Shown here: positions 1 to 45,972 of the stretch, in pieces
How positions within the stretch are numbered: the first letter of the stretch is position 1
Layout of the letters: the number at the start of each line of letters is the position of its first letter
DNA from: a virus
Taxonomy: Duplodnaviria > Heunggongvirae > Uroviricota > Caudoviricetes
IMG/VR virus record: IMGVR_UViG_2541047783_000005
Length of the DNA: 45,972 nt
Direction: 5' to 3' (one strand)
Notes under the pieces: generated by a model
Told to the model about the DNA's origin: nothing
The model's input: the letters and a program-made list of their open reading frames with translations, nothing else
Database searches by the model: none
Position numbers and translations under genes: made by a program

Positions 1-19
1 CTATTTGATAAATATTAAA

Positions 20-1300
20 TTAATTTTTCATTGCTTCGTTATGGGGCATGGTTGGGGCAAACTCGCTTAACTGTGTATTTAACAAAGCTACCTGTGCATT
101 ATTGTTTTCAGACATCCATTTTCCGTATACCTGAAATACCATTTGCGCATCTGCATGGCCCATCTGGTTTGCTATAAATGCCGGGTTAGCACCAGCTGTC
201 AGCGACCAGCAGGCATAAGTATGTCTCGACTGATATGATTTTCGATGGCGGAGTCCGGCACGTTTTATCGCTGCGTCCCACATCTGCCTTATTGAGTCAA
301 CGGTAAAATGGTCACCATAATTTTTTACTCTCGCTGACACTTCAGGTTGAAAAACAAAGGTGCATTTTTGTTTTTCTGTTCTGCCATACTCTCTGAGGTG
401 AACATCAATGATATGCTCTTTGCTCAGTCTCGTTAATGTCATCTGACTCCGGAGAGCGTCGATTGCTGGCTTAATAAGATGAATGACCCGATTGGTTCCC
501 GCCTGTGTTTTTGGTACCGTGAAACGGTCTTTTGCTAAATTTCTCCTGATCATCATTGTTCCATTTTTCAGATCTATGTCCTCCCATCCAAGTGCACACA
601 GCTCACCAGGGCGAACGCCAGTATAAACAGAAACACACCATAAATTTTTGGCTTGCTGATTTCTGCACGCATCGATAAGACGGATGAATTCCTCCCGCGA
701 AAGAGGATCCGGAATGGTTCTTGATTCCTTTAATGGCGAGATCCCCTTAAACGGGTTATCTACCAGGTAACCGTTATCAACACCAAACTGGAACACGGCG
801 TTAAGATTTGTCATGTAATTATTTACAGTTACAGCCGATCTCCCTGGTTGTGTAACAATATAGTTACTTTTGGGGATCTGGTATCCAGTCAGTAGCTCTT
901 TACGAACCTCCAGTAATTTTTCTTTATTAATCGATGAGGCAAGATTTTTTTCACCGATTATGCTCAGGATATTTTTGATGACGGCACGGTATGTGTTGAG
1001 TGATGTTTTTGCGACTTCAGTTTCTTTCAGTGCCAGAAATTTTTCAGCCAGTTCTTTTATGGTTAAATCTTGTCGGGCCTCACCAAATTTTTCCAGATTG
1101 CGTGAGGAGGGAAACTGTTTTGCATAGTCGAAAACACCAGTTTTTATTGCGTAACAAACAGAGGCGCGTAGCTCACCTGCAACGCGCCTGTTTTTTGCTG
1201 TGTCAGGAACCCCCAGGTTTTCCCTGACTCTTACGCCTTTATAAACAAACCAGATACGTAATTTCCCTCCATGGTTTTCCACGCCTGTCGGATATTTCAT
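20..1300 (-). CDS. int: Tyrosine-type phage integrase
   Basis: ORF 20..1315 minus; C-terminal region carries the R...HxxR...Y catalytic pattern typical of tyrosine recombinases; sits at the prophage edge pointing outward. Start taken at internal Met (MKYPTG). Confidence 0.85.
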   Translation of the reverse strand: MKYPTGVENHGGKLRIWFVYKGVRVRENLGVPDTAKNRRVAGELRASVCYAIKTGVFDYAKQFPSSRNLEKFGEARQDLTIKELAEKFLALKETEVAKTSLNTYRAVIKNILSIIGEKNLASSINKEKLLEVRKELLTGYQIPKSNYIVTQPGRSAVTVNNYMTNLNAVFQFGVDNGYLVDNPFKGISPLKESRTIPDPLSREEFIRLIDACRNQQAKNLWCVSVYTGVRPGELCALGWEDIDLKNGTMMIRRNLAKDRFTVPKTQAGTNRVIHLIKPAIDALRSQMTLTRLSKEHIIDVHLREYGRTEKQKCTFVFQPEVSARVKNYGDHFTVDSIRQMWDAAIKRAGLRHRKSYQSRHTYACWSLTAGANPAFIANQMGHADAQMVFQVYGKWMSENNNAQVALLNTQLSEFAPTMPHNEAMKN

Positions 1301-1334
1301 TTCAACTTCTCTCATTAGTTAGTGTGGCTTTTAG

Positions 1335-1586
1335 TCAAGTAAGATGACGTCTTGGTCTTGCTGATGCCTGGCGCTCAATCCAGCGATCAATTTCTTCCAG
1401 GTTGTAAAAGCATGGACTGTTATCCCATGGCATACCGTCATGAGCGACATGCTTATATTCCCTTCCTTCCATAAACGATTTTTCCCGGGCCTTTTTTAAC
1501 GTACCTTTTTTTATTCCTTTCAGCGCAATTAACTGCTCTTCGGATACCCATTTGCCGGGAGAGACAATCATGATTACTTCGCTCAT
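1335..1586 (-). CDS. xis: Putative excisionase / small DNA-binding protein
   Basis: 83-aa basic ORF immediately upstream of and co-oriented with int; assignment by position and size only. Confidence 0.5.
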   Translation of the reverse strand: MSEVIMIVSPGKWVSEEQLIALKGIKKGTLKKAREKSFMEGREYKHVAHDGMPWDNSPCFYNLEEIDRWIERQASARPRRHLT

Positions 1587-1658
1587 CGATTTCTTTATCT
1601 CTTATATTAGACGAGCGCCGGTTGCAGAATACCAGTCACAACCGGCGACAGTTGAACA

Positions 1659-4130
1659 TTAAGAATCAGCCTGACTCGGGATCAGTTTTTGCCAGATAAC
1701 TGAAACGTATTTTGCCTGGTAACGGGCGTCATCAAGTGCATTATGGCGCTCACCTTCGAATTGAATAGCCGTTCTGGCATCGAAGTCTATGGCTTTCCCC
1801 AGCTCAACGATTGTGCGTACATCGCGATCGTTGTAGTAACGCCACGGGCAGGGGATCCCCTGCCGTTCGTATGAACGGCGCAAAATCGTGTTGTCGAAGT
1901 TGGCTCCATTTCCCCAGACCTGAACAAAAAATTCACCGGAGTTTTCGTCGATAAATTCCCGCAATTGTAACAGTGCATCATCTAACGGGATTTCATCGGT
2001 CATAATGGCAGATTGCGCTTCGCGTGATTGCTTAAACCACCATTTAATGGTGTCCCGATCAATGACTCCGCCAGCAGTTTCCAGATCGATAGTCTTAATA
2101 AATTCCGGTCCCATATCTCCGGTTTGCGGATCGAAAAATATTGCACCTATTGAGATGATCGGGGCATCAGGATTTTTTCCCATGGTTTCAAGGTCGATCA
2201 TTAGATGGTCACACGTCCTGCTGGTGGATGTGATTTCGTGATGACCGTTCACCTTAATTGAGTGATCTGCCGTCTCGCCAGTTTCATTATCGCTATCGTG
2301 ATGCTGATTGCCGCCAGTGTTCTCCTTGTGTGGATGTTCAGCGCCTTCCATTTTCTCCGGATCATCTTCCTGAACTTCAACCTGATACTCTTCATCGAAT
2401 GTTTCCTGGTATGTTGCGTCGCCCATTACCGCGCCACAATCAGGGCAGTTGCCGCCGCCGGTCTGACCGCAGGCGGTGCAGACTTTTTCCACTTCCTGTT
2501 GCGCCACTGATTCAGGCTGTTTCGTTTCTGGCTCGTTTTGTAACGCATTTGGGCTGTTTTGTTCCGCTTTTTGGTAGTTCCGTTCCGATTCATGCTGGTT
2601 CTGGTTCACAGAATCGCGGGTCTGGATCCCCTTAACCCATTTCGGATCATTCGGGTCACTAATCCCTTCAACAAATTCACCACGTGATGCAGCAAGCAAC
2701 TTATCGGCGTCAGGCTGGATGATATTGGCTGCCTGCATAATTTTGTTTACTTCGTCAGCGGTAACTTTTATCGGCTCTGGTTGTTCTGAATCTTCAGCGG
2801 TATCTACATTTTGCGGTAAGCCCGTGTATGTGCCATTTTTTCGGGCAAAATATTCTTCTTTTGTGATTTCAGTGGCGCCAGCAGCCAGTGCCTTATCCAG
2901 ACCAGAAAGTTTGTTTGCGCGACCGTATTTTTCTCCGTCCTTATCTGCGAAGAGGAAATAGAACGGCCCCTCACGCTCTACAGATGGTTCAGCTTCCGGC
3001 GCGGTTTCATTTTTTGGGATATCAGATACCTCAGTTTCCACTGCATCAGTTTGTGTTTCTGATGACTGGAGAACATCAACAGTGCCCAGGTCTGTTTCTT
3101 CATTCTCAAACACGCCCTTTGTCGTCAGGTATTCGCAGATATATTTGTTCAGTGCTACGGGATCTTTGTGAATGTCGATCGGACGTTCACGGACAAGGCC
3201 AAAAATAGTTTGGCGGTCGTAGCGAAGGGCATCAGGCTGTTTGCGCATTGATGCCGAGATACGCTTCCAGTCTTCGCGGTCGTTATCGATAACTTCATTT
3301 TTTGCCCAGCGATGGATGCTGCCGTCAATGTTTCCGGCATCCACATCACCAGGCCAGAGAGCGTAGGCCAGTTCGTCATCCAGTGTTTTCCATGTCTGCT
3401 TGTATTCGCGATGAATGGCAGCAATGACCGGGCTGATTTTTCCTGTTGAATTTTCAGTGTACTGTTGATTGGCTCTGGCGCGGGCGAGATCAACAACAGA
3501 CGTGTATTTTCCGGTTTCCTTGCGTTCACCTTCGCGACGTTTTTTCCAGATGCGCATCTCTGCCTGAATTTCGGGCCATTTAGCACCAGGAATACATTTA
3601 TGCTTAACCCACCCAATGGCGTGCAACTTAAGCTCCGGATACATGGCGTTAACTTCTGGCATTTTCATCAACGCTTCAACGATATGTCCGTCGAATGTTG
3701 CCATGTCTTCCTGCAACAATTCCTGTGCGCTAATAACCATATCAACGGTGATGTTTTCACATGTGTCGAACTTAACCATGACAGCGTTCTGTACTTCAGG
3801 GGCCAGCTTGTCAAAAGTGACGTTCATCGGATCGGATTCAGTCTCAACCGGGACAAAAGAAGCAGACTCCTCATCCCAGCGGTTTTCCTGCATATATTCA
3901 GCATCCCATGAATCGAGGGCAGGGCGGGGTATGCCAGGTTTATCCTCGCAGACAATAAATTTATAAGCGCAGTCCTGAGCAGCCGGATAATGTTCCAGGA
4001 ATTGCCAGTGAAATTTTGCTCGAGCACGGCGTTCGTCGCCAGCTTCAATGGCTGTGGCTACAGCCACAGCGCCTTCTTCCCTTGTTGCCAGTTCGTCAGG
4101 AATAGCGGCGCAAATAAAGACTTTACTCAT
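1659..4130 (-). CDS. Large phage exonuclease (823 aa) with C-terminal DEDDh (DnaQ-like) 3'-5' exonuclease domain
   Basis: C-terminal 190 aa show the three exonuclease motifs (MIDLETMG; WGNGANFDNTIL; HNALDDARYQAKY). N-terminal ~600 aa are acidic and of unclear function, with a CxxC...CxxC cluster (CTACGQTGGGNCPDCGA). Sits where ydfE lies in K-12 Qin. Confidence 0.7.
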   Translation of the reverse strand: MSKVFICAAIPDELATREEGAVAVATAIEAGDERRARAKFHWQFLEHYPAAQDCAYKFIVCEDKPGIPRPALDSWDAEYMQENRWDEESASFVPVETESDPMNVTFDKLAPEVQNAVMVKFDTCENITVDMVISAQELLQEDMATFDGHIVEALMKMPEVNAMYPELKLHAIGWVKHKCIPGAKWPEIQAEMRIWKKRREGERKETGKYTSVVDLARARANQQYTENSTGKISPVIAAIHREYKQTWKTLDDELAYALWPGDVDAGNIDGSIHRWAKNEVIDNDREDWKRISASMRKQPDALRYDRQTIFGLVRERPIDIHKDPVALNKYICEYLTTKGVFENEETDLGTVDVLQSSETQTDAVETEVSDIPKNETAPEAEPSVEREGPFYFLFADKDGEKYGRANKLSGLDKALAAGATEITKEEYFARKNGTYTGLPQNVDTAEDSEQPEPIKVTADEVNKIMQAANIIQPDADKLLAASRGEFVEGISDPNDPKWVKGIQTRDSVNQNQHESERNYQKAEQNSPNALQNEPETKQPESVAQQEVEKVCTACGQTGGGNCPDCGAVMGDATYQETFDEEYQVEVQEDDPEKMEGAEHPHKENTGGNQHHDSDNETGETADHSIKVNGHHEITSTSRTCDHLMIDLETMGKNPDAPIISIGAIFFDPQTGDMGPEFIKTIDLETAGGVIDRDTIKWWFKQSREAQSAIMTDEIPLDDALLQLREFIDENSGEFFVQVWGNGANFDNTILRRSYERQGIPCPWRYYNDRDVRTIVELGKAIDFDARTAIQFEGERHNALDDARYQAKYVSVIWQKLIPSQADS

Positions 4131-4223
4131 TTTGTTTTAACCTCATGACAGATTTAAGGATGAACAAATCCCTGCCATTGCTGGCATATAAGAATGAAAC
4201 CGGATATTTATTACGGAACTGTT

Positions 4224-4415
4224 TTAAAGACCTGCCGGGATTTCGATATTATACTGGTGAATAACTTTATCGACCGGGTAACAGTTACCGGGAATTTTCT
4301 GTTCGGTTGCTGCAGTCATACACTCCTGCATTGTCCTGTGAACACTGACTGCAATATCAACTGGCTCTCCGGAAACAAGAAAAACTGTCAGAACAAGCGC
4401 AAATGCTGAATTCAT
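4224..4415 (-). CDS. ydfD: YdfD-like small protein (63 aa)
   Basis: Internal start of ORF 4224..4469 gives MNSAFALVLTVFLVSGEPVD..., matching my recollection of Qin YdfD; start overlaps the dicB stop. Confidence 0.65.
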   Translation of the reverse strand: MNSAFALVLTVFLVSGEPVDIAVSVHRTMQECMTAATEQKIPGNCYPVDKVIHQYNIEIPAGL

Positions 4416-4600
4416 TGTGCACATCCTTTTGGCATCAGACGTAAACGAGCCAGCATTGAAACAATGCATATTTTATTTAATAGCTCCCGTTCTTGTTTTC
4501 TCTTGTTAATGGCATCTTCAGTAAATACAGGGTTACTGATAGTGACACCAATTTCAAAACAACCTTCAGACGTATTAACGTTTGGTAATAACGTTTTCAT
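4412..4600 (-). CDS. dicB: DicB cell-division inhibitor (62 aa)
   Basis: Internal Met of ORF 4412..4705 gives MKTLLPNVNTSEGCFEIGVTISNPVFTED...MPKGCAQ, which I recognise as DicB; lies directly downstream of dicF as in Qin. Confidence 0.7.
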   Translation of the reverse strand: MKTLLPNVNTSEGCFEIGVTISNPVFTEDAINKRKQERELLNKICIVSMLARLRLMPKGCAQ

Positions 4601-4769
4601 TATCGCGTCCTCAACAATGAATTTTGTGATGCAGTGCCTGGTGCCTCCAGGTGACGTTAACCAGTTAACAATTAACGCCGGATACAGAGAATCCACCCAT
4701 AACACTGTTTTTGGTTTTAACTGTTCCGCGTGCGCTTAGCCGCATTCACCGCATCACAAAATTCACTTT

Positions 4770-4827
4770 AAAAACGGCGGCAGAGCAGTCACGGAGTAAA
4801 ACTGATACCGCCAAACGTCACCAGAAA
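4770..4827 (-). ncRNA. dicF: DicF small RNA (ftsZ-targeting), with 3' hairpin and U-tract
   Basis: Minus-strand sequence UUUCUGGUGACGUUUGGCGGUAUCAGUUUUACUCCGUGACUGCUCUGCCGCCGUUUUU matches the DicF sequence as I remember it; located between ydfBC and dicB. Confidence 0.65.
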
Positions 4828-5086
4828 ATTGATAACAGAGGGCGTTGCAGCGGGGTTGTCGCTTAAGCGTATGGTCAACCTGACAACTCGGTGTCCTCAA
4901 CGGGGAAGGAATAACCCCGCCATACTTACCGCCGCGCCATTTCGCGGGTTGCCACAACCGGAAGCGCACGGTCGAATTAAATTTGACGACACCGTACAGT
5001 GAGACGAACTTCGCCGTGCGCTTTCGTGTTGTGTGCCTGCTTTTAACCACGTCAGGCGAGGTGGTATCCTTAAAATCACCACAGTT

Positions 5087-5662
5087 TTAAGGATTCATTA
5101 AGCAATGTCGCAACCACCAATAAATCCGCTTAAGAACATGAAAATTGATTACTGGTATAAAGCGCTTACAGTTGTTGGCGCTGCGTTGTTTGTCTTTAAT
5201 GGAACGTCTTTTTTTGACAGATATCCCGTTGTTCCATTGGTTTTTTTGTCCTCCGGCATCTTTTTTATTGGTTTGGGGGAGTGGATTAATCACCCTCTCA
5301 AAGTGAGATTTATTGGTCCTGGAGTTTGGACTCGTGGATATAATCGTTCTTCGTGCGCACTCGGTATCATCTTCGACATACTTGGTTGTTTCCTGATTGT
5401 TACAGGAGTCGTCAAGTTCTTCTGATGTAAAACCGCAAATGGGGCACGTAACGGGAATTTTGAAAAGCGTTTCTCCGGGTTCCAGAACAAAATTTTCTGC
5501 GGTCTGATTTTGCTTCTCATATTTGTGCTCCGCGTCATTGTGAGAGCGCATTCTTATTCTGAGTGCCTGTTTAAACTCACTGAAGCTGAGAGCTTCTTCG
5601 CCTTCGGCAAGGCCTTCGAAGTATTCTTCGTAAGCCTTTTCCATGATTGTGTCGAAATCCAT
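5087..5662 (-). CDS. YdfB/YdfC-like protein with CPICGF zinc-ribbon motif; 3' extent uncertain
   Basis: Internal start MDFDTIMEKAYEEYFEG... from ORF 5087..5704. The C-terminal third is Lys/Asn-rich and low-complexity and overlaps an antisense membrane-protein ORF. Confidence 0.4.
   Translation of the reverse strand: MDFDTIMEKAYEEYFEGLAEGEEALSFSEFKQALRIRMRSHNDAEHKYEKQNQTAENFVLEPGETLFKIPVTCPICGFTSEELDDSCNNQETTKYVEDDTECARRTIISTSPNSRTNKSHFERVINPLPQTNKKDAGGQKNQWNNGISVKKRRSIKDKQRSANNCKRFIPVINFHVLKRIYWWLRHCLMNP
5105..5425 (+). CDS. Possible small membrane protein (106 aa, about 3 TM segments), antisense to the ydfBC tail
   Basis: Hydrophobic segments (ALTVVGAALFVF; VVPLVFLSSGIFFIGLG; ALGIIFDILGCFLIVTGV); AAGGA-like RBS about 9 nt upstream of the ATG. 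Confidence 0.3.
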   Translation: MSQPPINPLKNMKIDYWYKALTVVGAALFVFNGTSFFDRYPVVPLVFLSSGIFFIGLGEWINHPLKVRFIGPGVWTRGYNRSSCALGIIFDILGCFLIVTGVVKFF

Positions 5663-5663
5663 A

Positions 5664-5819
5664 TCACTCACCTGAGTTTCTTTCCAGCCAGCGACGGGCA
5701 CCATTTTCGGTTTTAAACGTTTTGCTTTTGGTATACGTCATTGCGGTGAACGTGCCGTCCTGGTTTGGAAACACGCCGTACACCAGAGATTCGTTGTTGC
5801 CAAGATCGATAGTATCCAT
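5664..5819 (-). CDS. ydfA: YdfA-like protein (51 aa)
   Basis: Internal start gives MDTIDLGNNESLVYGVFPNQDGTFTAMTYTKSKTFKTENGARRWLERNSGE; first gene of the dicB operon. Confidence 0.6.
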   Translation of the reverse strand: MDTIDLGNNESLVYGVFPNQDGTFTAMTYTKSKTFKTENGARRWLERNSGE

Positions 5820-6011
5820 GCTGACCTCATTTCCCCTTAACGCCGGGGTAGCGGAACTGTTTGCTGAGAACACCGTGCGGTGTGTTGATGGAGGTAATTT
5901 AGTTTTCTCATTATTTTTCGTCAAGGCTTTTTGATGAGAAAACTCAAGTATTGGCGCAAGATAAAGCCAATACATTGAAATGTAAGGCTTTAAAATTTTG
6001 TGAAGGGATGA

Positions 6012-6419
6012 TTATTGATGCTTGTTGCGTTTGCGAGCCTCTAATAGCTCGGTGAACAGGCGATTAAAATTCTCAACGCGGGCGCGGAGTTCGCTGAGTT
6101 GTGCTTGTTGCTCTGATTTAGGAAGTGCGCGATACAAACGCAGCATCTCTAACTCATCTTCCGATAAGTCTAAGGCACTATCGAGTGAAACAGGGGGAGC
6201 TGGTGTTTTGTCCTCGTCGCCAAACAGTATCCAGGTTGGTGAACATTGCAATACCTCGGCGAGGCGATGCAAATTTTGCCCGCGCGGGGCTGTATGGTCA
6301 CTTTCCCATAATGAAATTGATGAGCCAGATACGCCAGCAGCTTTGCTTAAACCGTTTTGACTTAAACCTACCTGCTTACGTCTTTCTCTAATGCGTTGAC
6401 CTAAAGTTTTCTCGTTCAT
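6012..6419 (-). CDS. dicA: DicA-like HTH (XRE-family) repressor, no peptidase domain
   Basis: 135 aa from internal Met (MNEKTLGQRIRERRKQVGLSQ...); central LQCSPTWILFGDEDK motif; divergent from a Cro-like gene. Confidence 0.8.
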   Translation of the reverse strand: MNEKTLGQRIRERRKQVGLSQNGLSKAAGVSGSSISLWESDHTAPRGQNLHRLAEVLQCSPTWILFGDEDKTPAPPVSLDSALDLSEDELEMLRLYRALPKSEQQAQLSELRARVENFNRLFTELLEARKRNKHQ

Positions 6420-6496
6420 ATTTAGATATCTTAATAACCCTTGACTTGAGATTCCTTGAGTGATTAGCATTGAGAAAACTCAATACTGGAGGTGCG
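6420..6496. promoter_or_regulatory. dicA/dicC divergent promoter-operator region
   Basis: 77-bp intergenic region with TTGACT at 6441-6446, repeated TTGAG pentamers, perfect palindrome ATTGAGAAAACTCAAT at 6469-6484, and GGAGG RBS before dicC. Confidence 0.55.
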
Positions 6497-6724
6497 ATGT
6501 TTAAATCAGACGTAATTAATTTTTACGGTACGAAAGCCAAAGTAGCGAAAGCTGCTGGCGTTGACCCATCTGCTGTTTCTCAATGGCAAGAGCTGGTTCC
6601 TGAAGGTCGCGCGATGCGTCTACAGGAGGCATCTGGCGGCGAGCTTCTGTATGATCCCAAGGTTTATGACGAATATCGTAAGACGAAGCGGGCGGGGCGG
6701 TTGAACAATGAAAATCACTCCTGA
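6497..6724 (+). CDS. dicC: DicC / Cro-like small regulator
   Basis: Internal start MFKSDVINFYGTKAKVAKAAG...; C-terminus ...EGRAMRLQEASGGEL.YDPKVYDEYRKTKRAGRLNNENHS resembles DicC. Confidence 0.75.
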   Translation: MFKSDVINFYGTKAKVAKAAGVDPSAVSQWQELVPEGRAMRLQEASGGELLYDPKVYDEYRKTKRAGRLNNENHS

Positions 6725-7229
6725 ACAGGCTCGTGAGGCTCTGGATGCCTGGATATGTCGACCAGGAATGACACAGGAGCAGGCGACGATATTAATCACT
6801 GAAGCATTCTGGGCTTTGAAAGAGCGCCCGAACATCGATGTTCAGCGTGTCACAGATGAAGGTGGCGCGGTTGATCAGCGAGCGCTTGGCGTTAATCGAG
6901 TGAAGATATTCGAACGCTGGAAGGCTATCGACACCAGGGATAAGCGTGAAAAGTTCACGGCGCTAGTGCCTGCAATTATGGAGGCTATCCGGATTAATGA
7001 TTTCAGGTTGTATCGTGAAATTAGTGACGGAAAAAGCATCACGTACATGATCGCCGGGTTAAACAAAGAATATGGCGATGTGGTGGAGTCCGGACTGCTT
7101 TTTGCTGATCCTGCCGTAGTGGATCGTGAAACTGACGAACTTATAGAAAAAGCAATTGCTTTCAAACTTGCGTATCGACAGCAATACCAACAAAAAGCTG
7201 GATGGAATTATGAGCCTTCTTTTTGCTGA
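6708..7229 (+). CDS. Hypothetical early-operon protein (173 aa)
   Basis: ORF overlaps the dicC stop and the downstream start; no motif I can assign. Confidence 0.45.
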   Translation: MKITPEQAREALDAWICRPGMTQEQATILITEAFWALKERPNIDVQRVTDEGGAVDQRALGVNRVKIFERWKAIDTRDKREKFTALVPAIMEAIRINDFRLYREISDGKSITYMIAGLNKEYGDVVESGLLFADPAVVDRETDELIEKAIAFKLAYRQQYQQKAGWNYEPSFC

Positions 7230-8175
7230 ACGCCCACTGGTTATAAACACACAGCTTGCGATGAAGATTGGCTTAAATGAAGCCATTGTGTTGCAGCAGT
7301 TGCATTACTGGTTGAGAGATACCAATTCCGGCATGGAATGTGATGGTGTTCGCTGGATTTACAACACAACGGAACAATGGCTGGAACAGTTCCCATTCTG
7401 GTCAGAGTCAACGTTAAAGCGCGCGTTTGCAAGTCTGAAAACGCTGGGGCTTTTGCGTTGTGAAAAGCTCAATAAATCAAAGCGCGATATGACCAATTTC
7501 TACACGATTAACTATGGAAGCGAGCTTTTAGATGATGGCAAATTGAGCGAATCCATCGGTTCAAAATGCGCCGCTCCATCAGGTCAAAATGACACGATGG
7601 AAGAGGTCAAAATGAAACGCTCCATTGGTTCAAAACGACCCAATGTCATCGGGTCAAAATGGCCCGATGATCCTACAGAGAATACAACAGAGATTACTAC
7701 AGAGAATAAAAACACTTTTCGTCCGGAAGCTTCGCAACCGGACCCGCAGACGGCTGAACAGGATTTTTTAATCCGGCACCCTGGCGCAGTTGTGTTTAGT
7801 GCGAAAAAACGCCAGTGGGGTAGCCAGGAGGATCTGGCGTGTGCGCAGTGGATATGGGGGCGGATCGTGGGTCTCTACGAACAGGCCGCCAGTGATGATG
7901 GCGAGATCATGCGACCAAAAGAGCCTAACTGGACTGTCTGGGCCAATGATGTGCGCACAATGCGGATGCTGGATGGCAGAAGCCACAGACAAATTTGTGA
8001 AATGTTTGGTCGGGTACAGCGGGATCCATTCTGGGTAAAAAACATCATGAGCCCGTCAAAGCTCCGCGAAAAATGGGACGAACTGGTCATCCGCCTGGGG
8101 CGTTCACCTGTACAGCGTTGTGTTAATCATATTTCTGAACCGGATACAGAAATTCCGCCTGGTTTCAGAGGATAA
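7210..8175 (+). CDS. Putative replication initiator (O-like), origin iterons embedded in the gene
   Basis: N-terminal winged-helix-like segment (LAMKIGLNEAIVLQQLHYWL); five IGSK-type peptide repeats that correspond to DNA iterons; position downstream of cro-like gene. Start taken at ATG 7210. Confidence 0.6.
   Translation: MSLLFAERPLVINTQLAMKIGLNEAIVLQQLHYWLRDTNSGMECDGVRWIYNTTEQWLEQFPFWSESTLKRAFASLKTLGLLRCEKLNKSKRDMTNFYTINYGSELLDDGKLSESIGSKCAAPSGQNDTMEEVKMKRSIGSKRPNVIGSKWPDDPTENTTEITTENKNTFRPEASQPDPQTAEQDFLIRHPGAVVFSAKKRQWGSQEDLACAQWIWGRIVGLYEQAASDDGEIMRPKEPNWTVWANDVRTMRMLDGRSHRQICEMFGRVQRDPFWVKNIMSPSKLREKWDELVIRLGRSPVQRCVNHISEPDTEIPPGFRG
7559..7663 (+). repeat. Five direct iterons (GGTYCAAAAYG) at 22-26 bp spacing, followed by an A-rich tract; candidate phage origin
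   Basis: Copies at 7559, 7583, 7606, 7628, 7654; then ACAGAGA-type A-rich repeats at 7675-7720. Confidence 0.6.
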
Positions 8176-8215
8176 GTTTTGATTTCAGGTCATGAGGTAA
8201 TTTTAAGGGGGACTT

Positions 8216-8617
8216 GTGGCAAAAGTTTTTACACAAGAAGAGCGGGAAAAAATTAAAGGGCAGGTGGTGGAACTCGTGCGCCAGAGCGGTCGTGAGACGT
8301 TACGGCAACTGGAAGCTAAAACAGGTGCGACTAGATATCTGATGAGCGTTCTTGCCAGAGAGCTGGTAGCCAGTGGCGATGTATACAACTCCGGCTACGG
8401 GTTATTCCCGTCTGAACAGGCGCGTAAGGACTGGCAAAACGCCCGCAAAAAACTCTCGAGGGCAAAGGTGAAGAAAACAGCTGTGGTTGATCCGGACCTT
8501 ATCTGGTCGTTACCTGATGGAGAAATACGTCGCTACGACAGTCGCCTAAACATAATCTGTCGCGAGTGCCGGATGAGTGAAGTTATGCAGCGCATACTGG
8601 CATTTTATCAGGGATAA
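8216..8617 (+). CDS. Hypothetical protein (133 aa), GTG start
   Basis: ORF with strong AAGGGGGA RBS just upstream; no recognisable motif. Confidence 0.45.
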   Translation: MAKVFTQEEREKIKGQVVELVRQSGRETLRQLEAKTGATRYLMSVLARELVASGDVYNSGYGLFPSEQARKDWQNARKKLSRAKVKKTAVVDPDLIWSLPDGEIRRYDSRLNIICRECRMSEVMQRILAFYQG

Positions 8618-8835
8618 TGTTAGGTATTTTAGACGTTACTAGATTAAAAAGCATTAGTTCAGGAGTGAATTGACATTCTCATTTTTCATGGCACAGGGTA
8701 GATCTGGCGTGGTTGTCCGCTTTGTGCCAAAAGCGGACATCGAATAATTTCAGCAGCACTCAACCTTATTAACCAAATCGCCTCAACTCATATGGACATG
8801 CATCCGGAAGTGCCAACTTCGTAAACTTATTCACT

Positions 8836-10623
8836 TTAAGTCTGAGCCTCACTCTCTTGGCCATAAGTGGCTTGCCAGTATCTCGCCGTAGGGTTCATTA
8901 GAATGTGCAATACAAGCCACCATGCAAAAATGCAGGGAGGTTGATTGTAGTAACCGGCAGGCACATATCCGTGAGCTAGTTGATTTCGTAAATCACCATA
9001 GATTTTATCTACCAGTAAGGCCTGAAGATTGCCAATTATGTCTACGCCGAAAGCTTCAATAATCAGTGGATTATCTAGTAATCCCTTGAGTCCATTTCGC
9101 TCTTGCGAACCGTCCCCGTGAAGCTGCGATGGTTCCTCACCTTTAATTTTAGCCACATATCTCAGACTATTTTCGATCTGGGGAATCAACACGTGGCATG
9201 CCGTCATAAAATCTCCATTGAAACCGCAAACCATACCCTTGATGAAAAACTCTTCATGCCCAAACGGGATGAAGGGATGATTGATGAACATATCGCGAAA
9301 AAACGCCTCCGAGATTGGATATTTCATTGTGATCTCATCTGTAGCAGGAATAATTTGCCCAGCTACTGCCAACTCATGGTCGATACGCATTCTCGTCATC
9401 ATTATGGGCCAAATAACTGCCCCATTTGCATCATCAATCCCCAATCCTGCGGGTATGCGAGCAAGTGTCATTCCCTCATGATCAATATGTGTTGATCCAA
9501 ACATCCAAGCTATGCTGTTGGCCTTTTGTTCTATTGCTTGAGCCTTAAGTCTCTCAATGCTGGTTGGCCGACAGACCAGCATCGCAAGTCTGAAAACCAT
9601 ATCAAACATATCTCTTCCGACTACCCGACTCTTGGCTTGATGGACAATCTCACTAATATCTTGAGGGGGAGACTGAAGGATAGACATCTGGTGACGGGAT
9701 TCGATTTGGTAATCACGCATTTCTTCATACAGCGCAAGACGTTCTATTCGGGTTCCTGGAATATTAGCCAGTGCTTCAATAGCATTCTGCATGCAGGCTG
9801 CCGAAATCATACCGCCATCTTGGAATTTTGACTCTTCCAGATGTGTATCGGCAAGAAGCCGCCAGAATTCAAACTGTGTATCTCTGTCACAGCACCTATT
9901 CGCAATCGTGATTGCGGTTTTACAGGCATCGACGGCAAATGAAAATAATTTTTGAGCCAGATAGTTTTTTGTCAGAAACAGGAGTTCCTGGGCAATAAAA
10001 GATGGCTCACTCACTTTACAGTCGATATCGAGTTGCAGGAGTCGCAGCGGATAAGGTGAATCGCCTTGTTCTCTGGTACGTTCATACTCTGCTAGTAGAT
10101 GTGCCGAAAGCTGATCAAATTCATCCCTGAAATCAGTATTCTTTCGAAAAAAACAACACAGCCTAAGCGCACGCTCTAGGCGTTCTAAAGCACTAACCCA
10201 CGTCCCTTGCGATGTCATAATAGCTATACTGGACGCATAATAAGCACGGACTGCCAGCAAAGGAAAACGGATTCCACCAATTTTACGAACCCAAAGTGTA
10301 TCAGCAATACGAGCTTGAAGTTCGGGTAGCTCTATCGTCGGGCAAAATTGAGAAAGTACCTCCAGCGACAACCCGTTAATGTCATCCGGAATTGCAGATC
10401 TACCTTGGCTGCTTTGAAAGCACGGACCAAATGGTACCTGTGGATTTTCGGGACGAAAGTGAAAACCGCAAATATGGGTTAGCAGTCTTATCTCCGCTCT
10501 TCCATCACCTAGGCTAGAAAGATACTTTGTGATATCAAAGCAGGTAACTGGCAGCTTACTCTGGATTAAGGGGGATAAATCAATAGTGTTAAGTTCGTCG
10601 AGGCTGATATTAATATCGTCCAT
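8836..10623 (-). CDS. 595-aa cargo protein with C-terminal HEPN-like Rx4HxY motif (candidate abortive-infection or defence RNase)
   Basis: Long uninterrupted minus-strand ORF opposing the flanking phage genes; AAGGTG RBS; C-terminal GDLRNQLAHGY motif (encoded at about 8965-8997); no Walker A motif; region looks AT-richer than the structural genes. Confidence 0.7.
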   Translation of the reverse strand: MDDINISLDELNTIDLSPLIQSKLPVTCFDITKYLSSLGDGRAEIRLLTHICGFHFRPENPQVPFGPCFQSSQGRSAIPDDINGLSLEVLSQFCPTIELPELQARIADTLWVRKIGGIRFPLLAVRAYYASSIAIMTSQGTWVSALERLERALRLCCFFRKNTDFRDEFDQLSAHLLAEYERTREQGDSPYPLRLLQLDIDCKVSEPSFIAQELLFLTKNYLAQKLFSFAVDACKTAITIANRCCDRDTQFEFWRLLADTHLEESKFQDGGMISAACMQNAIEALANIPGTRIERLALYEEMRDYQIESRHQMSILQSPPQDISEIVHQAKSRVVGRDMFDMVFRLAMLVCRPTSIERLKAQAIEQKANSIAWMFGSTHIDHEGMTLARIPAGLGIDDANGAVIWPIMMTRMRIDHELAVAGQIIPATDEITMKYPISEAFFRDMFINHPFIPFGHEEFFIKGMVCGFNGDFMTACHVLIPQIENSLRYVAKIKGEEPSQLHGDGSQERNGLKGLLDNPLIIEAFGVDIIGNLQALLVDKIYGDLRNQLAHGYVPAGYYNQPPCIFAWWLVLHILMNPTARYWQATYGQESEAQT

Positions 10624-11297
10624 GTCGTCACCTTGATGATTTGTTAATGCGGGGGCAACATTAATAAATGTACTTGAGACCGCAATTTGTCGATGGAGCC
10701 AACATTTATAACTATGTGCTTCTACCCTCTGAATTTTTACATGTGAATTGCTAGCTTGAATAGCTCTATCATTATATACGTGGCACTAAATTATGGCTGT
10801 TTTTCGCTCAAAGCGGACTAGAAGGTTAGCTTGTGTCGGACTTTGCGTATTAAAAGAAGTGCTGGTGGTGACTAGTGGTTGTGCCCCATTTCCACAGAAA
10901 AAATCAGAGAAACTATACCCAATAGTTGTATTGAATCACTGACGAGACAGCCTCATATTCATCAGGACTGGTCTACGTCCAATACAGGAGGTTGTGGTGC
11001 TGGTTCTCAAATGTGCGCTGGCTATTACGGCTGTAATGGCGATTTATTGTCTTGCTATTGTTCTTATGGATCGCCTTTCTGACTGATTTCATATTGGCGA
11101 GGTAACGGTAGTTAAGTAGAATGGCTGCGGGTGCTTGAGGCTATCTGCCTCGGGCATGAACACCAAAGGCAGATAGAGAAAAGCCCCAGTTAACATTACG
11201 CGTCCTGCAAGACGCTTAACATTAATCTGAGGCCAATTTCATGCTAGACACATGTAGGTTAGCCTCTTACGAGCCGAAAGGCAAGGAGAAGCAGGCT

Positions 11298-11453
11298 ATG
11301 AAGCAGCAAAAGGCGATGTTAATCGCCCTGATCGTCATCTGTTTAACCGTCATAGTGACGGCACTGGTAACGAGGAAAGACCTCTGCGAGGTACGAATCC
11401 GAACCGGCCAGACGGAGGTCGCTGTCTTCACAGCTTACGAACCTGAGGAGTAA
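11298..11453 (+). CDS. hokD: Hok-family membrane toxin
   Basis: MKQQKAMLIALIVICLTVIVTALVTRKDLCEVRIRTGQTEVAVFTAYEPEE with AAGGAGAA RBS; structured upstream leader (inverted repeat CTATCTGCC...GGCAGATAG near 11142-11180). Confidence 0.8.
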   Translation: MKQQKAMLIALIVICLTVIVTALVTRKDLCEVRIRTGQTEVAVFTAYEPEE

Positions 11454-11669
11454 GAGACCCGGCGAGGGAGAAATCCCTCGCCACCTCTGATGTGGCAGGC
11501 ATCCTCAACGCACCCGCACTTAACCCGCTTCGGCGGGTTTTTGTTTTTATTTTCAACGCGTTTGAAGATCTGGACGGTGCCGGAATAGAATCAAAAATAC
11601 TTAAGTAGCGCGCAGGGATAAGAGGGATGGTCCCTTAAAGGGGAGAGCTAATTATCCGGAAGGATTCTG

Positions 11670-11921
11670 ATGATGAACATCGAAGAACTGCGTAAAATTT
11701 TTTGTGAAGATGGCCTCTATGCTGTGTGCGTTGAAAATGGAAATCTTGTTAGTCATTACCGCATTATGTGTTTGCGAAAGAATGGGGCTGCGTTAATTAA
11801 TTTTGTGGATGCTCGGGTCACGGACGGATTTATCTTGCGCGAAGGTGAGTTTGTCACTTCATTACAGGCATTGAAAGAGATCGGAATAAAAGCTGGCTTT
11901 TCTGCTTTTGCAGAAGAATAA
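11670..11921 (+). CDS. rem: Rem-like hypothetical protein (83 aa)
   Basis: Position directly after hokD and size match Qin rem; identity from synteny only. Confidence 0.5.
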   Translation: MMNIEELRKIFCEDGLYAVCVENGNLVSHYRIMCLRKNGAALINFVDARVTDGFILREGEFVTSLQALKEIGIKAGFSAFAEE

Positions 11922-11987
11922 ACTCATCTACAATCTTGCGCGGGGCTGAACTCCCGCTGAGTAACACCGTGCCACCGGAGAAAACCG

Positions 11988-12918
11988 ATGGCACGCAACG
12001 TAAAATATTACAATTCTGATAATTCGCCCGTTCTTGCCTGCACGCACGGGCGGTATTCTCACGCATTCAAGTCTGAATGGTTCCAGCACCCTCCATGCAC
12101 TGCAGAACAGGCCGAATGGCTGATTCATTCTTACCGCAGGCGCGGGTTCGAGGTTAAGAAAGCTCTCAGTCTCGACTATCGGCACTGGATAATCTCTGTC
12201 AGGCTGCCTTATTCCGAACGCCCACCACGTGCGTCCCGCACTTTCCAGCAACGGATCTGGAGGTAACGTGCGGGTATTACTTAGACCTGTTCTGGTGCCT
12301 GAGCTTGGGCTGGTGGTCCTTAAGCCGGGCCGTGAATCCATACAGATATTTCATAATCCTCGAGTGCTGGTGGAACCGGAACCAAAAAGCATGCGAAATC
12401 TGCCATCCGGAGTCGTTCCTGCCGTTCGCCAGCCGCTGGCAGAAGACAAAACATTGCTGCCGTTTTTTAGTAACGAACGGGTGATTCGTGCTACTGGCGG
12501 CGTTGGCGCATTGTCTGACTGGCTATTACGTCATGTTACATCCTGCCAGTGGCCTAATGGCGATTACCATCACACTGAAACAGTCATTCACCGTTATGGT
12601 ACCGGCGCAATGGTGTTGTGCTGGCACTGCGACAACCAACTGCGTGACCAGACATCGGAATCACTGGAGCTGCTTGCTCAACAAAATCTGACAGCATGGG
12701 TGATTGACGTCATCCGTCACGCAATAAGCGGTACGCAGGAGCGGGAATTATCTTTGGCTGAATTATCCTGGTGGGCGGTCTGCAATCAGGTGGTGGATGC
12801 ACTACCTGAGGCTGTATCGCGTCGTTCGCTGGGATTACCAGCGGAAAAAATCTGCTCGGTGTACCGCGAAAGCGACATCGTACTATTACTCCCCAAAATC
12901 TCCAAAATTGAGCGATGA
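11988..12918 (+). pseudogene. ydfU: YdfU-like gene split across two frames (possible frameshift)
   Basis: ORFs 11988..12266 and 12229..12918 overlap in different frames; second part contains a CWHCDNQ cysteine motif. Confidence 0.4.
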
Positions 12919-13612
12919 CGCTCCAGCGACAGGCACCGGTTGTTTAACAATTACGGATGTAATGGCAGCGCAGGGGATGGTGCAGTCGAAAGCACCACTT
13001 GGGTTGGCCTTATTTCTGGCAAAAGTTGGTGTTCAGGACCCTCAGTTTGCGATTGAAGGCCTGCTAAATTACGCGATGGCACTGGATAACCCGACATTGA
13101 ACAAATTGAGTGAAGAAATCCGGTTACAGATTATTCCTTACCTTGTGAATTTTGCCTTTGCTGATTACTCCAGGTCTGCGGCAAGTAAGGCTCGCTGTGA
13201 GCATTGTTCAGGTACGGGATTTTATAATGTATTGCGCGAAGTGGTGAAACACTACAGACGCGGGGAATCTGTAATCAAGGAAGAATGGGTGAAGGAACTA
13301 TGTCAGCATTGCCATGGTAAGGGCGAAGTCAGCACAGCGTGCAGAGGGTGTAAGGGTAAAGGGATTGTTCTGGATGAAAAAAGAACCCGGTTTCATGGCG
13401 TACCGGTATATAAGATTTGTGGGCGTTGTAATGGAAACCGATTTAGTCGTTTACCGACCACGCTGGCACGACGTCATGTCCAGAAGCTGGTACCAGACCT
13501 GACCGATTATCAGTGGTATAAGGGGTATGCGGACGTCATTGATAAACTGGTAACAAAGTGCTGGCAGGAAGAAGCATACGCGGAAGCGCAATTGAGGAAG
13601 GTGACGAGATAA
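12797..13612 (+). CDS. Q: Late-gene antiterminator Q (zinc-binding type)
   Basis: C-terminal CEHC...CQHCHGKGE...CRGCKGKG...CGRCNG cysteine clusters; followed by promoter and terminator. True start may be the internal ATG at 12962. Confidence 0.65.
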   Translation: MHYLRLYRVVRWDYQRKKSARCTAKATSYYYSPKSPKLSDDAPATGTGCLTITDVMAAQGMVQSKAPLGLALFLAKVGVQDPQFAIEGLLNYAMALDNPTLNKLSEEIRLQIIPYLVNFAFADYSRSAASKARCEHCSGTGFYNVLREVVKHYRRGESVIKEEWVKELCQHCHGKGEVSTACRGCKGKGIVLDEKRTRFHGVPVYKICGRCNGNRFSRLPTTLARRHVQKLVPDLTDYQWYKGYADVIDKLVTKCWQEEAYAEAQLRKVTR

Positions 13613-13643
13613 ATGATTTTTGCTGAAGATGGCGACATGATGT

Positions 13644-13672
13644 TTGCATTTTTCAAAAAATATGGATAAAAT
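13644..13672 (+). promoter_or_regulatory. Candidate late promoter pR' (TTGCAT -35, 17-bp spacer, TAAAAT -10)
   Basis: Hexamers read directly at 13644-13649 and 13667-13672, about 30 bp downstream of the Q stop. Confidence 0.45.
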
Positions 13673-13718
13673 TTTTTCAACGATGGGCTTTGTATACCCG
13701 ACGTTAAGAAAAAGTAGA

Positions 13719-13748
13719 AAACCCGCTGATGAGCGGGTTTTGTGCTTT
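13719..13748 (+). terminator. Intrinsic terminator (candidate tR')
   Basis: Hairpin ACCCGCT-GATG-AGCGGGT followed by TTTTGTGCTTT. Confidence 0.55.
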
Positions 13749-14033
13749 AAATGGGGCAATGGTAATGTTGAATCTCATCCCGGGACTCATGTCTGTTAAC
13801 TTATTATTTAGCTGGTGACTTGGTTATTTGCCTGATGTTTAAAATATTTTCTTCCAGTACAATGTCCCTAAACACAATGAGTCTGCTTATTATATTATTA
13901 GCAGAGCTATTACGGCCAAAGTACAGCATAAGCTTTTAAAGCCAATCAACCAGTCATCAAGACAGACGGGGTTATTCATAAAAACTCTCCATGTGTGATC
14001 CGATGGGGCCTGAAATTAAAGCTTTAATATAGC

Positions 14034-14246
14034 TCATGAAAGGTAAACATTGGCAGCTGAAGGGCCACGCAGACCATTTATCCGGCAAAATTCCACGCGT
14101 AATCCGGTGGTAATTTCTTCTGCATCGCGGAGATTGAGCGCTGAAACATGAAGCTGGACATCGATACGACCATCGGATGGGGTGATAAGACCCTTGCCGC
14201 TTTTGCCGTCAAAGGTTTTGACAATTCCTGTCATTTTACGGGACAA
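14034..14246 (-). CDS. cspF: Cold-shock protein family, CspF/CspH-like
   Basis: [26 protein letters not shown]...; apparent non-ATG (TTG) start. Confidence 0.85.
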
Positions 14247-14546
14247 AAAAATTCCTTAATACTGATAACTTGGCGCACTATACACACGTTCCTGAAGAAA
14301 GCTATAGTTTTTTGATGGGGTTGAAGATGGCTGGATGTCTAAAATAAACATTGCTTCATATGTTCAACTATGCGTTAATGATTGCGTCGGTTTGAAGAAC
14401 AGACGATATACGAAGTAGTTTACTAAAGCAGTTCTCATTTCAGGTGTTATTCACTTATTCCTTCTTTGAGTCTCTCCAATTAAGTACGAAGTCGTTTCTG
14501 TTATGCAAACCATTTATGCCGAAAGGCTCAAGTTAAGGAATGTAGA

Positions 14547-14762
14547 ATGTCAAATAAAATGACTGGTTTAGTAAAATGGTTTAACGCTGATAAAGGTTTC
14601 GGCTTTATTTCTCCTGTTGATGGTAGTAAAGATGTGTTTGTGCATTTTTCTGCGATTCAGAATGATAATTATCGAACCTTATTTGAAGGTCAAAAGGTTA
14701 CCTTCTCTATAGAGAGTGGTGCTAAAGGTCCTGCAGCAGCAAATGTCATCATTACTGATTAA
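14547..14762 (+). CDS. cspB: Cold-shock protein CspB-like
   Basis: [38 protein letters not shown]... with RNP motifs; long 5' leader. Confidence 0.9.
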
Positions 14763-15044
14763 AATTCATCGCTCGTCTGTATACGATAACGAAGAAGGCT
14801 GATGCCTGAGTAGAGATACGGACAGAGTAGTGAATATTGGATCTCTTTAATAAAAAGTAAGGAGGTCCAATACATGAAACAATGGCTAGCATATTTGGCA
14901 AAATCTTAATCAGGAAAAGTATGCTAACCATTGTGGTGAAGTGCAGGTTTGCTGCATGAATAGTTTTACAGCAGAAGCTAACTGCTGGCATGGCAAAACA
15001 AAGTGCGTAAGTGGATGACTCCCACAAAAAGCACCACAATCTCA

Positions 15045-15068
15045 AACCCGCTCAGGCGGGTTTTTTAT
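15045..15068 (+). terminator. Intrinsic terminator
   Basis: Hairpin ACCCGC-TCAG-GCGGGT followed by TTTTTTATT. Confidence 0.6.
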
Positions 15069-15125
15069 TATCTGCTTTAAATATATTATTAAAATATAAA
15101 AAATACTTGTTACTAATAAAATCAA

Positions 15126-15296
15126 TCAGGCTACAGCTTTAAGATTTGTCTGGAATACTTTGTTGCAATGAGGGCAGATCAAAAGGGCACCTTTTTGTAC
15201 TCTTGAAAAACTGTGTTCTGACTCTTGGGTGCAGTTTGGGCAGGAACATTTAACGAGATAATTACGGCGTGATTTTGAGTTTTTACGTTCTGACAT
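15126..15296 (-). CDS. Small zinc-ribbon protein (56 aa)
   Basis: Internal start MSERKNSKSRRNYLVKCSCPNC...CPHCNK with AGGAAA RBS. Confidence 0.4.
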   Translation of the reverse strand: MSERKNSKSRRNYLVKCSCPNCTQESEHSFSRVQKGALLICPHCNKVFQTNLKAVA

Positions 15297-15515
15297 AGGC
15301 TTTTCCTGTATAAATGGCCGTATACAGTACACTAAATATGAAAACATTTCTCGTATTATTATTTTATATATGACTTTCTTTCAAAATAATTACCCACATT
15401 TTTAATGTGTATGTTTTTTTAGCGCCGTTGAGAACAACGTGTGCTGTCAAAACTACCCCGTAGACTCCGATCTTTTCAAACATATTGCACCATCCGTGTA
15501 CATCGGGGTGAGGAT

Positions 15516-15731
15516 ATGAAATCAATGGATAAGTTAACAACAGGTGTTGCCTATGGCACATCGGCGGGTAATGCTGGTTTCTGGGCATTGCAGTTACTCG
15601 ATAAAGTAACTCCGTCACAGTGGGCTGCAATCGGTGTGCTGGGTAGCCTGGTTTTTGGCCTGCTGACGTATCTGACAAATCTTTATTTCAAGATTAAAGA
15701 AGACAGGCGTAAGGCTGCGAGAGGAGAGTAA
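15516..15731 (+). CDS. S: Phage-21-type holin/antiholin with dual-start motif (MKSM)
   Basis: [26 protein letters not shown]...; two in-frame starts three codons apart; GGTGAGGA RBS. Confidence 0.85.
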
Positions 15732-15759
15732 TCCAACGACTCAAGACTATGAACTGGTT

Positions 15760-16043
15760 GTGAAAGGAGTCCGTAATTTTGAGAATAAAGTTACGGTAAC
15801 TGTAGCCTTACAGGACAAAGAACGCTTTGACGGTGAAATTTTTGACCTGGATGTCGCCATGGACCGTGTTGAAGGAGCTGCGCTGGAGTTTTATGAGGCA
15901 GCAGCCAGAAGGAGCGTCCGGCAAGTCTTCCTGGAAGTAGCAGAAAAATTGTCAGAAAAAGTTGAGTCTTATCTGCAGCATCAGTACTCCTTTAAGATTG
16001 AAAATCCTGCCAATAAGCACGAGCGTCCTCATCATAAATATAT

Positions 16044-16047
<4 letters not shown>
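15760..16047 (+). CDS. YdfR-like hypothetical protein inside the lysis cassette
   Basis: ORF between holin and endolysin, GTG start; assignment by position. Confidence 0.5.
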
Positions 16048-17071
<1,024 letters not shown>

Positions 17072-17434
17072 GGTAATATTAAATCGGAACATTTACATCG
17101 CGGAATGTAAAATTTAAATAAAAAGGACTCTTCCATGAGCCAAAATTCCTGAAATCTTAAGGGTAAGATAAAAGGTCTTAATCAGAATGACACGTTATTA
17201 TTAATAAATAAAGCTATTCTTTCATTGCTGTGTTTTTCTTTACAAAAGTAATCCTTGCTATGGGTGGTTAATCATGCGTTAATGGTGTTCTGGTTTGTTA
17301 CAAATTTATCTGAAGCAGTCATTGTTATAATTTTATTATTTGTACCTCTTGAGATTTCCTTGTTGGTTTTTCTCTCTGATATTTTTTTTCGGACCATTCT
17401 GCCCAAGGGCTAATTTCTTCAAAAGGTAATAATT

Positions 17435-17647
17435 ATGTCTAACAAAATGACTGGTTTAGTGAAATGGTTTAACCCTGAAAAAGGTTTTGGTTTCATCACG
17501 CCGAAAGATGGCAGCAAAGATGTGTTTGTCCATTTCTCAGCAATTCAGAGCAACGATTTCAAAACATTAACTGAGAATCAGGAAGTTGAATTTGGTATTG
17601 AGAACGGACCTAAAGGTCCTGCCGCTGTTCATGTAGTGGCGCTTTGA
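17435..17647 (+). CDS. cspI: Cold-shock protein CspI-like
   Basis: [38 protein letters not shown]...; long 5' leader. Confidence 0.85.
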
Positions 17648-17843
17648 GGTAGACAATATTACAAACCATATTCACTTTAGATGCCCGTGTTGTCATGGTT
17701 CCCAGTATAGAACATCATCTTTTGATGTTTCTGACATGAATCCTTTCGGGGCAAAATGTATCTTTTGTAAATCAATGATGATTACATTTGATAATATTTC
17801 ACAATACTTAAATGCCAGCCGTCTGTCGTTGGATTTAAAAAAG

Positions 17844-17865
17844 TGAAAATGAAGGCTCCTTCGGG
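17844..17865 (+). terminator. Intrinsic terminator
   Basis: Hairpin GGCTCC-TTCG-GGAGC followed by TTTTTTG. Confidence 0.5.
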
Positions 17866-17918
17866 AGCTTTTTTGCTTGGTATCTATTCGATGGATACTC
17901 ACATACTACGGTAACATC

Positions 17919-18149
17919 ATGAAAAAAATCATAGTTTTTTTTAACTCTGAACCAGCAGTGGTAGTGCCAGCGATGACTGGAGTTAACACCATCATGCGTG
18001 AATATCCAAATGGCGAAAAAACACACCTTACTGTAATGGCCGCAGGGTTTCCATCTCTGACCGGAGATCATAAAGTCATTTATGTAGCCGCGGATCGACA
18101 TGTTACTTCAGAAGAAATTCTGGAAGCAGCAATAAGGCTCTTGAGTTGA
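17919..18149 (+). CDS. Hypothetical small protein (76 aa)
   Basis: ORF from ATG 17919 (MKKIIVFFNSEP...); weak RBS. Confidence 0.3.
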   Translation: MKKIIVFFNSEPAVVVPAMTGVNTIMREYPNGEKTHLTVMAAGFPSLTGDHKVIYVAADRHVTSEEILEAAIRLLS

Positions 18150-18320
18150 TTTGATGCTATTGTATTGATAATTCAGGAAAATTCTCTTTGTCTGTTTGTG
18201 TAAAATTTAGACTATCGTATGTTGATTATTGCGATGTTTCATCTTATCTTTTACACGTTTGCACCATATAATCGACTTACTGTGTAACTGGAAAGTCATA
18301 ACAGACTAAAAGAGGAAATG

Positions 18321-18494
18321 ATGAATATTGAAAACTTAAAAACAAAAGCAGAAGCAGATATTTCTGAATATATAACAAAAAAAATTATTGAACTTAAGAA
18401 AAAGACCGGGAAAGAAGTTACCAGTATTCAGTTTACCGCACGGGAAAAAATGACGGGTCTTGAAAGCTATGATGTCAAGATTAATTTAATCTGA
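18321..18494 (+). CDS. gnsB: GnsB-like small protein (57 aa)
   Basis: MNIENLKTKAEADISEYITKKIIELKKKTGKEVTSIQFTAREKMTGLESYDVKINLI; below the 60-aa cut-off of the ORF track, found by eye; AGAGGAAA RBS. Confidence 0.7.
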   Translation: MNIENLKTKAEADISEYITKKIIELKKKTGKEVTSIQFTAREKMTGLESYDVKINLI

Positions 18495-18645
18495 TGTATT
18501 CAATAATAAAATTTATCCATAAACCTCGTTTTTACGGGGTTTTGTTATATTTGAATGGTTCCGAATATCTAAATCACAATTGTTGATGGTTTTTATTAAA
18601 CCAATGCAGTCCGGCTCAGGAGTGAGAGAAGCCGGACGTTATGGT

Positions 18646-19071
18646 TTAGCGTGGTAAGATCTGTGTAGTTTTCTGGATGCTTTCAGTAAATAGTAATGAG
18701 TTATCAAAGGCATAGTAATATCTTTGGTGTTCCTGGATATTTGTAACCCATCGGAAAACTCCTGCTTTAGCAAGATTTTCCCTGTATTGTTGAAATGTGA
18801 TTTCTTTTGATTTCAACTTATTATAGGAGGTCTCTATAAGATGTTTGTTTCTGGAGAATTTAACATTTACAACCTTTTTGAGTCCTTTTACTAACACTAT
18901 GTTGTCGTTTTCTAACACAATGTGAATATTATCTGTGGCTAAATAGTAAATATAAAGTGAGATATTGTGACGTTTTAGCTCAGAATAAAATAATTCACAG
19001 TTTAAATCTTTACGCACTTGATCGAATATTTCTTTAAAAATGGCAGCCTGAGCCATTGGTAAACCTTCCAT
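18646..19071 (-). CDS. ydfO: YdfO-like protein
   Basis: 141-aa minus-strand ORF; position between gnsB and the terminase genes as in Qin. Confidence 0.55.
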
Positions 19072-19356
19072 GTGATACGATGGCGCGTAGTTTGCATTAT
19101 CGTGTTTATTGTTTTAATCTGGTCTGACCTCTTTGTGTTTTGTTGATGATTTATGTCAAATATTAAGCCTGTTTTTAATGAATAGTGTTGATTGCGTAAC
19201 AAAATTGAGCCTTGCTGGCATCCAGGAGGGATATGCAACCGACAGATGTATGTAAGGTCGATGTACTCAAACTTTCATACTTTTCCTCTTTTATGCAGTA
19301 AGATTTGAAGTAATATTTTAACCGCTAGATGACGAGCAAACGCATGGAGCGACAAA

Positions 19357-19563
19357 ATGAATAAAGAACAATCTGCTGATGAACTCTCGTTGGATCTGAT
19401 TCGTGTAAAAAATATGCTTAATAGCACCATTTCTATGAGTTACCCGGATGTTGTAATTGCATGTATAGAACATCAGGTGTCTCTGGAAGCATTCAGGGCA
19501 ATTGAGGCAGCGTTGGTGAAGCACGATAAGAATTCGAAGGATTATTCCCTGGTGGTTGACTGA
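19357..19563 (+). CDS. Hypothetical protein (68 aa)
   Basis: ORF with ATG start; no assignable motif. Confidence 0.35.
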
Positions 19564-19887
19564 GCACCATAACTGCTAATCATTCAAACTATTTCACCTG
19601 TGACAGAGTCAATATCGCATTCTGTCACTGTCAGGCTAATACAGAGCTGCAATTCAACTACTGCAATGTCCTCGTAATTAGGTGAATTTACAATATCGTC
19701 CTGTTCGGATGCCGGCTGCATTGCTGAAGATGAGGCATTTATGGTTCGCATATTTTCCCCTCATGCTCGTCAGTCCTGTGCGTAGGAAGAAACAGGACAC
19801 TCACACTAATTTGTGTGGGCATGCTGTGATGTCCTTCTGAATTATTCCTATGCCATTATGTAAAGCGCTGTATCAGATGCTCGTCAC

Positions 19888-19956
19888 GGCTGTCAGGCTG
19901 TCAGGCTGTCGGGTCCTCCCGGTGGGGGCCCCTGCCACGGGGCGGGAGCGTCGCGG
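19888..19956. other. Candidate cos region (cosN-like GGGCGGGAGCGT) with adjacent tandem 8-bp repeats
   Basis: ACGGGGCGGGAGCGTCGCGG at 19937-19956 resembles the lambda cohesive-end sequence as I recall it (9 of 12 positions); three GGCTGTCR repeats at 19888-19911; lies about 180 bp upstream of the Nu1-like gene. Confidence 0.45.
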
Positions 19957-20125
19957 AAAAAGGCTAGTTTTTGAAATTTTATTCGTCATCACCACTACTG
20001 TAATTGATTGATATTACAGTGGATTTATTTTTATGGTGTCGATTCTGATTGTTTTTTGTTCATCACTAACACCGTTTGCCTAAAGTTGTTCGCAAGATGC
20101 ATGTTTAAAACATTCTGGAGCGGGT

Positions 20126-20620
20126 ATGGATCGAGAGTTAAAAAATCTGACGCTGAATATCAGTCAACTGGCGGCATTGTCAGGTGTACATCGCCAGACT
20201 GCTGCGGCAAGGCTGCAAAATCTACCCGTTGCAGGGGGGCATGAAAGCAACCTCAAGCTTTATCGGGTGGTTGATATTGTGTCGGCATTTCTGGCATTAC
20301 CACCGCCGGTTGCAGAAGGCGAAATGGACGCGCATGAGCGCAAAGCCTGGTATCAGTCTGAACGTGAGCGTCTTAAGTTCGAACAGGAAACGGCACAACT
20401 CATTCCGGCCAGTGATGTCAGACGGGAGTTTGCCATCTGGGCAAAAGCGGTCGTGCAGGTGCTGGAGACATTACCGGATATTCTTGAACGTGACTGCGGT
20501 CTGCAGCCTGCCGCTGTGAGCCGTGTTCAGTCCATTATTGATGATCTGCGCGATCAGATAGCCCTGCGGGTGACTGAAGCAGGTGCGGATGATGAGGAGG
20601 AATTACAGCAGGAGGAGTAA
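20126..20620 (+). CDS. nu1: Terminase small subunit (Nu1-like)
   Basis: N-terminal HTH (TLNISQLAALSGVHRQTAAARLQN); stop overlaps terL start (TAATG). Confidence 0.8.
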   Translation: MDRELKNLTLNISQLAALSGVHRQTAAARLQNLPVAGGHESNLKLYRVVDIVSAFLALPPPVAEGEMDAHERKAWYQSERERLKFEQETAQLIPASDVRREFAIWAKAVVQVLETLPDILERDCGLQPAAVSRVQSIIDDLRDQIALRVTEAGADDEEELQQEE

Positions 20621-22722
20621 TGCTGAATCAGGAAACCGCAAAGGCAGCACGAACCGATTCAGGTTATATCCTTCGCGCACCGAGACGAATGCGGGTTGCT
20701 GATGCCGTTGCTCAGTATATGCGGGTGCCTATGGGGGCAGGGAACTCAGTCCCGTGGGATCCGCTGGTGGCACCGTATGTTATTGAGCCTATGAACTGCC
20801 TGGCCTCGCGTGAATACGACGCAGTGATATTTGTTGGCCCGGCACGAACCGGCAAGACTATCGGCCTGATTGACGGCTGGGTGATTTACAACGTGATTTG
20901 CGATCCTGCTGATATGCTGATCATTCAGATGACGGAGGAAAAAGCCCGCGAACACTCCAAAAAACGACTCGCCAGAACGTTTCGCGTCAGCCCGGAAGTG
21001 GTCAGTCGCCTGAGTCCGAACAAAAATGACAACAACGTTTATGACAGAACATTCCTTGCTGGCAACTACCTGAAAATCGGCTGGCCGTCAGTCAATATCA
21101 TGTCTTCATCAGATTATAAATGCGTGGCGCTGACGGATTATGACCGTTTTCCGGAAGATATTGATGGTGAGGGGGATGCCTTCTCTCTTGCCTCAAAACG
21201 TACCACCACATTTATGTCCAGTGGTATGACGCTGGTGGAGAGTTCCCCCGGCAGGGATGTGAAGGATGTGAAATGGCGACGGACTTCACCGCATGAGGCT
21301 CCACCAACCACGGGGATCCTGTCGCTCTATAACCGTGGCGATCGCCGTCGCTGGTACTGGCCCTGTCCACACTGTGGTGAGTATTTTCAGCCCTGCGGCG
21401 ATGTGGTTGCTGGTTTCCGTGATATTGCCGATCCTGTGCTGGCAAGTGAGGCGGCTTATATTCAGTGTCCTTCCTGTTCAGGACGGATTTTGCCTGAACA
21501 AAAACGCGAGCTGAACGGACGTGGGGTCTGGTTACGGGATGGTGAATCCATCAATGCAGATGGCAGTCGTTATGGTGATCCCCGGCGTTCACGTATTGCG
21601 TCATTCTGGATGGAGGGTCCGGCAGCTGCTTATCAGACACTCTCGCAACTCGTTTACAAACTGCTTACTGCAGAACAGGAATACGAGACAACCGGAAGTG
21701 AAGAGACACTCAAGACGGTTATCAATACCGACTGGGGATTACCTTATCTTCCCCGCGCCAGCATGGAGCAACGAAAAAGTGAATTGCTTGAGCAGCGGGC
21801 AGAGCCAGTTCCTTCCCGCAGTGTGCCGGATGGCGTTAATTTCCTTGTGGCGACAGTGGATGTGCAGGCGGGACGTCATCGCCGTTTTGTGGTTCAGGTA
21901 ACGGGCTATGGCAGCCGTGGCGAACGCTGGATTATTGATCGTTACAACATCACGCAGTCATTGCGCGGTGACAGCGACGGGGAGAGCCAGCGAATTGATC
22001 CGGCCAGCTATCCGGAAGACTGGGATGTCCTGCTGACGGATGTTTTTCATAAAAGCTGGCCGCTGGCCTCCGATCCTTCTCAACAAATGCGACTGATGGC
22101 AATGGCGGTGGACTCCGGCGGTGAAGACGGGGTCACTGATAATGCCTATAAATTCTGGCGTCGTTGCCGTCGTGATGGCCTTGGTAAACGTATTTACCTG
22201 TTTAAGGGTGACAGCATCCGGCGCGCAAAACTGATCAGCCGTACATTCCCTGATAACACCGGACGAACGGGCCGCCGGGCGCAGGCCGCAGGTGATGTGC
22301 CGCTCTGGCTTCTTCAGACGGATGCCCTGAAAGACCGGGTGAATAACGCGTTATGGCGTGACTCGCCAGGTCCCGGCTATGTGCATTTCCCTGACTGGCT
22401 GGGGAGCTGGTTTTACGACGAACTGACGTATGAAGAGCGGAGCAGTGACGGGAAATGGAGTAAGCCGGGTCGCGGTGCCAACGAAGCTTTTGACCTGATG
22501 GTGTATGCCGAGGCTCTGGTCATTCTGCATGGATACGAAAAGATCCGCTGGCCGGATGCACCGGAGTGGGCGAGCCGGGAAACCTGGCTGGAGTGTGTCC
22601 CGGACAGTACCGAACCGTCACCCACACCGGAACCGGTATCCACGCCTGTTAAAAAACAAAAACGGAAGAAAACAGTAACTGACGATGTTAACCCCTGGCT
22701 GACTTCCGGAGGATGGTTATGA
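20620..22722 (+). CDS. A: Terminase large subunit (lambda gpA-like)
   Basis: 700 aa; Walker-A-like VGPARTGKT near the N-terminus; CPHCGEYFQ motif parallels lambda gpA. Confidence 0.9.
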   Translation: MLNQETAKAARTDSGYILRAPRRMRVADAVAQYMRVPMGAGNSVPWDPLVAPYVIEPMNCLASREYDAVIFVGPARTGKTIGLIDGWVIYNVICDPADMLIIQMTEEKAREHSKKRLARTFRVSPEVVSRLSPNKNDNNVYDRTFLAGNYLKIGWPSVNIMSSSDYKCVALTDYDRFPEDIDGEGDAFSLASKRTTTFMSSGMTLVESSPGRDVKDVKWRRTSPHEAPPTTGILSLYNRGDRRRWYWPCPHCGEYFQPCGDVVAGFRDIADPVLASEAAYIQCPSCSGRILPEQKRELNGRGVWLRDGESINADGSRYGDPRRSRIASFWMEGPAAAYQTLSQLVYKLLTAEQEYETTGSEETLKTVINTDWGLPYLPRASMEQRKSELLEQRAEPVPSRSVPDGVNFLVATVDVQAGRHRRFVVQVTGYGSRGERWIIDRYNITQSLRGDSDGESQRIDPASYPEDWDVLLTDVFHKSWPLASDPSQQMRLMAMAVDSGGEDGVTDNAYKFWRRCRRDGLGKRIYLFKGDSIRRAKLISRTFPDNTGRTGRRAQAAGDVPLWLLQTDALKDRVNNALWRDSPGPGYVHFPDWLGSWFYDELTYEERSSDGKWSKPGRGANEAFDLMVYAEALVILHGYEKIRWPDAPEWASRETWLECVPDSTEPSPTPEPVSTPVKKQKRKKTVTDDVNPWLTSGGWL

Positions 22723-22931
22723 ACCAGAATGATATCGAAGCCATGATTCAGCGTTATACGGAAGCTGAAATGGCGGTGCTGGACGGAAAATCCGTCACCT
22801 TTAATGGTCAGCAGATGACCATGGAAAACTTATCTGAGATCCGGCAGGGACGGCAGGAGTGGGAGCGCCGCCTTGCGGCTCTGATTACACGACGACGGGG
22901 GCATCCCGGGTACCGGCTGGCGAGGTTCTGA
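22713..22931 (+). CDS. W: Head-tail connector protein (gpW-like)
   Basis: 72 aa ending RRRGHPGYRLARF, similar to the lambda gpW C-terminus; between terL and portal. Confidence 0.7.
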   Translation: MVMNQNDIEAMIQRYTEAEMAVLDGKSVTFNGQQMTMENLSEIRQGRQEWERRLAALITRRRGHPGYRLARF

Positions 22932-24439
22932 TGGCAATTCTTGATGATGTGATTGGCGTTTTTTCACCAGGATGGAAAGCGGCAAGGCTGCGTTCCCGTG
23001 CGGTGATCCAGGCTTATGAGGCCGTAAAAACGACACGGACACACAAAGCCCGGCGGGAAAACCGAACTGCCGACCAGTTAAGCCAGTACGGGGCCGTGTC
23101 GTTACGTGAGCAGGCCCGTTACCTTGATAACAACCACGATCTGGTTATTGGTGTATTTGACAAGCTGGAAGAACGGGTGGTGGGGAAAAACGGGATTATT
23201 GTCGAGCCACATCCGGTATTACGCAATGGGGCCATTGCCCGTGATCTGGCAGCGGAGATACGCACCCGATGGAGTGAATGGTCTGTCAGTCCGGAAGTCA
23301 CCGGGCAGTTTACCCGTCCGATGCTGGAACGTCTGATGCTGCGTACCTGGCTGCGCGATGGTGAGGTGTTTGCCCAGATGGTTTCCGGGCGCATAAACAG
23401 CCTGACGCCTTCTGCCGGTGTTCATTTCTGGCTGGAGGCGCTCGAGCCGGACTTTATTCCCATGACCAGTGATGAGAGCAACAGGCTGAATCAGGGCGTG
23501 TTTGTTGATGACTGGGGGCGTCCCGAAAAATATCTGGTGTATAAAAGCCGTCCCGTATCCGGGCGGCAGATGGAAACCAAAGAAGTGGATGCAGAGCGAA
23601 TGCTGCATCTTAAATTTGTTCGCCGTCTGCACCAGATGCGCGGGACGTCTTTGTTGTCCGGTGTGCTGATCCGCCTCAGTGCCCTGAAAGAGTATGAAGA
23701 TTCTGAGCTGACTGCAGCAAGGATCGCCGCTGCTCTGGGGATGTACATCCGGAAAGGCGACGGGCAGAGCTATGAACCGGATGGTAATGGCAGCAAGGAG
23801 AATGAACGCGAGCTTACCATTCAGCCAGGCATTATTTACGACGATCTGAAACCCGGCGAAGAAATCGGAATGGTGAAGTCGGATCGTCCCAATCCTAACC
23901 TTGAAACTTTTCGTAATGGTCAGTTGCGTGCCGTGGCGGCGGGCAGTCGTCTGAGTTTTTCCAGTACGGCACGCAACTATAACGGCACTTACAGCGCCCA
24001 GCGTCAGGAGCTGGTTGAATCCACTGATGGCTACCTGATCCTGCAGGACTGGTTTATTGGTGCCGTCACCCGCCCGATGTATCGTGCCTGGCTGAAACAG
24101 GCTGTGGCATCCGGTGTTATCAGGCTACCCCGCGATCTTGATCGTTCTTCACTGTATACCGCGGTGTATTCCGGACCGGTGATGCCGTGGATTGACCCTG
24201 TTAAGGAGGCTGAGGCCTGGAAAATTCAGATTCGTGGTGGAGCGGCGACAGAATCAGACTGGGTACGTGCAGGTGGTCGTAATCCGGATGATGTCAAACG
24301 TCGGCGCAAGGCCGAAATTGATGAAAACCGCAAGCTGGATCTGGTATTTGATACCGATCCGGCCAGTGATAAAGGAGGCAGCAGTGCCGCAACGAAACGA
24401 CAGGAGCCGCAGCACACCGACGACCAGTCCGAAGAATAA
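22931..24439 (+). CDS. B: Portal protein
   Basis: About 500 aa immediately after gpW (ATGA overlap); size and position typical of a lambda-family portal. Confidence 0.8.
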   Translation: MAILDDVIGVFSPGWKAARLRSRAVIQAYEAVKTTRTHKARRENRTADQLSQYGAVSLREQARYLDNNHDLVIGVFDKLEERVVGKNGIIVEPHPVLRNGAIARDLAAEIRTRWSEWSVSPEVTGQFTRPMLERLMLRTWLRDGEVFAQMVSGRINSLTPSAGVHFWLEALEPDFIPMTSDESNRLNQGVFVDDWGRPEKYLVYKSRPVSGRQMETKEVDAERMLHLKFVRRLHQMRGTSLLSGVLIRLSALKEYEDSELTAARIAAALGMYIRKGDGQSYEPDGNGSKENERELTIQPGIIYDDLKPGEEIGMVKSDRPNPNLETFRNGQLRAVAAGSRLSFSSTARNYNGTYSAQRQELVESTDGYLILQDWFIGAVTRPMYRAWLKQAVASGVIRLPRDLDRSSLYTAVYSGPVMPWIDPVKEAEAWKIQIRGGAATESDWVRAGGRNPDDVKRRRKAEIDENRKLDLVFDTDPASDKGGSSAATKRQEPQHTDDQSEE

Positions 24440-24452
24440 TTCCTGGTTCAGG

Positions 24453-26411
24453 ATGCAGGCAGGTCACCAGAGTGACGCGGATATTTATATTTATGACGAG
24501 ATTGGTTTCTGGGGTGTTACAGCGAAGCAGTTTATCAGTGATCTGAATGCACTGGGCGATATCACCCACATTAATCTCCATATTAATTCACCGGGTGGCG
24601 ATGTCTTTGAAGGCATCGCCATTTTTAATGCACTGAAAACACATGGTGCGTCCATTACCGTTTATGTCGACGGTGTGGCGGCGTCAATGGCGTCGGTCAT
24701 TGCGATGGTGGGAAACCCGGTCATTATGCCGGAAAACTCCTTCATGATGATTCATAAACCATTTGGCTTTACGGGCGGTGATGCGGAGGACATGCGCACC
24801 TATGCCGACCTGCTCGATAAAGTTGAGGCGGTTCTGTTACCCGCTTATGCACAGAAAACCGGGAAAACCACCGATGAAATTGCTGCCATGCTGGCGGATG
24901 AGACCTGGATGTCCGGTGCCGAATGTCTGGCACAGGGATTTGCTGATCAGGTGACACCAGCCGTTAAGGCAATGGCATGTATTCAGTCAAAACGTACAGA
25001 GGAATTTAAAAAGATGCCGGAATCCATTCGAAACATGATTACTCCGCCACGCAACAGTGCTCCACGCGTACAGGATGATGAACCTGCAGCCTCCCGGACG
25101 CCAGTGCAGGCAGCAGCACCCGTGGTGGATGAAAACAGTATCCGTGCGCAGGTACTGGCAGAGCAAAAAGCGCGTGTAAACGGTATTAATGATCTGTTTG
25201 CCATGTTTGGCGGGCGTTATCAGACGCTGCAGGCCCAGTGTCTTGCCGATCCTGAATGTTCGCTGGAGCAGGCCCGTGAAAAGCTGTTGAACGAGATGGG
25301 GCGCGAGTCCACGCCATCCAATAAAAATACCCCGGCTCATATTTATGCCGGTAACGGTAATTTTGTGGGGGACGGGATTCGCCAGGCGCTGATGGCGCGT
25401 GCCGGATTTGAAAAAACCGAACGTGATAATGTCTACAACGGGATGACCCTGCGTGAATATGCCCGTATGTCACTAACTGAACGGGGTATTGGGGTTTCCG
25501 GTTATAACCCGATGCAGATGGTCGGTGCGGCGTTCACACACAGTACGTCTGACTTCGGTAATATTCTGCTGGATGTTGCGAACAAAGCCATTCTGCAGGG
25601 CTGGGAAGATGCCCCTGAAACCTATGAACAGTGGACGCGGAAAGGTCAGTTGTCTGATTTTAAAATTGCCCATCGTGTGGGTATGGGGGGCTTCAGTGCT
25701 CTACGTCAGGTGCGTGAAGGGGCGGAATATAAATACGTCACCACCGGAGATAAACAGGCCACTATTGCACTGGCGACCTATGGCGAGCTGTTCAGTATCA
25801 CCCGTCAGGCCATTATCAATGATGATCTGAATATGCTGACCGATGTCCCGATGAAACTGGGCCGTGCGGCGAAATCCACTATTGCCGATCTGGTTTATGC
25901 CATTCTGACGTCTAACCCGAAAATCTCCACAGATAATGTAAGTCTGTTCGATAAAGCGAAACATGCAAACGTACTGGAGAGCGCTGCAATGGACGTGGCA
26001 TCGCTGGATAAAGCCCGCCAGTTGATGCGCGTTCAGAAAGAGGGGGAGCGTCATCTGAATATTCGTCCTGCGTTCGTACTGGTACCGACGGCGATGGAGT
26101 CTGTTGCTAACCAGGTCATTCGCTCCTCAAGTGTCAAGGGGGCTGACATTAACGCCGGTATTATTAACCCGGTGAAAGATTTTGCGACCGTTATTGCAGA
26201 GCCTCGTCTTGATGATAACAGCCAGACCACCTTCTACCTGGCTGCGTCAAAAGGCTCCGATACGATTGAAGTGGCTTATCTCAACGGTGTGGATACGCCA
26301 TATATTGATCAGATGGAGGGCTTCAGTGTGGATGGCGTGACAACGAAAGTGCGTATTGACGCCGGTGTCGCGCCAGTTGATCACCGCGGTCTGGTGAAAT
26401 GTACGGCGTAA
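24453..26411 (+). CDS. Prohead protease (ClpP-like) fused to major capsid protein
   Basis: N-terminal ClpP-like segment (GFWGVTAKQFISDLN...INSPGGDVFEGIAIFNAL...MASVIAMVG), linker, then capsid-like C-terminal about 400 aa; intrinsic terminator follows. Confidence 0.75.
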   Translation: MQAGHQSDADIYIYDEIGFWGVTAKQFISDLNALGDITHINLHINSPGGDVFEGIAIFNALKTHGASITVYVDGVAASMASVIAMVGNPVIMPENSFMMIHKPFGFTGGDAEDMRTYADLLDKVEAVLLPAYAQKTGKTTDEIAAMLADETWMSGAECLAQGFADQVTPAVKAMACIQSKRTEEFKKMPESIRNMITPPRNSAPRVQDDEPAASRTPVQAAAPVVDENSIRAQVLAEQKARVNGINDLFAMFGGRYQTLQAQCLADPECSLEQAREKLLNEMGRESTPSNKNTPAHIYAGNGNFVGDGIRQALMARAGFEKTERDNVYNGMTLREYARMSLTERGIGVSGYNPMQMVGAAFTHSTSDFGNILLDVANKAILQGWEDAPETYEQWTRKGQLSDFKIAHRVGMGGFSALRQVREGAEYKYVTTGDKQATIALATYGELFSITRQAIINDDLNMLTDVPMKLGRAAKSTIADLVYAILTSNPKISTDNVSLFDKAKHANVLESAAMDVASLDKARQLMRVQKEGERHLNIRPAFVLVPTAMESVANQVIRSSSVKGADINAGIINPVKDFATVIAEPRLDDNSQTTFYLAASKGSDTIEVAYLNGVDTPYIDQMEGFSVDGVTTKVRIDAGVAPVDHRGLVKCTA

Positions 26412-26434
26412 ACGTCGCAGACAACAACTCTGAT

Positions 26435-26454
26435 GGCCCGTAAGGGCTTTTTTT
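26435..26454 (+). terminator. Intrinsic terminator after the capsid gene
   Basis: GGCCC-GTAA-GGGC hairpin followed by TTTTTTT. Confidence 0.55.
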
Positions 26455-26497
26455 GTACCTGAAATCAGCCCCTGAACGGGGCTGTGCGGAGACAGTT

Positions 26498-26821
26498 ATG
26501 GCAAAGAATTTTGTAGAAGAAGGAAAAACGGTGGCGATTGTTGCCAGTGCAGCCATCAGCAGCGGAGATCTGGTGCAGGTGGGCGATGTTTTTGCGGTGG
26601 CGCTGACCGATATTCCACAGGGTGAAACAGGCGACGGCATGACCGAAGGTGTGTTTATGCTGCCTAAGCTGAAAACGGATGACATGAAAACGGGTAAGAA
26701 GGTTTATCTGAAGTCCGGAAAAGTTCAGCTGACTAACAGCGGCTCTGATCCGCTGGTCGGGGTTGTCTGGGCAGATGCCGGAACCAGTGCAGAAGAAGTG
26801 CCGGTAAAACTCAATGTCTGA
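26498..26821 (+). CDS. Head completion / DNA-packaging accessory protein (FI position)
   Basis: 107 aa from ATG 26498; assigned by position only. Confidence 0.45.
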   Translation: MAKNFVEEGKTVAIVASAAISSGDLVQVGDVFAVALTDIPQGETGDGMTEGVFMLPKLKTDDMKTGKKVYLKSGKVQLTNSGSDPLVGVVWADAGTSAEEVPVKLNV

Positions 26822-27089
26822 TCCCTTTTCCCGGCTGGCAGCGCGTATGGATGCTATCACGGTCAGAAAGATGGGAAAGACAGCCTCGATTAATGATGTC
26901 GATATGACTGTGATCCCGGGAGAAACACTGGCAGAGCTGAATGCTCTGTCCGGACCTGCGGTCTCTCTGGTGGTGTTTTCTTCGGGATACCGCCCACGGC
27001 GCGGGGATCGCGTTGTTTATGACGGACAACAATGGACGGTCACACGGCATGAACGTTTTAACGGTAAGCCAATGATCTTTATTGAGTAA
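26814..27089 (+). CDS. Head-tail joining protein (FII position)
   Basis: 91 aa, overlapping the upstream stop; position only. Confidence 0.5.
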   Translation: MSDPFSRLAARMDAITVRKMGKTASINDVDMTVIPGETLAELNALSGPAVSLVVFSSGYRPRRGDRVVYDGQQWTVTRHERFNGKPMIFIE

Positions 27090-27100
27090 AGAGGTGTGGG

Positions 27101-27679
27101 ATGAAGGGGCTTGAGAATGCCATCCGTAATCTGAACAGCCTTGATACCCGTATGGTGCCACAGGCCAGCGCATGGGCGATAAACCGTGTGGCACAGAAAG
27201 CGGTCTCGGTCGCCACCCGGCAGGTTGCCGGGAATACCGTTGCGGGAGATAACCAGGTGAAAGGGATCCCCCTGAAACTGGTACGTCAGCGTGTCCGGGT
27301 GTTTAAAGCCAGTCCGTCAGGAAAAATGACGGCCAGGATCCGCGTTAACCGGGGCAATCTGCCCGCTATTAAGCTGGGGACAGCCCGGGTCAGACTGGCC
27401 CGGCGTGGTGGAAAACTGCAGTACCGTGGCAGTGTGCTGAAGGTGGGTAAATATCTTTTCCGGGATGCGTTTATTCAGCAACTGGCGAATGGTCGCTGGC
27501 ATGTGATGCGGCGTATTGATGGCAAAAATCGTTACCCCATTGATGTGGTGAAAGTCCCGCTGTCCGGACCGCTGACACAGGCATTTGAAGATGCCCGCGA
27601 CCGCATTATTGCTGCGGAAATGCCGAAACAGCTGGGGTATGCACTGAAACAACAACTGAGGTTATGGCTGACCCGATGA
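27101..27679 (+). CDS. Z: Tail completion protein (gpZ-like, 192 aa)
   Basis: Same length as lambda gpZ and correct position before U and V. Confidence 0.6.
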   Translation: MKGLENAIRNLNSLDTRMVPQASAWAINRVAQKAVSVATRQVAGNTVAGDNQVKGIPLKLVRQRVRVFKASPSGKMTARIRVNRGNLPAIKLGTARVRLARRGGKLQYRGSVLKVGKYLFRDAFIQQLANGRWHVMRRIDGKNRYPIDVVKVPLSGPLTQAFEDARDRIIAAEMPKQLGYALKQQLRLWLTR

Positions 27680-28077
27680 ACCGACATACACAAATCCGCC
27701 AGGCCGTACTGGCACGCCTTCGGGAACAGTGTGGAGACAGCGCCACGTTTTTTGACGGGCTTCCGGCATTTATTGATGCGCAGGAACTGCCTGCCGTGGC
27801 GGTGTGGCTGAGTGATGCTCAGTACACCGGAAAAATGACGGATGAAGATGACTGGCAGGCTGTTCTGCATATTGCTGTCTTCATCCGGGCACAGGCACCG
27901 GATTCAGAGCTGGATATGTGGATGGAGAGCACCATTTTCCCGGCCCTGAATGATATACCGGCACTTTCCGGACTCATCGACACCCTGATCCCTCTCGGTT
28001 TTAACTATCAACGTGATAATGAGATGGCCACCTGGGCGATGGCGGAAATCACGTACCAGATCACGTACACGAATTAA
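27664..28077 (+). CDS. U: Tail terminator protein (gpU-like)
   Basis: 137 aa immediately upstream of the major tail gene. Confidence 0.65.
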   Translation: MADPMNRHTQIRQAVLARLREQCGDSATFFDGLPAFIDAQELPAVAVWLSDAQYTGKMTDEDDWQAVLHIAVFIRAQAPDSELDMWMESTIFPALNDIPALSGLIDTLIPLGFNYQRDNEMATWAMAEITYQITYTN

Positions 28078-28082
28078 AGGAG

Positions 28083-28832
28083 GTGGCAATGACCACACCA
28101 AATCCACTGGCAAAAACGAAAGGTGCGGGAACGACGTTCTGGATGTACACCGGCAAGGGCGATGCGTTTGCGAACCCTTTATCGGACACTGACTGGCTGC
28201 GTCTTGCGATGGTGAAGGATCTGCAACCTGGCGAAATGACCGCTGATGCAGAAGATGACACTTATCTCGATGATGAAGATGCAGACTGGAAAACGACAAC
28301 CCAGGGGCAGAAATCCGTCGGTGATACTTCGGCGACGCTGGCCTGGCGTCCGGGTGACAGCGGGCAGAAAAAACTGGTTCAGTTGTTCGACTCCGGTGAA
28401 GTCTGCGCGTTTCGTATCAAATATCCCAACGGCACTGTTGATGTTTTCCGTGGCTGGCTGAGCTCACTGGGTAAAACCATTGCCTCAAAAGACGTGATGA
28501 CCCGCACAGTGAAAATCAGCGGTGTGGGGCGTCCGTATCTGGCAGAGGAAGGCACTGAAACAGTGAGCGTTACCGGGCTGACGGTGGCACCGGCATCTGC
28601 CAGTGTAAAAGTGGGAGCAACCACCACGCTGACCTTTACAGTAAAACCTGACGGAGCCAGTGACAAAGCGATCAGTGTGCATTCGACAGATCCACAGACT
28701 GCCACGGTGACCCTGAACGGGCTTGTGGCCACGGTGAAAGGCGTGAAGCAGGGCAGTGTCAGCATTGTGGGCATGACTTCTGACGGCGATTTTGTGGCAG
28801 TGGCTGCGGTGGCTGTCAGCGCCGCAGGTTAA
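28083..28832 (+). CDS. V: Major tail protein (gpV-like) with C-terminal Ig-like domain
   Basis: C-terminal Thr/Val-rich beta region (TVSVTGLTVAPASASVKVGATTTLTFTVKPDG...) typical of Big_2 domains on gpV. Confidence 0.85.
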   Translation: MAMTTPNPLAKTKGAGTTFWMYTGKGDAFANPLSDTDWLRLAMVKDLQPGEMTADAEDDTYLDDEDADWKTTTQGQKSVGDTSATLAWRPGDSGQKKLVQLFDSGEVCAFRIKYPNGTVDVFRGWLSSLGKTIASKDVMTRTVKISGVGRPYLAEEGTETVSVTGLTVAPASASVKVGATTTLTFTVKPDGASDKAISVHSTDPQTATVTLNGLVATVKGVKQGSVSIVGMTSDGDFVAVAAVAVSAAG

Positions 28833-28852
28833 CAGGACGATACTCATCATTT

Positions 28853-28876
28853 GCCCCGGTTATCCGGGGCTTTTTT
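28853..28876 (+). terminator. Hairpin with T-tract between V and G (partial terminator or attenuator)
   Basis: GCCCCGG-TTAT-CCGGGGC followed by TTTTTTG, 21 bp after the V stop. Confidence 0.5.
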
Positions 28877-28889
28877 GCAGGTGGAGAAC

Positions 28890-29279
28890 ATGATGTTTCT
28901 GAAACAGGGCACGTTTAATTATGAAAAGCAGTCCGTGGTGCTCAGTGAGCTGTCCGGGCTGCAGAGAATTGAATATCTGGCGTTTGTTCAGCAGCGAACG
29001 GCAAAGTTTGATGCCGAAGAGGGAGAACTGCCGGAGGCTGAACGACAGATTGCTTTTCTGCGGATGGGGATGGATATCAATGCCTGGCTGGTTTCCCGCT
29101 CACTGTGGAATGCGGAACAGTCTCAGGATGTTGAGACGCTTTGCGCATCCGTTATTACAACATGGTCGTATGATGCCCTGGGAGCGGGGGCGGAGATGGT
29201 TCTGTCGCTGAGCGGTATGGGAGTCATTGAGAATGCCGGGGATTTGGAGCATGAGGTGCTGACGCCGGAAAAGTCCTGA
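28890..29279 (+). CDS. G: Tail assembly chaperone G
   Basis: MMFLKQGTF... in the G position; followed by a -1-frame ORF (T). Confidence 0.75.
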   Translation: MMFLKQGTFNYEKQSVVLSELSGLQRIEYLAFVQQRTAKFDAEEGELPEAERQIAFLRMGMDINAWLVSRSLWNAEQSQDVETLCASVITTWSYDALGAGAEMVLSLSGMGVIENAGDLEHEVLTPEKS

Positions 29280-29617
29280 CGCGGGAAATGCAGTTTGTCA
29301 TGCGGCTTGCCCGGGAGTTCCGGCGGGCAGACTGGCGGCGGATGCTGTCGGAAATGTCGGCCACTGAGCTTGGTGAGTGGGGCGATTATTTCCGGATGCA
29401 GAGCTTCAGTGATGTGTGGATGGATGCGCAGTTTGCCTCGCTGAAGGCATTGATCGTGAGAATGGTGTCCGGTAGCAGTGATGCTGCGGTGGCTGATTTC
29501 AGCCTTTTACCGGAAGAGAACGGGATACCGGAGCGAACGGACGAAGAACTGATGCATCTTGGGGAAGGTATTTCCGGAGGTGTGCGTTATGGACCAGATA
29601 GCCAACCTGGTCATTGA
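28890..29617 (+). CDS. GT: Tail assembly chaperone GT fusion via predicted -1 ribosomal frameshift
   Basis: ORF 29288..29617 is open in the -1 frame from G; candidate slip site GAAAAG at 29268-29273 four codons before the G stop. Confidence 0.5.
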
Positions 29618-32600
29618 TTTGGGGATTGATGCGGCAGAGTTTAAAAATGAAATTCCCCGTATCAAAAACCTTCTGAATGGTGCAGCCAGCGATGCAGAAC
29701 GGTCTTCTGCCCGTATGCAGCGTTTTATGGAGCGTCAGACTCAGGCCGCCCGGCAGACAATGCAGGCGGCTTCTTCGGCTGCAACAGCCGCATCCGTCCA
29801 TGCGCAGACGGTGGAGAAGAGCGCACAGGCTCATGAACGCATGGCCCGCGAGGTGGAGCAAACCCGCCAGCGTATGGAGGCACTGAGCCAGAAAATGCGC
29901 GAGGAACAGGCGCAGGCCATGGCTCTGGCGGAGGCTCAGGATAAAGCGGCTGCCGCGTTTTATCGTCAGATTGACAGTGTGAAACAGGCCAGTGCGGGGC
30001 TGCAGGAATTACAGCGTATTCAGCAGCAGATCCGACAGGCCAGAAACAGTGGCGGGATTGGTCAGCAGGATTATCTGGCGCTGATTTCTGAGGTTACGGC
30101 GAAAACCCGTGTTCTTACGCAGGCTGAGGAAGAGGCTACCCGACAGAAAGTGGCGTTTATCCGTCAGCTTAAAGAGCAGGCAACCCGCCAGAATCTTTCT
30201 TCTTCTGAGTTGCTTCGTGCTAAGGCTGCCCAGCTGGGGGTAAGCAGTGCTGCAGAAGTGTATATCCGCAAAATGGAGCAGGCAGGAAAAGCCACGCATT
30301 CGCTGGGTCTGAAAAGTGCAGCGGCCCGCCAGGAGATTGGCGTTCTGATAGGTGAACTGGCCCGCGGCAATTTAGGGGCGCTGAGGGGATCCGGGATAAC
30401 GCTGGCTAACCGTGCCGGATGGATAGACACTCTGATGTCACCGAAAGGCATGATGCTTGGCGGGGTTATTGGCGGTATTGCCGCGTCCGTCTATGGTCTG
30501 GGTAAAGCCTGGTATGACGGTCAGAAGGAGGGGGAAGAATTTAACCGCCAGTTGTCGCTGACGGGGCATTATGCCGGAGTCACTGCCGGGCAGCTGTGGA
30601 CGCTCAGTCGTGCTATTTCCGGGAATGGTATCACGCAACATGCTGCAGCCGGTGCGCTGGCTCAGGTGGTGGGGAGTGGTGCATTTCGTGGAAACGATAT
30701 CGGTATGGTGGCGAGAGCTGCCGCACAGATGGAGCGATCGGTTGGCCAGTCGGTCAGCGATACCATAAATCAGTTTAAGCGGCTGAAGGATGATCCTGTA
30801 AATGCCGCGAAGGCTCTGGACAATGAGCTGCATTTTCTTACTGCCACTCAGCTTGAGCAGATACGTGTCCTTGGGGATCAGGGACGGTCCAGTGATGCTG
30901 CACGGATAGCCATGTCTGCACTGGCAGAGGAAACCGGTCGGCGTACTGCGGATATTGATAATAACCTCAATGCGCTTGGCAGTACGCTGAAGTATCTGTC
31001 TGATTTGTGGAGTCGTTTCTGGGATGCGGCCATGAATATTGGTCGTGAAGACTCGCTGGATGAACAGATTGCCGCTTTACAGGAGAAAGTGTCGCGGGCG
31101 AAAAGACTCCCCTGGACGGCATCATCTTCTCAGGTTGAATACGATCAGCAGCGTCTTAACGATCTTCAGGAGAAAAAACGCCAGAAGGATTTGCAGGATG
31201 CAAAAGAGCAGGCAGAGCGGAATTATCAGGAGCAACAGAAACGACGTAATGCTGAAAATGCTGCACTGAACCGGATGAATGAAACGGAAGCAGCACGACA
31301 TCAGCGTGAAATTGCGCGTATTAATTCCATGCAGTACGCCGATCAGGCTGTCAGGGATGCAGCGATACAACGTGAAAATGAACGTTACGAGAAAGCCCTG
31401 GCATCCGGTAAGAAAAAAACACGCGAACCCCGTAATGATGAGGCCACCCGGTTATTGCTGCAGTACAGTCAGCAACAGGCACAGGTGGAAGGACAGATTG
31501 CTGCTGCCAGACAGTCAGCAGGCATTGCCACGGAAAGGATGACAGAAGCGCATAAACAGCTTCTGGCTCTGCAGCAGCGCATCAGCGACCTGGACGGGAA
31601 AAAACTGACGGCAGATGAAAAGAGTGTGCTGGCCCGTAAAGATGAACTGATTCAGGCACTGACGCTGCTGGATGTAAAACAGCAGGAGCTTCAGAAACAG
31701 ACGGCACTCAACGAGCTGAAGAAAAAAACAATTCAGCTGACCAGTCAACTGGCTGAAGAAGAGCGCGCTCAGCGTCAGCAACATGACCTGGATATCGCCA
31801 CGGTGGGTATGGGTGATCAGCAGCGGCAGCGATATCAGGTACAACTGAGTCTTCGCCAGAAATACCAGCAACAGCTGGAGCAGTTGAGGCGGGATAGTGA
31901 GCAGAAAGGAACATATAACACGGATGACTACAGAAAGGCCGAGCAGGCGCTGACGGAGAGCCTGAACCGACAACTGAATGAGAATCGCCGTTACTGGCAA
32001 CAGCTTGAAGTTGTGCAGGGTAACTGGAAAAACGGAGTCCTGCGTGCATTTCAGGATTTTACCGTGGATGCAGATAATACGGCAGGAACAGCAGAACAGG
32101 TGTTCTCGTCAGCCTTCAGCAACATGGGAAATGGCCTGGCAACTTTTGTCACTACCGGCAAACTCAATTTCAAATCCTTCACCTCTTCTGTGCTGTCAGA
32201 TATGGCGAAAATCCTGGCGCAGGCAACCATGATGAAATCGATAAAAGGGATTGGCAGTGTGCTGGGATTTGATCTCAGCAGCCTTTCCCTGAATGCCAAT
32301 GGGGGGATTTATCAGTCTGCTGATTTGAGTCGTTACAGTGGCACGGTGGTTAACCGTCCGACGTTTTTTGCTTTTGCAAAAGGCGCGGGTGTGATGGGGG
32401 AAGCGGGACCTGAAGCCATTCTGCCATTGCGTCGTGGTGCTGACGGTAAGCTGGGGGTTGTGGCGGATATTGGGGGTTCAGGTATGGCGATGTTTTCCCC
32501 GCAGTACAACATCGAGATCAATAACGATGGCACGAACGGGCAGATAGGTCCGGCTGCCCTGAAGGCGGTTTATGACCTCGGGAAAAAAGCGGCAGCGGAC

Positions 32601-32654
32601 TTTATGCAACAGCAGGCCCGTGATGGTGGTCGGTTAAGTGGAGCATATCGGTAA
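29589..32654 (+). CDS. H: Tail tape measure protein (gpH-like)
   Basis: About 1020 aa, Ala/Gln-rich helical repeats; GGAGG RBS before ATG 29589. Confidence 0.85.
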   Translation: MDQIANLVIDLGIDAAEFKNEIPRIKNLLNGAASDAERSSARMQRFMERQTQAARQTMQAASSAATAASVHAQTVEKSAQAHERMAREVEQTRQRMEALSQKMREEQAQAMALAEAQDKAAAAFYRQIDSVKQASAGLQELQRIQQQIRQARNSGGIGQQDYLALISEVTAKTRVLTQAEEEATRQKVAFIRQLKEQATRQNLSSSELLRAKAAQLGVSSAAEVYIRKMEQAGKATHSLGLKSAAARQEIGVLIGELARGNLGALRGSGITLANRAGWIDTLMSPKGMMLGGVIGGIAASVYGLGKAWYDGQKEGEEFNRQLSLTGHYAGVTAGQLWTLSRAISGNGITQHAAAGALAQVVGSGAFRGNDIGMVARAAAQMERSVGQSVSDTINQFKRLKDDPVNAAKALDNELHFLTATQLEQIRVLGDQGRSSDAARIAMSALAEETGRRTADIDNNLNALGSTLKYLSDLWSRFWDAAMNIGREDSLDEQIAALQEKVSRAKRLPWTASSSQVEYDQQRLNDLQEKKRQKDLQDAKEQAERNYQEQQKRRNAENAALNRMNETEAARHQREIARINSMQYADQAVRDAAIQRENERYEKALASGKKKTREPRNDEATRLLLQYSQQQAQVEGQIAAARQSAGIATERMTEAHKQLLALQQRISDLDGKKLTADEKSVLARKDELIQALTLLDVKQQELQKQTALNELKKKTIQLTSQLAEEERAQRQQHDLDIATVGMGDQQRQRYQVQLSLRQKYQQQLEQLRRDSEQKGTYNTDDYRKAEQALTESLNRQLNENRRYWQQLEVVQGNWKNGVLRAFQDFTVDADNTAGTAEQVFSSAFSNMGNGLATFVTTGKLNFKSFTSSVLSDMAKILAQATMMKSIKGIGSVLGFDLSSLSLNANGGIYQSADLSRYSGTVVNRPTFFAFAKGAGVMGEAGPEAILPLRRGADGKLGVVADIGGSGMAMFSPQYNIEINNDGTNGQIGPAALKAVYDLGKKAAADFMQQQARDGGRLSGAYR

Positions 32655-32983
32655 TGGAGACGTTTCACTGGAAAGTGCGCCCGGATATGAATGTGGTATC
32701 AGAGCCGAAAGTGGTGACAGTGAAGCTTGGCGATGGTTATGAACAGCGTCGTGCGGCGGGACTGAATAACCAGTTGTCGACTTACAGCGTGACGATACGT
32801 GTTCGTAAATGTGAACACCCATCTTTAAAAGCCTTTCTGGAACGGCACGGTGGCGTCCGCGCATTTCAGTGGACGCCACCTTATGACTGGAAGCCGATCA
32901 GGGTGGTTTGTCGTAAATGGTCGGCAAGCGTGGGGGCGTTGTGGGTAACCATAACGGCAGATTTTGAACAGGTCGTGGCATAG
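32654..32983 (+). CDS. M: Minor tail protein M
   Basis: 109 aa, METFHWKVRP... similar to lambda gpM in size and N-terminus. Confidence 0.8.
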   Translation: METFHWKVRPDMNVVSEPKVVTVKLGDGYEQRRAAGLNNQLSTYSVTIRVRKCEHPSLKAFLERHGGVRAFQWTPPYDWKPIRVVCRKWSASVGALWVTITADFEQVVA

Positions 32984-32992
32984 GAGGCTCTG

Positions 32993-33691
32993 ATGCAGGA
33001 TATTCCACAGGAAACACATCATGAGACGACACGCCTCACTCAGTCAGCCCAGGTGGTGCTCTGGGAAATCGATCTGACAGAGGTCGGTGGTGAACGTTAT
33101 TTTTTCTGTAATGAGCAGAACGAAAAAGGTGAGCCGGTTACCTGGCAGGGGCGGCAGTATCCGGCATACCCCATTCAGGGGACGGGATTTGAACTGAATG
33201 GCAAGGGCAGTGCTGCCCGTCCGACACTGACGGTTTCTAACCTGCACGGCATGGTCACCGGGATGGCGGAAGATCTGCAGAGTCTGGTCGGCGGAACGGT
33301 GGTCAGGCGTAAGGTTTACGCCCGTTTTCTGGATGCGGTGAACTTCGTCAACGGAAACAGTGACGCCGATCCTGAGCAGGAGGTGATCAGCCGCTGGCGC
33401 ATCGAGCAGTGCAGCGAACTGAGCGCGGTGAGTGCCTCTTTTGTACTGTCCACGCCGACGGAAACGGACGGTGCCGTTTTTCCGGGGCGCATCATGCTGG
33501 CCAACACCTGCACCTGGACCTATCGCGGTGACGAGTGCGGTTATCACGGTCCGGCGGTCGCGGATGAATATGATCAGCCGACGTCCGATATCACGAAGGA
33601 TAAATGCAGCAAATGCCTGAGCGGCTGTAAGTTTCGCAATAACGTCGGCAACTTTGGCGGCTTCCTTTCCATTAACAAACTTTCGCAGTGA
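32993..33691 (+). CDS. L: Minor tail protein L
   Basis: 232 aa, same length as lambda gpL; C-terminal Cys cluster. Confidence 0.8.
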   Translation: MQDIPQETHHETTRLTQSAQVVLWEIDLTEVGGERYFFCNEQNEKGEPVTWQGRQYPAYPIQGTGFELNGKGSAARPTLTVSNLHGMVTGMAEDLQSLVGGTVVRRKVYARFLDAVNFVNGNSDADPEQEVISRWRIEQCSELSAVSASFVLSTPTETDGAVFPGRIMLANTCTWTYRGDECGYHGPAVADEYDQPTSDITKDKCSKCLSGCKFRNNVGNFGGFLSINKLSQ

Positions 33692-34440
33692 ATCCCATGA
33701 CAGAGACAGAATCAGCGATTCTGGCGCACGCCCGGCGATGTGCGCCAGCGGAGTCGTGCGGCTTCGTGGTGAGAACACCGGAGGGGGAAAGATATTTTCC
33801 CTGCGTGAATATCTCTGGTGAGCCGGAGGCGTATTTCCGGATGTCGCCGGAGGACTGGCTGAGTGCAGAAATGCAGGGAGAGATTGTGGCGCTGGTCCAC
33901 AGCCACCCCGGTGGTCTGCCCTGGCTGAGTGAGGCCGACCGGCGGCTGCAGGTGCAGAGTGATTTGCCGTGGTGGCTGGTCTGCCGGGGGGCGATTCATA
34001 AATTCCGCTGTGTGCCGCATCTCACCGGGCGGCGCTTTGAGCACGGGGTGACGGACTGTTACACGCTGTTCCGGGACGCTTACCATCTGGCGGGAATTGA
34101 GATGCCGGATTTTCATCGCGGGGATGACTGGTGGCGTCACGGCCAGAATCTCTATCTGGATAATATGGAGGCAACGGGGTTGTATCAGGTGCCGTTGTCA
34201 GCGGCCCAGCCGGGCGATGTGCTGCTGTGCTGTTTTGGTTCATCGGTGCCGAATCATGCCGCCATTTACTGTGGCGACGGCGAGCTGCTGCACCATATTC
34301 CTGAACAACTGAGTAAACGAGAGAGGTACACCGACAAATGGCAGCGACGCACACACTCCCTCTGGCGTCACCGGGCATGGCACGCATCTGCCTTTACGGG
34401 GATTTGCAACGATTTGGTCGCCGTATCGACCTTCGTGTGA
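33688..34440 (+). CDS. K: Tail assembly protein K (MPN/JAB plus NlpC/P60-like)
   Basis: HSHPGG motif (JAB-like) and a Cys/His-containing C-terminal half; position between L and I. Confidence 0.8.
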   Translation: MNPMTETESAILAHARRCAPAESCGFVVRTPEGERYFPCVNISGEPEAYFRMSPEDWLSAEMQGEIVALVHSHPGGLPWLSEADRRLQVQSDLPWWLVCRGAIHKFRCVPHLTGRRFEHGVTDCYTLFRDAYHLAGIEMPDFHRGDDWWRHGQNLYLDNMEATGLYQVPLSAAQPGDVLLCCFGSSVPNHAAIYCGDGELLHHIPEQLSKRERYTDKWQRRTHSLWRHRAWHASAFTGICNDLVAVSTFV

Positions 34441-34985
34441 AAACGGGGGCTGAAGCCATCCGGGCACTGGCCACACAGCTCCCGGTGTTTCGTCAGAAAC
34501 TGAATGAGGGCTGGTATCAGGTGCGCATTGCCGGGCGTGATGCAGGCGAAAATGAATTATCTGCCCGTCTTAATGAGCCGCTGGCAAATGGTGCCGTGAT
34601 CCACATCGTGCCGCGTCTGGCGGGAGCTAAAAGTGGCGGTGTGTTTCAGGTGGTGCTTGGGGCGGCGCTGATTGCGGTGGCATGGTGGAACCCTGTGGGC
34701 TGGCTGGGGGCCGCGGCTGTATCGGGCATGTATGCGGCAGGGGCCAGTATGATCCTGGGCGGAGTGGCGCAGATGCTGGCACCGAAAGCCAGGACGCCCA
34801 CGGCAGCCAGTACAGATAACGGCAAACAGAACACCTATTTCTCCTCACTGGATAACATGGTTGCCCAGGGCAATGTTCTGCCTGTTCTGTACGGTGAAAT
34901 GCGCGTGGGGTCACGTGTGGTTTCTCAGGAGATCAGCACGGCAGACGAAGGGGATGGTGGTCAGGTTGTGGTGATTGGTCGCTGA
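34338..34985 (+). CDS. I: Tail assembly protein I
   Basis: C-terminal hydrophobic Gly/Ala-rich segment; overlaps K; start may be the internal ATG near 34377. Confidence 0.7.
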   Translation: MAATHTLPLASPGMARICLYGDLQRFGRRIDLRVKTGAEAIRALATQLPVFRQKLNEGWYQVRIAGRDAGENELSARLNEPLANGAVIHIVPRLAGAKSGGVFQVVLGAALIAVAWWNPVGWLGAAAVSGMYAAGASMILGGVAQMLAPKARTPTAASTDNGKQNTYFSSLDNMVAQGNVLPVLYGEMRVGSRVVSQEISTADEGDGGQVVVIGR

Positions 34986-35042
34986 TGCAAAATGTTTTAT
35001 GTGAAACCGCCTCCGGGCGGTTTTATCGTTTATGGAGCGTGA

Positions 35043-38444
<3,402 letters not shown>

Positions 38445-38461
38445 ATTTTATAACCCAGAAC

Positions 38462-38487
38462 GGGCGTCAGAAATGACGCCTTTTTTA
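38462..38487 (+). terminator. Intrinsic terminator after J
   Basis: GGCGTCA-GAAA-TGACGCC hairpin followed by TTTTTTATT. Confidence 0.6.
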
Positions 38488-38510
38488 TTGCAGAAAAGCG
38501 AGAGGTAATT

Positions 38511-39110
38511 ATGCGTAAACTTTATGCCGCCATTTTGTCCGCAGCCATTTGTCTGGCCGTATCCGGTGCGCCTGCATGGGCGTCTGAACATCAGTCCACG
38601 CTGAGCGCGGGGTATCTTCATGCCCGGACGAACGTTCCCGGCAGTGATGATCTGAACGGGATTAACGTGAAATACCGTTATGAGTTTACGGACACACTGG
38701 GGCTGGTGACGTCATTCAGCTATGCAGGAGACAAGAATCGCCAGCTTACCCGTTACAGCGATACCCGCTGGCATGAAGATTCCGTGCGTAACCGCTGGTT
38801 CAGCGTGATGGTGGGGCCGTCTGTGCGCGTGAATGAATGGTTCAGCGCGTATGCGATGGCGGGTATGGCTTACAGCCGTGTGTCGACTTTCTCCGGGGAT
38901 TATCTCCGCGTAACTGACAACAAGGGGAAAACGCACGACGTGCTGACCGGAAGTGATGACGGTCGCCACAGCAACACGTCTCTGGCGTGGGGAGCTGGCG
39001 TGCAGTTTAACCCGACCGAATCCGTGGCCATTGATATTGCTTATGAAGGCTCCGGCAGTGGCGACTGGCGCACTGACGGTTTCATCGTGGGTGTCGGTTA
39101 TAAGTTCTGA
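38511..39110 (+). CDS. lom: Lom outer-membrane protein (Ail/Lom family)
   Basis: Signal peptide ([24 protein letters not shown]), beta-barrel-like pattern, C-terminal aromatic residue (YKF); position after J as in lambda. Confidence 0.85.
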
Positions 39111-39136
39111 TTAGCCAGGTAACACAGTGTTATGAC

Positions 39137-39164
39137 AGCCCGCCGGTTCAGGCGGGCTTTTTTG
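39137..39164 (+). terminator. Intrinsic terminator after lom
   Basis: GCCCGCC-GGTTCA-GGCGGGC hairpin followed by TTTTTTG. Confidence 0.6.
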
Positions 39165-39174
39165 TGGGGTGAAT

Positions 39175-42090
39175 ATGGCAGTAAAGATTTCAGGTGTACT
39201 GAAAGACGGCACAGGAAAACCGGTACAGAACTGCACAATCCAGCTGAAAGCAAAACGTAACAGCACCACGGTGGTGGTGAACACGCTGGCCTCAGAAAAT
39301 CCGGATGAAGCCGGGCGTTACAGCATGGACGTTGAGTACGGGCAGTACAGCGTTATTCTGTTGGTGGAAGGATTCCCGCCGTCACATGCCGGGACCATCA
39401 CCGTGTATGAAGATTCTCAACCCGGTACGCTGAATGATTTTCTCGGTGCCATGACGGAGGATGATGCCCGTCCGGAGGCACTGCGCCGTTTTGAACAGAT
39501 GGTGGAAGAGGTGGCGCGTAACGCGTCCGTGGTGGCACAGAACACGGCAGCCGCGAAGAAGTCAGCCAGTGATGCCGGCACATCTGCCCGTGAGGCGGCA
39601 ACCCATGCGACTGATGCTGCAGATTCAGCACGTGCAGCCAGCACGTCAGCCGGACAGGCCGCTTCGTCGGCTCAGTCAGCGTCTTCCAGCGCAGGAACGG
39701 CATCAACAAAGGCCACTGAAGCGGAAAAAAGTGCTGCCGCTGCAGAGTCCTCAAAAAGCGCGGCAGCTACCAGTGCCGCTGCCGCGAAAACGTCAGAAAC
39801 GAATGCTGCAGCGTCACAACAATCAGCCGCCACTTCTGCATCCACCGCGACCACGAAAGCGTCAGAAGCTGCCACCTCAGCCCGGGATGCGTCGGCTTCA
39901 AAAGAGGCGGCAAAATCATCAGAAACGAACGCATCCTCGAGCGCCAGTAGCGCAGCTTCCTCGGCAACGGCGGCAGCAAATTCCGCGAAGGCGGCAAAAA
40001 CGTCCGAGACGAACGCCAGGTCTTCTGAGACGGCAGCGGGACAGAGCGCCTCAGCTGCGGCAGGCTCAAAAACAGCGGCTGCGTCGTCTGCCAGTGCCGC
40101 GTCAACAAGTGCCGGGCAGGCCTCAGCCAGTGCCACCGCTGCCGGAAAATCGGCAGAAAGCGCCGCATCGTCCGCTTCAACAGCCACAACGAAGGCTGGC
40201 GAAGCCACTGAACAGGCCAGCGCAGCAGCGAGGTCTGCTTCCGCAGCGAAGACATCCGAGACGAACGCGAAAGCGTCGGAAACCAGCGCAGAATCCTCAA
40301 AAACGGCTGCCGCATCGTCCGCCAGTTCGGCGGCGTCATCGGCATCATCTGCGTCTGCTTCAAAAGATGAGGCGACCAGACAGGCGTCAGCAGCAAAGGG
40401 CAGCGCCACGACGGCATCCACGAAGGCGACAGAGGCAGCTGGCAGTGCGACGGCGGCAGCTCAGAGCAAAAGTACGGCGGAATCCGCGGCAACGCGCGCC
40501 GAGACAGCGGCAAAACGGGCAGAGGATATTGCATCCGCCGTGGCGCTTGAGGATGCGAGCACGACGAAAAAGGGGATAGTACAGCTCAGCAGTGCGACTA
40601 ACAGCACTTCCGAGTCACTGGCGGCAACGCCAAAAGCCGTTAAGGCCGCGTATGAGCTGGCTAACGGGAAATACACCGCACAGGATGCAACGACAGCACA
40701 AAAAGGGATAGTTCAGCTCAGCAGCGCGACCAACAGCACATCTGAAATGCTGGCGGCAACGCCAAAGTCGGTAAAGGCAGCCTATGACCTTGCTAACGGG
40801 AAATATACTGCTCAGGACGCTACGACAGCACAAAAAGGAATTGTCCAGCTCAGTAGTGCAACCAACAGCGCATCTGAAACGCTTGCCGCGACACCGAAAG
40901 CAGTGAAAGCAGCTAATGATAATGCGAATGGTCGGGTACCTTCTGCCCGTAAGGTGAATGGTAAGGCGCTTTCAGCGGATATAACACTGACGCCGAAAGA
41001 TATTGGTACGCTTAACTCAACAACAATGTCATTCAGCGGTGGTGCTGGTTGGTTCAAATTAGCAACGGTAACCATGCCACAGGCGAGTTCTGTTGTTTCA
41101 ATTACGTTGATTGGTGGCGCGGGATTTAACGTGGGGTCACCTCAACAGGCAGGTATATCTGAACTTGTTTTGCGTGCAGGTAATGGTAATCCGAAGGGGA
41201 TTACTGGTGCTTTATGGCAGCGCACATCGACAGGGTTTACAAATTTTGCCTGGGTCAATACATCTGGTGATACTTACGATATTTACGTTGCAATCGGAAA
41301 TTATGCGACTGGTGTAAATATTCAATGGGATTATACCAGTAATGCCAGCGTGACTATTCATACGTCACCAGCATATTCTGCTAATAAGCCGGAAGGGTTA
41401 ACGGACGGTACAGTTTATTCACTCTATACGCCATCAGAGCAGTTTTATCCGCCTGGCGCACCAATCCCGTGGCCATCAGATACCGTTCCGTCTGGTTATG
41501 CCCTGATGCAGGGGCAGACTTTTGACAAATCCGCTTACCCGAAACTTGCAACCGCTTATCCGTCAGGCGTGATCCCTGATATGCGTGGCTGGACGATTAA
41601 GGGCAAACCTGCCAGTGGTCGGGCCGTATTGTCTCAGGAACAGGACGGCATTAAATCGCACACCCACAGCGCCAGTGCATCCAGTACGGATTTGGGGACG
41701 AAAACCACATCGTCGTTTGATTACGGCACTAAATCCACGAATAACACCGGGGCGCATACGCACAGTGTGAGCGGTACAGCCGCAAGTGCCGGAAACCATA
41801 CTCATAGTGTCACAGGCGCATCAGCAGTCAGCCAGTGGTCACAAAATGGGTCAGTACATAAGGTAGTGTCTGCGGCCAGTGTGAATACAAGTGCTGCAGG
41901 AGCGCACACTCATAGTGTCAGCGGCACAGCTGCATCTGCAGGTGCTCACGCACATACTGTCGGTATTGGTGCTCATACGCACTCTGTTGCGATTGGCTCA
42001 CATGGACACACCATCACCGTTAACGCTGCTGGTAACGCGGAAAACACTGTCAAAAACATCGCATTTAACTACATTGTGAGGCTTGCATAA
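39175..42090 (+). CDS. stf: Side tail fibre protein Stf
   Basis: N-terminus [26 protein letters not shown]... as in lambda Stf; long Ala/Ser/Thr-rich shaft; three 43-aa tandem repeats; His-rich HTHS repeats near the C-terminus. Confidence 0.85.
40561..40950 (+). repeat. Three tandem 129-bp (43-aa) repeats inside stf
   Basis: [13 protein letters not shown](T/A)SE(S/M/T)LAATPK(A/S)VKAA(Y/N)(E/D)[15 protein letters not shown] three times, with mostly synonymous DNA differences. Confidence 0.8.
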
Positions 42091-42665
42091 TGGCATTCAG
42101 AATGAGTGAACAACCACGGACCATAAAAATTTATAATCTGCTGGCAGGAACTAATGAATTTATTGGTGAAGGTGACGCATATATTCCGCCTCATACAGGT
42201 CTGCCAGCAAACAGTACCGATATTGCACCGCCAGATATTCCGGCTGGCTTCGTGGCTGTTTTCAACAGTGATGAGGCATCGTGGCATCTCGTTGAAGATC
42301 ATCGGGGTAAAACCGTCTATGACGTGGCTTCCGGCGACGCGTTATTTATTTCTGAACTTGGCCCATTACCGGAAAATGTCACCTGGTTATCCCCGGAAGG
42401 GGAGTTTCAGAAGTGGAACGGCACAGCCTGGGTGAAGGATACGGAAGCAGAAAAACTGTTCCGGATCCGGGAGGCGGAAGAAACAAAAAACAACCTGATG
42501 CAGGTAGCCAGTGAGCATATTGCGCCGCTTCAGGATGCTGCAGATCTGGAAATTGCAACGGAGGAAGAAATCTCGTTGCTGGAAGCATGGAAAAAGTATC
42601 GGGTATTGCTGAACCGTGTTGATACGTCAACTGCACAGGATATTGAATGGCCAGCACTGCCGTAG
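42090..42665 (+). CDS. tfa: Tail fibre assembly protein Tfa
   Basis: [39 protein letters not shown]... typical Tfa N-terminus; overlaps stf stop (TAATG). Confidence 0.85.
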
Positions 42666-42762
42666 GGTAAAACATATAAATTCTATAATTAGATGTATCT
42701 TTCCATTTACGGCAAGGAAGGGGGCTTGGAAGACGTAAAGCATCTCACACCGAGATTATTTT

Positions 42763-43353
42763 TTATATGTCAGGTGTCTGAAGTTTTGCTTTGGCTCTTA
42801 AAATGGTTTGCCGCGAGGTTTTGAATTCCCGGGCAATGGCACTTATACTTACACCTGACTTAATTCGTTCGAATACCACCTGTTTCTGTTCTTCATTTAA
42901 CACAGGTGGTCGACCAAAACGTTTCCCTGCGCCGCGGGCTCTTACTATCCCGGAATGAGTGCGTTCAAGTAAAAGGTCTCGTTCAAATTCAGCGACTGCT
43001 GAAATTACTTGCATCATCATTTTTCCTGTTGGACTGGTCAGGTCAATGCCCCCCAATGCTAAGCAATGCACTCTGATACCTGTTTCGGTCAGTTGTTCCA
43101 CTGTTTTCCTGATATCCATTGCATTACAACCAAGGCGATCCAGTTTTGTCACAATCAATTGATCACCACATTTCAGGCGAGCAAGCAACCGGTTAAAACC
43201 AGGACGCTCACTGGTTGCTGCTGAGCCGCTAATGTGTTCTTCGATTATTTGCTGAGGTTTGATTTTAAAACCTGCACTTTCGATTTCCCGGCGTTGATTT
43301 TCGGTGGTCTGATCCAGCGTTGATATCCGACAGTAAGCAAAAATTCGAGACAT
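42763..43353 (-). CDS. pin: Serine recombinase of the DNA-invertase family (Pin-like)
   Basis: N-terminal catalytic motif [11 protein letters not shown] (active-site Ser); 196 aa; C-terminal HTH; adjacent to tfa as in Qin/Rac. Confidence 0.85.
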
Positions 43354-43420
43354 AGTGAGATTCTATACGAAATTGGTGTTCATATCATAATGCATCTCAG
43401 AAAATAATTTTGATTATTTT

Positions 43421-43440
43421 TGTACATATTTGTATGTACA
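43421..43440. promoter_or_regulatory. Perfect 8-bp inverted repeat (TGTACATA-TTTG-TATGTACA) upstream of pin
   Basis: Read directly, about 70 bp upstream of the pin start codon. Confidence 0.3.
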
Positions 43441-43669
43441 CGTTCGAAAATAAACGAATGCGTATGCAACCCCGTAATTTTGGTGAGACCCAAAATCGAT
43501 TTTGTGAAAAATGGCTTTAACTCGGTTTGTTTTTCGAGTTCCGGGCGGACTCAAGGAAGAAGAATAGTGTTGCGTGTTATTTTAACCAGATTTCAAGTTG
43601 TTTGGTCGTGGAAAAGTGGAGCAAAATGTTGTTAAAGTGGAAAAATGATAAAAAAGTAAGTTTATTATA

Positions 43670-43936
43670 TTACATTTTACCATTTAAATTTTGGTTGTCT
43701 TTAAGAACTGATATCGCTGTTTGTAATAATTCTTTGTTATCCAGCCATGATTTTTTCTTTATGTTTCCTTCAATGTAATCAAGCAATGTTCTGGTATTGA
43801 TAGGTCTTCCCTGTTTTGCTACTTCCACTACAGCATCCCCTAGGATAATTCTTACTTCAGGAAGCTGCGCAGGGAACCACTTTAGGGTGTCTTTTGATTT
43901 CATGAAGATATTCCTTAAAATATTATTGATTTTCAT
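43670..43936 (-). CDS. ydfK: YdfK/YnaE-like small protein
   Basis: MKSKDTLKWFPAQLPEVRIILGDAVVEVAKQGRPINTRTLLDYIEGN... from the internal start of the 88-aa ORF. Confidence 0.6.
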   Translation of the reverse strand: MKINNILRNIFMKSKDTLKWFPAQLPEVRIILGDAVVEVAKQGRPINTRTLLDYIEGNIKKKSWLDNKELLQTAISVLKDNQNLNGKM

Positions 43937-44403
43937 TGCGATATTGTATGTCTGATTCAGGATATGTTGGCTTATACATCGGTTTTGTCTGGGTTATTGG
44001 ATATGCCAATCCCTAATTTTATTAGGGCATGACTAAAAATGCTGAATATGATAAGGAGAGAAGTGATTATCAGTATGCTGTTCATATAGCCTCGAATTAG
44101 TAATGTGTTATATATGATATAGTTGACAATTTTTATCTTGGGTGTTCTTAAAGTTCGTAGATAAACATTGTCGTTTCAGGTATACAGGAATGCTAACAGG
44201 TGGCAGCAAAAATCAGGCGGTTTATGGCGCAAGCTGAAGCGGCAACTGCAAACTATCTTATGCAGAGACTCTACACGGATTGGGTTTAAAAGTATACATA
44301 GATAACAGTTTTTATCTGAAGAAGAAAAATATCAAGGTGATATAGCCTATATGCCTTTGATGCGGAGGAATGAATGTGATGGGAGTGATGTATCTGAATA
44401 GTT

Positions 44404-44443
44404 GAAAAACCGCAGACACGCCTTATGCAAGAACGTGCTGCGG
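44404..44443 (-). terminator. Possible minus-strand intrinsic terminator in the prophage-host junction region
   Basis: Imperfect hairpin CCGCAGACACG...CGTGCTGCGG with an A-run on the plus strand (U-tract on minus). Confidence 0.3.
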
Positions 44444-44688
44444 TTGGCTGGTAAATTTTTCGATAGTGTGAGTATTGAATGATTTCCAGCCGTTCTTGAT
44501 TTTACGCATAAATCCATGAAAAAACTACTTATCTGTTGGGGAGTTTTTTTGGGGCATATATGGGACAGAAATAGGCCCCAGATAGACACTGAGATCGAAC
44601 TTAGGATGCTTTTTAAAAAATGCAACTATCTGAAAAAACCTAGAAAACGCCAAGGAAACCACAGGATGGGAAAAAACACCTGTGAATT

Positions 44689-45972
44689 ATGGATTTCCAG
44701 TTATATTCGCTCGGCGCAGCGTTAGTGTTTCATGAAATATTTTTTCCTGAATCATCAACGGCAATGGCGTTAATTCTGGCAATGGGAACCTACGGTGCAG
44801 GTTATGTGGCGCGTATTGTCGGAGCATTTATTTTCGGCAAAATGGGCGACAGAATCGGGCGTAAAAAAGTGCTCTTTATTACCATCACTATGATGGGGAT
44901 CTGTACTACCTTAATTGGTGTGCTGCCGACCTATGCACAAATTGGTGTGTTTGCGCCAATTTTGCTGGTGACGCTGCGTATTATTCAGGGGCTGGGGGCA
45001 GGCGCGGAAATTTCCGGTGCCGGCACGATGCTGGCGGAATATGCACCAAAAGGTAAGCGCGGAATTATCTCCTCATTTGTTGCTATGGGGACTAACTGCG
45101 GAACCTTGAGCGCAACGGCAATCTGGGCCTTTATGTTCTTCATTCTCAGTAAAGAGGAACTGCTTGCGTGGGGATGGCGTATACCGTTCCTGGCGAGCGT
45201 TGTCGTGATGGTCTTTGCTATCTGGTTGCGTATGAATCTGAAAGAAAGCCCGGTCTTTGAGAAGGTTAACGACAGCAACCAACCGACAGCAAAACCTGCA
45301 CCTGCTGGTAGCATGTTCCAGAGCAAATCCTTCTGGCTGGCAACAGGGCTGCGTTTTGGTCAGGCTGGTAACTCCGGTTTAATTCAGACTTTCCTTGCAG
45401 GCTATTTAGTGCAGACGTTATTGTTTAACAAAGCAATTCCAACAGATGCATTGATGATCAGTTCGATTCTCGGCTTTATGACCATTCCGTTCCTTGGTTG
45501 GTTATCCGATAAAATAGGTCGCCGGATCCCGTATATTATTATGAATACCTCTGCGATTGTGCTGGCGTGGCCAATGCTTTCTATCATCGTAGATAAAAGC
45601 TATGCCCCGAGCACCATTATGGTTGCACTGATTGTGATTCATAACTGTGCGGTGCTGGGATTATTTGCTCTGGAAAACATTACCATGGCAGAAATGTTCG
45701 GCTGTAAAAACCGCTTTACCCGGATGGCGATTTCTAAAGAAATTGGTGGTCTTATCGCTTCCGGTTTTGGTCCTATCCTGGCGGGTATTTTCTGCACCAT
45801 GACGGAATCCTGGTATCCGATCGCCATTATGATCATGGCATATTCAGTGATTGGTTTAATCTCTGCGCTGAAAATGCCAGAAGTGAGAGACCGTGATTTA
45901 AGTGCACTGGAAGATGCCGCGGAAGATCAACCGCGTGTTGTAACAGCTGCGCAACCTTCAAGAAGTCTGTAA
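44689..45972 (+). CDS. ydfJ: MFS (metabolite:H+ symporter family) transporter, apparently N-terminally truncated
   Basis: MFS signature GKMGDRIGRKK and further TM segments; the ORF begins at the conserved (W)YDF-like motif (MDFQLYSLGAALVF), so about 30 N-terminal residues of a normal family member are missing; runs to the window end. Confidence 0.7.
   Translation: MDFQLYSLGAALVFHEIFFPESSTAMALILAMGTYGAGYVARIVGAFIFGKMGDRIGRKKVLFITITMMGICTTLIGVLPTYAQIGVFAPILLVTLRIIQGLGAGAEISGAGTMLAEYAPKGKRGIISSFVAMGTNCGTLSATAIWAFMFFILSKEELLAWGWRIPFLASVVVMVFAIWLRMNLKESPVFEKVNDSNQPTAKPAPAGSMFQSKSFWLATGLRFGQAGNSGLIQTFLAGYLVQTLLFNKAIPTDALMISSILGFMTIPFLGWLSDKIGRRIPYIIMNTSAIVLAWPMLSIIVDKSYAPSTIMVALIVIHNCAVLGLFALENITMAEMFGCKNRFTRMAISKEIGGLIASGFGPILAGIFCTMTESWYPIAIMIMAYSVIGLISALKMPEVRDRDLSALEDAAEDQPRVVTAAQPSRSL

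Follow-up and report, generated by a model that had tools for sequence, protein, structure and literature searches.

Organization of the dicF-dicB cassette in a Qin-type prophage

The stretch of DNA analysed here (the window; 45,972 nucleotides of IMG/VR record IMGVR_UViG_2541047783_000005) carries ydfA, dicF, dicB and ydfD in a cassette that extends exactly from the stop codon of ydfD (position 4224) to the start codon of ydfA (position 5819), together with a 191-aa ORF and an opposed 106-aa gene (Table 1). All cassette genes are encoded on the minus strand, as a previous sequence-only reading of this DNA had proposed for DicF and DicB, and a σ70-like promoter and a DicA-like repressor gene lie upstream of them. 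The ydfD gene, whose product is a lysis protein in K-12, overlaps the dicB stop codon by 4 nt, the same arrangement as in K-12. The DicB profile match spans residues 1 to 62 of 62 (136.8 bits against a threshold of 27), and the assignment of this protein in that reading, like that of DicF, proved genuine. DicB works with MinC and ManYZ (PMC6832061), and the protein encoded here, being identical to the characterised K-12 protein, would be expected to cause a MinC/ZipA-dependent block of cell division. Further downstream, this leftward operon also includes the full-length exonuclease gene.

The cassette belongs to a Qin-type lambdoid prophage of about 44.7 kb that occupies the site of K-12 Qin itself, between rspB and ydfJ', with flanks (rspB ... 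ydfJ') common to K-12 and the CP023142 region. Insertion between rspB and a 5'-truncated ydfJ, together with an IntQ-type integrase, places it among the Qin-site prophages, in agreement with the Qin integration site described at ydfJ (PMC6379469). Gene names were taken from the PGAP annotation of CP023142, a reference copy 100% identical to the window, in which int/xis, immunity, replication, Q, lysis, terminase, portal, capsid and tail modules are annotated with zero pseudogene flags; in the window itself no long ORF is broken. The 11-mer TTATGGATTTC flanks the prophage on both sides in CP023142; the attL core lies 18–28 nt before position 1 of the window. Furthermore, in the isolated temperate phage HannyBb (PP925841) the two prophage ends are joined through the TTATGGATTTC core, as attP would predict.

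Table 1. Features of the prophage discussed in the text, with positions in the window
Feature	Position	Strand	Basis or remark
Integrase	20-1315 (PGAP start 1300)	-	PGAP annotation of CP023142 region
Excisionase	1335-1586	-	PGAP annotation of CP023142 region
Exonuclease, full length, 823 aa	1659-4130	-	phrog_2082; Pfam Rv2179c-like
ydfD, 63 aa, DUF1482	4224-4415	-	Pfam PF07358, 90 bits; 61/63 identical to K-12
dicB, cell-division inhibitor, 62 aa	4412-4600	-	Pfam PF05358; 62/62 aa identical to K-12
DicF sRNA gene, 53 nt, terminator hairpin included	4775-4827	-	Rfam RF00039; U-run 4770-4774
Untranslated precursor region upstream of DicF	4828-5044	-	Common to K-12; inside 98.2% blastn block 3364-5044
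Putative promoter-like block of 106-aa gene	5043-5070	+	TTAACC, 16-nt spacer, TGgTATCCT (extended -10)
Mosaic segment, 517 bp	5045-5561		Stands in for K-12 ydfB 3' end and ydfC
191-aa ORF	5087-5662	-	YdfB N-terminus (~35 aa), F-x-IP-x-x-CPICGF block, antisense tail
RBS of 106-aa gene, AAGGA	5089-5093	+	Sequence
Conserved membrane-protein gene (moron), 106 aa	5105-5425	+	60 homologs; runs against dicBF operon
ydfA, 51 aa, DUF1391, first early-left operon gene	5664-5819	-	Pfam PF07151, 98.5 bits; 51/51 identical to K-12
Predicted dicBp-equivalent (PL-type) promoter, TTGACG-17-TAAATT	5924-5896	-	σ70-like, promoter scan
Two operator-like palindromes flanking/overlapping the PL-type promoter	5898-5911, 5934-5947	-	TTGAG-N4-CTCAA matches
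DicA-like repressor, 135 aa, HTH_3, without S24 peptidase domain	6012-6419	-	Pfam HTH_3, 56.9 bits
Three operator-like palindromes, OR-type	6421-6483		Divergent repressor/cro intergenic region; matches at 6421, 6446, 6470
DicC-like Cro, 75 aa	6497-6724	+	Pfam P22_Cro, 59.3 bits
rem, 83 aa	11670-11921	+	81/83 identical to K-12 Rem
ydfT (Q-type antiterminator), without RBS and first 8 codons	12797-13612	+	Deletion junction 12883/12884
attR core TTATGGATTTC	44687-44697		At truncated 5' end of ydfJ

Conservation of the DicF sRNA

The Rfam model of DicF (RF00039) matched positions 4775-4826 of the minus strand over its full length (model positions 1–52), scoring 72.5 bits where the gathering threshold is 48, with an E-value of 3.5e-14. 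In the alignment to K-12 Qin, DicF was identical to b1574 at 52 of 53 nucleotides, the sole change being a C to G substitution at nucleotide 53, a position left unpaired in the self-fold and the predicted ftsZ duplex alike. A C at this position is otherwise strongly conserved in the Rfam consensus, and the G found here represents a departure from it. The 3' region of DicF pairs with ftsZ, a pairing that has been mapped experimentally (PMC5069750), and the duplex predicted with RNAduplex against K-12 ftsZ (-40 to +20) showed the same pairing pattern as in K-12 (-34.2 versus -33.8 kcal/mol). Since the ftsZ-pairing nucleotides are unchanged, a DicF diverging at these nucleotides, the result that the sequence-only reading had held would refute it, was rejected.

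The terminator hairpin (GGCGGUA...UGCCGCC, followed by G-UUUUU) has a predicted energy of -16.6 kcal/mol (-15.9 in K-12); it was established by folding, its loop being beyond the limit of the terminator scan, which passed over it. The spacer between dicF and dicB comprises 174 nt, the same as in K-12, and the upstream precursor region, which by analogy with K-12 may participate in RNase E/III processing, is near-identical to its K-12 counterpart from about position 4978 downward. Moreover, the 380 nt covering DicF and its flanks are 98–99% identical to K-12, a level of conservation that fits constraint.

Immunity region and control of the leftward promoter

The sequence-only reading located the cassette downstream of a dicA-repressed promoter. 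A promoter and a DicA-like repressor gene are indeed present, but the repressor is only 56% identical to K-12 DicA and the operators differ. The N-terminal HTH half of the repressor is divergent and its C-terminal half is better kept; likewise, the Cro protein is 71% identical to K-12 DicC, with divergence over its N-terminal 32 residues. The PL-type promoter aligns in position with TTGACC...TAATCT of K-12, although the neighbouring sequence differs; promoter and operator DNA cannot be aligned with K-12, and the repressor/cro intergenic region bears no resemblance to it. The motif TTGAG-N4-CTCAA was matched 15 times across the window, with 5 of these matches in two intergenic stretches of about 60 bp, and the palindrome at 6470 is the only perfect match in the window. 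Immunity of the K-12 DicA/DicC specificity was therefore not found at this locus. The divergent repressor and the different operators make heteroimmunity to K-12 Qin probable, and the phage is a mosaic relative rather than a literal ancestor.

In K-12, Rem acts as the DicA antirepressor; the operon is repressed by DicA and derepressed by Rem, and its transcript is processed by RNase III/E (PMC10448788). With different operators and a repressor that shares only 56% identity with DicA, control by the near-identical Rem is an extrapolation here. The LexA core CTGT-N8-ACAG had no match across the whole window, leaving SOS control unsupported.

A conserved gene opposed to the operon in the ydfC slot

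The cassette had been described as containing ydfBC, a description that did not hold. YdfC is absent from the locus (the best local alignment, between YdfC and a local ORF, reached 6/35 identities), and of YdfB only about the first 35 residues are kept, fused to the 191-aa ORF (35/41 identities, at the N-terminus only). The K-12 arrangement of ydfC plus a separate 42-aa ydfB was thus not found; in its place lies a 517-bp segment that gave no blastn match in K-12 Qin. The combination of this segment with the same immunity type was found in 328 complete E. coli genomes and also in HannyBb.

Two opposed frames cross the segment. The tail of the 191-aa ORF, labelled as a hypothetical protein by PGAP in CP023142 (WP_000344958) and as phrog_35040, is the codon-aligned antisense of the plus-strand 106-aa gene. 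The homologs of the 106-aa protein, among them proteins from Yersinia, Herminiimonas and Reinekea, share DYWYKA and G-x-GEW-x-NHP motifs that do not vary, and in other prophages the gene adjoins CI-type repressors. An AlphaFold2 model (pLDDT 82.9) predicts three helices and a beta-hairpin. The protein had no matches in Pfam, PHROG or PADLOC, and Foldseek searches against BFVD and PDB returned nothing at E ≤ 0.001. The block preceding the gene is nearly invariant at five loci whose proteins are just 51–88% identical, which suggests that it serves as the promoter of the gene.

The plus-strand ORF as an artefact was rejected, its motifs being invariant in unrelated taxa in which the minus frame is closed: free-standing relatives of the gene in other bacteria carry 3–17 stops in that frame. 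Conversely, none of the enterobacterial prophage copies examined, which span three deep lineages, has a stop in the minus frame anywhere along the gene, and the CPICGF block, which lies outside the plus-strand gene, shows synonymous third-position changes across three lineages, a substitution pattern typical of coding sequence on the minus strand. The 191-aa ORF as a plain artefact of the plus-strand gene is therefore not fully tenable. A true antiparallel overlapping gene pair would explain the open minus frame; so would selection that keeps ribosomes on the early-left transcript and thereby prevents termination across the antisense insert. We tentatively propose that the ydfC slot houses an uncharacterised, widely conserved membrane-protein gene with its own promoter, head-on to the toxic dicBF genes and with the opposite frame kept open, a possible arrangement in which the 106-aa protein would provide a lysogen-expressed function, e.g. 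superinfection exclusion.

Apart from the antisense gene in the ydfC slot, the locus has no unusual feature. PGAP calls the shadow-like 191-aa ORF and overlooks the conserved gene on the opposite strand.

A putative early division shut-off module

We consider it highly probable that the region from ydfD to ydfA is the part nearest the promoter in the early-left (PL-type) operon of a full-length Qin-type prophage and acts as a division shut-off module. Gene identities, sequence conservation, integration site and architecture were read directly from the DNA, and transcription, processing, repression and the division block are modelled on the K-12 literature. In the lysogen, the DicA-like repressor would bind the TTGAG-N4-CTCAA-type operators and keep the leftward promoter off. 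Derepression, by analogy with K-12, could occur through the Rem antirepressor or by spontaneous switching, and lifting of repression would yield a single transcript encoding ydfA, the YdfB-fusion ORF, dicF, dicB, ydfD, the exonuclease, xis and int. Processing by RNase E/III and the internal terminator would free the 53-nt DicF, whose 3' part would pair with the ftsZ ribosome-binding site and block FtsZ synthesis, while DicB together with MinC would dismantle Z rings; DicB may also block ManYZ-dependent entry of phage DNA. The cassette would therefore serve the phage as an early module for shutting off host division and correspond in function to lambda kil and Rac kilR.

A first competing explanation concerns the state of this particular copy. 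The description of the cassette as embedded in an otherwise complete prophage holds at the level of modules, but comparison with CP023142, K-12 and HannyBb shows that 471 bp spanning the ydfU/ydfT(Q) junction are missing. This deletion takes the last 145 codons of ydfU as well as the ydfT RBS and the first 8 ydfT codons, which makes the completeness of the prophage doubtful; the best start now left to the ydfT frame is an ATG at 12797, out of context within ydfU, which would bring in 29 foreign residues. A 70-nt query across the junction had no match in 5,426 complete E. coli genomes, and a 300-nt query matched other genomes only in two pieces. The copy could accordingly be a defective (cryptic) prophage in which Q-dependent late transcription (lysis, head, tail) is off and dicBF is retained as in K-12, an explanation to which we assign slightly less than an even chance. 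The absence of the 471 bp from this copy against all three references, the uniqueness of the junction and the displaced ydfT start argue for it. On the other hand, both Antiterm (PF03589) stretches of Q are kept and an in-frame ATG lies upstream, none of the 7 further differences from CP023142 closes a long ORF, and a deletion unique to the window, with no microhomology at its junction, could be an assembly or sequence artefact. The loss of the Q start may mean that the lytic cycle is never completed by this copy, and the early operon would be unaffected.

A second explanation, that the DicF-like sequence is a silent relic because the convergent plus-strand gene and promoter (5043-5425) hinder or terminate leftward transcription and no DicF or DicB is made, appears improbable. 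The gene and its promoter-like block, both conserved, do face the operon, and with a convergent gene between ydfA and dicF, read-through into dicF and dicB could be lowered or changed. However, the near-identity to K-12 around DicF is what constraint predicts, the viable phage HannyBb has the same layout, with exo, xis and int downstream of the convergent gene, and the open minus frame suggests that ribosomes and RNA polymerase traverse the segment. The early shut-off module remains the reading that we prefer.

Relation to K-12 Qin

K-12 Qin and the window share blocks that are 98–99.4% identical by blastn, including int, exo, dicF-dicB-ydfD, ydfA, hokD-to-ynfO and tfaQ-to-ydfK. The gene order of the K-12 dicBF operon (b1570-b1577; ydfA ... 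dicF-174 nt-dicB-ydfD-exonuclease), the divergent repressor/cro layout and Rem are alike in both. In contrast, window segments 1180-3363, 6988-11283 and 19135-41440 have no K-12 Qin counterpart; K-12 keeps ydfC where the window has ydfB fused to the foreign segment, and carries relBE, ydfV and flxA at the place taken in this phage by replication genes and a DUF4209 gene. None of the exonuclease, xis, int, replication, head and tail genes is missing from the window, which shows what K-12 Qin has lost: part of int (window 1-1179 is 99.07% identical to the intQ pseudogene by blastn), xis, the greater part of the exonuclease, the replication module, and terminase through tail fibre. K-12 ydfE is a fragment of the 823-aa exonuclease, with the K-12 match running only from 3364 onward, followed by IS2.

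The sequence-only reading saw here a candidate intact, ancestor-like form of K-12 Qin, a view partly borne out by the shared site, the modules and the near-identical blocks, and contradicted by the differing immunity, ydfC and replication regions. That the window preserves the literal ancestral state, from which K-12 Qin arose by deletions and an IS2 insertion alone, is very improbable and was rejected, since, despite the common att site and shared blocks, the divergent DicA, DicC N-terminus and operators, the replaced ydfC module and the exchange of replication and DUF4209 genes for relBE/ydfV/flxA are module swaps rather than deletions. As judged from the alignments, K-12 Qin is a mosaic that is related to such a phage and has suffered deletions and disruption by IS2, and it does not descend directly from it.

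Distribution and related systems

The same prophage was found in about 350 complete E. coli genomes. HannyBb is 98.9% identical to the window, gap-free, over positions 1-8613, carries the same cassette, DicF G53 variant, immunity region and att core, and departs from it in the moron region at 8614-10953 as well as in the tail-fibre/host-range region. This isolated phage is evidence that the prophage type is viable. Tritos (OV696610), with annotated DicF and DicB, and mEp460_ev081 (LR597641) and PhiR42_1 (PV340562), with dicBF, are further isolated temperate phages, in which just 62–68% of the cassette is covered. In all four phages, unlike the window, the ydfU-ydfT(Q) junction is intact. mEp460_ev081 has been reported as a functional phage with dicB, dicF, dicAC and rem (PMC10448788).

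Since free-living phages with the same genes are on record, the presence of dicF and dicB here is a correct but ordinary finding that is already known; dicBF operons in many prophages, and Qin-site prophages of 11–97 kb, have been published before. Its value is more that of a reference point than of a discovery, with the division-inhibition cassette counted among the ordinary early-left modules by which a live phage family shuts off its host. For annotators, ydfC is not universal in the dicBF operon, and the immunity specificity is unlike that of K-12. Lambda Kil and Rac KilR, small early products of PL-type operons whose genes lie between those for the repressor and for recombination/int, block FtsZ-ring function on induction. 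They share operon position and role with the cassette but no sequence relationship and, unlike them, the cassette would exert a dual inhibition, through an sRNA acting on ftsZ translation and a protein acting via MinC. The O157:H7 prophages with dicF copies (CP-933M/O/P, Sakai Sp) are set apart by their descriptions, which place them at other integration sites and report them as defective.

Retention of the division-inhibition cassette

The sequence-only reading had proposed that this prophage retains the division-inhibition cassette of Qin, the cryptic dicBF-bearing prophage of E. coli K-12. Database searches identified both DicF and DicB, and the limits proposed for the cassette, 4224-5819 on the minus strand, coincide exactly with the stop of ydfD and the start of ydfA. 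The 53-nt DicF (4775-4827) is identical to that of K-12 MG1655 at 52 of 53 positions, the sole change being the final base (C53 to G). This nucleotide pairs neither in the terminator hairpin predicted for the RNA (GGCGGUA...UGCCGCC; -16.6 kcal/mol vs -15.9 in K-12) nor in the duplex predicted with the K-12 ftsZ leader, a duplex that pairs in the same pattern as with K-12 DicF (-34.2 vs -33.8 kcal/mol). The ftsZ-pairing residues were mapped by mutation to the 3' region of DicF (PMC5069750), and all those published are the same in the window as in K-12. Thus, the divergence at pairing nucleotides that the sequence-only reading had named as evidence against itself was not found.

By analogy with K-12 work, from which each step is taken, the repressor would hold the leftward promoter off in a lysogen, and derepression would yield a single transcript spanning ydfA, the fusion ORF described below, dicF, dicB, ydfD, exonuclease, xis and int. 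Processing by RNase E/III, with the internal terminator, would free DicF, which would block ftsZ translation, and DicB would remove Z rings together with MinC and also stop ManYZ-dependent phage DNA entry. The cassette of a live phage would serve as an early host-division shut-off. Lambda kil and Rac kilR, division inhibitors of lambdoid early-left operons, are its counterparts in position and effect.

Aeromonas phage AP1 (MT713136, 254 kb) carries, near the end of its record, 247 nt that are 100% identical to the segment from DicF to the dicB start (4591-4837), and Actinobacillus phage vB_Apl-pPE4 shows an 88% match to 4616-4780; these could reflect contamination, chimeric assembly in those records, or real transfer. 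Additionally, in NZ_CP030768 and NZ_AP027563 the 2.4-kb cassette region is found in two pieces over 3.6 kb, and the annotation beneath the match includes an IS5 transposase, which indicates an IS5 insertion within the region in some strains.

Coordinates and supporting matches of features in the window
Feature	Coordinates	Strand	Remarks
ydfD	4224-4415	-	DUF1482; 61/63 identical to K-12
dicB	4412-4600	-	Pfam DicB, 136.8 bits; 62/62 identical to K-12
DicF RNA	4775-4826	-	Rfam, full-length, 72.5 bits (gathering score 48); whole window scanned
Promoter-like block	5043-5070		TTAACC-16 nt-TGgTATCCT, upstream of the 106-aa ORF
191-aa ORF	5087-5662	-	PGAP in CP023142: hypothetical protein
106-aa ORF	5105-5425	+	membrane protein
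ydfA	5664-5819	-	DUF1391; 51/51 identical to K-12
Two palindromes	5898-5947		around leftward promoter TTGACG-17-TAAATT
Three palindromes	6421-6483		between repressor and cro genes
DUF7380/DUF4209 gene	8836-10623	-	595 aa; PADLOC PDC-S39, 343 bits
sok antitoxin RNA	11129-11303	+	Rfam, 116 bits; upstream of hokD
cspA thermoregulator	14386-14778	+	Rfam, 158.8 bits
cspA thermoregulator	17289-17674	+	Rfam, 112.8 bits
tfaQ	42090-42665		tail-fibre-assembly gene
IS009	42433-42631	+	Rfam, full-length, 220.9 bits; within tfaQ
Core TTATGGATTTC (11 bp)	44687-44697		second copy 18-28 nt before position 1

An antisense gene in the ydfC slot

The assignment of ydfBC to the cassette did not hold. YdfC is absent (best local alignment, 6/35 identities), YdfB is represented by its first ~35 residues alone, which run on into the 191-aa ORF, and blastn found no K-12 Qin counterpart for 5045-5561. 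The slot holds instead a plus-strand gene for a 106-aa membrane protein, unannotated by PGAP in the identical region of E. coli CFSAN061770 (CP023142). The protein has 60 relatives in the database, among them proteins of Yersinia enterocolitica, Herminiimonas and Reinekea (34-58% identity); the motifs DYWYKA and G-x-GEW-x-NHP are invariant. Its AlphaFold2 model (pLDDT 82.9) comprises three helices and a beta-hairpin, and nothing matching was found in Pfam, PHROG, PADLOC, BFVD or PDB. In other enterobacterial prophages, the gene adjoins a CI-type repressor and points against the early-left operon, the PL-type leftward operon. Moreover, the promoter-like block upstream of it is nearly invariant in five loci whose proteins are just 51-88% identical. 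This conserved block, together with the occurrence of the same gene in other prophages, points to a separately transcribed moron.

The one unusual feature of the locus is that the minus-strand ORF spans the whole 106-aa gene, in the codon-aligned antisense frame. Such a frame stays open only if the plus-strand gene lacks TTA, CTA and TCA codons, and the five copies examined in enterobacterial prophages, which span three lineages at 51-58% protein identity, contain none of them. With the codon usage of the prophage itself, an open antisense frame has a chance of ~0.07-0.09 per lineage and ~6e-4 jointly. In five free-standing relatives from other bacteria this frame contains 3-17 stops; three of these five, similar in G+C content, have 3-6. 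Just beyond the plus-strand gene, a conserved F-x-IP-x-x-CP(I/V)CGF-x-S block is encoded in the minus frame. Its third codon positions show synonymous changes, and substitutions in the CPICGF block are of coding type; at two Rac-like loci, the open minus frame runs on into ydfC. Two hypotheses are proposed: either the ORFs are two genuine genes that overlap in antiparallel orientation, or the minus frame is held open for ribosome cover, which would keep the early-left transcript ribosome-coated across the inserted antisense gene.

Immunity region and relationship to K-12 Qin

The repressor shares only 56% identity with K-12 DicA, its helix-turn-helix half being divergent, the Cro protein shares 71% with DicC and diverges at the N-terminus, and the promoter/operator DNA cannot be aligned with that of K-12. 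The palindrome TTGAG-N4-CTCAA has 15 matches window-wide with up to 2 mismatches. Five of these, among them the only perfect match and the only one with a single mismatch, are grouped in the two places tabulated. Since these clustered palindromes bear no relation to the operator regions of K-12 DicA, they suggest that the phage differs from K-12 in immunity specificity. Rem is 81/83 identical to K-12 Rem, the DicA antirepressor. Because Pfam detected no S24 peptidase domain in the repressor and no LexA core box occurs anywhere in the window, prophage control would fit an antirepressor type rather than RecA cleavage.

Blastn aligned K-12 Qin to the window at 98-99.4% over 1-1179, 3364-5044, 5562-5890, 6596-6987, 11284-19134 and 41922-45972. 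Qin lacks 1180-3363 (3' part of int, xis and most of the exonuclease), where it carries IS2; 6988-11283 (replication region), where it carries ydfW, flxA, ydfV and relBE; and 19135-41440 (terminase to tail fibre). K-12 Qin therefore appears to be a decayed phage of this type, judging from these alignments. The divergent repressor, Cro and promoter/operator DNA rule it out as a deletion derivative of exactly this phage. The proposed ancestor-like form is supported by the shared blocks and flanks, but not as an exact ancestor.

The idea put forward by the sequence-only reading is correct in outline and already known, given the deposited phages and published dicBF reports. Of 5,426 complete E. 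coli genomes, 4,762 match the cassette region (4100-6500) in part or in full; 328 carry this exact version at >=80% coverage, and 348 hold >=80% of 1-25000 in one place. Matches to part of the cassette occur in sixty deposited phage genomes. HannyBb has the whole cassette at 98.9% identity, DicF with G53 included; the annotation of Tritos names both DicF and DicB; and mEp460_ev081 and PhiR42_1 have 62-68% of the cassette. The functional phage mEp460_ev081 carries dicB, dicF, dicAC and rem (Ragunathan et al. 2023, PMC10448788), and dicBF has been described in many prophages (Balasubramanian et al. 2016).

Completeness, integration site and accessory genes

The window is 100% identical to CP023142 over 1-12883 and differs at 7 positions over 12884-45972. 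The PGAP annotation of that region gives the following order: rspB; integrase, excisionase and an 823-aa exonuclease; the cassette (ydfD, dicB, 191-aa ORF, ydfA); HTH repressor and Cro; a replication region (YdaT-like protein, 321-aa protein, DUF977); the accessory genes DUF4209, hokD, rem and ydfU; ydfT (Q), csp genes, holin, lysozyme and Rz; DUF1441 small terminase, large terminase, portal and ClpP/capsid fusion; tail genes, J, Lom, tail fibre and tfaQ; pinQ and ydfK; and 5'-truncated ydfJ.

The prophage, described earlier as otherwise complete, is so at module level, but 471 bp present in CP023142, K-12 and HannyBb are missing between 12883 and 12884. With the deletion go the final 145 codons of ydfU (DUF968), the ribosome-binding site between the two genes and codons 1-8 of ydfT. 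Both Antiterm domains of this Q-type antiterminator are kept, with an out-of-context in-frame ATG at 12797. No microhomology was found at the junction, and a 70-nt junction query had no match in the 5,426 genomes. Since the ydfT start and ribosome-binding site are lost, late-gene activation may be impaired in this copy; alternatively, the deletion may be a sequence artefact.

K-12 Qin has exactly the same flanks, its insertion point being the 5' end of ydfJ (PMC6379469); prophages at this site range from 11 to 97 kb (Ramisetty and Sudhakari 2019, PMC6379469). The core TTATGGATTTC lies at both prophage ends, and in the isolated phage HannyBb the two ends meet through it, as attP would.

The PDC-S39 match is to a PADLOC candidate defence family, and the segment holding the gene (8614-10953) is missing in K-12 Qin and in HannyBb; on these grounds, the DUF4209 gene is a candidate prophage-borne defence moron. 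In K-12, relBE is inserted beside hokD, whereas the window prophage lacks it there. The two cspA-thermoregulator matches correspond to the leader and coding sequences of cspB and cspI in the late region.

Follow-up and report, generated by a model that had tools for sequence, protein, structure and literature searches.

The window analysed here, i.e., the whole 45,972-nucleotide stretch of the Caudoviricetes record IMGVR_UViG_2541047783_000005, carries two open reading frames on opposite strands of the same DNA: a 106-aa membrane-protein gene with three helices on the plus strand (5105..5425) and a long ORF on the minus strand (5087..5704; 205 codons counted from the first ATG), which is a mosaic of three parts. 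Both lie where the original prediction had placed them. RefSeq starts the minus ORF at the ydfB ATG at 5662, giving a product of 191 aa (WP_000344958.1), and the ORF is identical to PHROG 35040; however, its RefSeq calls vary between a hypothetical protein and a ydfB pseudogene. Approximately 320 bases of this E. coli prophage are shared by the membrane-protein gene and the opposite-strand frame of the early operon, and the K/N/R-rich tail of the minus product is a hydropathic mirror of the three hydrophobic plus segments. Since both sets of triplets begin at 2 mod 3, the two frames stand in a codon-aligned antisense register, in which stops in the minus frame can arise only from TTA, CTA, or TCA codons of the plus gene. 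None of these codons occurs in the plus ORF, despite its 10 Leu and 6 Ser codons. The arrangement looks like a real two-strand gene pair rather than an accident of annotation, judging from the comparisons described below.

The plus ORF contains the motifs NPL, IDYWYKA, and GLGEWINHP, and AlphaFold2 (AF2) predicts helices at residues 17-32, 42-62, and 85-105 (pLDDT 84.5). An AAGGA sequence at 5089-5093 lies 11 nt 5' of its ATG, so the three hydrophobic segments and good RBS claimed at the outset are borne out. The family comprises 60 homologues of 34-99% identity, mostly of 100-111 aa, in which YWYKA and GLGEWINHP are invariant, and it is found across Proteobacteria, phages, and other mobile elements. 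The plus frame has a dN/dS of 0.12-0.19, with substitutions gathered at codon position 3, whereas the identical codons read in the minus frame give 1.3-1.7. Moreover, the more distant homologues (34-58% identity) retain the length and motifs of the plus protein even in lineages with as many as 17 stops on the minus side. Taken together, these comparisons make it almost certain that the plus strand carries a genuine gene. This gene is carried by 806 of 5426 complete E. coli genomes (~15%), and it is annotated in none of 60 sampled RefSeq records because the longer ORF of the opposite strand is called in its place. Searches of Pfam, PHROGs, NCBIfam, and PADLOC returned no match for the protein or its homologues, bar sub-threshold noise, and the minus ORF drew only PHROG 35040 and PHROG 2061. 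A tblastn search with the three-helix protein against 50,697 phage records matched only HannyBb (PP925841), whose module is 100% identical, mEp390, and Bcep176. In Burkholderia phage Bcep176, gp33 is a member of the family annotated on the plus-equivalent strand, the sole reverse-oriented gene there. The literature search found no paper on the locus, the ydfB-fused ORF, or the three-helix family.

Upstream of the plus gene lies a conserved element (5030..5098, plus strand), which comprises a GCCTG/CAGGC stem, the sequence TGGTATCCT, similar to an extended -10, and a hairpin of 11 bp (5066-5076/5084-5094) with the AAGGA of the RBS in its 3' arm. The element is near-invariant between lineages that are only 51-58% identical in the coded protein; its folding energy is -24.4 kcal/mol (z = -3.07), and a consensus hairpin is recovered across lineages. 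These features suggest a promoter or operator, sequestration of the RBS, or an RNA processing site. A tRNA-like reading of the element was rejected for the window, where the element gave no tRNA or Rfam match; genuine tRNA genes adjoin the module in lineages L115-L117 only. A consensus scan for promoters and terminators detected neither a promoter on the plus strand nor, for either of the two ORFs, a convincing terminator.

The minus ORF begins with a ydfB-derived head (5562..5662), which is joined in frame to the ORF of the module and is 99.4% identical to the Qin prophage of K-12 down to 5562. Its residues 1-48 match positions 1-46 of the 54 in PHROG 2061 (E=3e-30). While K-12 YdfB terminates in ...KQALSSSAKSNG*, the frame of the window runs on as ...KQALRIRMRSH..., such that the final 8 YdfB residues have been exchanged and an unrelated stretch of 157 residues comes after them. 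By sequence, the minus ORF is a YdfB-headed fusion and not a YdfB, and the fusion is lineage-specific. The frame had been described as ydfB/C-like; it is ydfB-like only in its first ~48 residues, nothing in the minus translation resembles YdfC, and the K-12 segment that includes ydfC (L003, 2149-2544) has no counterpart in the window. The statement that K-12 holds small ydfB and ydfC genes in this interval was correct, since Qin contains ydfA, ydfB (42 aa), and ydfC (72 aa).

The second part of the mosaic is the N-terminal segment that belongs to the module ORF itself (5426..5551, minus strand), with a Met codon at 5551-5549 and a CPICG knuckle at 5446-5432, which ends the segment exactly two codons ahead of the junction with the plus stop codon. 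Eleven distinct sequences, drawn from E. coli, Yersinia, Roseateles, and metagenomes, share the position of the CPxCG motif, the codons of which differ synonymously (TGC/TGT, four CCN, and three GGN). Within subclades, the pN/pS of this non-overlapping head is 0.11-0.31, and the pattern of substitution thus indicates purifying selection on the CPxCG segment as read from the minus strand. Synonymous variation is likewise seen in a second type of head, ..FFE.L..PGSV.I......V.L.GW, which occurs in mEp390, Pantoea, and numerous viral contigs. In most lineages checked, an ATG with a Shine-Dalgarno-like sequence lies 32-42 codons ahead of the junction; in the window, the Shine-Dalgarno sequence of the internal ATG (5551) is weak, and the ydfB start is coupled to ydfA. 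Minus ORFs of 141-164 aa are called independently by gene callers in distant lineages. A zinc ribbon or knuckle with four ligands was considered and rejected: a single CPxCG pair is all that is invariant, and ligands 3 and 4 are absent from the window, although some lineages have a third and fourth Cys or His. No Pfam zinc-ribbon match was obtained.

The third part is the 108-codon read-through tail (5087..5425, minus strand), which is antisense to the whole membrane-protein gene plus 5 codons and ends in a TAA at 5089-5087 that falls within the RBS hairpin of the plus gene. Its amino acids appear otherwise free to vary: codon identity at conserved plus residues was 0.369 against 0.382 expected, as in the class of lineages with stops, and no Cys or His is conserved in the tail across lineages. 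A folded minus protein was rejected, as AF2 returns a pLDDT of 44 and predicts disorder, with the highest, yet still weak, confidence at the knuckle and a C-terminal helix; the tail is thus probably disordered, as far as modeling can tell. The Lys/Asn-rich low complexity that had been pointed out in the tail does not constitute evidence against coding, although the residues of the tail are unconstrained.

K-12 homology stops at 5044 and resumes at 5562, and the 517 bp in between (5045..5561) are exactly the two-strand module, a mobile cassette that stands in place of ydfC and the final 8 ydfB codons. Of 5426 complete E. coli genomes, 784 contain the cassette at an identity of >=99%. The module lies antisense within a dicBF-type early operon, whose first gene is ydfA (DUF1391; 5664..5819, minus strand; Pfam PF07151, E=1.5e-27; also annotated in RefSeq). 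The DicF sRNA gene (4775..4826, minus strand; Rfam RF00039, 72.5 bits, E=2e-15) is located downstream of the module on the minus transcript. DicF is cut from the polycistronic operon transcript, and the production of DicF and DicB requires dicBF transcription across the region of the module (PMC5069750). A promoter-like TTGACG-17-TAAATT (5896..5924, minus strand; found by consensus scan alone) coincides in position with the dicB-operon promoter, being flanked by the repressor gene and ydfA as in K-12. The repressor gene, annotated in RefSeq, encodes a DicA/CI-like HTH protein (6012..6419, minus strand) and is convergent with the membrane-protein gene; in all enterobacterial relatives, a repressor gene is 300-450 bp from the module. 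In the window and lineages L115-L123, the left early operon contains the module in antisense, next to the repressor gene; mEp390, L172, and seven more viral lineages have it between cro and cII or O, with the membrane gene facing cI. Half of the plus family lacks an antisense ORF and resides in co-oriented runs of genes. Outside phages, the neighbors of the family include MNT/HEPN-like and Fic-like genes, recognized by eye from sequence, and a mobile-element hotspot beside glmS.

Whether the minus frame is open by chance depends on the breadth of the comparison. For the sequence of the window alone, the chance of a stop-free frame is ~0.07-0.10 under K-12 or prophage codon usage and 0.001-0.005 under the third-position composition of the gene itself or the codon usage of its immediate flanks. 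Taken singly, the open frame is no more than mildly unusual, while across homologues it is highly non-random. Among 50 lineages, defined as clusters at 80% identity, the minus frame is stop-free in 19, against 0.39 expected from each gene's own third-position composition. A test based on flanking codon usage, which took in the 41 clusters having enough flanking sequence, gave 17 stop-free against 2.46 expected (P ~1e-15). The lineages are near-independent with respect to codon choice, since synonymous sites are saturated between them. In the other 31 lineages, the minus frame contains 1-17 stops with the plus ORF intact. The distribution is bimodal, and stop-bearing lineages fit expectation (for example, 17 stops where 14.9 were expected, and 7 where the expectation was 6.9). 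In the remaining four-fold families, the two classes use A-ending codons about equally often (19% vs. 23%), a comparison which serves as a control only, the accompanying Fisher test being circular, as the classes are defined by the outcome. GC content was rejected as the cause of openness because 15 stop-free and 16 stop-containing lineages share a GC3 of 0.35-0.62. Stops in the homologues had been proposed as the refuting observation; the minus frame is indeed interrupted beside an intact plus ORF in the 31 lineages above, but it is kept open in the clade of the window.

Openness is associated with a conserved head that lies outside the overlap (P=9e-6), an association confirmed in new lineages. 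Among the 20 lineages with either head, 17 are wholly stop-free, and the other 3 have distal stops only, after ~64, 91, and 103 codons. Lineages that have lost the head regain stops up to the expected level. In L123, a stop directly follows CPVC, and the whole tail is lost. A set of 116 near-identical copies of the E. coli type, taken from viral, metagenome, and genome records, includes three rare alleles with nonsense changes in the minus frame (5263, 5357, and 5482) and none with such a change in the plus frame. On this comparative evidence, the minus frame is very probably kept open by selection. A pure shadow ORF is unlikely, as chance and composition fail to account for the openness and its link to a conserved head. 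The original prediction that one of the two ORFs is the true gene, or else that the genes overlap, stands as regards the plus gene; its overlapping-genes alternative is the better supported, since the minus frame is open beyond chance and its head is under purifying selection.

Openness also goes together with genomic setting: minus-strand genes flank the antisense module on both sides in 14 of 20 stop-free lineages and in 2 of 15 stop-bearing ones (Fisher P=0.0016), the orientations of the neighbors being taken from crude ORF calls. We propose that the module combines a lysogeny-side membrane gene with a translated ORF of the early operon that is held open for ribosome coverage, a tentative explanation to which we would give slightly less than an even chance. 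According to this ribosome-bridge model, window positions 5045-5561 would constitute a mobile two-strand module, whose plus protein would be made while the early lytic operon is silent, i.e., in lysogeny or during its establishment. The protein may be of the lysogenic-conversion, exclusion, or abortive-infection type; both this type and the timing of expression are suggested by the position and orientation of the gene. The minus ORF would belong to the early lytic operon, in the window joined by accident to codons 1-48 of ydfB; it would start in its own region, include the selected CPxCG head, and then read through the entire membrane-protein gene. Ribosomes would thereby keep covering the early-operon mRNA over the reversed gene, so that Rho could not terminate before the downstream genes, and these would be shielded (DicF, DicB, YdfD, and an exonuclease here; cII, O, and P elsewhere). 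The lytic transcript, being antisense to the membrane gene and its RBS hairpin, would in addition shut the gene off on induction. Rho is described as terminating untranslated transcripts, antisense ones included (PMC11551753). That the openness is selected for translation itself, and not for the tail polypeptide, is an idea we hold with a little less than even confidence.

Several observations count against the ribosome-bridge model. Those lambdoid phages that use N-type antitermination could do without protection from Rho. The conservation of the head is left unexplained. Four lineages are stop-free yet outside a minus-strand operon, namely L169 and L008, which have the CPxCG head, and L171 and L014, which lack a recognized head; conversely, Bcep176 gp33 is embedded antisense and still has 3-4 antisense stops, and both the stop in L123 and the nonsense alleles are at odds with a need for coverage. 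No plus promoter emerged from the scan, and there is no strong signal of a Rho loading site: the C-rich, G-poor signature sought in the antisense RNA (C/G 1.18 here) is alike in the classes and uninformative.

Alternatively, both strands may yield functional proteins, the whole ~150-aa minus polypeptide itself being needed as a second exclusion or anti-defence factor, as in phage Fc02, or to bind the membrane protein or serve as its antidote. We consider this possible, at roughly a one-in-four level of belief. Purifying selection on the head, the consistent length of the minus ORFs, the attachment of two different heads to one tail, and the open frames of L169 and L008 even without downstream minus-strand genes all speak for it, as do the AF2 maxima, though weak, at the knuckle and C-terminal helix; additionally, each of the antisense partners of phage Fc02 gave exclusion when expressed (PMC9936078). 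These points are set against a tail without amino-acid constraint beyond that imposed by the plus gene, an incomplete zinc site with no conserved Cys or His, the low pLDDT, and the shortening of the tail by 4-40% in three CPxCG lineages, along with its complete loss in L123. In a more specific form, the tail polypeptide, as a residue-by-residue hydropathic mirror, would bind and neutralize the three-helix protein on induction, or the two would form an iso-functional exclusion pair like that of Fc02, one for lysogeny and one for lysis; we regard this as improbable, but if true, the mirror partners would represent a natural, anciently conserved pair of complementary-strand proteins acting on each other.

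The membrane-protein gene could also be the only real one, with the minus ORF a shadow that arose when the cassette landed in frame behind ydfB. The single-lineage chance computed for K-12 or prophage codon usage, the minus-frame dN/dS, the low-complexity and predicted disorder of the tail, the inconsistent RefSeq calls, the rare nonsense alleles, and the lineage-specific fusion would all fit such a reading, which we nevertheless judge unlikely, as it does not explain 19 of 50 stop-free lineages against 0.4-2.5 expected, the tie between openness and head and its confirmation in new lineages, the synonymous variation of the CPxCG codons, or the return of stops where the head is lost. A switch akin to type I toxin-antitoxin or abortive-infection systems, in which a toxic membrane protein is encoded by a hairpin-silenced mRNA and translation stabilizes an antisense antidote RNA, is likewise given a low probability. 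The small size and hydrophobicity of the protein, the conserved 5' hairpin over the RBS, the complete antisense overlap, and the neighbors and hotspot of the non-phage contexts are in line with it; however, a protein of 106 aa with three helices exceeds known type I toxins, PADLOC gives no match, and the co-oriented half of the family has no antisense ORF. Finally, the minus ORF as the sole gene, with the 106-aa plus ORF as its shadow, would agree with the greater length of the minus ORF, its co-orientation with the operon, and its annotation by RefSeq, HannyBb, mEp390, and PHROGs, but this is refuted by the selection on the plus frame (its dN/dS and third-position substitutions) and by plus ORFs that retain length and motifs opposite as many as 17 stops, and we assign it next to no probability.

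The closest precedent for the module is the olg1/gene 10 arrangement of phage Fc02. In this B3-like Pseudomonas phage, olg1 and olg2 oppose gene 10 in the lysis-lysogeny region; a gene on the repressor strand is wholly overlapped in antisense by the second early-lytic gene, after ner/cro, and strand-specific RNA-seq detected transcripts of one strand in the lysogen and of the opposite strand once the phage was induced (PMC9936078). The geometry equals the cI / cro / [module] / cII order of mEp390 and the seven viral lineages, and both pairs comprise one soluble and one insoluble product. However, the insoluble partner is encoded on the lytic strand in Fc02, while in the module the membrane protein lies on the other strand. 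Fc02 has no detectable sequence relationship to the module by the tblastn search of phage records described above; expression and exclusion data exist for Fc02, whereas the module is known from its sequence, and deep conservation and stop purging have been analysed for the module and not for Fc02.

Lambda RexB and SieB, and SieA/SieB of P22, are prophage membrane proteins expressed in lysogens beside the immunity region. The plus gene resembles the RexB/SieB type in that a small multi-helix membrane protein is encoded beside the repressor gene of a temperate phage, and the slot is filled by a sieB gene in another E. coli prophage; however, no sequence or informative fold similarity of the plus protein to RexB, SieB, or known defence systems was found, and neither RexB nor SieB is known to be overlapped in antisense by an early-operon ORF. 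Type I systems such as hok/sok, tisB/istR, and txpA/ratA combine a hydrophobic membrane peptide with a cis-antisense transcript and a structured 5' UTR in which the RBS is concealed. In this comparison, the hairpin over the RBS and the antisense geometry alone fit; the protein of the module is about twice the size of a type I toxin and contains three helices, and its antisense partner is an ORF within an operon, predicted to be translated, rather than a small RNA.

Functional antisense overlapping genes are contested in bacteria and phages, and most claims consist of expression in a single strain. The comparative signal of the module is strong, as the purge of stops is bimodal, clade-specific, and linked to a head outside the overlap, and it extends over Gamma- and Betaproteobacteria as well as numerous viral contigs. 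Each ORF has a start codon preceded by a plausible RBS, and coding selection is seen on both, in the dN/dS of the plus frame and in the pN/pS of the minus head together with the stop purging. Translation of the minus ORF may matter more than its product, with a ribosome bridge allowing an operon to carry a reversed gene; if true, this would be a general rule for reverse-oriented cargo genes (morons) within phage operons. The position of the module at the lysis-lysogeny switch makes the plus protein a candidate for a new prophage-encoded membrane function, one carried by ~15% of complete E. coli genomes and eclipsed in the annotation of those sampled, while the ORF of its opposite strand has become a PHROG. 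The ano gene of E. coli O157:H7 (PMC5960689) and the long overlapping genes (OLGs) of P. aeruginosa (PMC8850804), which lie antisense within coding genes, are described as single embedded ORFs in one species with RNA-seq or ribosome-profiling support. With the module they share an antisense-embedded coding ORF argued for by selection, while the module differs in that its evidence is comparative alone, the conservation of its pair reaches over several bacterial classes and mobile elements, and its overlap avoids stops without amino-acid constraint.

The operon most similar to that of the window is described for K-12 Qin (PMC5069750), with which the repressor, promoter region, ydfA, ydfB head, DicF, DicB, and YdfD are shared at 97-99% identity; the exchange of ydfC and the end of ydfB for the module, with the resulting extension of YdfB, sets the two apart.

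The module lies within a Qin-like dicBF operon, which also holds ydfA (5664-5819), the ydfB head, dicB, ydfD, a large exonuclease gene and DicF (4775-4826; Rfam, 72.5 bits); a DicA-like repressor gene occupies 6012-6419 on the minus strand. Homology of the window to K-12 runs from 4001 to 5044 and again from 5562 to 5890, and the 517 bp at 5045-5561, the cassette, stand in place of K-12 ydfC and the final ydfB codons. It follows from these breakpoints that the minus ORF (5087..5704, minus strand; 205 aa counted from the first ATG) joins YdfB residues 1-48, which form its start (PHROG 2061, E=3e-30), in frame to cassette sequence. The ydfB/C-like frame of the original prediction is thus borne out for YdfB only, with no resemblance to YdfC found anywhere, and the ORF is evidently a YdfB-headed fusion, neither a YdfB nor a YdfC. 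The database proteins P0067, P0069 and P0071 come from other E. coli prophages in which the module lies between the ydfA start and ydfC; their minus ORFs, of 245-271 aa, start at the ydfA ribosome-binding site and stay in frame across the antisense tail and on into YdfC. A sub-threshold Rfam match to the sRNA family STnc100 (34.5 bits against a gathering score of 47; E=4e-5) is located between DicF and dicB, at 4568-4777 on the minus strand.

The plus ORF (5105..5425, plus strand) encodes 106 aa and is preceded by AAGGA at 5089-5093, in agreement with the good ribosome-binding site (RBS) ascribed to it; both ORFs of the predicted pair are therefore present at these coordinates. Its three predicted hydrophobic segments correspond to three helices in the AlphaFold2 model (17-32, 42-62 and 85-105; pLDDT 84.5), which also contains a hairpin at 65-79. 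Sixty database relatives, with a lowest identity of 34% and mostly of 100-111 aa, originate from Yersinia, Herminiimonas, Reinekea, Pantoea, Pseudomonas, Roseateles, Burkholderia phage Bcep176, phage mEp390 and many metagenomes, and the invariant columns of the family include Y16 W17 Y18 K19 A20 and G58 E59 W60 N62 H63 P64. Between the window and relatives at 84-88% identity, dN/dS is 0.12-0.19 in the plus frame and 1.3-1.7 in the minus frame over the same codons, and the differences concentrate at plus codon position 3 (e.g., 11, 7 and 35 at positions 1, 2 and 3). Judged from its sequence, the plus ORF is a real gene. Fold and sequence searches with the membrane protein returned generic helical matches only, so that its function is unreadable from homology.

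The cassette is present in 806 of 5426 complete E. coli genomes, nearly always at an identity of at least 99%. In all 60 sampled complete genomes that carry it (RefSeq records H36-H95), only the minus strand is annotated, and the membrane-protein gene is annotated in none. RefSeq lists the window allele as a 191-aa 'hypothetical protein' (WP_000344958.1) and the majority allele, which is 99.6% identical, as a 'ydfB pseudogene, missing C-terminus'. Phage HannyBb contains an identical copy of the module, in which the 205-aa ORF is annotated too; this ORF now stands as PHROG 35040, and the plus ORF is absent from the curated libraries searched. The membrane-protein homologue of Bcep176, gp33, is annotated on the membrane-gene strand, is the sole reverse-oriented gene in its neighborhood and has a closed antisense frame. 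The record of mEp390 gp39 calls this protein similar to Bcep176 gp33 (loci L005, 2456-2911, and L204, 2384-2848); gp39 is annotated opposite the membrane-protein homologue and gp33 on its strand, the published annotations having picked different strands of homologous DNA.

The triplets of both frames start at positions that are 2 modulo 3, which places the frames in codon-aligned antisense register, and only plus-strand TTA, CTA or TCA codons can therefore create minus stops; none occurs among the 10 Leu and 6 Ser codons of the plus ORF. Given E. coli or prophage codon usage, a single sequence has a chance of roughly 0.07-0.10 of a stop-free antisense frame, and the window by itself is thus no proof. 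A sample of 79 loci was grouped at 80% protein identity into 50 clusters, 19 of which have zero antisense stops against 0.39 expected from each gene's own third-position composition. With flanking-gene codon usage as the reference, 17 of the 41 clusters with sufficient flanking sequence are stop-free against 2.46 expected (Poisson-binomial P about 1e-15). Stop counts are bimodal, stop-containing lineages being near expectation (17 vs 14.9, 10 vs 12.3 and 7 vs 6.9) and stop-free lineages having 0 stops where 3-6 are expected. Between lineages that share less than 62% identity, identical residues show a codon identity of 0.369, compared with 0.382 expected from codon usage; synonymous sites are saturated, so that codon choice is nearly independent from one lineage to another. 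The two stop classes use A-ending codons of the Val, Ala, Gly, Thr and Pro families at equal frequency (19% vs 23%). GC content was ruled out as the cause of the open frame, a GC3 of 0.35-0.62 being common to 15 stop-free and 16 stop-containing lineages. A neighbor-joining tree divides the family into two clades: 16 of 22 lineages lack stops in the clade of the window, Yersinia, mEp390, Pantoea and the environmental 'MDNPLSKLALDYWY' group, and the other clade is stop-containing almost throughout. The minus frame thus appears to be selectively kept stop-free rather than open as a chance shadow.

Just ahead of the overlap, the minus frame encodes ...IPxxCPxCG(F/C/H)x, with the Gly of CPxCG invariably placed precisely two codons ahead of the complement of the plus stop. 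This head is carried by the window and by loci L122, L164, L118, L121 (Yersinia), L169, L175, L177, L178 and L008 (Roseateles), and by none of the stop-containing representatives of the first lineage set. Its codons vary synonymously (Cys TGC/TGT, Pro all four CCN, Gly GGT/GGA/GGG), and pN/pS is 0.11-0.31 within subclades, with pS near saturation, which amounts to purifying selection on the minus-strand protein. In mEp390, Pantoea and environmental lineages it is replaced by a second, unrelated head, M.Y.FFE.L...PGSV.I..E....V.L.GW., which varies synonymously as well. The overlap is stop-free in all ten lineages with either head vs 9/40 without (Fisher P=9e-6). A second viral scan added ten head-bearing lineages, of which seven are fully stop-free and three, all with CPxCG, have distal stops only, after about 64, 91 and 103 of about 107 codons; overall, 17/20 head-bearing lineages are stop-free. 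In most lineages checked, a start codon with a Shine-Dalgarno-like sequence is located 32-42 codons ahead of the junction, and an exhaustive phmmer search recovered independently called minus ORFs of 141-164 aa with the Cys knuckle at the same place. In locus L123 (about 3322-3330), a minus stop directly follows CPVC, so that the tail is absent; the plus gene, whose product is 88% identical, is intact.

The tail behaves otherwise. Plus synonymous sites show no excess conservation in stop-free lineages, no conserved Cys/His that could complete a zinc site was found in the tail, and its conserved positions mirror plus motifs or the plus RBS. AlphaFold2 gives the minus protein a pLDDT of 44, with weak confidence at the knuckle and C-terminal helix only. 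Across 116 near-identical E. coli-type copies from viral, metagenome and genome records, the overlap has 14 synonymous and 14 non-synonymous SNPs when read in the plus frame, and 6 and 22, respectively, in the minus frame, including two rare nonsense alleles; a third minus nonsense allele lies in the head, and there are none in the plus frame. The tail is thus apparently selected to be stop-free but free in sequence. The window carries minority alleles at 5241 (T, plus Val46) and 5548 (G, minus Arg53), where 105/116 related loci have G (Gly46) and A (Cys), respectively. Three runs of 6-7 T lie within the plus ORF (5209-5215, 5241-5247 and 5261-5266), and the minus-ORF database variants P0063 and P0066 resemble single or double frameshifts in this stretch, possibly through sequencing errors or slippage.

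A distance of 300-450 bp separates the module from the repressor gene in the window and its enterobacterial relatives, where the module is antisense inside the left early operon irrespective of which other genes are present (RdgC, YfdP, KilR, Ash/Rha, exonucleases). In mEp390, L172 and seven further viral lineages with either head, the order is cI (HTH + S24, plus), cro or YdaS (minus), the module, and cII (CP76) or an O-like gene (minus), so that the minus ORF ranks second in the right early operon, with the membrane gene directed towards cI. By crude ORF-based orientation calls, 14/20 stop-free lineages are embedded between minus-strand genes vs 2/15 stop-containing ones (P=0.0016); L169, L008, L171 and L014 are stop-free yet not embedded, and Bcep176 is embedded yet stop-containing. 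Upstream of the plus gene, an element at 5030-5098 that the enterobacterial lineages have in common exceeds the coding region in conservation, 45-70 nt being nearly invariant across E. coli, Escherichia sp. and Yersinia versions with a protein identity of only 51-58%. It contains TGGTATCCT, resembling an extended -10, and an 11-bp hairpin (5066-5076/5084-5094) whose 3' arm contains the RBS and also the minus stop codon; its folding energy is -24.4 kcal/mol (z = -3.07). The element is a candidate promoter, operator or RNA element. The P22/lambda-like relatives carry, some 100 nt downstream from the minus ORF, a phage tRNA gene (Asn-GTT or Gly-CCC; minus strand, 2794-2875 in L115 and L117, 2802-2875 in L116) in the slot that DicF takes up in the window; in both settings the module is thus followed by a gene for an untranslated RNA.

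We propose that the membrane protein would be made while the early operon is repressed, during lysogeny or its establishment, from its own promoter in the window or from a cI-directed transcript where the gene lies between cro and cII. Upon induction, the early-operon transcript would cross the membrane gene antisense. Rho terminates untranslated transcripts, antisense ones included (PMC11551753), and the dicBF operon must be read through the module position to yield DicF and DicB (PMC5069750); the tail may thus be kept open so that ribosomes cover the transcript across the reversed gene. Such cover would account for stop avoidance without amino-acid constraint, the start signals, the association with antisense embedding and the swapping of heads while the tail stays constant.

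The original prediction had offered one true gene or overlapping genes. The dN/dS values refute the reading in which only the minus ORF is real. That the minus ORF is purely a shadow ORF is quite improbable in view of the excess of stop-free clusters and of the selected head outside the overlap. Ribosome cover leaves head conservation and the stop-free pairs outside operons unaccounted for; a functional minus protein, which both of these favor, is for this reason a serious rival, albeit one we consider rather unlikely.

By sequence and fold, the module belongs to no known exclusion, defense or toxin family, and a literature search found no report of the membrane-protein family, the fused ORF or the sense-antisense pair. 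The closest described system is the Pseudomonas phage Fc02, in which gene 10, second in a ner-led lytic operon, overlaps in antisense the repressor-strand ORFs olg1 and olg2, which the lysogen transcribes; Olg1 and Gp10 each confer exclusion of superinfecting phages upon expression (PMC9936078). The two systems share their geometry; however, the sequences are unrelated, the membrane partner sits on the opposite strand, and Fc02 has expression data, whereas the module is known from sequence alone. The module seems to belong with the antisense overlapping genes at phage lysis-lysogeny switches, among which it is unusual in being deeply conserved and in being selected for the openness of the frame but not for its residues. 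Outside phages, by-eye inspection places the membrane gene beside a nucleotidyltransferase/HEPN-like pair in L171 and a Fic-domain-like gene in L006; in L014 it lies immediately downstream of glmS, next to an IS110-type transposase-like gene. These three settings are typical of mobile or defense islands.

Follow-up and report, generated by a model that had tools for sequence, protein, structure and literature searches.

Gene content of the replication module

The window (the entire 45,972 bp stretch of viral DNA analyzed here) contains an immunity and early-right region with cI-, Cro- and YdaT/cII-like genes, followed by an O-like replication initiator gene and a DUF977 gene (Table 1). The initiator is 321 aa long, and the identical 966-nt coding sequence is called by RefSeq in strain LR-51. 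Searches of Pfam and NCBIfam assigned no family to this protein, apart from an NCBIfam match in its tail. The AlphaFold2 (AF2) model suggests that a disordered linker is flanked on both sides by folded domains. The N-terminal domain is modeled with a pLDDT of 74–91 over aa 11–110, and its best Foldseek matches in the PDB are winged helices, including those of the plasmid initiators 4pql, 5kbj and 4pt7, with weak E-values (0.01–0.15) and a probability of about 1; neither BLAST against lambda O, which detected no similarity before aa 147, nor Pfam produced a hit for this domain. By contrast, the C-terminal domain (pLDDT 77–95) is readily aligned by BLASTP with aa 135–270 of lambda O (34% identity over 148 aa, E=3e-27) and contains the conserved core motifs PNW..WAN..RLM..FW; in the Foldseek search against the PDB, only the N-terminal domain was matched and nothing useful was obtained for the C-terminal one.

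The 133-aa gene that comes next had been described in the original prediction as unknown and as preceding an opposing gene. The order of genes is as predicted, the opposing gene encoding a 595-aa protein, but the product is recognizable: it belongs to DUF977, phrog_142 is annotated as "Ren-like exclusion protein", the C-terminus matches lambda Ren, and the N-terminus is predicted to bind DNA (phrog_2391). The absence of a P-like or DnaC-like gene downstream of the initiator, also part of that prediction, holds: DUF977 is the next gene, and tblastn searches with Escherichia coli DnaC, Rac YdaV, lambda P and DnaB produced nothing credible across the whole window.

Table 1 Features of the replication module and its immediate context.
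Feature	Coordinates	Strand	Basis or comment
cI-like repressor	6012–6470	-	Immunity context
pR-like promoter	6441–6470		Immunity/early-right context
Cro-like gene	6470–6724	+	Immunity/early-right context
YdaT/cII-like gene	6708–7229	+	Early-right context
O-like replication initiator, 321 aa	7210–8175	+	phrog_391 "replication initiation O-like", E=3e-92
N-terminal domain, aa 1–110, presumed iteron-binding winged helix	7210–7539	+	AF2, Foldseek
Sixth iteron unit, degenerate, upstream	7531–7553		In register with the array
Linker, aa 114–180, predicted disordered; codes through the iterons and the A-rich tract	7549–7749	+	AF2 pLDDT <50
Iteron array, 5 units, 23 bp, core G[GT]TCAAAA[TC]G	7554–7669		Repeat search
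A-rich tract, candidate DNA-unwinding region	7670–7725		Three 12-nt repeats CTACAGAGAATA at 7673–7711
C-terminal helical domain, aa 181–298, lambda O homolog	7750–8103	+	BLASTP, AF2
DnaT-like C-terminal tail QRCVNHISEPDTEIPPGFRG, aa 302–321	8113–8172	+	Identity to DnaT
DUF977/LygF/Ren-like gene, 133 aa	8216–8617	+	PF06163, E=6e-27; phrog_142, E=2e-44

Iterons and the A-rich tract within the initiator gene

The repeat search delineates five iteron units (7554–7576, 7577–7599, 7600–7622, 7623–7645 and 7647–7669) that are spaced by 23, 23, 23 and 24 bp and occupy codons 115–153 of the initiator gene. Five iterons had been predicted at this place; the consensus proposed for them, GGTYCAAAAYG, is matched exactly by only two of the five units, and the spacing is 23–24 bp instead of the proposed 22–26 bp. 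The refined core is found in five exact copies within 103 bp and once elsewhere when both strands of the 45,972 bp are searched, against 0.66 copies per window expected by chance, and none of 100 shuffled sequences contained six or more copies; this specificity is lost entirely once a single mismatch is tolerated. Two relatives of the initiator (L221 and L128) contain a good copy of the core at the position of the degenerate sixth unit. The core is surrounded by arms of the general form CATCNG..CNGATG, a partial dyad that is clear in units 4 and 5 (CATTGG..CCAATG and CATCGGG..CCCGATG, respectively). The A-rich tract that was predicted to follow the iterons is indeed present as three short repeats; the tract is moderately A+T-rich only (about 58–60%; GC content of about 0.40–0.42), with an AT skew of at most 0.43.

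The iteron cores retain their positions in the gene and their spacing in relatives with 68–75% protein identity. In comparisons with these relatives, third codon positions are 80–86% identical in the iterons and 88–100% identical in the A-rich tract, compared with 49–51% in the N-terminal domain and 36–43% in the C-terminal domain, which suggests that the DNA as such is under constraint. Furthermore, among the relatives, the iterons stay associated with the N-terminal domain: L128, in which this domain is 75% identical, has the same iterons and yet a different C-terminal region, whereas other N-domain families come with other internal repeats, one of them (L029) with lambda-type iterons. The lambda-like arrangement of an origin inside the O-like gene, as originally proposed, is thus upheld by the homology of the C-terminal domain, the position in the gene and in a linker predicted to be disordered, the association of the iterons with the N-terminal domain and the conservation of synonymous sites.

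DnaA-mediated recruitment of the helicase was considered as well and rejected, given that there is no cluster of DnaA boxes and that the lone relaxed match, at 8227, is at the chance level.

A DnaT-like tail at the C-terminus of the initiator

The tail of the initiator is identical to aa 160–179 of E. coli DnaT in 14 of 20 positions, including the motif SEPDxxIPPGFRG, and to the end of Rac YdaU in 13 of 19 positions. The tail was not among the features in the original prediction. The match to DnaT was also recovered by NCBIfam and by a sequence search of the PDB; the NCBIfam DnaT model scores 16.3 bits on the initiator, against a cut-off of 201, with aa 302–321 alone contributing to the match. 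The SEPDxxIPPGFRG tail is invariant in DnaT orthologs across many Enterobacterales. A scan of contigs for the tail says little on taxa outside Enterobacterales because 69 of its 120 rows are chance matches in unrelated phyla. Within the initiator group, 13 distinct DNA versions of the tail yield pN=0 versus pS=0.35, and the tail is conserved in the loaderless and loader-containing sets alike (pN/pS of 0.15–0.33), although for the last seven codons of the tail, by which the viral contigs were chosen, conservation is partly built in.

Other initiators, namely, YdaU and those of a different type (L057), possess the whole DnaT C-terminal domain, with 40–63% identity. The host genes dnaT and dnaC are adjacent, with dnaT immediately upstream, and ydaU and ydaV are likewise adjacent; YdaV is 50% identical to DnaC. 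Apart from the note on DopC considered below, our literature searches uncovered no paper in which the DnaT tail is linked to phage initiators of the ydaU or O type; modules consisting of an initiator only may be covered in a 2006 review on the replication modules of phages.

Short and long forms of the module

The junction of the initiator gene with DUF977 (hereafter, the short form) is also present in the deposited phages HannyBb, mEp460_ev081 and PhiR42_1 and in 1587 of 5426 complete E. coli genomes (29%). About as common is a long form (1360 of the 5426 genomes), in which a cassette of a DnaC-like gene and a DUF1627 gene is inserted between the two. Thus, in L097 and L125, where the N-terminal domain of the initiator is 95% identical to that in the window, a gene for a YdaV-like ATPase begins at +7 nt and is followed by DUF1627 and then DUF977. 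The complete 45-kb genome of HannyBb, one of these deposited phages, which are considered viable on the basis of their records, encodes no homolog of DnaC, YdaV, P or DnaB. The relatives with 68–75% identity, found in E. coli, Citrobacter and Salmonella, have neither a loader nor DUF977.

The original prediction left room for an incomplete module and called for a comparison with homologous prophages that might reveal a lost loader gene. Such a comparison does recover a DnaC-like gene at this site: 2 of the 9 loci in the cluster to which the initiator belongs have one, which makes the loader a cassette that is optional and not always absent. The recurrence of the short-form junction in phages and bacterial genomes, together with the loaderless state of the 68–75% relatives, speaks against the view that the module is incomplete and that the absence of a loader reflects a local deletion. 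The short-form module without a phage loader is common and evidently working.

Tail type tracks loader type

Across the viral contigs, 85 loci encode an initiator with the DnaT-like tail; a DnaC-like gene comes next in 40 of these and no loader in 45, "none" being defined as no homolog of four reference proteins within 3.5 kb, and P or DnaB follows in none. Conversely, P follows at all 69 loci with a lambda-type tail, a set that serves as a control and is not a diverse sample inasmuch as the alignment search with the C-terminal domain retrieved near-identical lambda O loci only. These large counts are not independent because the phages are mosaic and related; the independent sample is 5 versus 5. 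This diverse sample of initiators with the same C-terminal domain consists of ten single look-ups of representatives of 50%-identity clusters: P comes next in all five cases with a Trp-type tail and in none of the five with a GFRG-type tail (one DnaC-like gene and four without a loader; one-sided Fisher test, approximately 0.004, calculated by hand). Some of the loci scored as "none" may still encode a loader of an unrecognized type, although annotation of nine independent contexts with Pfam revealed no such gene. Thus, the type of the tail is associated with the type of the loader: the GFRG tail occurs with a DnaC-like loader or none, and never with P. The same tail is present on many unrelated phage initiators that are followed either by a phage paralog of DnaC or by no loader.

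Proposed host helicase recruitment and its alternatives

By analogy with lambda, the segment 7531–7725 would serve a lambdoid prophage as its origin of replication, located within the linker-coding part of the initiator gene. Under the same analogy, the N-terminal winged helix of the initiator would bind, as lambda O does, the five or six 23-bp iterons with their dyads, and the nucleoprotein complex formed on the iterons would destabilize the adjoining A-rich tract. Given that the short-form module is complete and has no phage loader, the helicase is likely to be the host DnaB, delivered by the host DnaC. At the origin, the DnaT-like tail would dock either the DnaB-DnaC complex or a loader of the DnaC type (a binding partner that we infer), with the phage-encoded copy of DnaC, the YdaV-like protein, being an optional extra. 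Taken together, the sequence comparisons favor, by a modest degree of confidence, a functional origin whose initiator recruits the host DnaB-DnaC, probably via the DnaT-like tail. Direct recruitment of host DnaC/DnaB had been raised, as a hedge, in the original prediction and gains indirect support from the pairing of the tail with a DnaC-type loader or with none.

A broader proposition, which we advance tentatively as the more doubtful one, is that SEPDxxIPPGFRG is a portable docking peptide for a DnaC-type loader or DnaB-DnaC that is common to DnaT and at least 10 unrelated families of enterobacterial phage initiators. If this were the case, the tail would be the missing contact through which DnaB-DnaC is handed from DnaT to the restart primosome; it would explain how a large class of lambdoid phages does without any loader gene; and the host dnaT-dnaC operon would look like a domesticated phage module of the ydaU-ydaV type. 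Copied repeatedly by phages and tracking loaders of the DnaC type and not of the P type, the tail is a concrete candidate for the DnaT contact that is open to mutagenesis. The reading with host DnaB-DnaC predicts that short-form phages, unlike lambda, depend on the host dnaC, and bears on the interpretation of prophage replication modules and on the competition of phage and host over the helicase. Since lambda is the textbook case of an origin within the initiator gene, the repeat array by itself is unremarkable. What stands out more is the absence of a loader from a lambdoid module that is very common and in which the initiator ends like DnaT.

An unlikely, but not far-fetched, alternative is that the tail mimics DnaT in replication restart, that is, docks PriA/PriB, so that the origin-bound initiator nucleates a PriA-type preprimosome that loads DnaB-DnaC. 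A 2026 paper on the preprimosome proposes that DnaB/DnaC are recruited in restart by DnaT, through its N-terminal domain and not the tail, in a manner stated to be unknown, whereas the C-terminal domain of DnaT sits on PriA via a conserved hydrophobic interface in the sole solved complex that contains DnaT (PMC13377028). Compatible with such docking, the tail is hydrophobic (IPPGF), and the entire DnaT C-terminal domain is carried by the YdaU- and L057-type initiators. The initiator examined here, however, has the tail alone, without the three-helix bundle, and residues 160–179 are not named as the PriA interface in the available text of that paper (PMC13377028); more generally, the text of the DnaT structure papers states no contacts of these residues, and an earlier study linked aa 154–179 only to cooperative binding of single-stranded DNA. 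Docking on PriA would also fail to account for the complete absence of P alongside the tail and the frequent presence of a paralog of DnaC.

Direct contact of the initiator with DnaB, through either the lambda O-type C-terminal domain or the tail, with the host DnaC acting as a generic, undocked loader, appears improbable. Several plasmid Rep proteins bind DnaB. Both the absence of a loader gene and the resemblance of the N-terminal fold to the winged helices of plasmid initiators are in line with this possibility, which, however, would not predict the exclusion of P. Moreover, wherever this C-terminal domain comes with a Trp-type tail, P accompanies it, so the body of this domain alone does not make a loader unnecessary.

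We assign a very low likelihood to the possibility that the module is a deletion remnant, in which the ydaV-like and DUF1627 genes have been lost, leaving a prophage that cannot replicate alone. The close relatives L097 and L125 with exactly these genes between the initiator and DUF977, and the abundance of the long form in E. coli, are what a deletion would lead one to expect. Against it, the identical short junction recurs in deposited phages, including the complete loaderless one, and in more than a quarter of the E. coli genomes; strong constraint persists on the iterons and the tail in loaderless lineages; and a loader is likewise missing from more distant relatives, in which the downstream context differs.

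Two further alternatives hardly merit consideration. The repeats could be protein-coding only, with SIGSK and GQND motifs and no role as DNA, and the peptide encoded by the array, SIGSKCAAPSGQNDTMEEVKMKRSIGSKRPNVIGSKWP, is in fact repetitive; but this peptide is predicted to be disordered and itself varies, while synonymous sites are far more conserved than in the flanking domains, and the dyad symmetry, the period of 23 bp, not divisible by 3, and a location matching that of the proven lambda origin all speak for the DNA. Equally remote is DUF977 as an unrecognized helicase loader replacing P or DnaC: for all its position directly after the initiator and its predicted DNA-binding N-terminus, we reject this candidate because DUF977 co-occurs with the DnaC-like gene in the long form and so is present in loader-containing and loaderless modules, resembles Ren, which in lambda, as DUF977 in the long form, comes after the loader (P), and is missing from other loaderless relatives.

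Comparison with known replication systems

The closest parallel is with lambda. In both cases, the iterons, followed by an A-rich tract, lie inside the initiator gene, beginning at nt 345 here and at nt 349 in O; dyad arms surround a TCAAAA[CT]G center; the initiator combines an N-terminal DNA-binding domain, presumed in the present case, with a flexible linker and a homologous C-terminal domain; and a Ren-like gene is located downstream. The differences are substantial as well. The N-terminal domain shows no BLAST or Pfam similarity to that of lambda O; the module has five or six units of 23 bp in place of four units of 18–19 bp, with other arm sequences; the P gene is missing; and the protein ends in a DnaT-type tail (IPPGFRG), where lambda O has LDLTNTDWIYGVDL.

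With iteron plasmid initiators, in particular the winged-helix Rep proteins of the RepA_N type (4pql, 5kbj), the likeness consists in the best structural matches of the N-terminal domain. Such initiators bind iterons and depend on host helicase-loading factors. The initiator described here differs from these in that the fold match is weak (E of 0.01–0.1) and unaccompanied by sequence similarity, the origin is within the gene, and the context is lambdoid.

The ydaU-ydaV-ydaW module of Rac shares with the present one the DnaT-like tail and an early region with YdaS/YdaT-like genes, but the cassette of the DnaC-like ATPase and DUF1627 that characterizes Rac and the long form is missing here. YdaU itself has a different architecture, with a DUF1376 N-terminal domain and, at the C-terminus, a DnaT-type domain (40% identity with DnaT aa 111–179) in place of a lambda O-type one.

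A published precedent for a chimera of this kind is DopC (Brezellec et al. 2017, PMC5509034), an O-like protein that has been domesticated and carries a C-terminal motif of DnaT. DopC, however, is chromosomal, has neither the lambda O C-terminal domain nor iterons, and pairs with the P-like DopE in bacteria that lack DnaC (PMC5509034), whereas the present initiator retains the lambda O domain and the iterons, resembles DnaT in the tail alone, and is not accompanied by P.

Finally, the initiator and E. coli DnaT share the last 20 residues, and the similarity ends there: the initiator has none of the N-terminal domain, the acidic PriB-binding linker or the three-helix bundle that binds single-stranded DNA in DnaT. 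The two proteins would also differ in where they act: DnaT functions at abandoned forks, with no sequence specificity, whereas the initiator, by analogy with lambda O, would be directed by the iterons to the origin.

Early right region of the prophage

The sequence of the window is that of a lambdoid prophage of E. coli. In strain LR-51, the same element adjoins rspB and has genes for integrase, exonuclease, immunity, Q, lysis, head, and tail; in strain SCU-482 (NZ_CP053247.1) the otherwise identical region is split by an IS5 insertion (the match falls into two aligned pieces and covers an annotated IS5 transposase). The initiator had no match in Pfam. RefSeq and phage records start it at an ATG, its first 20 nt lying within the 3' end of the YdaT-like gene; longest-ORF calling takes a TTG at 7156 (339 aa; both starts fall within 7156-7229), and because our analysis of viral contigs used this longer start, the initiator is listed there as 339 aa.

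The opposing "cargo" gene has a match in PADLOC to PDC-S39, a candidate defence system of a single gene (E=8e-103). Among relatives, the cargo between the Ren-like gene and hokD varies (a 449-aa minus-strand gene in mEp460_ev081, methyltransferases in HannyBb and PhiR42_1, other genes in L030), and this slot looks like a moron or defence hotspot.

Features of the early right region
Feature	Position	Strand	Remarks
cI-like repressor	6012-6470	minus	
Cro-like gene	6470-6724		
YdaT/cII-like gene	6708-7229		
O-like initiator	7210-8175	plus	321 aa; phrog_391, E=3e-92
Degenerate sixth iteron unit	7531-7553		
Iteron units, five	7554-7669		23 nt each
CTACAGAGAATA repeats, three	7673-7711		12 nt each
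DUF977/LygF/Ren-like gene	8216-8617		
Opposing 595-aa gene	8836-10623	minus	DUF7380 + DUF4209

The initiator gene contains an origin-like array

The original prediction placed an iteron array and an A-rich tract within the O-like gene, as in lambda. A repeat search recovered both, with five units spaced 23, 23, 23, and 24 nt; the predicted consensus, GGTYCAAAAYG, fits only two of these, and the predicted spacing of 22-26 bp narrows to 23-24. Within 103 bp, the core G[GT]TCAAAA[TC]G is matched exactly five times, and a single further match lies elsewhere in the window (0.66 expected by chance; none of 100 shuffles reached six), and dyad arms are clear in units 4 and 5. The tract 3' of the array has a GC content of about 0.40-0.42 and an AT skew of up to 0.43. 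No DnaA-box cluster was found.

In ori-lambda, four dyad iterons around TCAAAACG are followed by an A-rich tract, from nucleotide 349 of gene O; the window array has the same architecture and starts at nucleotide 345 of the initiator gene. The segment that it encodes (aa 114-180) is predicted by AF2 to be disordered (pLDDT <50) and lies between two confidently predicted domains, a winged-helix N-domain and a helical C-domain; the nearest folds of the N-domain, with weak E-values, are winged-helix DNA binders including the plasmid initiators 4pql, 5kbj, and 4pt7. In the relative L128, the N-domain is 75% identical and the C-terminal region is different, yet six GGTCAAAATG units are present at 23 bp; the internal repeats differ in other N-domain families, L029 for example having lambda-type iterons. 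By sequence comparison, the iteron repeats travel with the N-domain. Across relatives at 68-75% protein identity (E. coli L221, Citrobacter/Salmonella L222, and L128), the core positions in the gene are identical, and third-codon-position identity to the window is higher in the iterons (80-86%) and the A-rich tract (88-100%) than in the N-domain (49-51%) and the C-domain (36-43%), which points to constraint on this DNA beyond its coding role. Thus, four lines of evidence, namely architecture, linker position, co-travel with the N-domain, and third-position conservation, agree that the array is a replication origin, as the likeness to lambda had suggested; we infer iteron binding and firing.

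The CTACAGAGAATA repeats encode the peptide TENTTEITTEN. Their third codon positions are 100% conserved in L221 and L222 (about 70% protein identity) and 88% in L128, more than those of the iterons; the repeats could be a DNA unwinding or host-factor binding site.

The loaderless module is widespread

The lack of a loader gene downstream of the initiator, noted originally, extends to the whole window, where tblastn with E. coli DnaC, Rac YdaV, lambda P, and DnaB produced no credible homologue. That the module is incomplete, as also proposed, is unlikely: the initiator-DUF977 junction recurs in HannyBb (97% identity), mEp460_ev081, and PhiR42_1 and, as a contiguous match, in 1587 of 5426 complete E. 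coli genomes, and more distant relatives, with different downstream contexts and no DUF977, are likewise loaderless. The complete HannyBb genome yielded no credible loader or helicase homologue with the same four queries, and its annotation lists no helicase, loader, or primase. There is also a long form: in L097 and L125, which have the same initiator (N-domain 95% identical), a YdaV-like ATPase gene comes at +7 nt and precedes a DUF1627 gene and DUF977. This form occurs in 1360 of the 5426 genomes. Because both forms occur, the DnaC-like gene belongs to an optional two-gene cassette and was not uniquely lost here. DUF977 can be dismissed as a substitute loader, being present in both forms and missing from other loaderless relatives.

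A DnaT-like tail tracks the loader type

The initiator is a chimera of a lambda-O-type C-terminal domain (residues 147-294; 34% identity, E=3e-27) and a DnaT-like tail: over the final 20 residues (QRCVNHISEPDTEIPPGFRG) it shares 14 with the C-terminus of host DnaT, and Rac YdaU ends likewise. AF2 predicts the tail to be disordered, as a short linear motif would be. When viral contigs were scanned for IPPGFRG with a stop codon directly after it, 120 loci were recovered; all 119 scored matches are C-termini of initiator-like ORFs, with at least 10 unrelated N-domain families. In a genome scan, the tail does not vary among the DnaT orthologues of many Enterobacterales genera; beyond DnaT, the true matches are prophage initiators, the remainder being chance matches. 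Within the group sharing the C-domain of the window initiator, the 20 terminal codons occur in 13 distinct DNA versions that differ only synonymously (pS 0.35, pN 0); the search pattern had set the last seven of these codons and left thirteen free. In the preceding domain, pN/pS is 0.10.

Genes following the initiator, by tail type (the counts for 85 and 69 loci are not independent)
Tail	n	P	DnaC/YdaV-like	DnaB	No loader
DnaT-like (untruncated loci, at least 1.5 kb downstream)	85	0	40	0	45
Lambda-type (...LDLTNTDWIYGVDL)	69	69	0	0	0
Trp-type, independent (P0136, P0138, P0261, P0212, P0160)	5	5	0	0	0
GFRG-type, independent (P0131, P0137, P0252, P0134, P0129)	5	0	1	0	4

The ten independent representatives, drawn from 50%-identity clusters, share a common C-domain (65-73% identical to that of the window initiator) and differ in their tails; therefore, loader type follows the tail rather than the domain body (tail type against P, one-sided Fisher probability of about 0.004, calculated by hand).

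The lambda-O-type C-domains followed by a P gene end in another short, Asp/Trp-rich motif (LDLTNTDWIYG, ELDWDNTDWADSL, HWNSAEAWENTL, DFSDTTWADKIDW; in P0136, P0138, P0142, P0160, P0212, P0261, and lambda O aa 271-299), possibly the P-specific equivalent of the GFRG tail.

Some phage initiators (viral contigs L012, L057, and L066; YdaU) carry the whole DnaT C-terminal domain, beyond the tail: identity is 40% between YdaU and DnaT aa 111-179 and 63% between the L057-type initiator and DnaT aa 86-179. In the host, dnaT (L005, E. coli, 1979-2518) lies directly upstream of dnaC, as does ydaU of ydaV in Rac (L006, 5120-6730), and YdaV is 50% identical to DnaC. Given this adjacent DnaC paralogue and the DnaT C-domain on phage initiators, the host dnaT-dnaC operon resembles, at the sequence level, a domesticated ydaU-ydaV-type phage module. 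In the loaderless L057 and L066, an ORF of about 155 aa, RuvC-type resolvase-like by eye only (MAAVLGIDPGCSG...), lies at +115 to +585 after the stop codon.

Possible routes of helicase loading

Use of the host loader, part of the original prediction, is the best-supported reading; the recruitment step itself we infer. The initiator would bind the iterons and open the A-rich tract, as lambda O does, and host DnaB-DnaC would be brought in via the DnaT-like tail; long-form phages would supply their own DnaC copy at the same docking site. The main rival is that the tail docks on PriA or PriB, so that the phage uses the restart primosome, because the literature puts the DnaT C-terminal domain on PriA, with the N-terminal domain suggested as the recruiter (PMC13377028), and ties DnaT aa 154-179 to cooperative ssDNA binding (PMC4132743). 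According to PMC13377028, how DnaT recruits DnaB/DnaC is not known. A further rival is direct contact of the initiator with DnaB. The host-loader reading now has a specific, testable handle, the DnaT-like tail.

Comparison with known systems

The repeat array alone is ordinary: as an origin, the module shares the structural features of the lambda arrangement and would work like ori-lambda in binding and firing. The N-domain of the initiator is not a member of the lambda O family, nor is the initiator a DnaT, of which the tail alone matches (16 bits against a cut-off of 201). More unusual is the combination of a loaderless module with a DnaT-mimicking tail; a literature search of incomplete coverage found no paper on such tails of phage initiators or on their link to loader type. 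The DnaT C-terminal motif has been noted once before on an O-like protein, the domesticated DopC, which, unlike the window initiator, has neither iterons nor a lambda-O domain and is partnered by a P-like protein (PMC5509034).

Follow-up and report, generated by a model that had tools for sequence, protein, structure and literature searches.

A candidate one-protein HEPN abortive-infection gene with DUF7380 and a TPR-like solenoid, carried as cargo by a Qin-like prophage

Background

HepS, encoded by the Salmonella prophage Gifsy-1, is an abortive-infection (Abi) protein that is inactive by default (PMC13043305). It is a single-gene HEPN protein with an Rx4-6H motif and no antitoxin, and within its lambdoid prophage the gene occupies an accessory region, downstream of the replication genes; the cargo gene described here shares these features and this site. 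The HepS family comprises standalone HEPN proteins of at most 250 aa homologous to STM14_3211, a definition that our 595-aa protein falls outside. Tha (tail-activated HEPN) of Staphylococcus aureus prophages is likewise a HEPN-domain protein encoded in a prophage, and its defence is activated by a phage structural protein (PMC11087260). We liken it to our protein by description: it belongs to another family and another host, and is described as a non-specific RNase repressed by the resident prophage. HEC-08 (a DUF3644 HEPN with Zn-ribbons) and DS-11 (CBS plus HEPN) also unite a HEPN effector and a non-catalytic domain in one polypeptide, and both are validated, defence being lost when the Rx4-6H motif is mutated. 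They differ in HEPN family and in accessory domains, neither carrying DUF7380 or a TPR-like solenoid.

By family, the protein belongs with C6orf70/ERMARD. Anantharaman et al. 2013 (PMC3710099) assigned DUF4209 to the HEPN domains and noted TPR fusions and restriction-modification (R-M)-linked operons; a conserved Rx4-6H, fusion to TPRs, a distribution weighted towards bacteria over eukaryotes and R-M-related operons are all points of likeness to our protein. The family has been defined only computationally, and its bacterial members are without an established function. Its eukaryotic members are described as membrane-anchored ER proteins, whereas no segment of the 595-aa protein is strongly hydrophobic (the highest Kyte-Doolittle mean over 19 residues is 1.75).

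Three later surveys met the same family. PADLOC lists it as PDC-S39, one of 145 defence candidates (PDCs) nominated because members lie inside BREX, DISARM or type I RM loci (bioRxiv 10.1101/2024.01.29.577857). PDC-S39 was not found by name in the supplementary files of that preprint that we searched, and its only mentions in the literature are as a line of PADLOC output. Among the P2-hotspot systems of Rousset et al. 2022, "DUF4209" genes are numbers 13 (193 occurrences) and 55 (76 occurrences), with no DUF4209 entry in their supplement files beyond that list. DefensePredictor (Science 2026) gave the score "predicted novel defense gene" to DUF4209 proteins of E. coli; among them, WP_021514655.1 (log-odds 4.3), which HHblits matches weakly to the C-terminal HEPN domain of AbiJ, has 595 aa and agrees with our protein, WP_000340970.1, in length, species and annotation only. 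No DUF4209 protein is in the DefensePredictor table of tested transcription units, nor is there a DUF4209 entry in the Vassallo 2022 supplements. In the literature and in the supplements to Vassallo 2022, Rousset 2022, DefensePredictor and the guilt-by-embedding study, we found no experiment on any DUF4209, DUF7380, PDC-S39 or ERMARD-plus-HEPN member. Four independent computational studies had thus flagged the family earlier. It is not an unknown gene family, and the suggestion of an undescribed system in a preliminary description of this DNA, made from its letters, does not hold, the family being catalogued already as DUF4209 and PDC-S39. What is described here is a single-protein HEPN Abi candidate in which, as predicted, the effector is joined to DUF7380 and a TPR-like solenoid.

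Results

Prophage and cargo slot

The window (the whole stretch of DNA analysed, 45,972 nt; IMG/VR record IMGVR_UViG_2541047783_000005) is a complete E. coli prophage of the Qin-like lambdoid kind, integrated between rspB and a truncated ydfJ, in the order int/xis/exo/dicB, cro-like, YdaT, replication, hokD, Q, lysis, terminase, lambda-like tail and pinQ. The cargo gene is a complete CDS of 595 aa plus stop with an ATG start at 8836..10623 on the minus strand (RefSeq WP_000340970.1, "DUF4209 domain-containing protein"), exactly the single open reading frame first described, and it does lie between the replication module and hokD. To its left, convergent with it, is a DUF977 family gene (8216..8617, plus strand), the last of the replication module; to its right, divergent from it, is a hok/sok-type locus (11129..11453, plus strand) made up of an Rfam sok model match at 11129-11303 and the hokD CDS at 11298-11453. 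The claim that the gene opposes every flanking phage gene is true locally, the cro-like, YdaT, replication and DUF977 genes of 6470-8617 and hokD, rem, ydfU and Q all being on the plus strand. It is only local because the minus strand also carries the left arm of the prophage, which extends from int to the cI-like gene.

The gene carries its own reading signals, as had been proposed. A Shine-Dalgarno sequence, AAGGTG (10630..10635, minus strand), stands 6 nt 5' of the ATG and is conserved in a Citrobacter cassette, and the intergenic DNA upstream (10624-11128) is AT-rich (GC 0.418). GC content of the gene itself is 0.447 (GC3 0.40), which is low against the structural genes (0.548), as claimed, but barely below the adjoining early genes (0.46-0.48), so that in composition it differs little from its immediate neighbours. 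The E. coli and Citrobacter cassettes, two related sequences only, share a conserved block of about 40 nt, ACATG..AAAT..GGGTAGAA.C.CATAG with the core GGGTAGAA.C.CATAG (10707..10747, minus strand), which lies roughly 85-125 nt before the start codon (Citrobacter counterpart at about 6880-6920 of its locus). This block may be a promoter or operator travelling with the gene. It contains a speculative weak promoter, TTCACA-17-TAGAAG (10742-10747 and 10719-10724, minus strand), which a scan for consensus promoters and terminators did not report; near the gene, that scan detected no signal beyond what shuffled sequence would give. A 10-bp inverted repeat, TGTCCGCTTT-6-AAAGCGGACA (8714..8739), sits where the cargo meets its left flank, between the convergent DUF977 gene and the cargo gene. 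It is predicted to form a stem and is a possible shared terminator of the two genes, with no clear T-run. Although the hairpin is real, the 71-nt segment is not unusually stable (z-score only -1.4).

Comparison with other genomes delimits a swappable module of 2.06 kb at 8741..10799, which includes about 175 bp of its own upstream DNA: left-flank homology stops at about 8740, the break falling at the inverted repeat, and right-flank homology resumes at about 10800. The full gene and module occur in 145-148 of 5426 complete E. coli genomes (2.7%), the flanks in thousands. Elsewhere, the same slot holds an AIPR protein matching PADLOC AbiU (E 7e-24), a Sll1717-type P-loop ATPase with a weak PDC-M28C match, or a two-gene cassette whose Pfam matches, to HEPN/RES-NTD1 and a GNAT domain, are weak and below threshold; further alternatives are DUF5677, QueH, an alpha/beta hydrolase (O157:H7), DUF7167 clusters and a SAM methyltransferase. 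A K-12-like genome has ydfX, ydfW, flxA, ydfV, relB, relE and hokD at this position, in line with the relBE and small ydf genes that the preliminary description gives for K-12 Qin; the K-12 slot content is flxA-ydfV-relBE. These alternatives are not all defensive, and the mixture therefore marks the interval 8618-11128 as a moron and conflict-gene hotspot of mixed content, within which the cargo gene behaves as mobile cargo in silico. Several of the alternative cargos, unmatched by PADLOC, could also be candidates. In one genome (NZ_CP070048.1, FDAARGOS_1290), an IS4 splits the cargo gene into separate "DUF7380" and "DUF4209" CDSs. Shortened versions of 335-553 aa also occur in the protein cluster, of which some may be contig-end artefacts.

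The prophage has other features of note. As in K-12 Qin, dicB/ydfD is adjoined by a DicF antisense sRNA (4775-4826, minus strand; Rfam RF00039, 72.5 bits). Upstream of cspB and cspI are two 5' UTRs of the cspA thermoregulator type (Rfam RF01766; 14386-14778 and 17289-17674, plus strand), and the 14-19 kb region around these cold-shock genes is markedly AT-rich (GC 0.34-0.41). An IS009 RNA match lies at 42433-42631 (plus strand; Rfam RF02111, 221 bits), and the annotation of an identical genome has an IS200C-family transposase between the lom-like and tail-fibre genes (7470-7928 of that locus, about 41.6-42.1 kb of the window); together, these indicate an IS200 element inserted in the tail-fibre region.

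Domain architecture and the HEPN motif

The cargo protein scores 34.0 bits against Pfam PF13910 (DUF4209, "EMARD_N" in the precomputed domain table), above the gathering cut-off of 22.3, with residues 484-573 on profile positions 2-88 of 89, and PF13910 also matches 48 of 48 homologues. The PADLOC PDC-S39 models align near end to end (PDLC05012, E 8e-103; PDLC05011, E 3e-102; residues 43-581 on positions 54-602 of 615), and the gene has no co-oriented neighbour, as befits a single-gene PDC-S39 system. Scanning the protein's 48 homologues against Pfam at E ≤ 1 brought up no other family of the HEPN clan, NCBIfam gave no match, and PHROGs matches were to families of unknown function only.

Four parts make up the chain in silico. 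The N terminus is a DUF7380 domain (aa 4-166; 10126..10614, minus strand; Pfam PF24098, E 2e-34), a family-specific domain present in 48 of 48 homologues. A central TPR-like alpha-solenoid follows (about aa 171-335; 9619..10113, minus strand), helical repeats starting around aa 100, and we propose that it forms a sensor or partner-binding surface. A bridging region (aa 336-456; 9256..9618, minus strand) consists in the predicted model of helices, a long one at 401-434 among them, with a beta-hairpin (377-390) and a loop of low confidence (396-399). The C terminus is the HEPN domain (aa 457-595; 8839..9255, minus strand), which extends beyond the 484-573 covered by Pfam DUF4209. The preliminary description had recognised no ATPase motif in the N-terminal part, which agrees with the outcome of Pfam, NCBIfam and PADLOC scans: none found an NTPase domain, and the predicted model is all-alpha, with no Rossmann-like core. 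Pfam scans of the protein and its 48 homologues likewise gave no CARF or other nucleotide-sensing domain. Searches of PDB sequences by single sequence, full-length profile or C-terminal-only profile returned no HEPN protein, and chance or weak TPR matches only. A STAND/Avs-type TPR receptor was considered and rejected, there being no NTPase domain between the effector and the TPR-like part.

In the predicted model, the HEPN domain is a four-helix up-down bundle of two alpha-hairpins (H1 457-468, H2 472-493, H3 527-551, H4 562-594) structurally like solved HEPN domains. The motif is placed as expected of the fold (PMC3710099): RNQLAH (R546-H551; 8971..8988, minus strand), at the end of HEPN helix 3, closes the helical segment 545-551 and is followed by a loop and then the long helix 562-594. 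R546, H551 and G552 are invariant in 48 of 48 homologues, and N547 is kept in 43, with H in the other 5. The same work describes a conserved acidic or polar residue of helix 2 that lies close to the motif, and an insert of variable form that separates helices 2 and 3. Here, the insert (494-526) is a beta-hairpin with short helices, and helix 2 holds a PQIENSLR block (aa 481-488; 9160..9183, minus strand) in which Q482, E484, S486 and R488 are invariant (48/48) and N485 nearly so (47/48); the invariant E484 is expected to be the conserved acidic residue beside the active site.

The segment GDLRNQLAHGY that had drawn attention to the C terminus is present at aa 543-553, and the HEPN reading given to it is borne out by the modelled fold, the invariant R and H and the PF13910 score. 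The signature needs trimming: R546 and H551 are conserved, but the "xY" of the proposed Rx4HxY is not a family feature (position 553 is Y in 21 of 48 and L in 20). An Rx4-6H match is by itself not significant evidence, as four are observed in the protein against 2.7 expected by chance at its composition. R546-H551 stands out because it is conserved, the other three matches not being conserved among the homologues. We disfavour, as improbable, the reading that the HEPN-like domain is non-catalytic, acting in RNA or ligand binding or as a scaffold in the manner of the MtlR or sacsin HEPN, and that the protein is a regulator or adaptor and no toxin.

Conservation, relatives and gene neighbours

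The gene is intact, and it evolves under purifying selection: dN/dS is 0.126 when the E. coli allele is compared with an 81%-identical Citrobacter allele, and by region omega is lowest, and constraint thus strongest, in the HEPN domain (0.058), with DUF7380 the fastest-evolving part (0.197). Across the 48 aligned homologues, which are 24-97% identical to the 595-aa query, identity is 39-60% in the HEPN region and 20-36% in the N-terminal regions. A constant effector with a diverging N terminus is the pattern of sensor-effector immune proteins, which these alignments suggest here and do not prove.

The family is large and uniform, with 7,403 clusters at 50% identity, of which 2,841 match at E ≤ 1e-30; the best 150 of the 7,403 are all about 550-670 aa and match nearly the full profile. 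Its members recur as mobile cargo in prophages. The P2 gpA-gpQ (tin/old) hotspot holds a 643-aa full-length PDC-S39 member matching the same PADLOC models, a Citrobacter homologue lies at a prophage end, and a 39%-identical homologue in Enterobacter kobei sits in the Q-antiterminator-holin interval of a lambdoid prophage (6301-8815 of its locus). That interval is the position of the stx genes in Stx phages. In Vibrio cholerae, Pseudomonas and cyanobacteria, members occupy small islets of the chromosome.

No neighbouring gene is conserved across the prophage and islet contexts in E. coli, Enterobacter, Citrobacter, Vibrio, Pseudomonas and cyanobacteria; it is thus a single-gene system. In V. 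cholerae, the homologue is in a two-gene islet between tauE and carB with a 160-aa protein without a Pfam hit (9958-10440 of the locus), a neighbour not conserved in other taxa. In the cyanobacterium Trichocoleus, a 140-aa gene that hits a PIN domain weakly (9926-10348 of the locus) begins in overlap with the homologue's stop and is possibly a lineage-specific partner. A type II or type VII toxin-antitoxin system of the HepT-MntA kind was rejected, with no co-transcribed neighbour and no partner conserved across taxa.

These contexts bear on what an active HEPN RNase might be selected for. Prophage or island maintenance by addiction-like killing when the element is lost, competition between co-resident prophages or plasmids, or RNA degradation under stress would suit a slot that adjoins hok/sok and in K-12 holds relBE, classical addiction and stress modules, as well as the members in islets outside recognisable prophages and the cyanobacterial one overlapping a weak-PIN gene; for the eukaryotic ERMARD/C6orf70 branch, Anantharaman et al. 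(PMC3710099) propose RNA degradation at the ER membrane. An addiction module, however, needs an antitoxin-like partner, and none is conserved; the family recurs at sites rich in anti-phage genes (the P2 tin/old hotspot and BREX, DISARM and RM loci); and its patchy spread (2.7% of E. coli) and rapid N-terminal divergence fit conflict systems. We disfavour such a non-defence role, which we consider rather unlikely.

Carriage by several unrelated temperate phages could also point to some other benefit to the phage, for instance a counter-defence factor degrading host immune signalling nucleotides or RNAs in the lytic cycle, and Csm6/Csx1 HEPN proteins are among the structural neighbours of the protein. 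Csm6/Csx1 HEPN proteins can also cleave cyclic oligoadenylates. This reading is disfavoured and, in our judgement, very improbable: the gene is oriented against the lytic operons, like a lysogen-expressed moron; many members are chromosomal, outside phages; PADLOC nominated the family from members inside host defence loci; and no CARF or other nucleotide-sensing domain accompanies the HEPN domain.

Discussion

We favour, as reasonably probable, the reading that the gene encodes a one-polypeptide anti-phage (abortive-infection) protein and is a moron of the Qin-like lambdoid prophage. We place our confidence at this level because 45% of DefensePredictor hits held up in empirical tests against a limited panel of phages (Science 2026), and because of the hotspot location, the embedding of relatives and the intact motif. 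The association with defence has three sides: the slot is also occupied by AbiU/AIPR and relBE, a relative occupies the P2 gpA-gpQ hotspot, and PDCs are embedded in BREX, DISARM and type I RM loci. Taken as a whole, the interpretation offered in the preliminary description is partly supported.

We infer an RNase activity, a trigger, a mechanism of activation, an RNA target and an anti-phage phenotype as follows. The C-terminal HEPN domain would be a metal-independent RNase held inactive in the lysogen, and DUF7380 with the TPR-like alpha-solenoid would be its sensor or regulatory module. By analogy with HepS and Tha (tail-protein sensing), the sensor would recognise a product of the infecting phage, most likely a protein. 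Binding would shift oligomerisation or conformation such that two HEPN Rx4H motifs build a composite active site, and cleavage of RNA (tRNA anticodon loops, rRNA or mRNA) would then stop translation and abort the infection. The resident prophage would escape self-triggering.

A broader proposition, which we advance tentatively and hold to be somewhat less than an even bet, is that PDC-S39/DUF7380-DUF4209 proteins are a widespread group (>7,000 clusters at 50% identity) of NTPase-free, one-chain immune receptors, in which direct binding of a phage protein by the fast-evolving solenoid switches on the fused HEPN RNase by allostery, and that they are bacterial ancestors of eukaryotic ERMARD/C6orf70. 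If true, this would tie the human ER-associated protein ERMARD to a lineage of antiviral RNases. In Qin-like and other lambdoid prophages of E. coli, the DUF977-hokD junction is a cargo hotspot that could be mined for further systems. Validation of the candidate would add to prophage-borne immunity a very common and compact sensor-effector RNase (one gene, about 600 aa), an NTPase-free counterpart to the TPR-sensor and nuclease logic of Avs proteins, and would give a first biochemical handle on the DUF4209 HEPN family, human ERMARD included.
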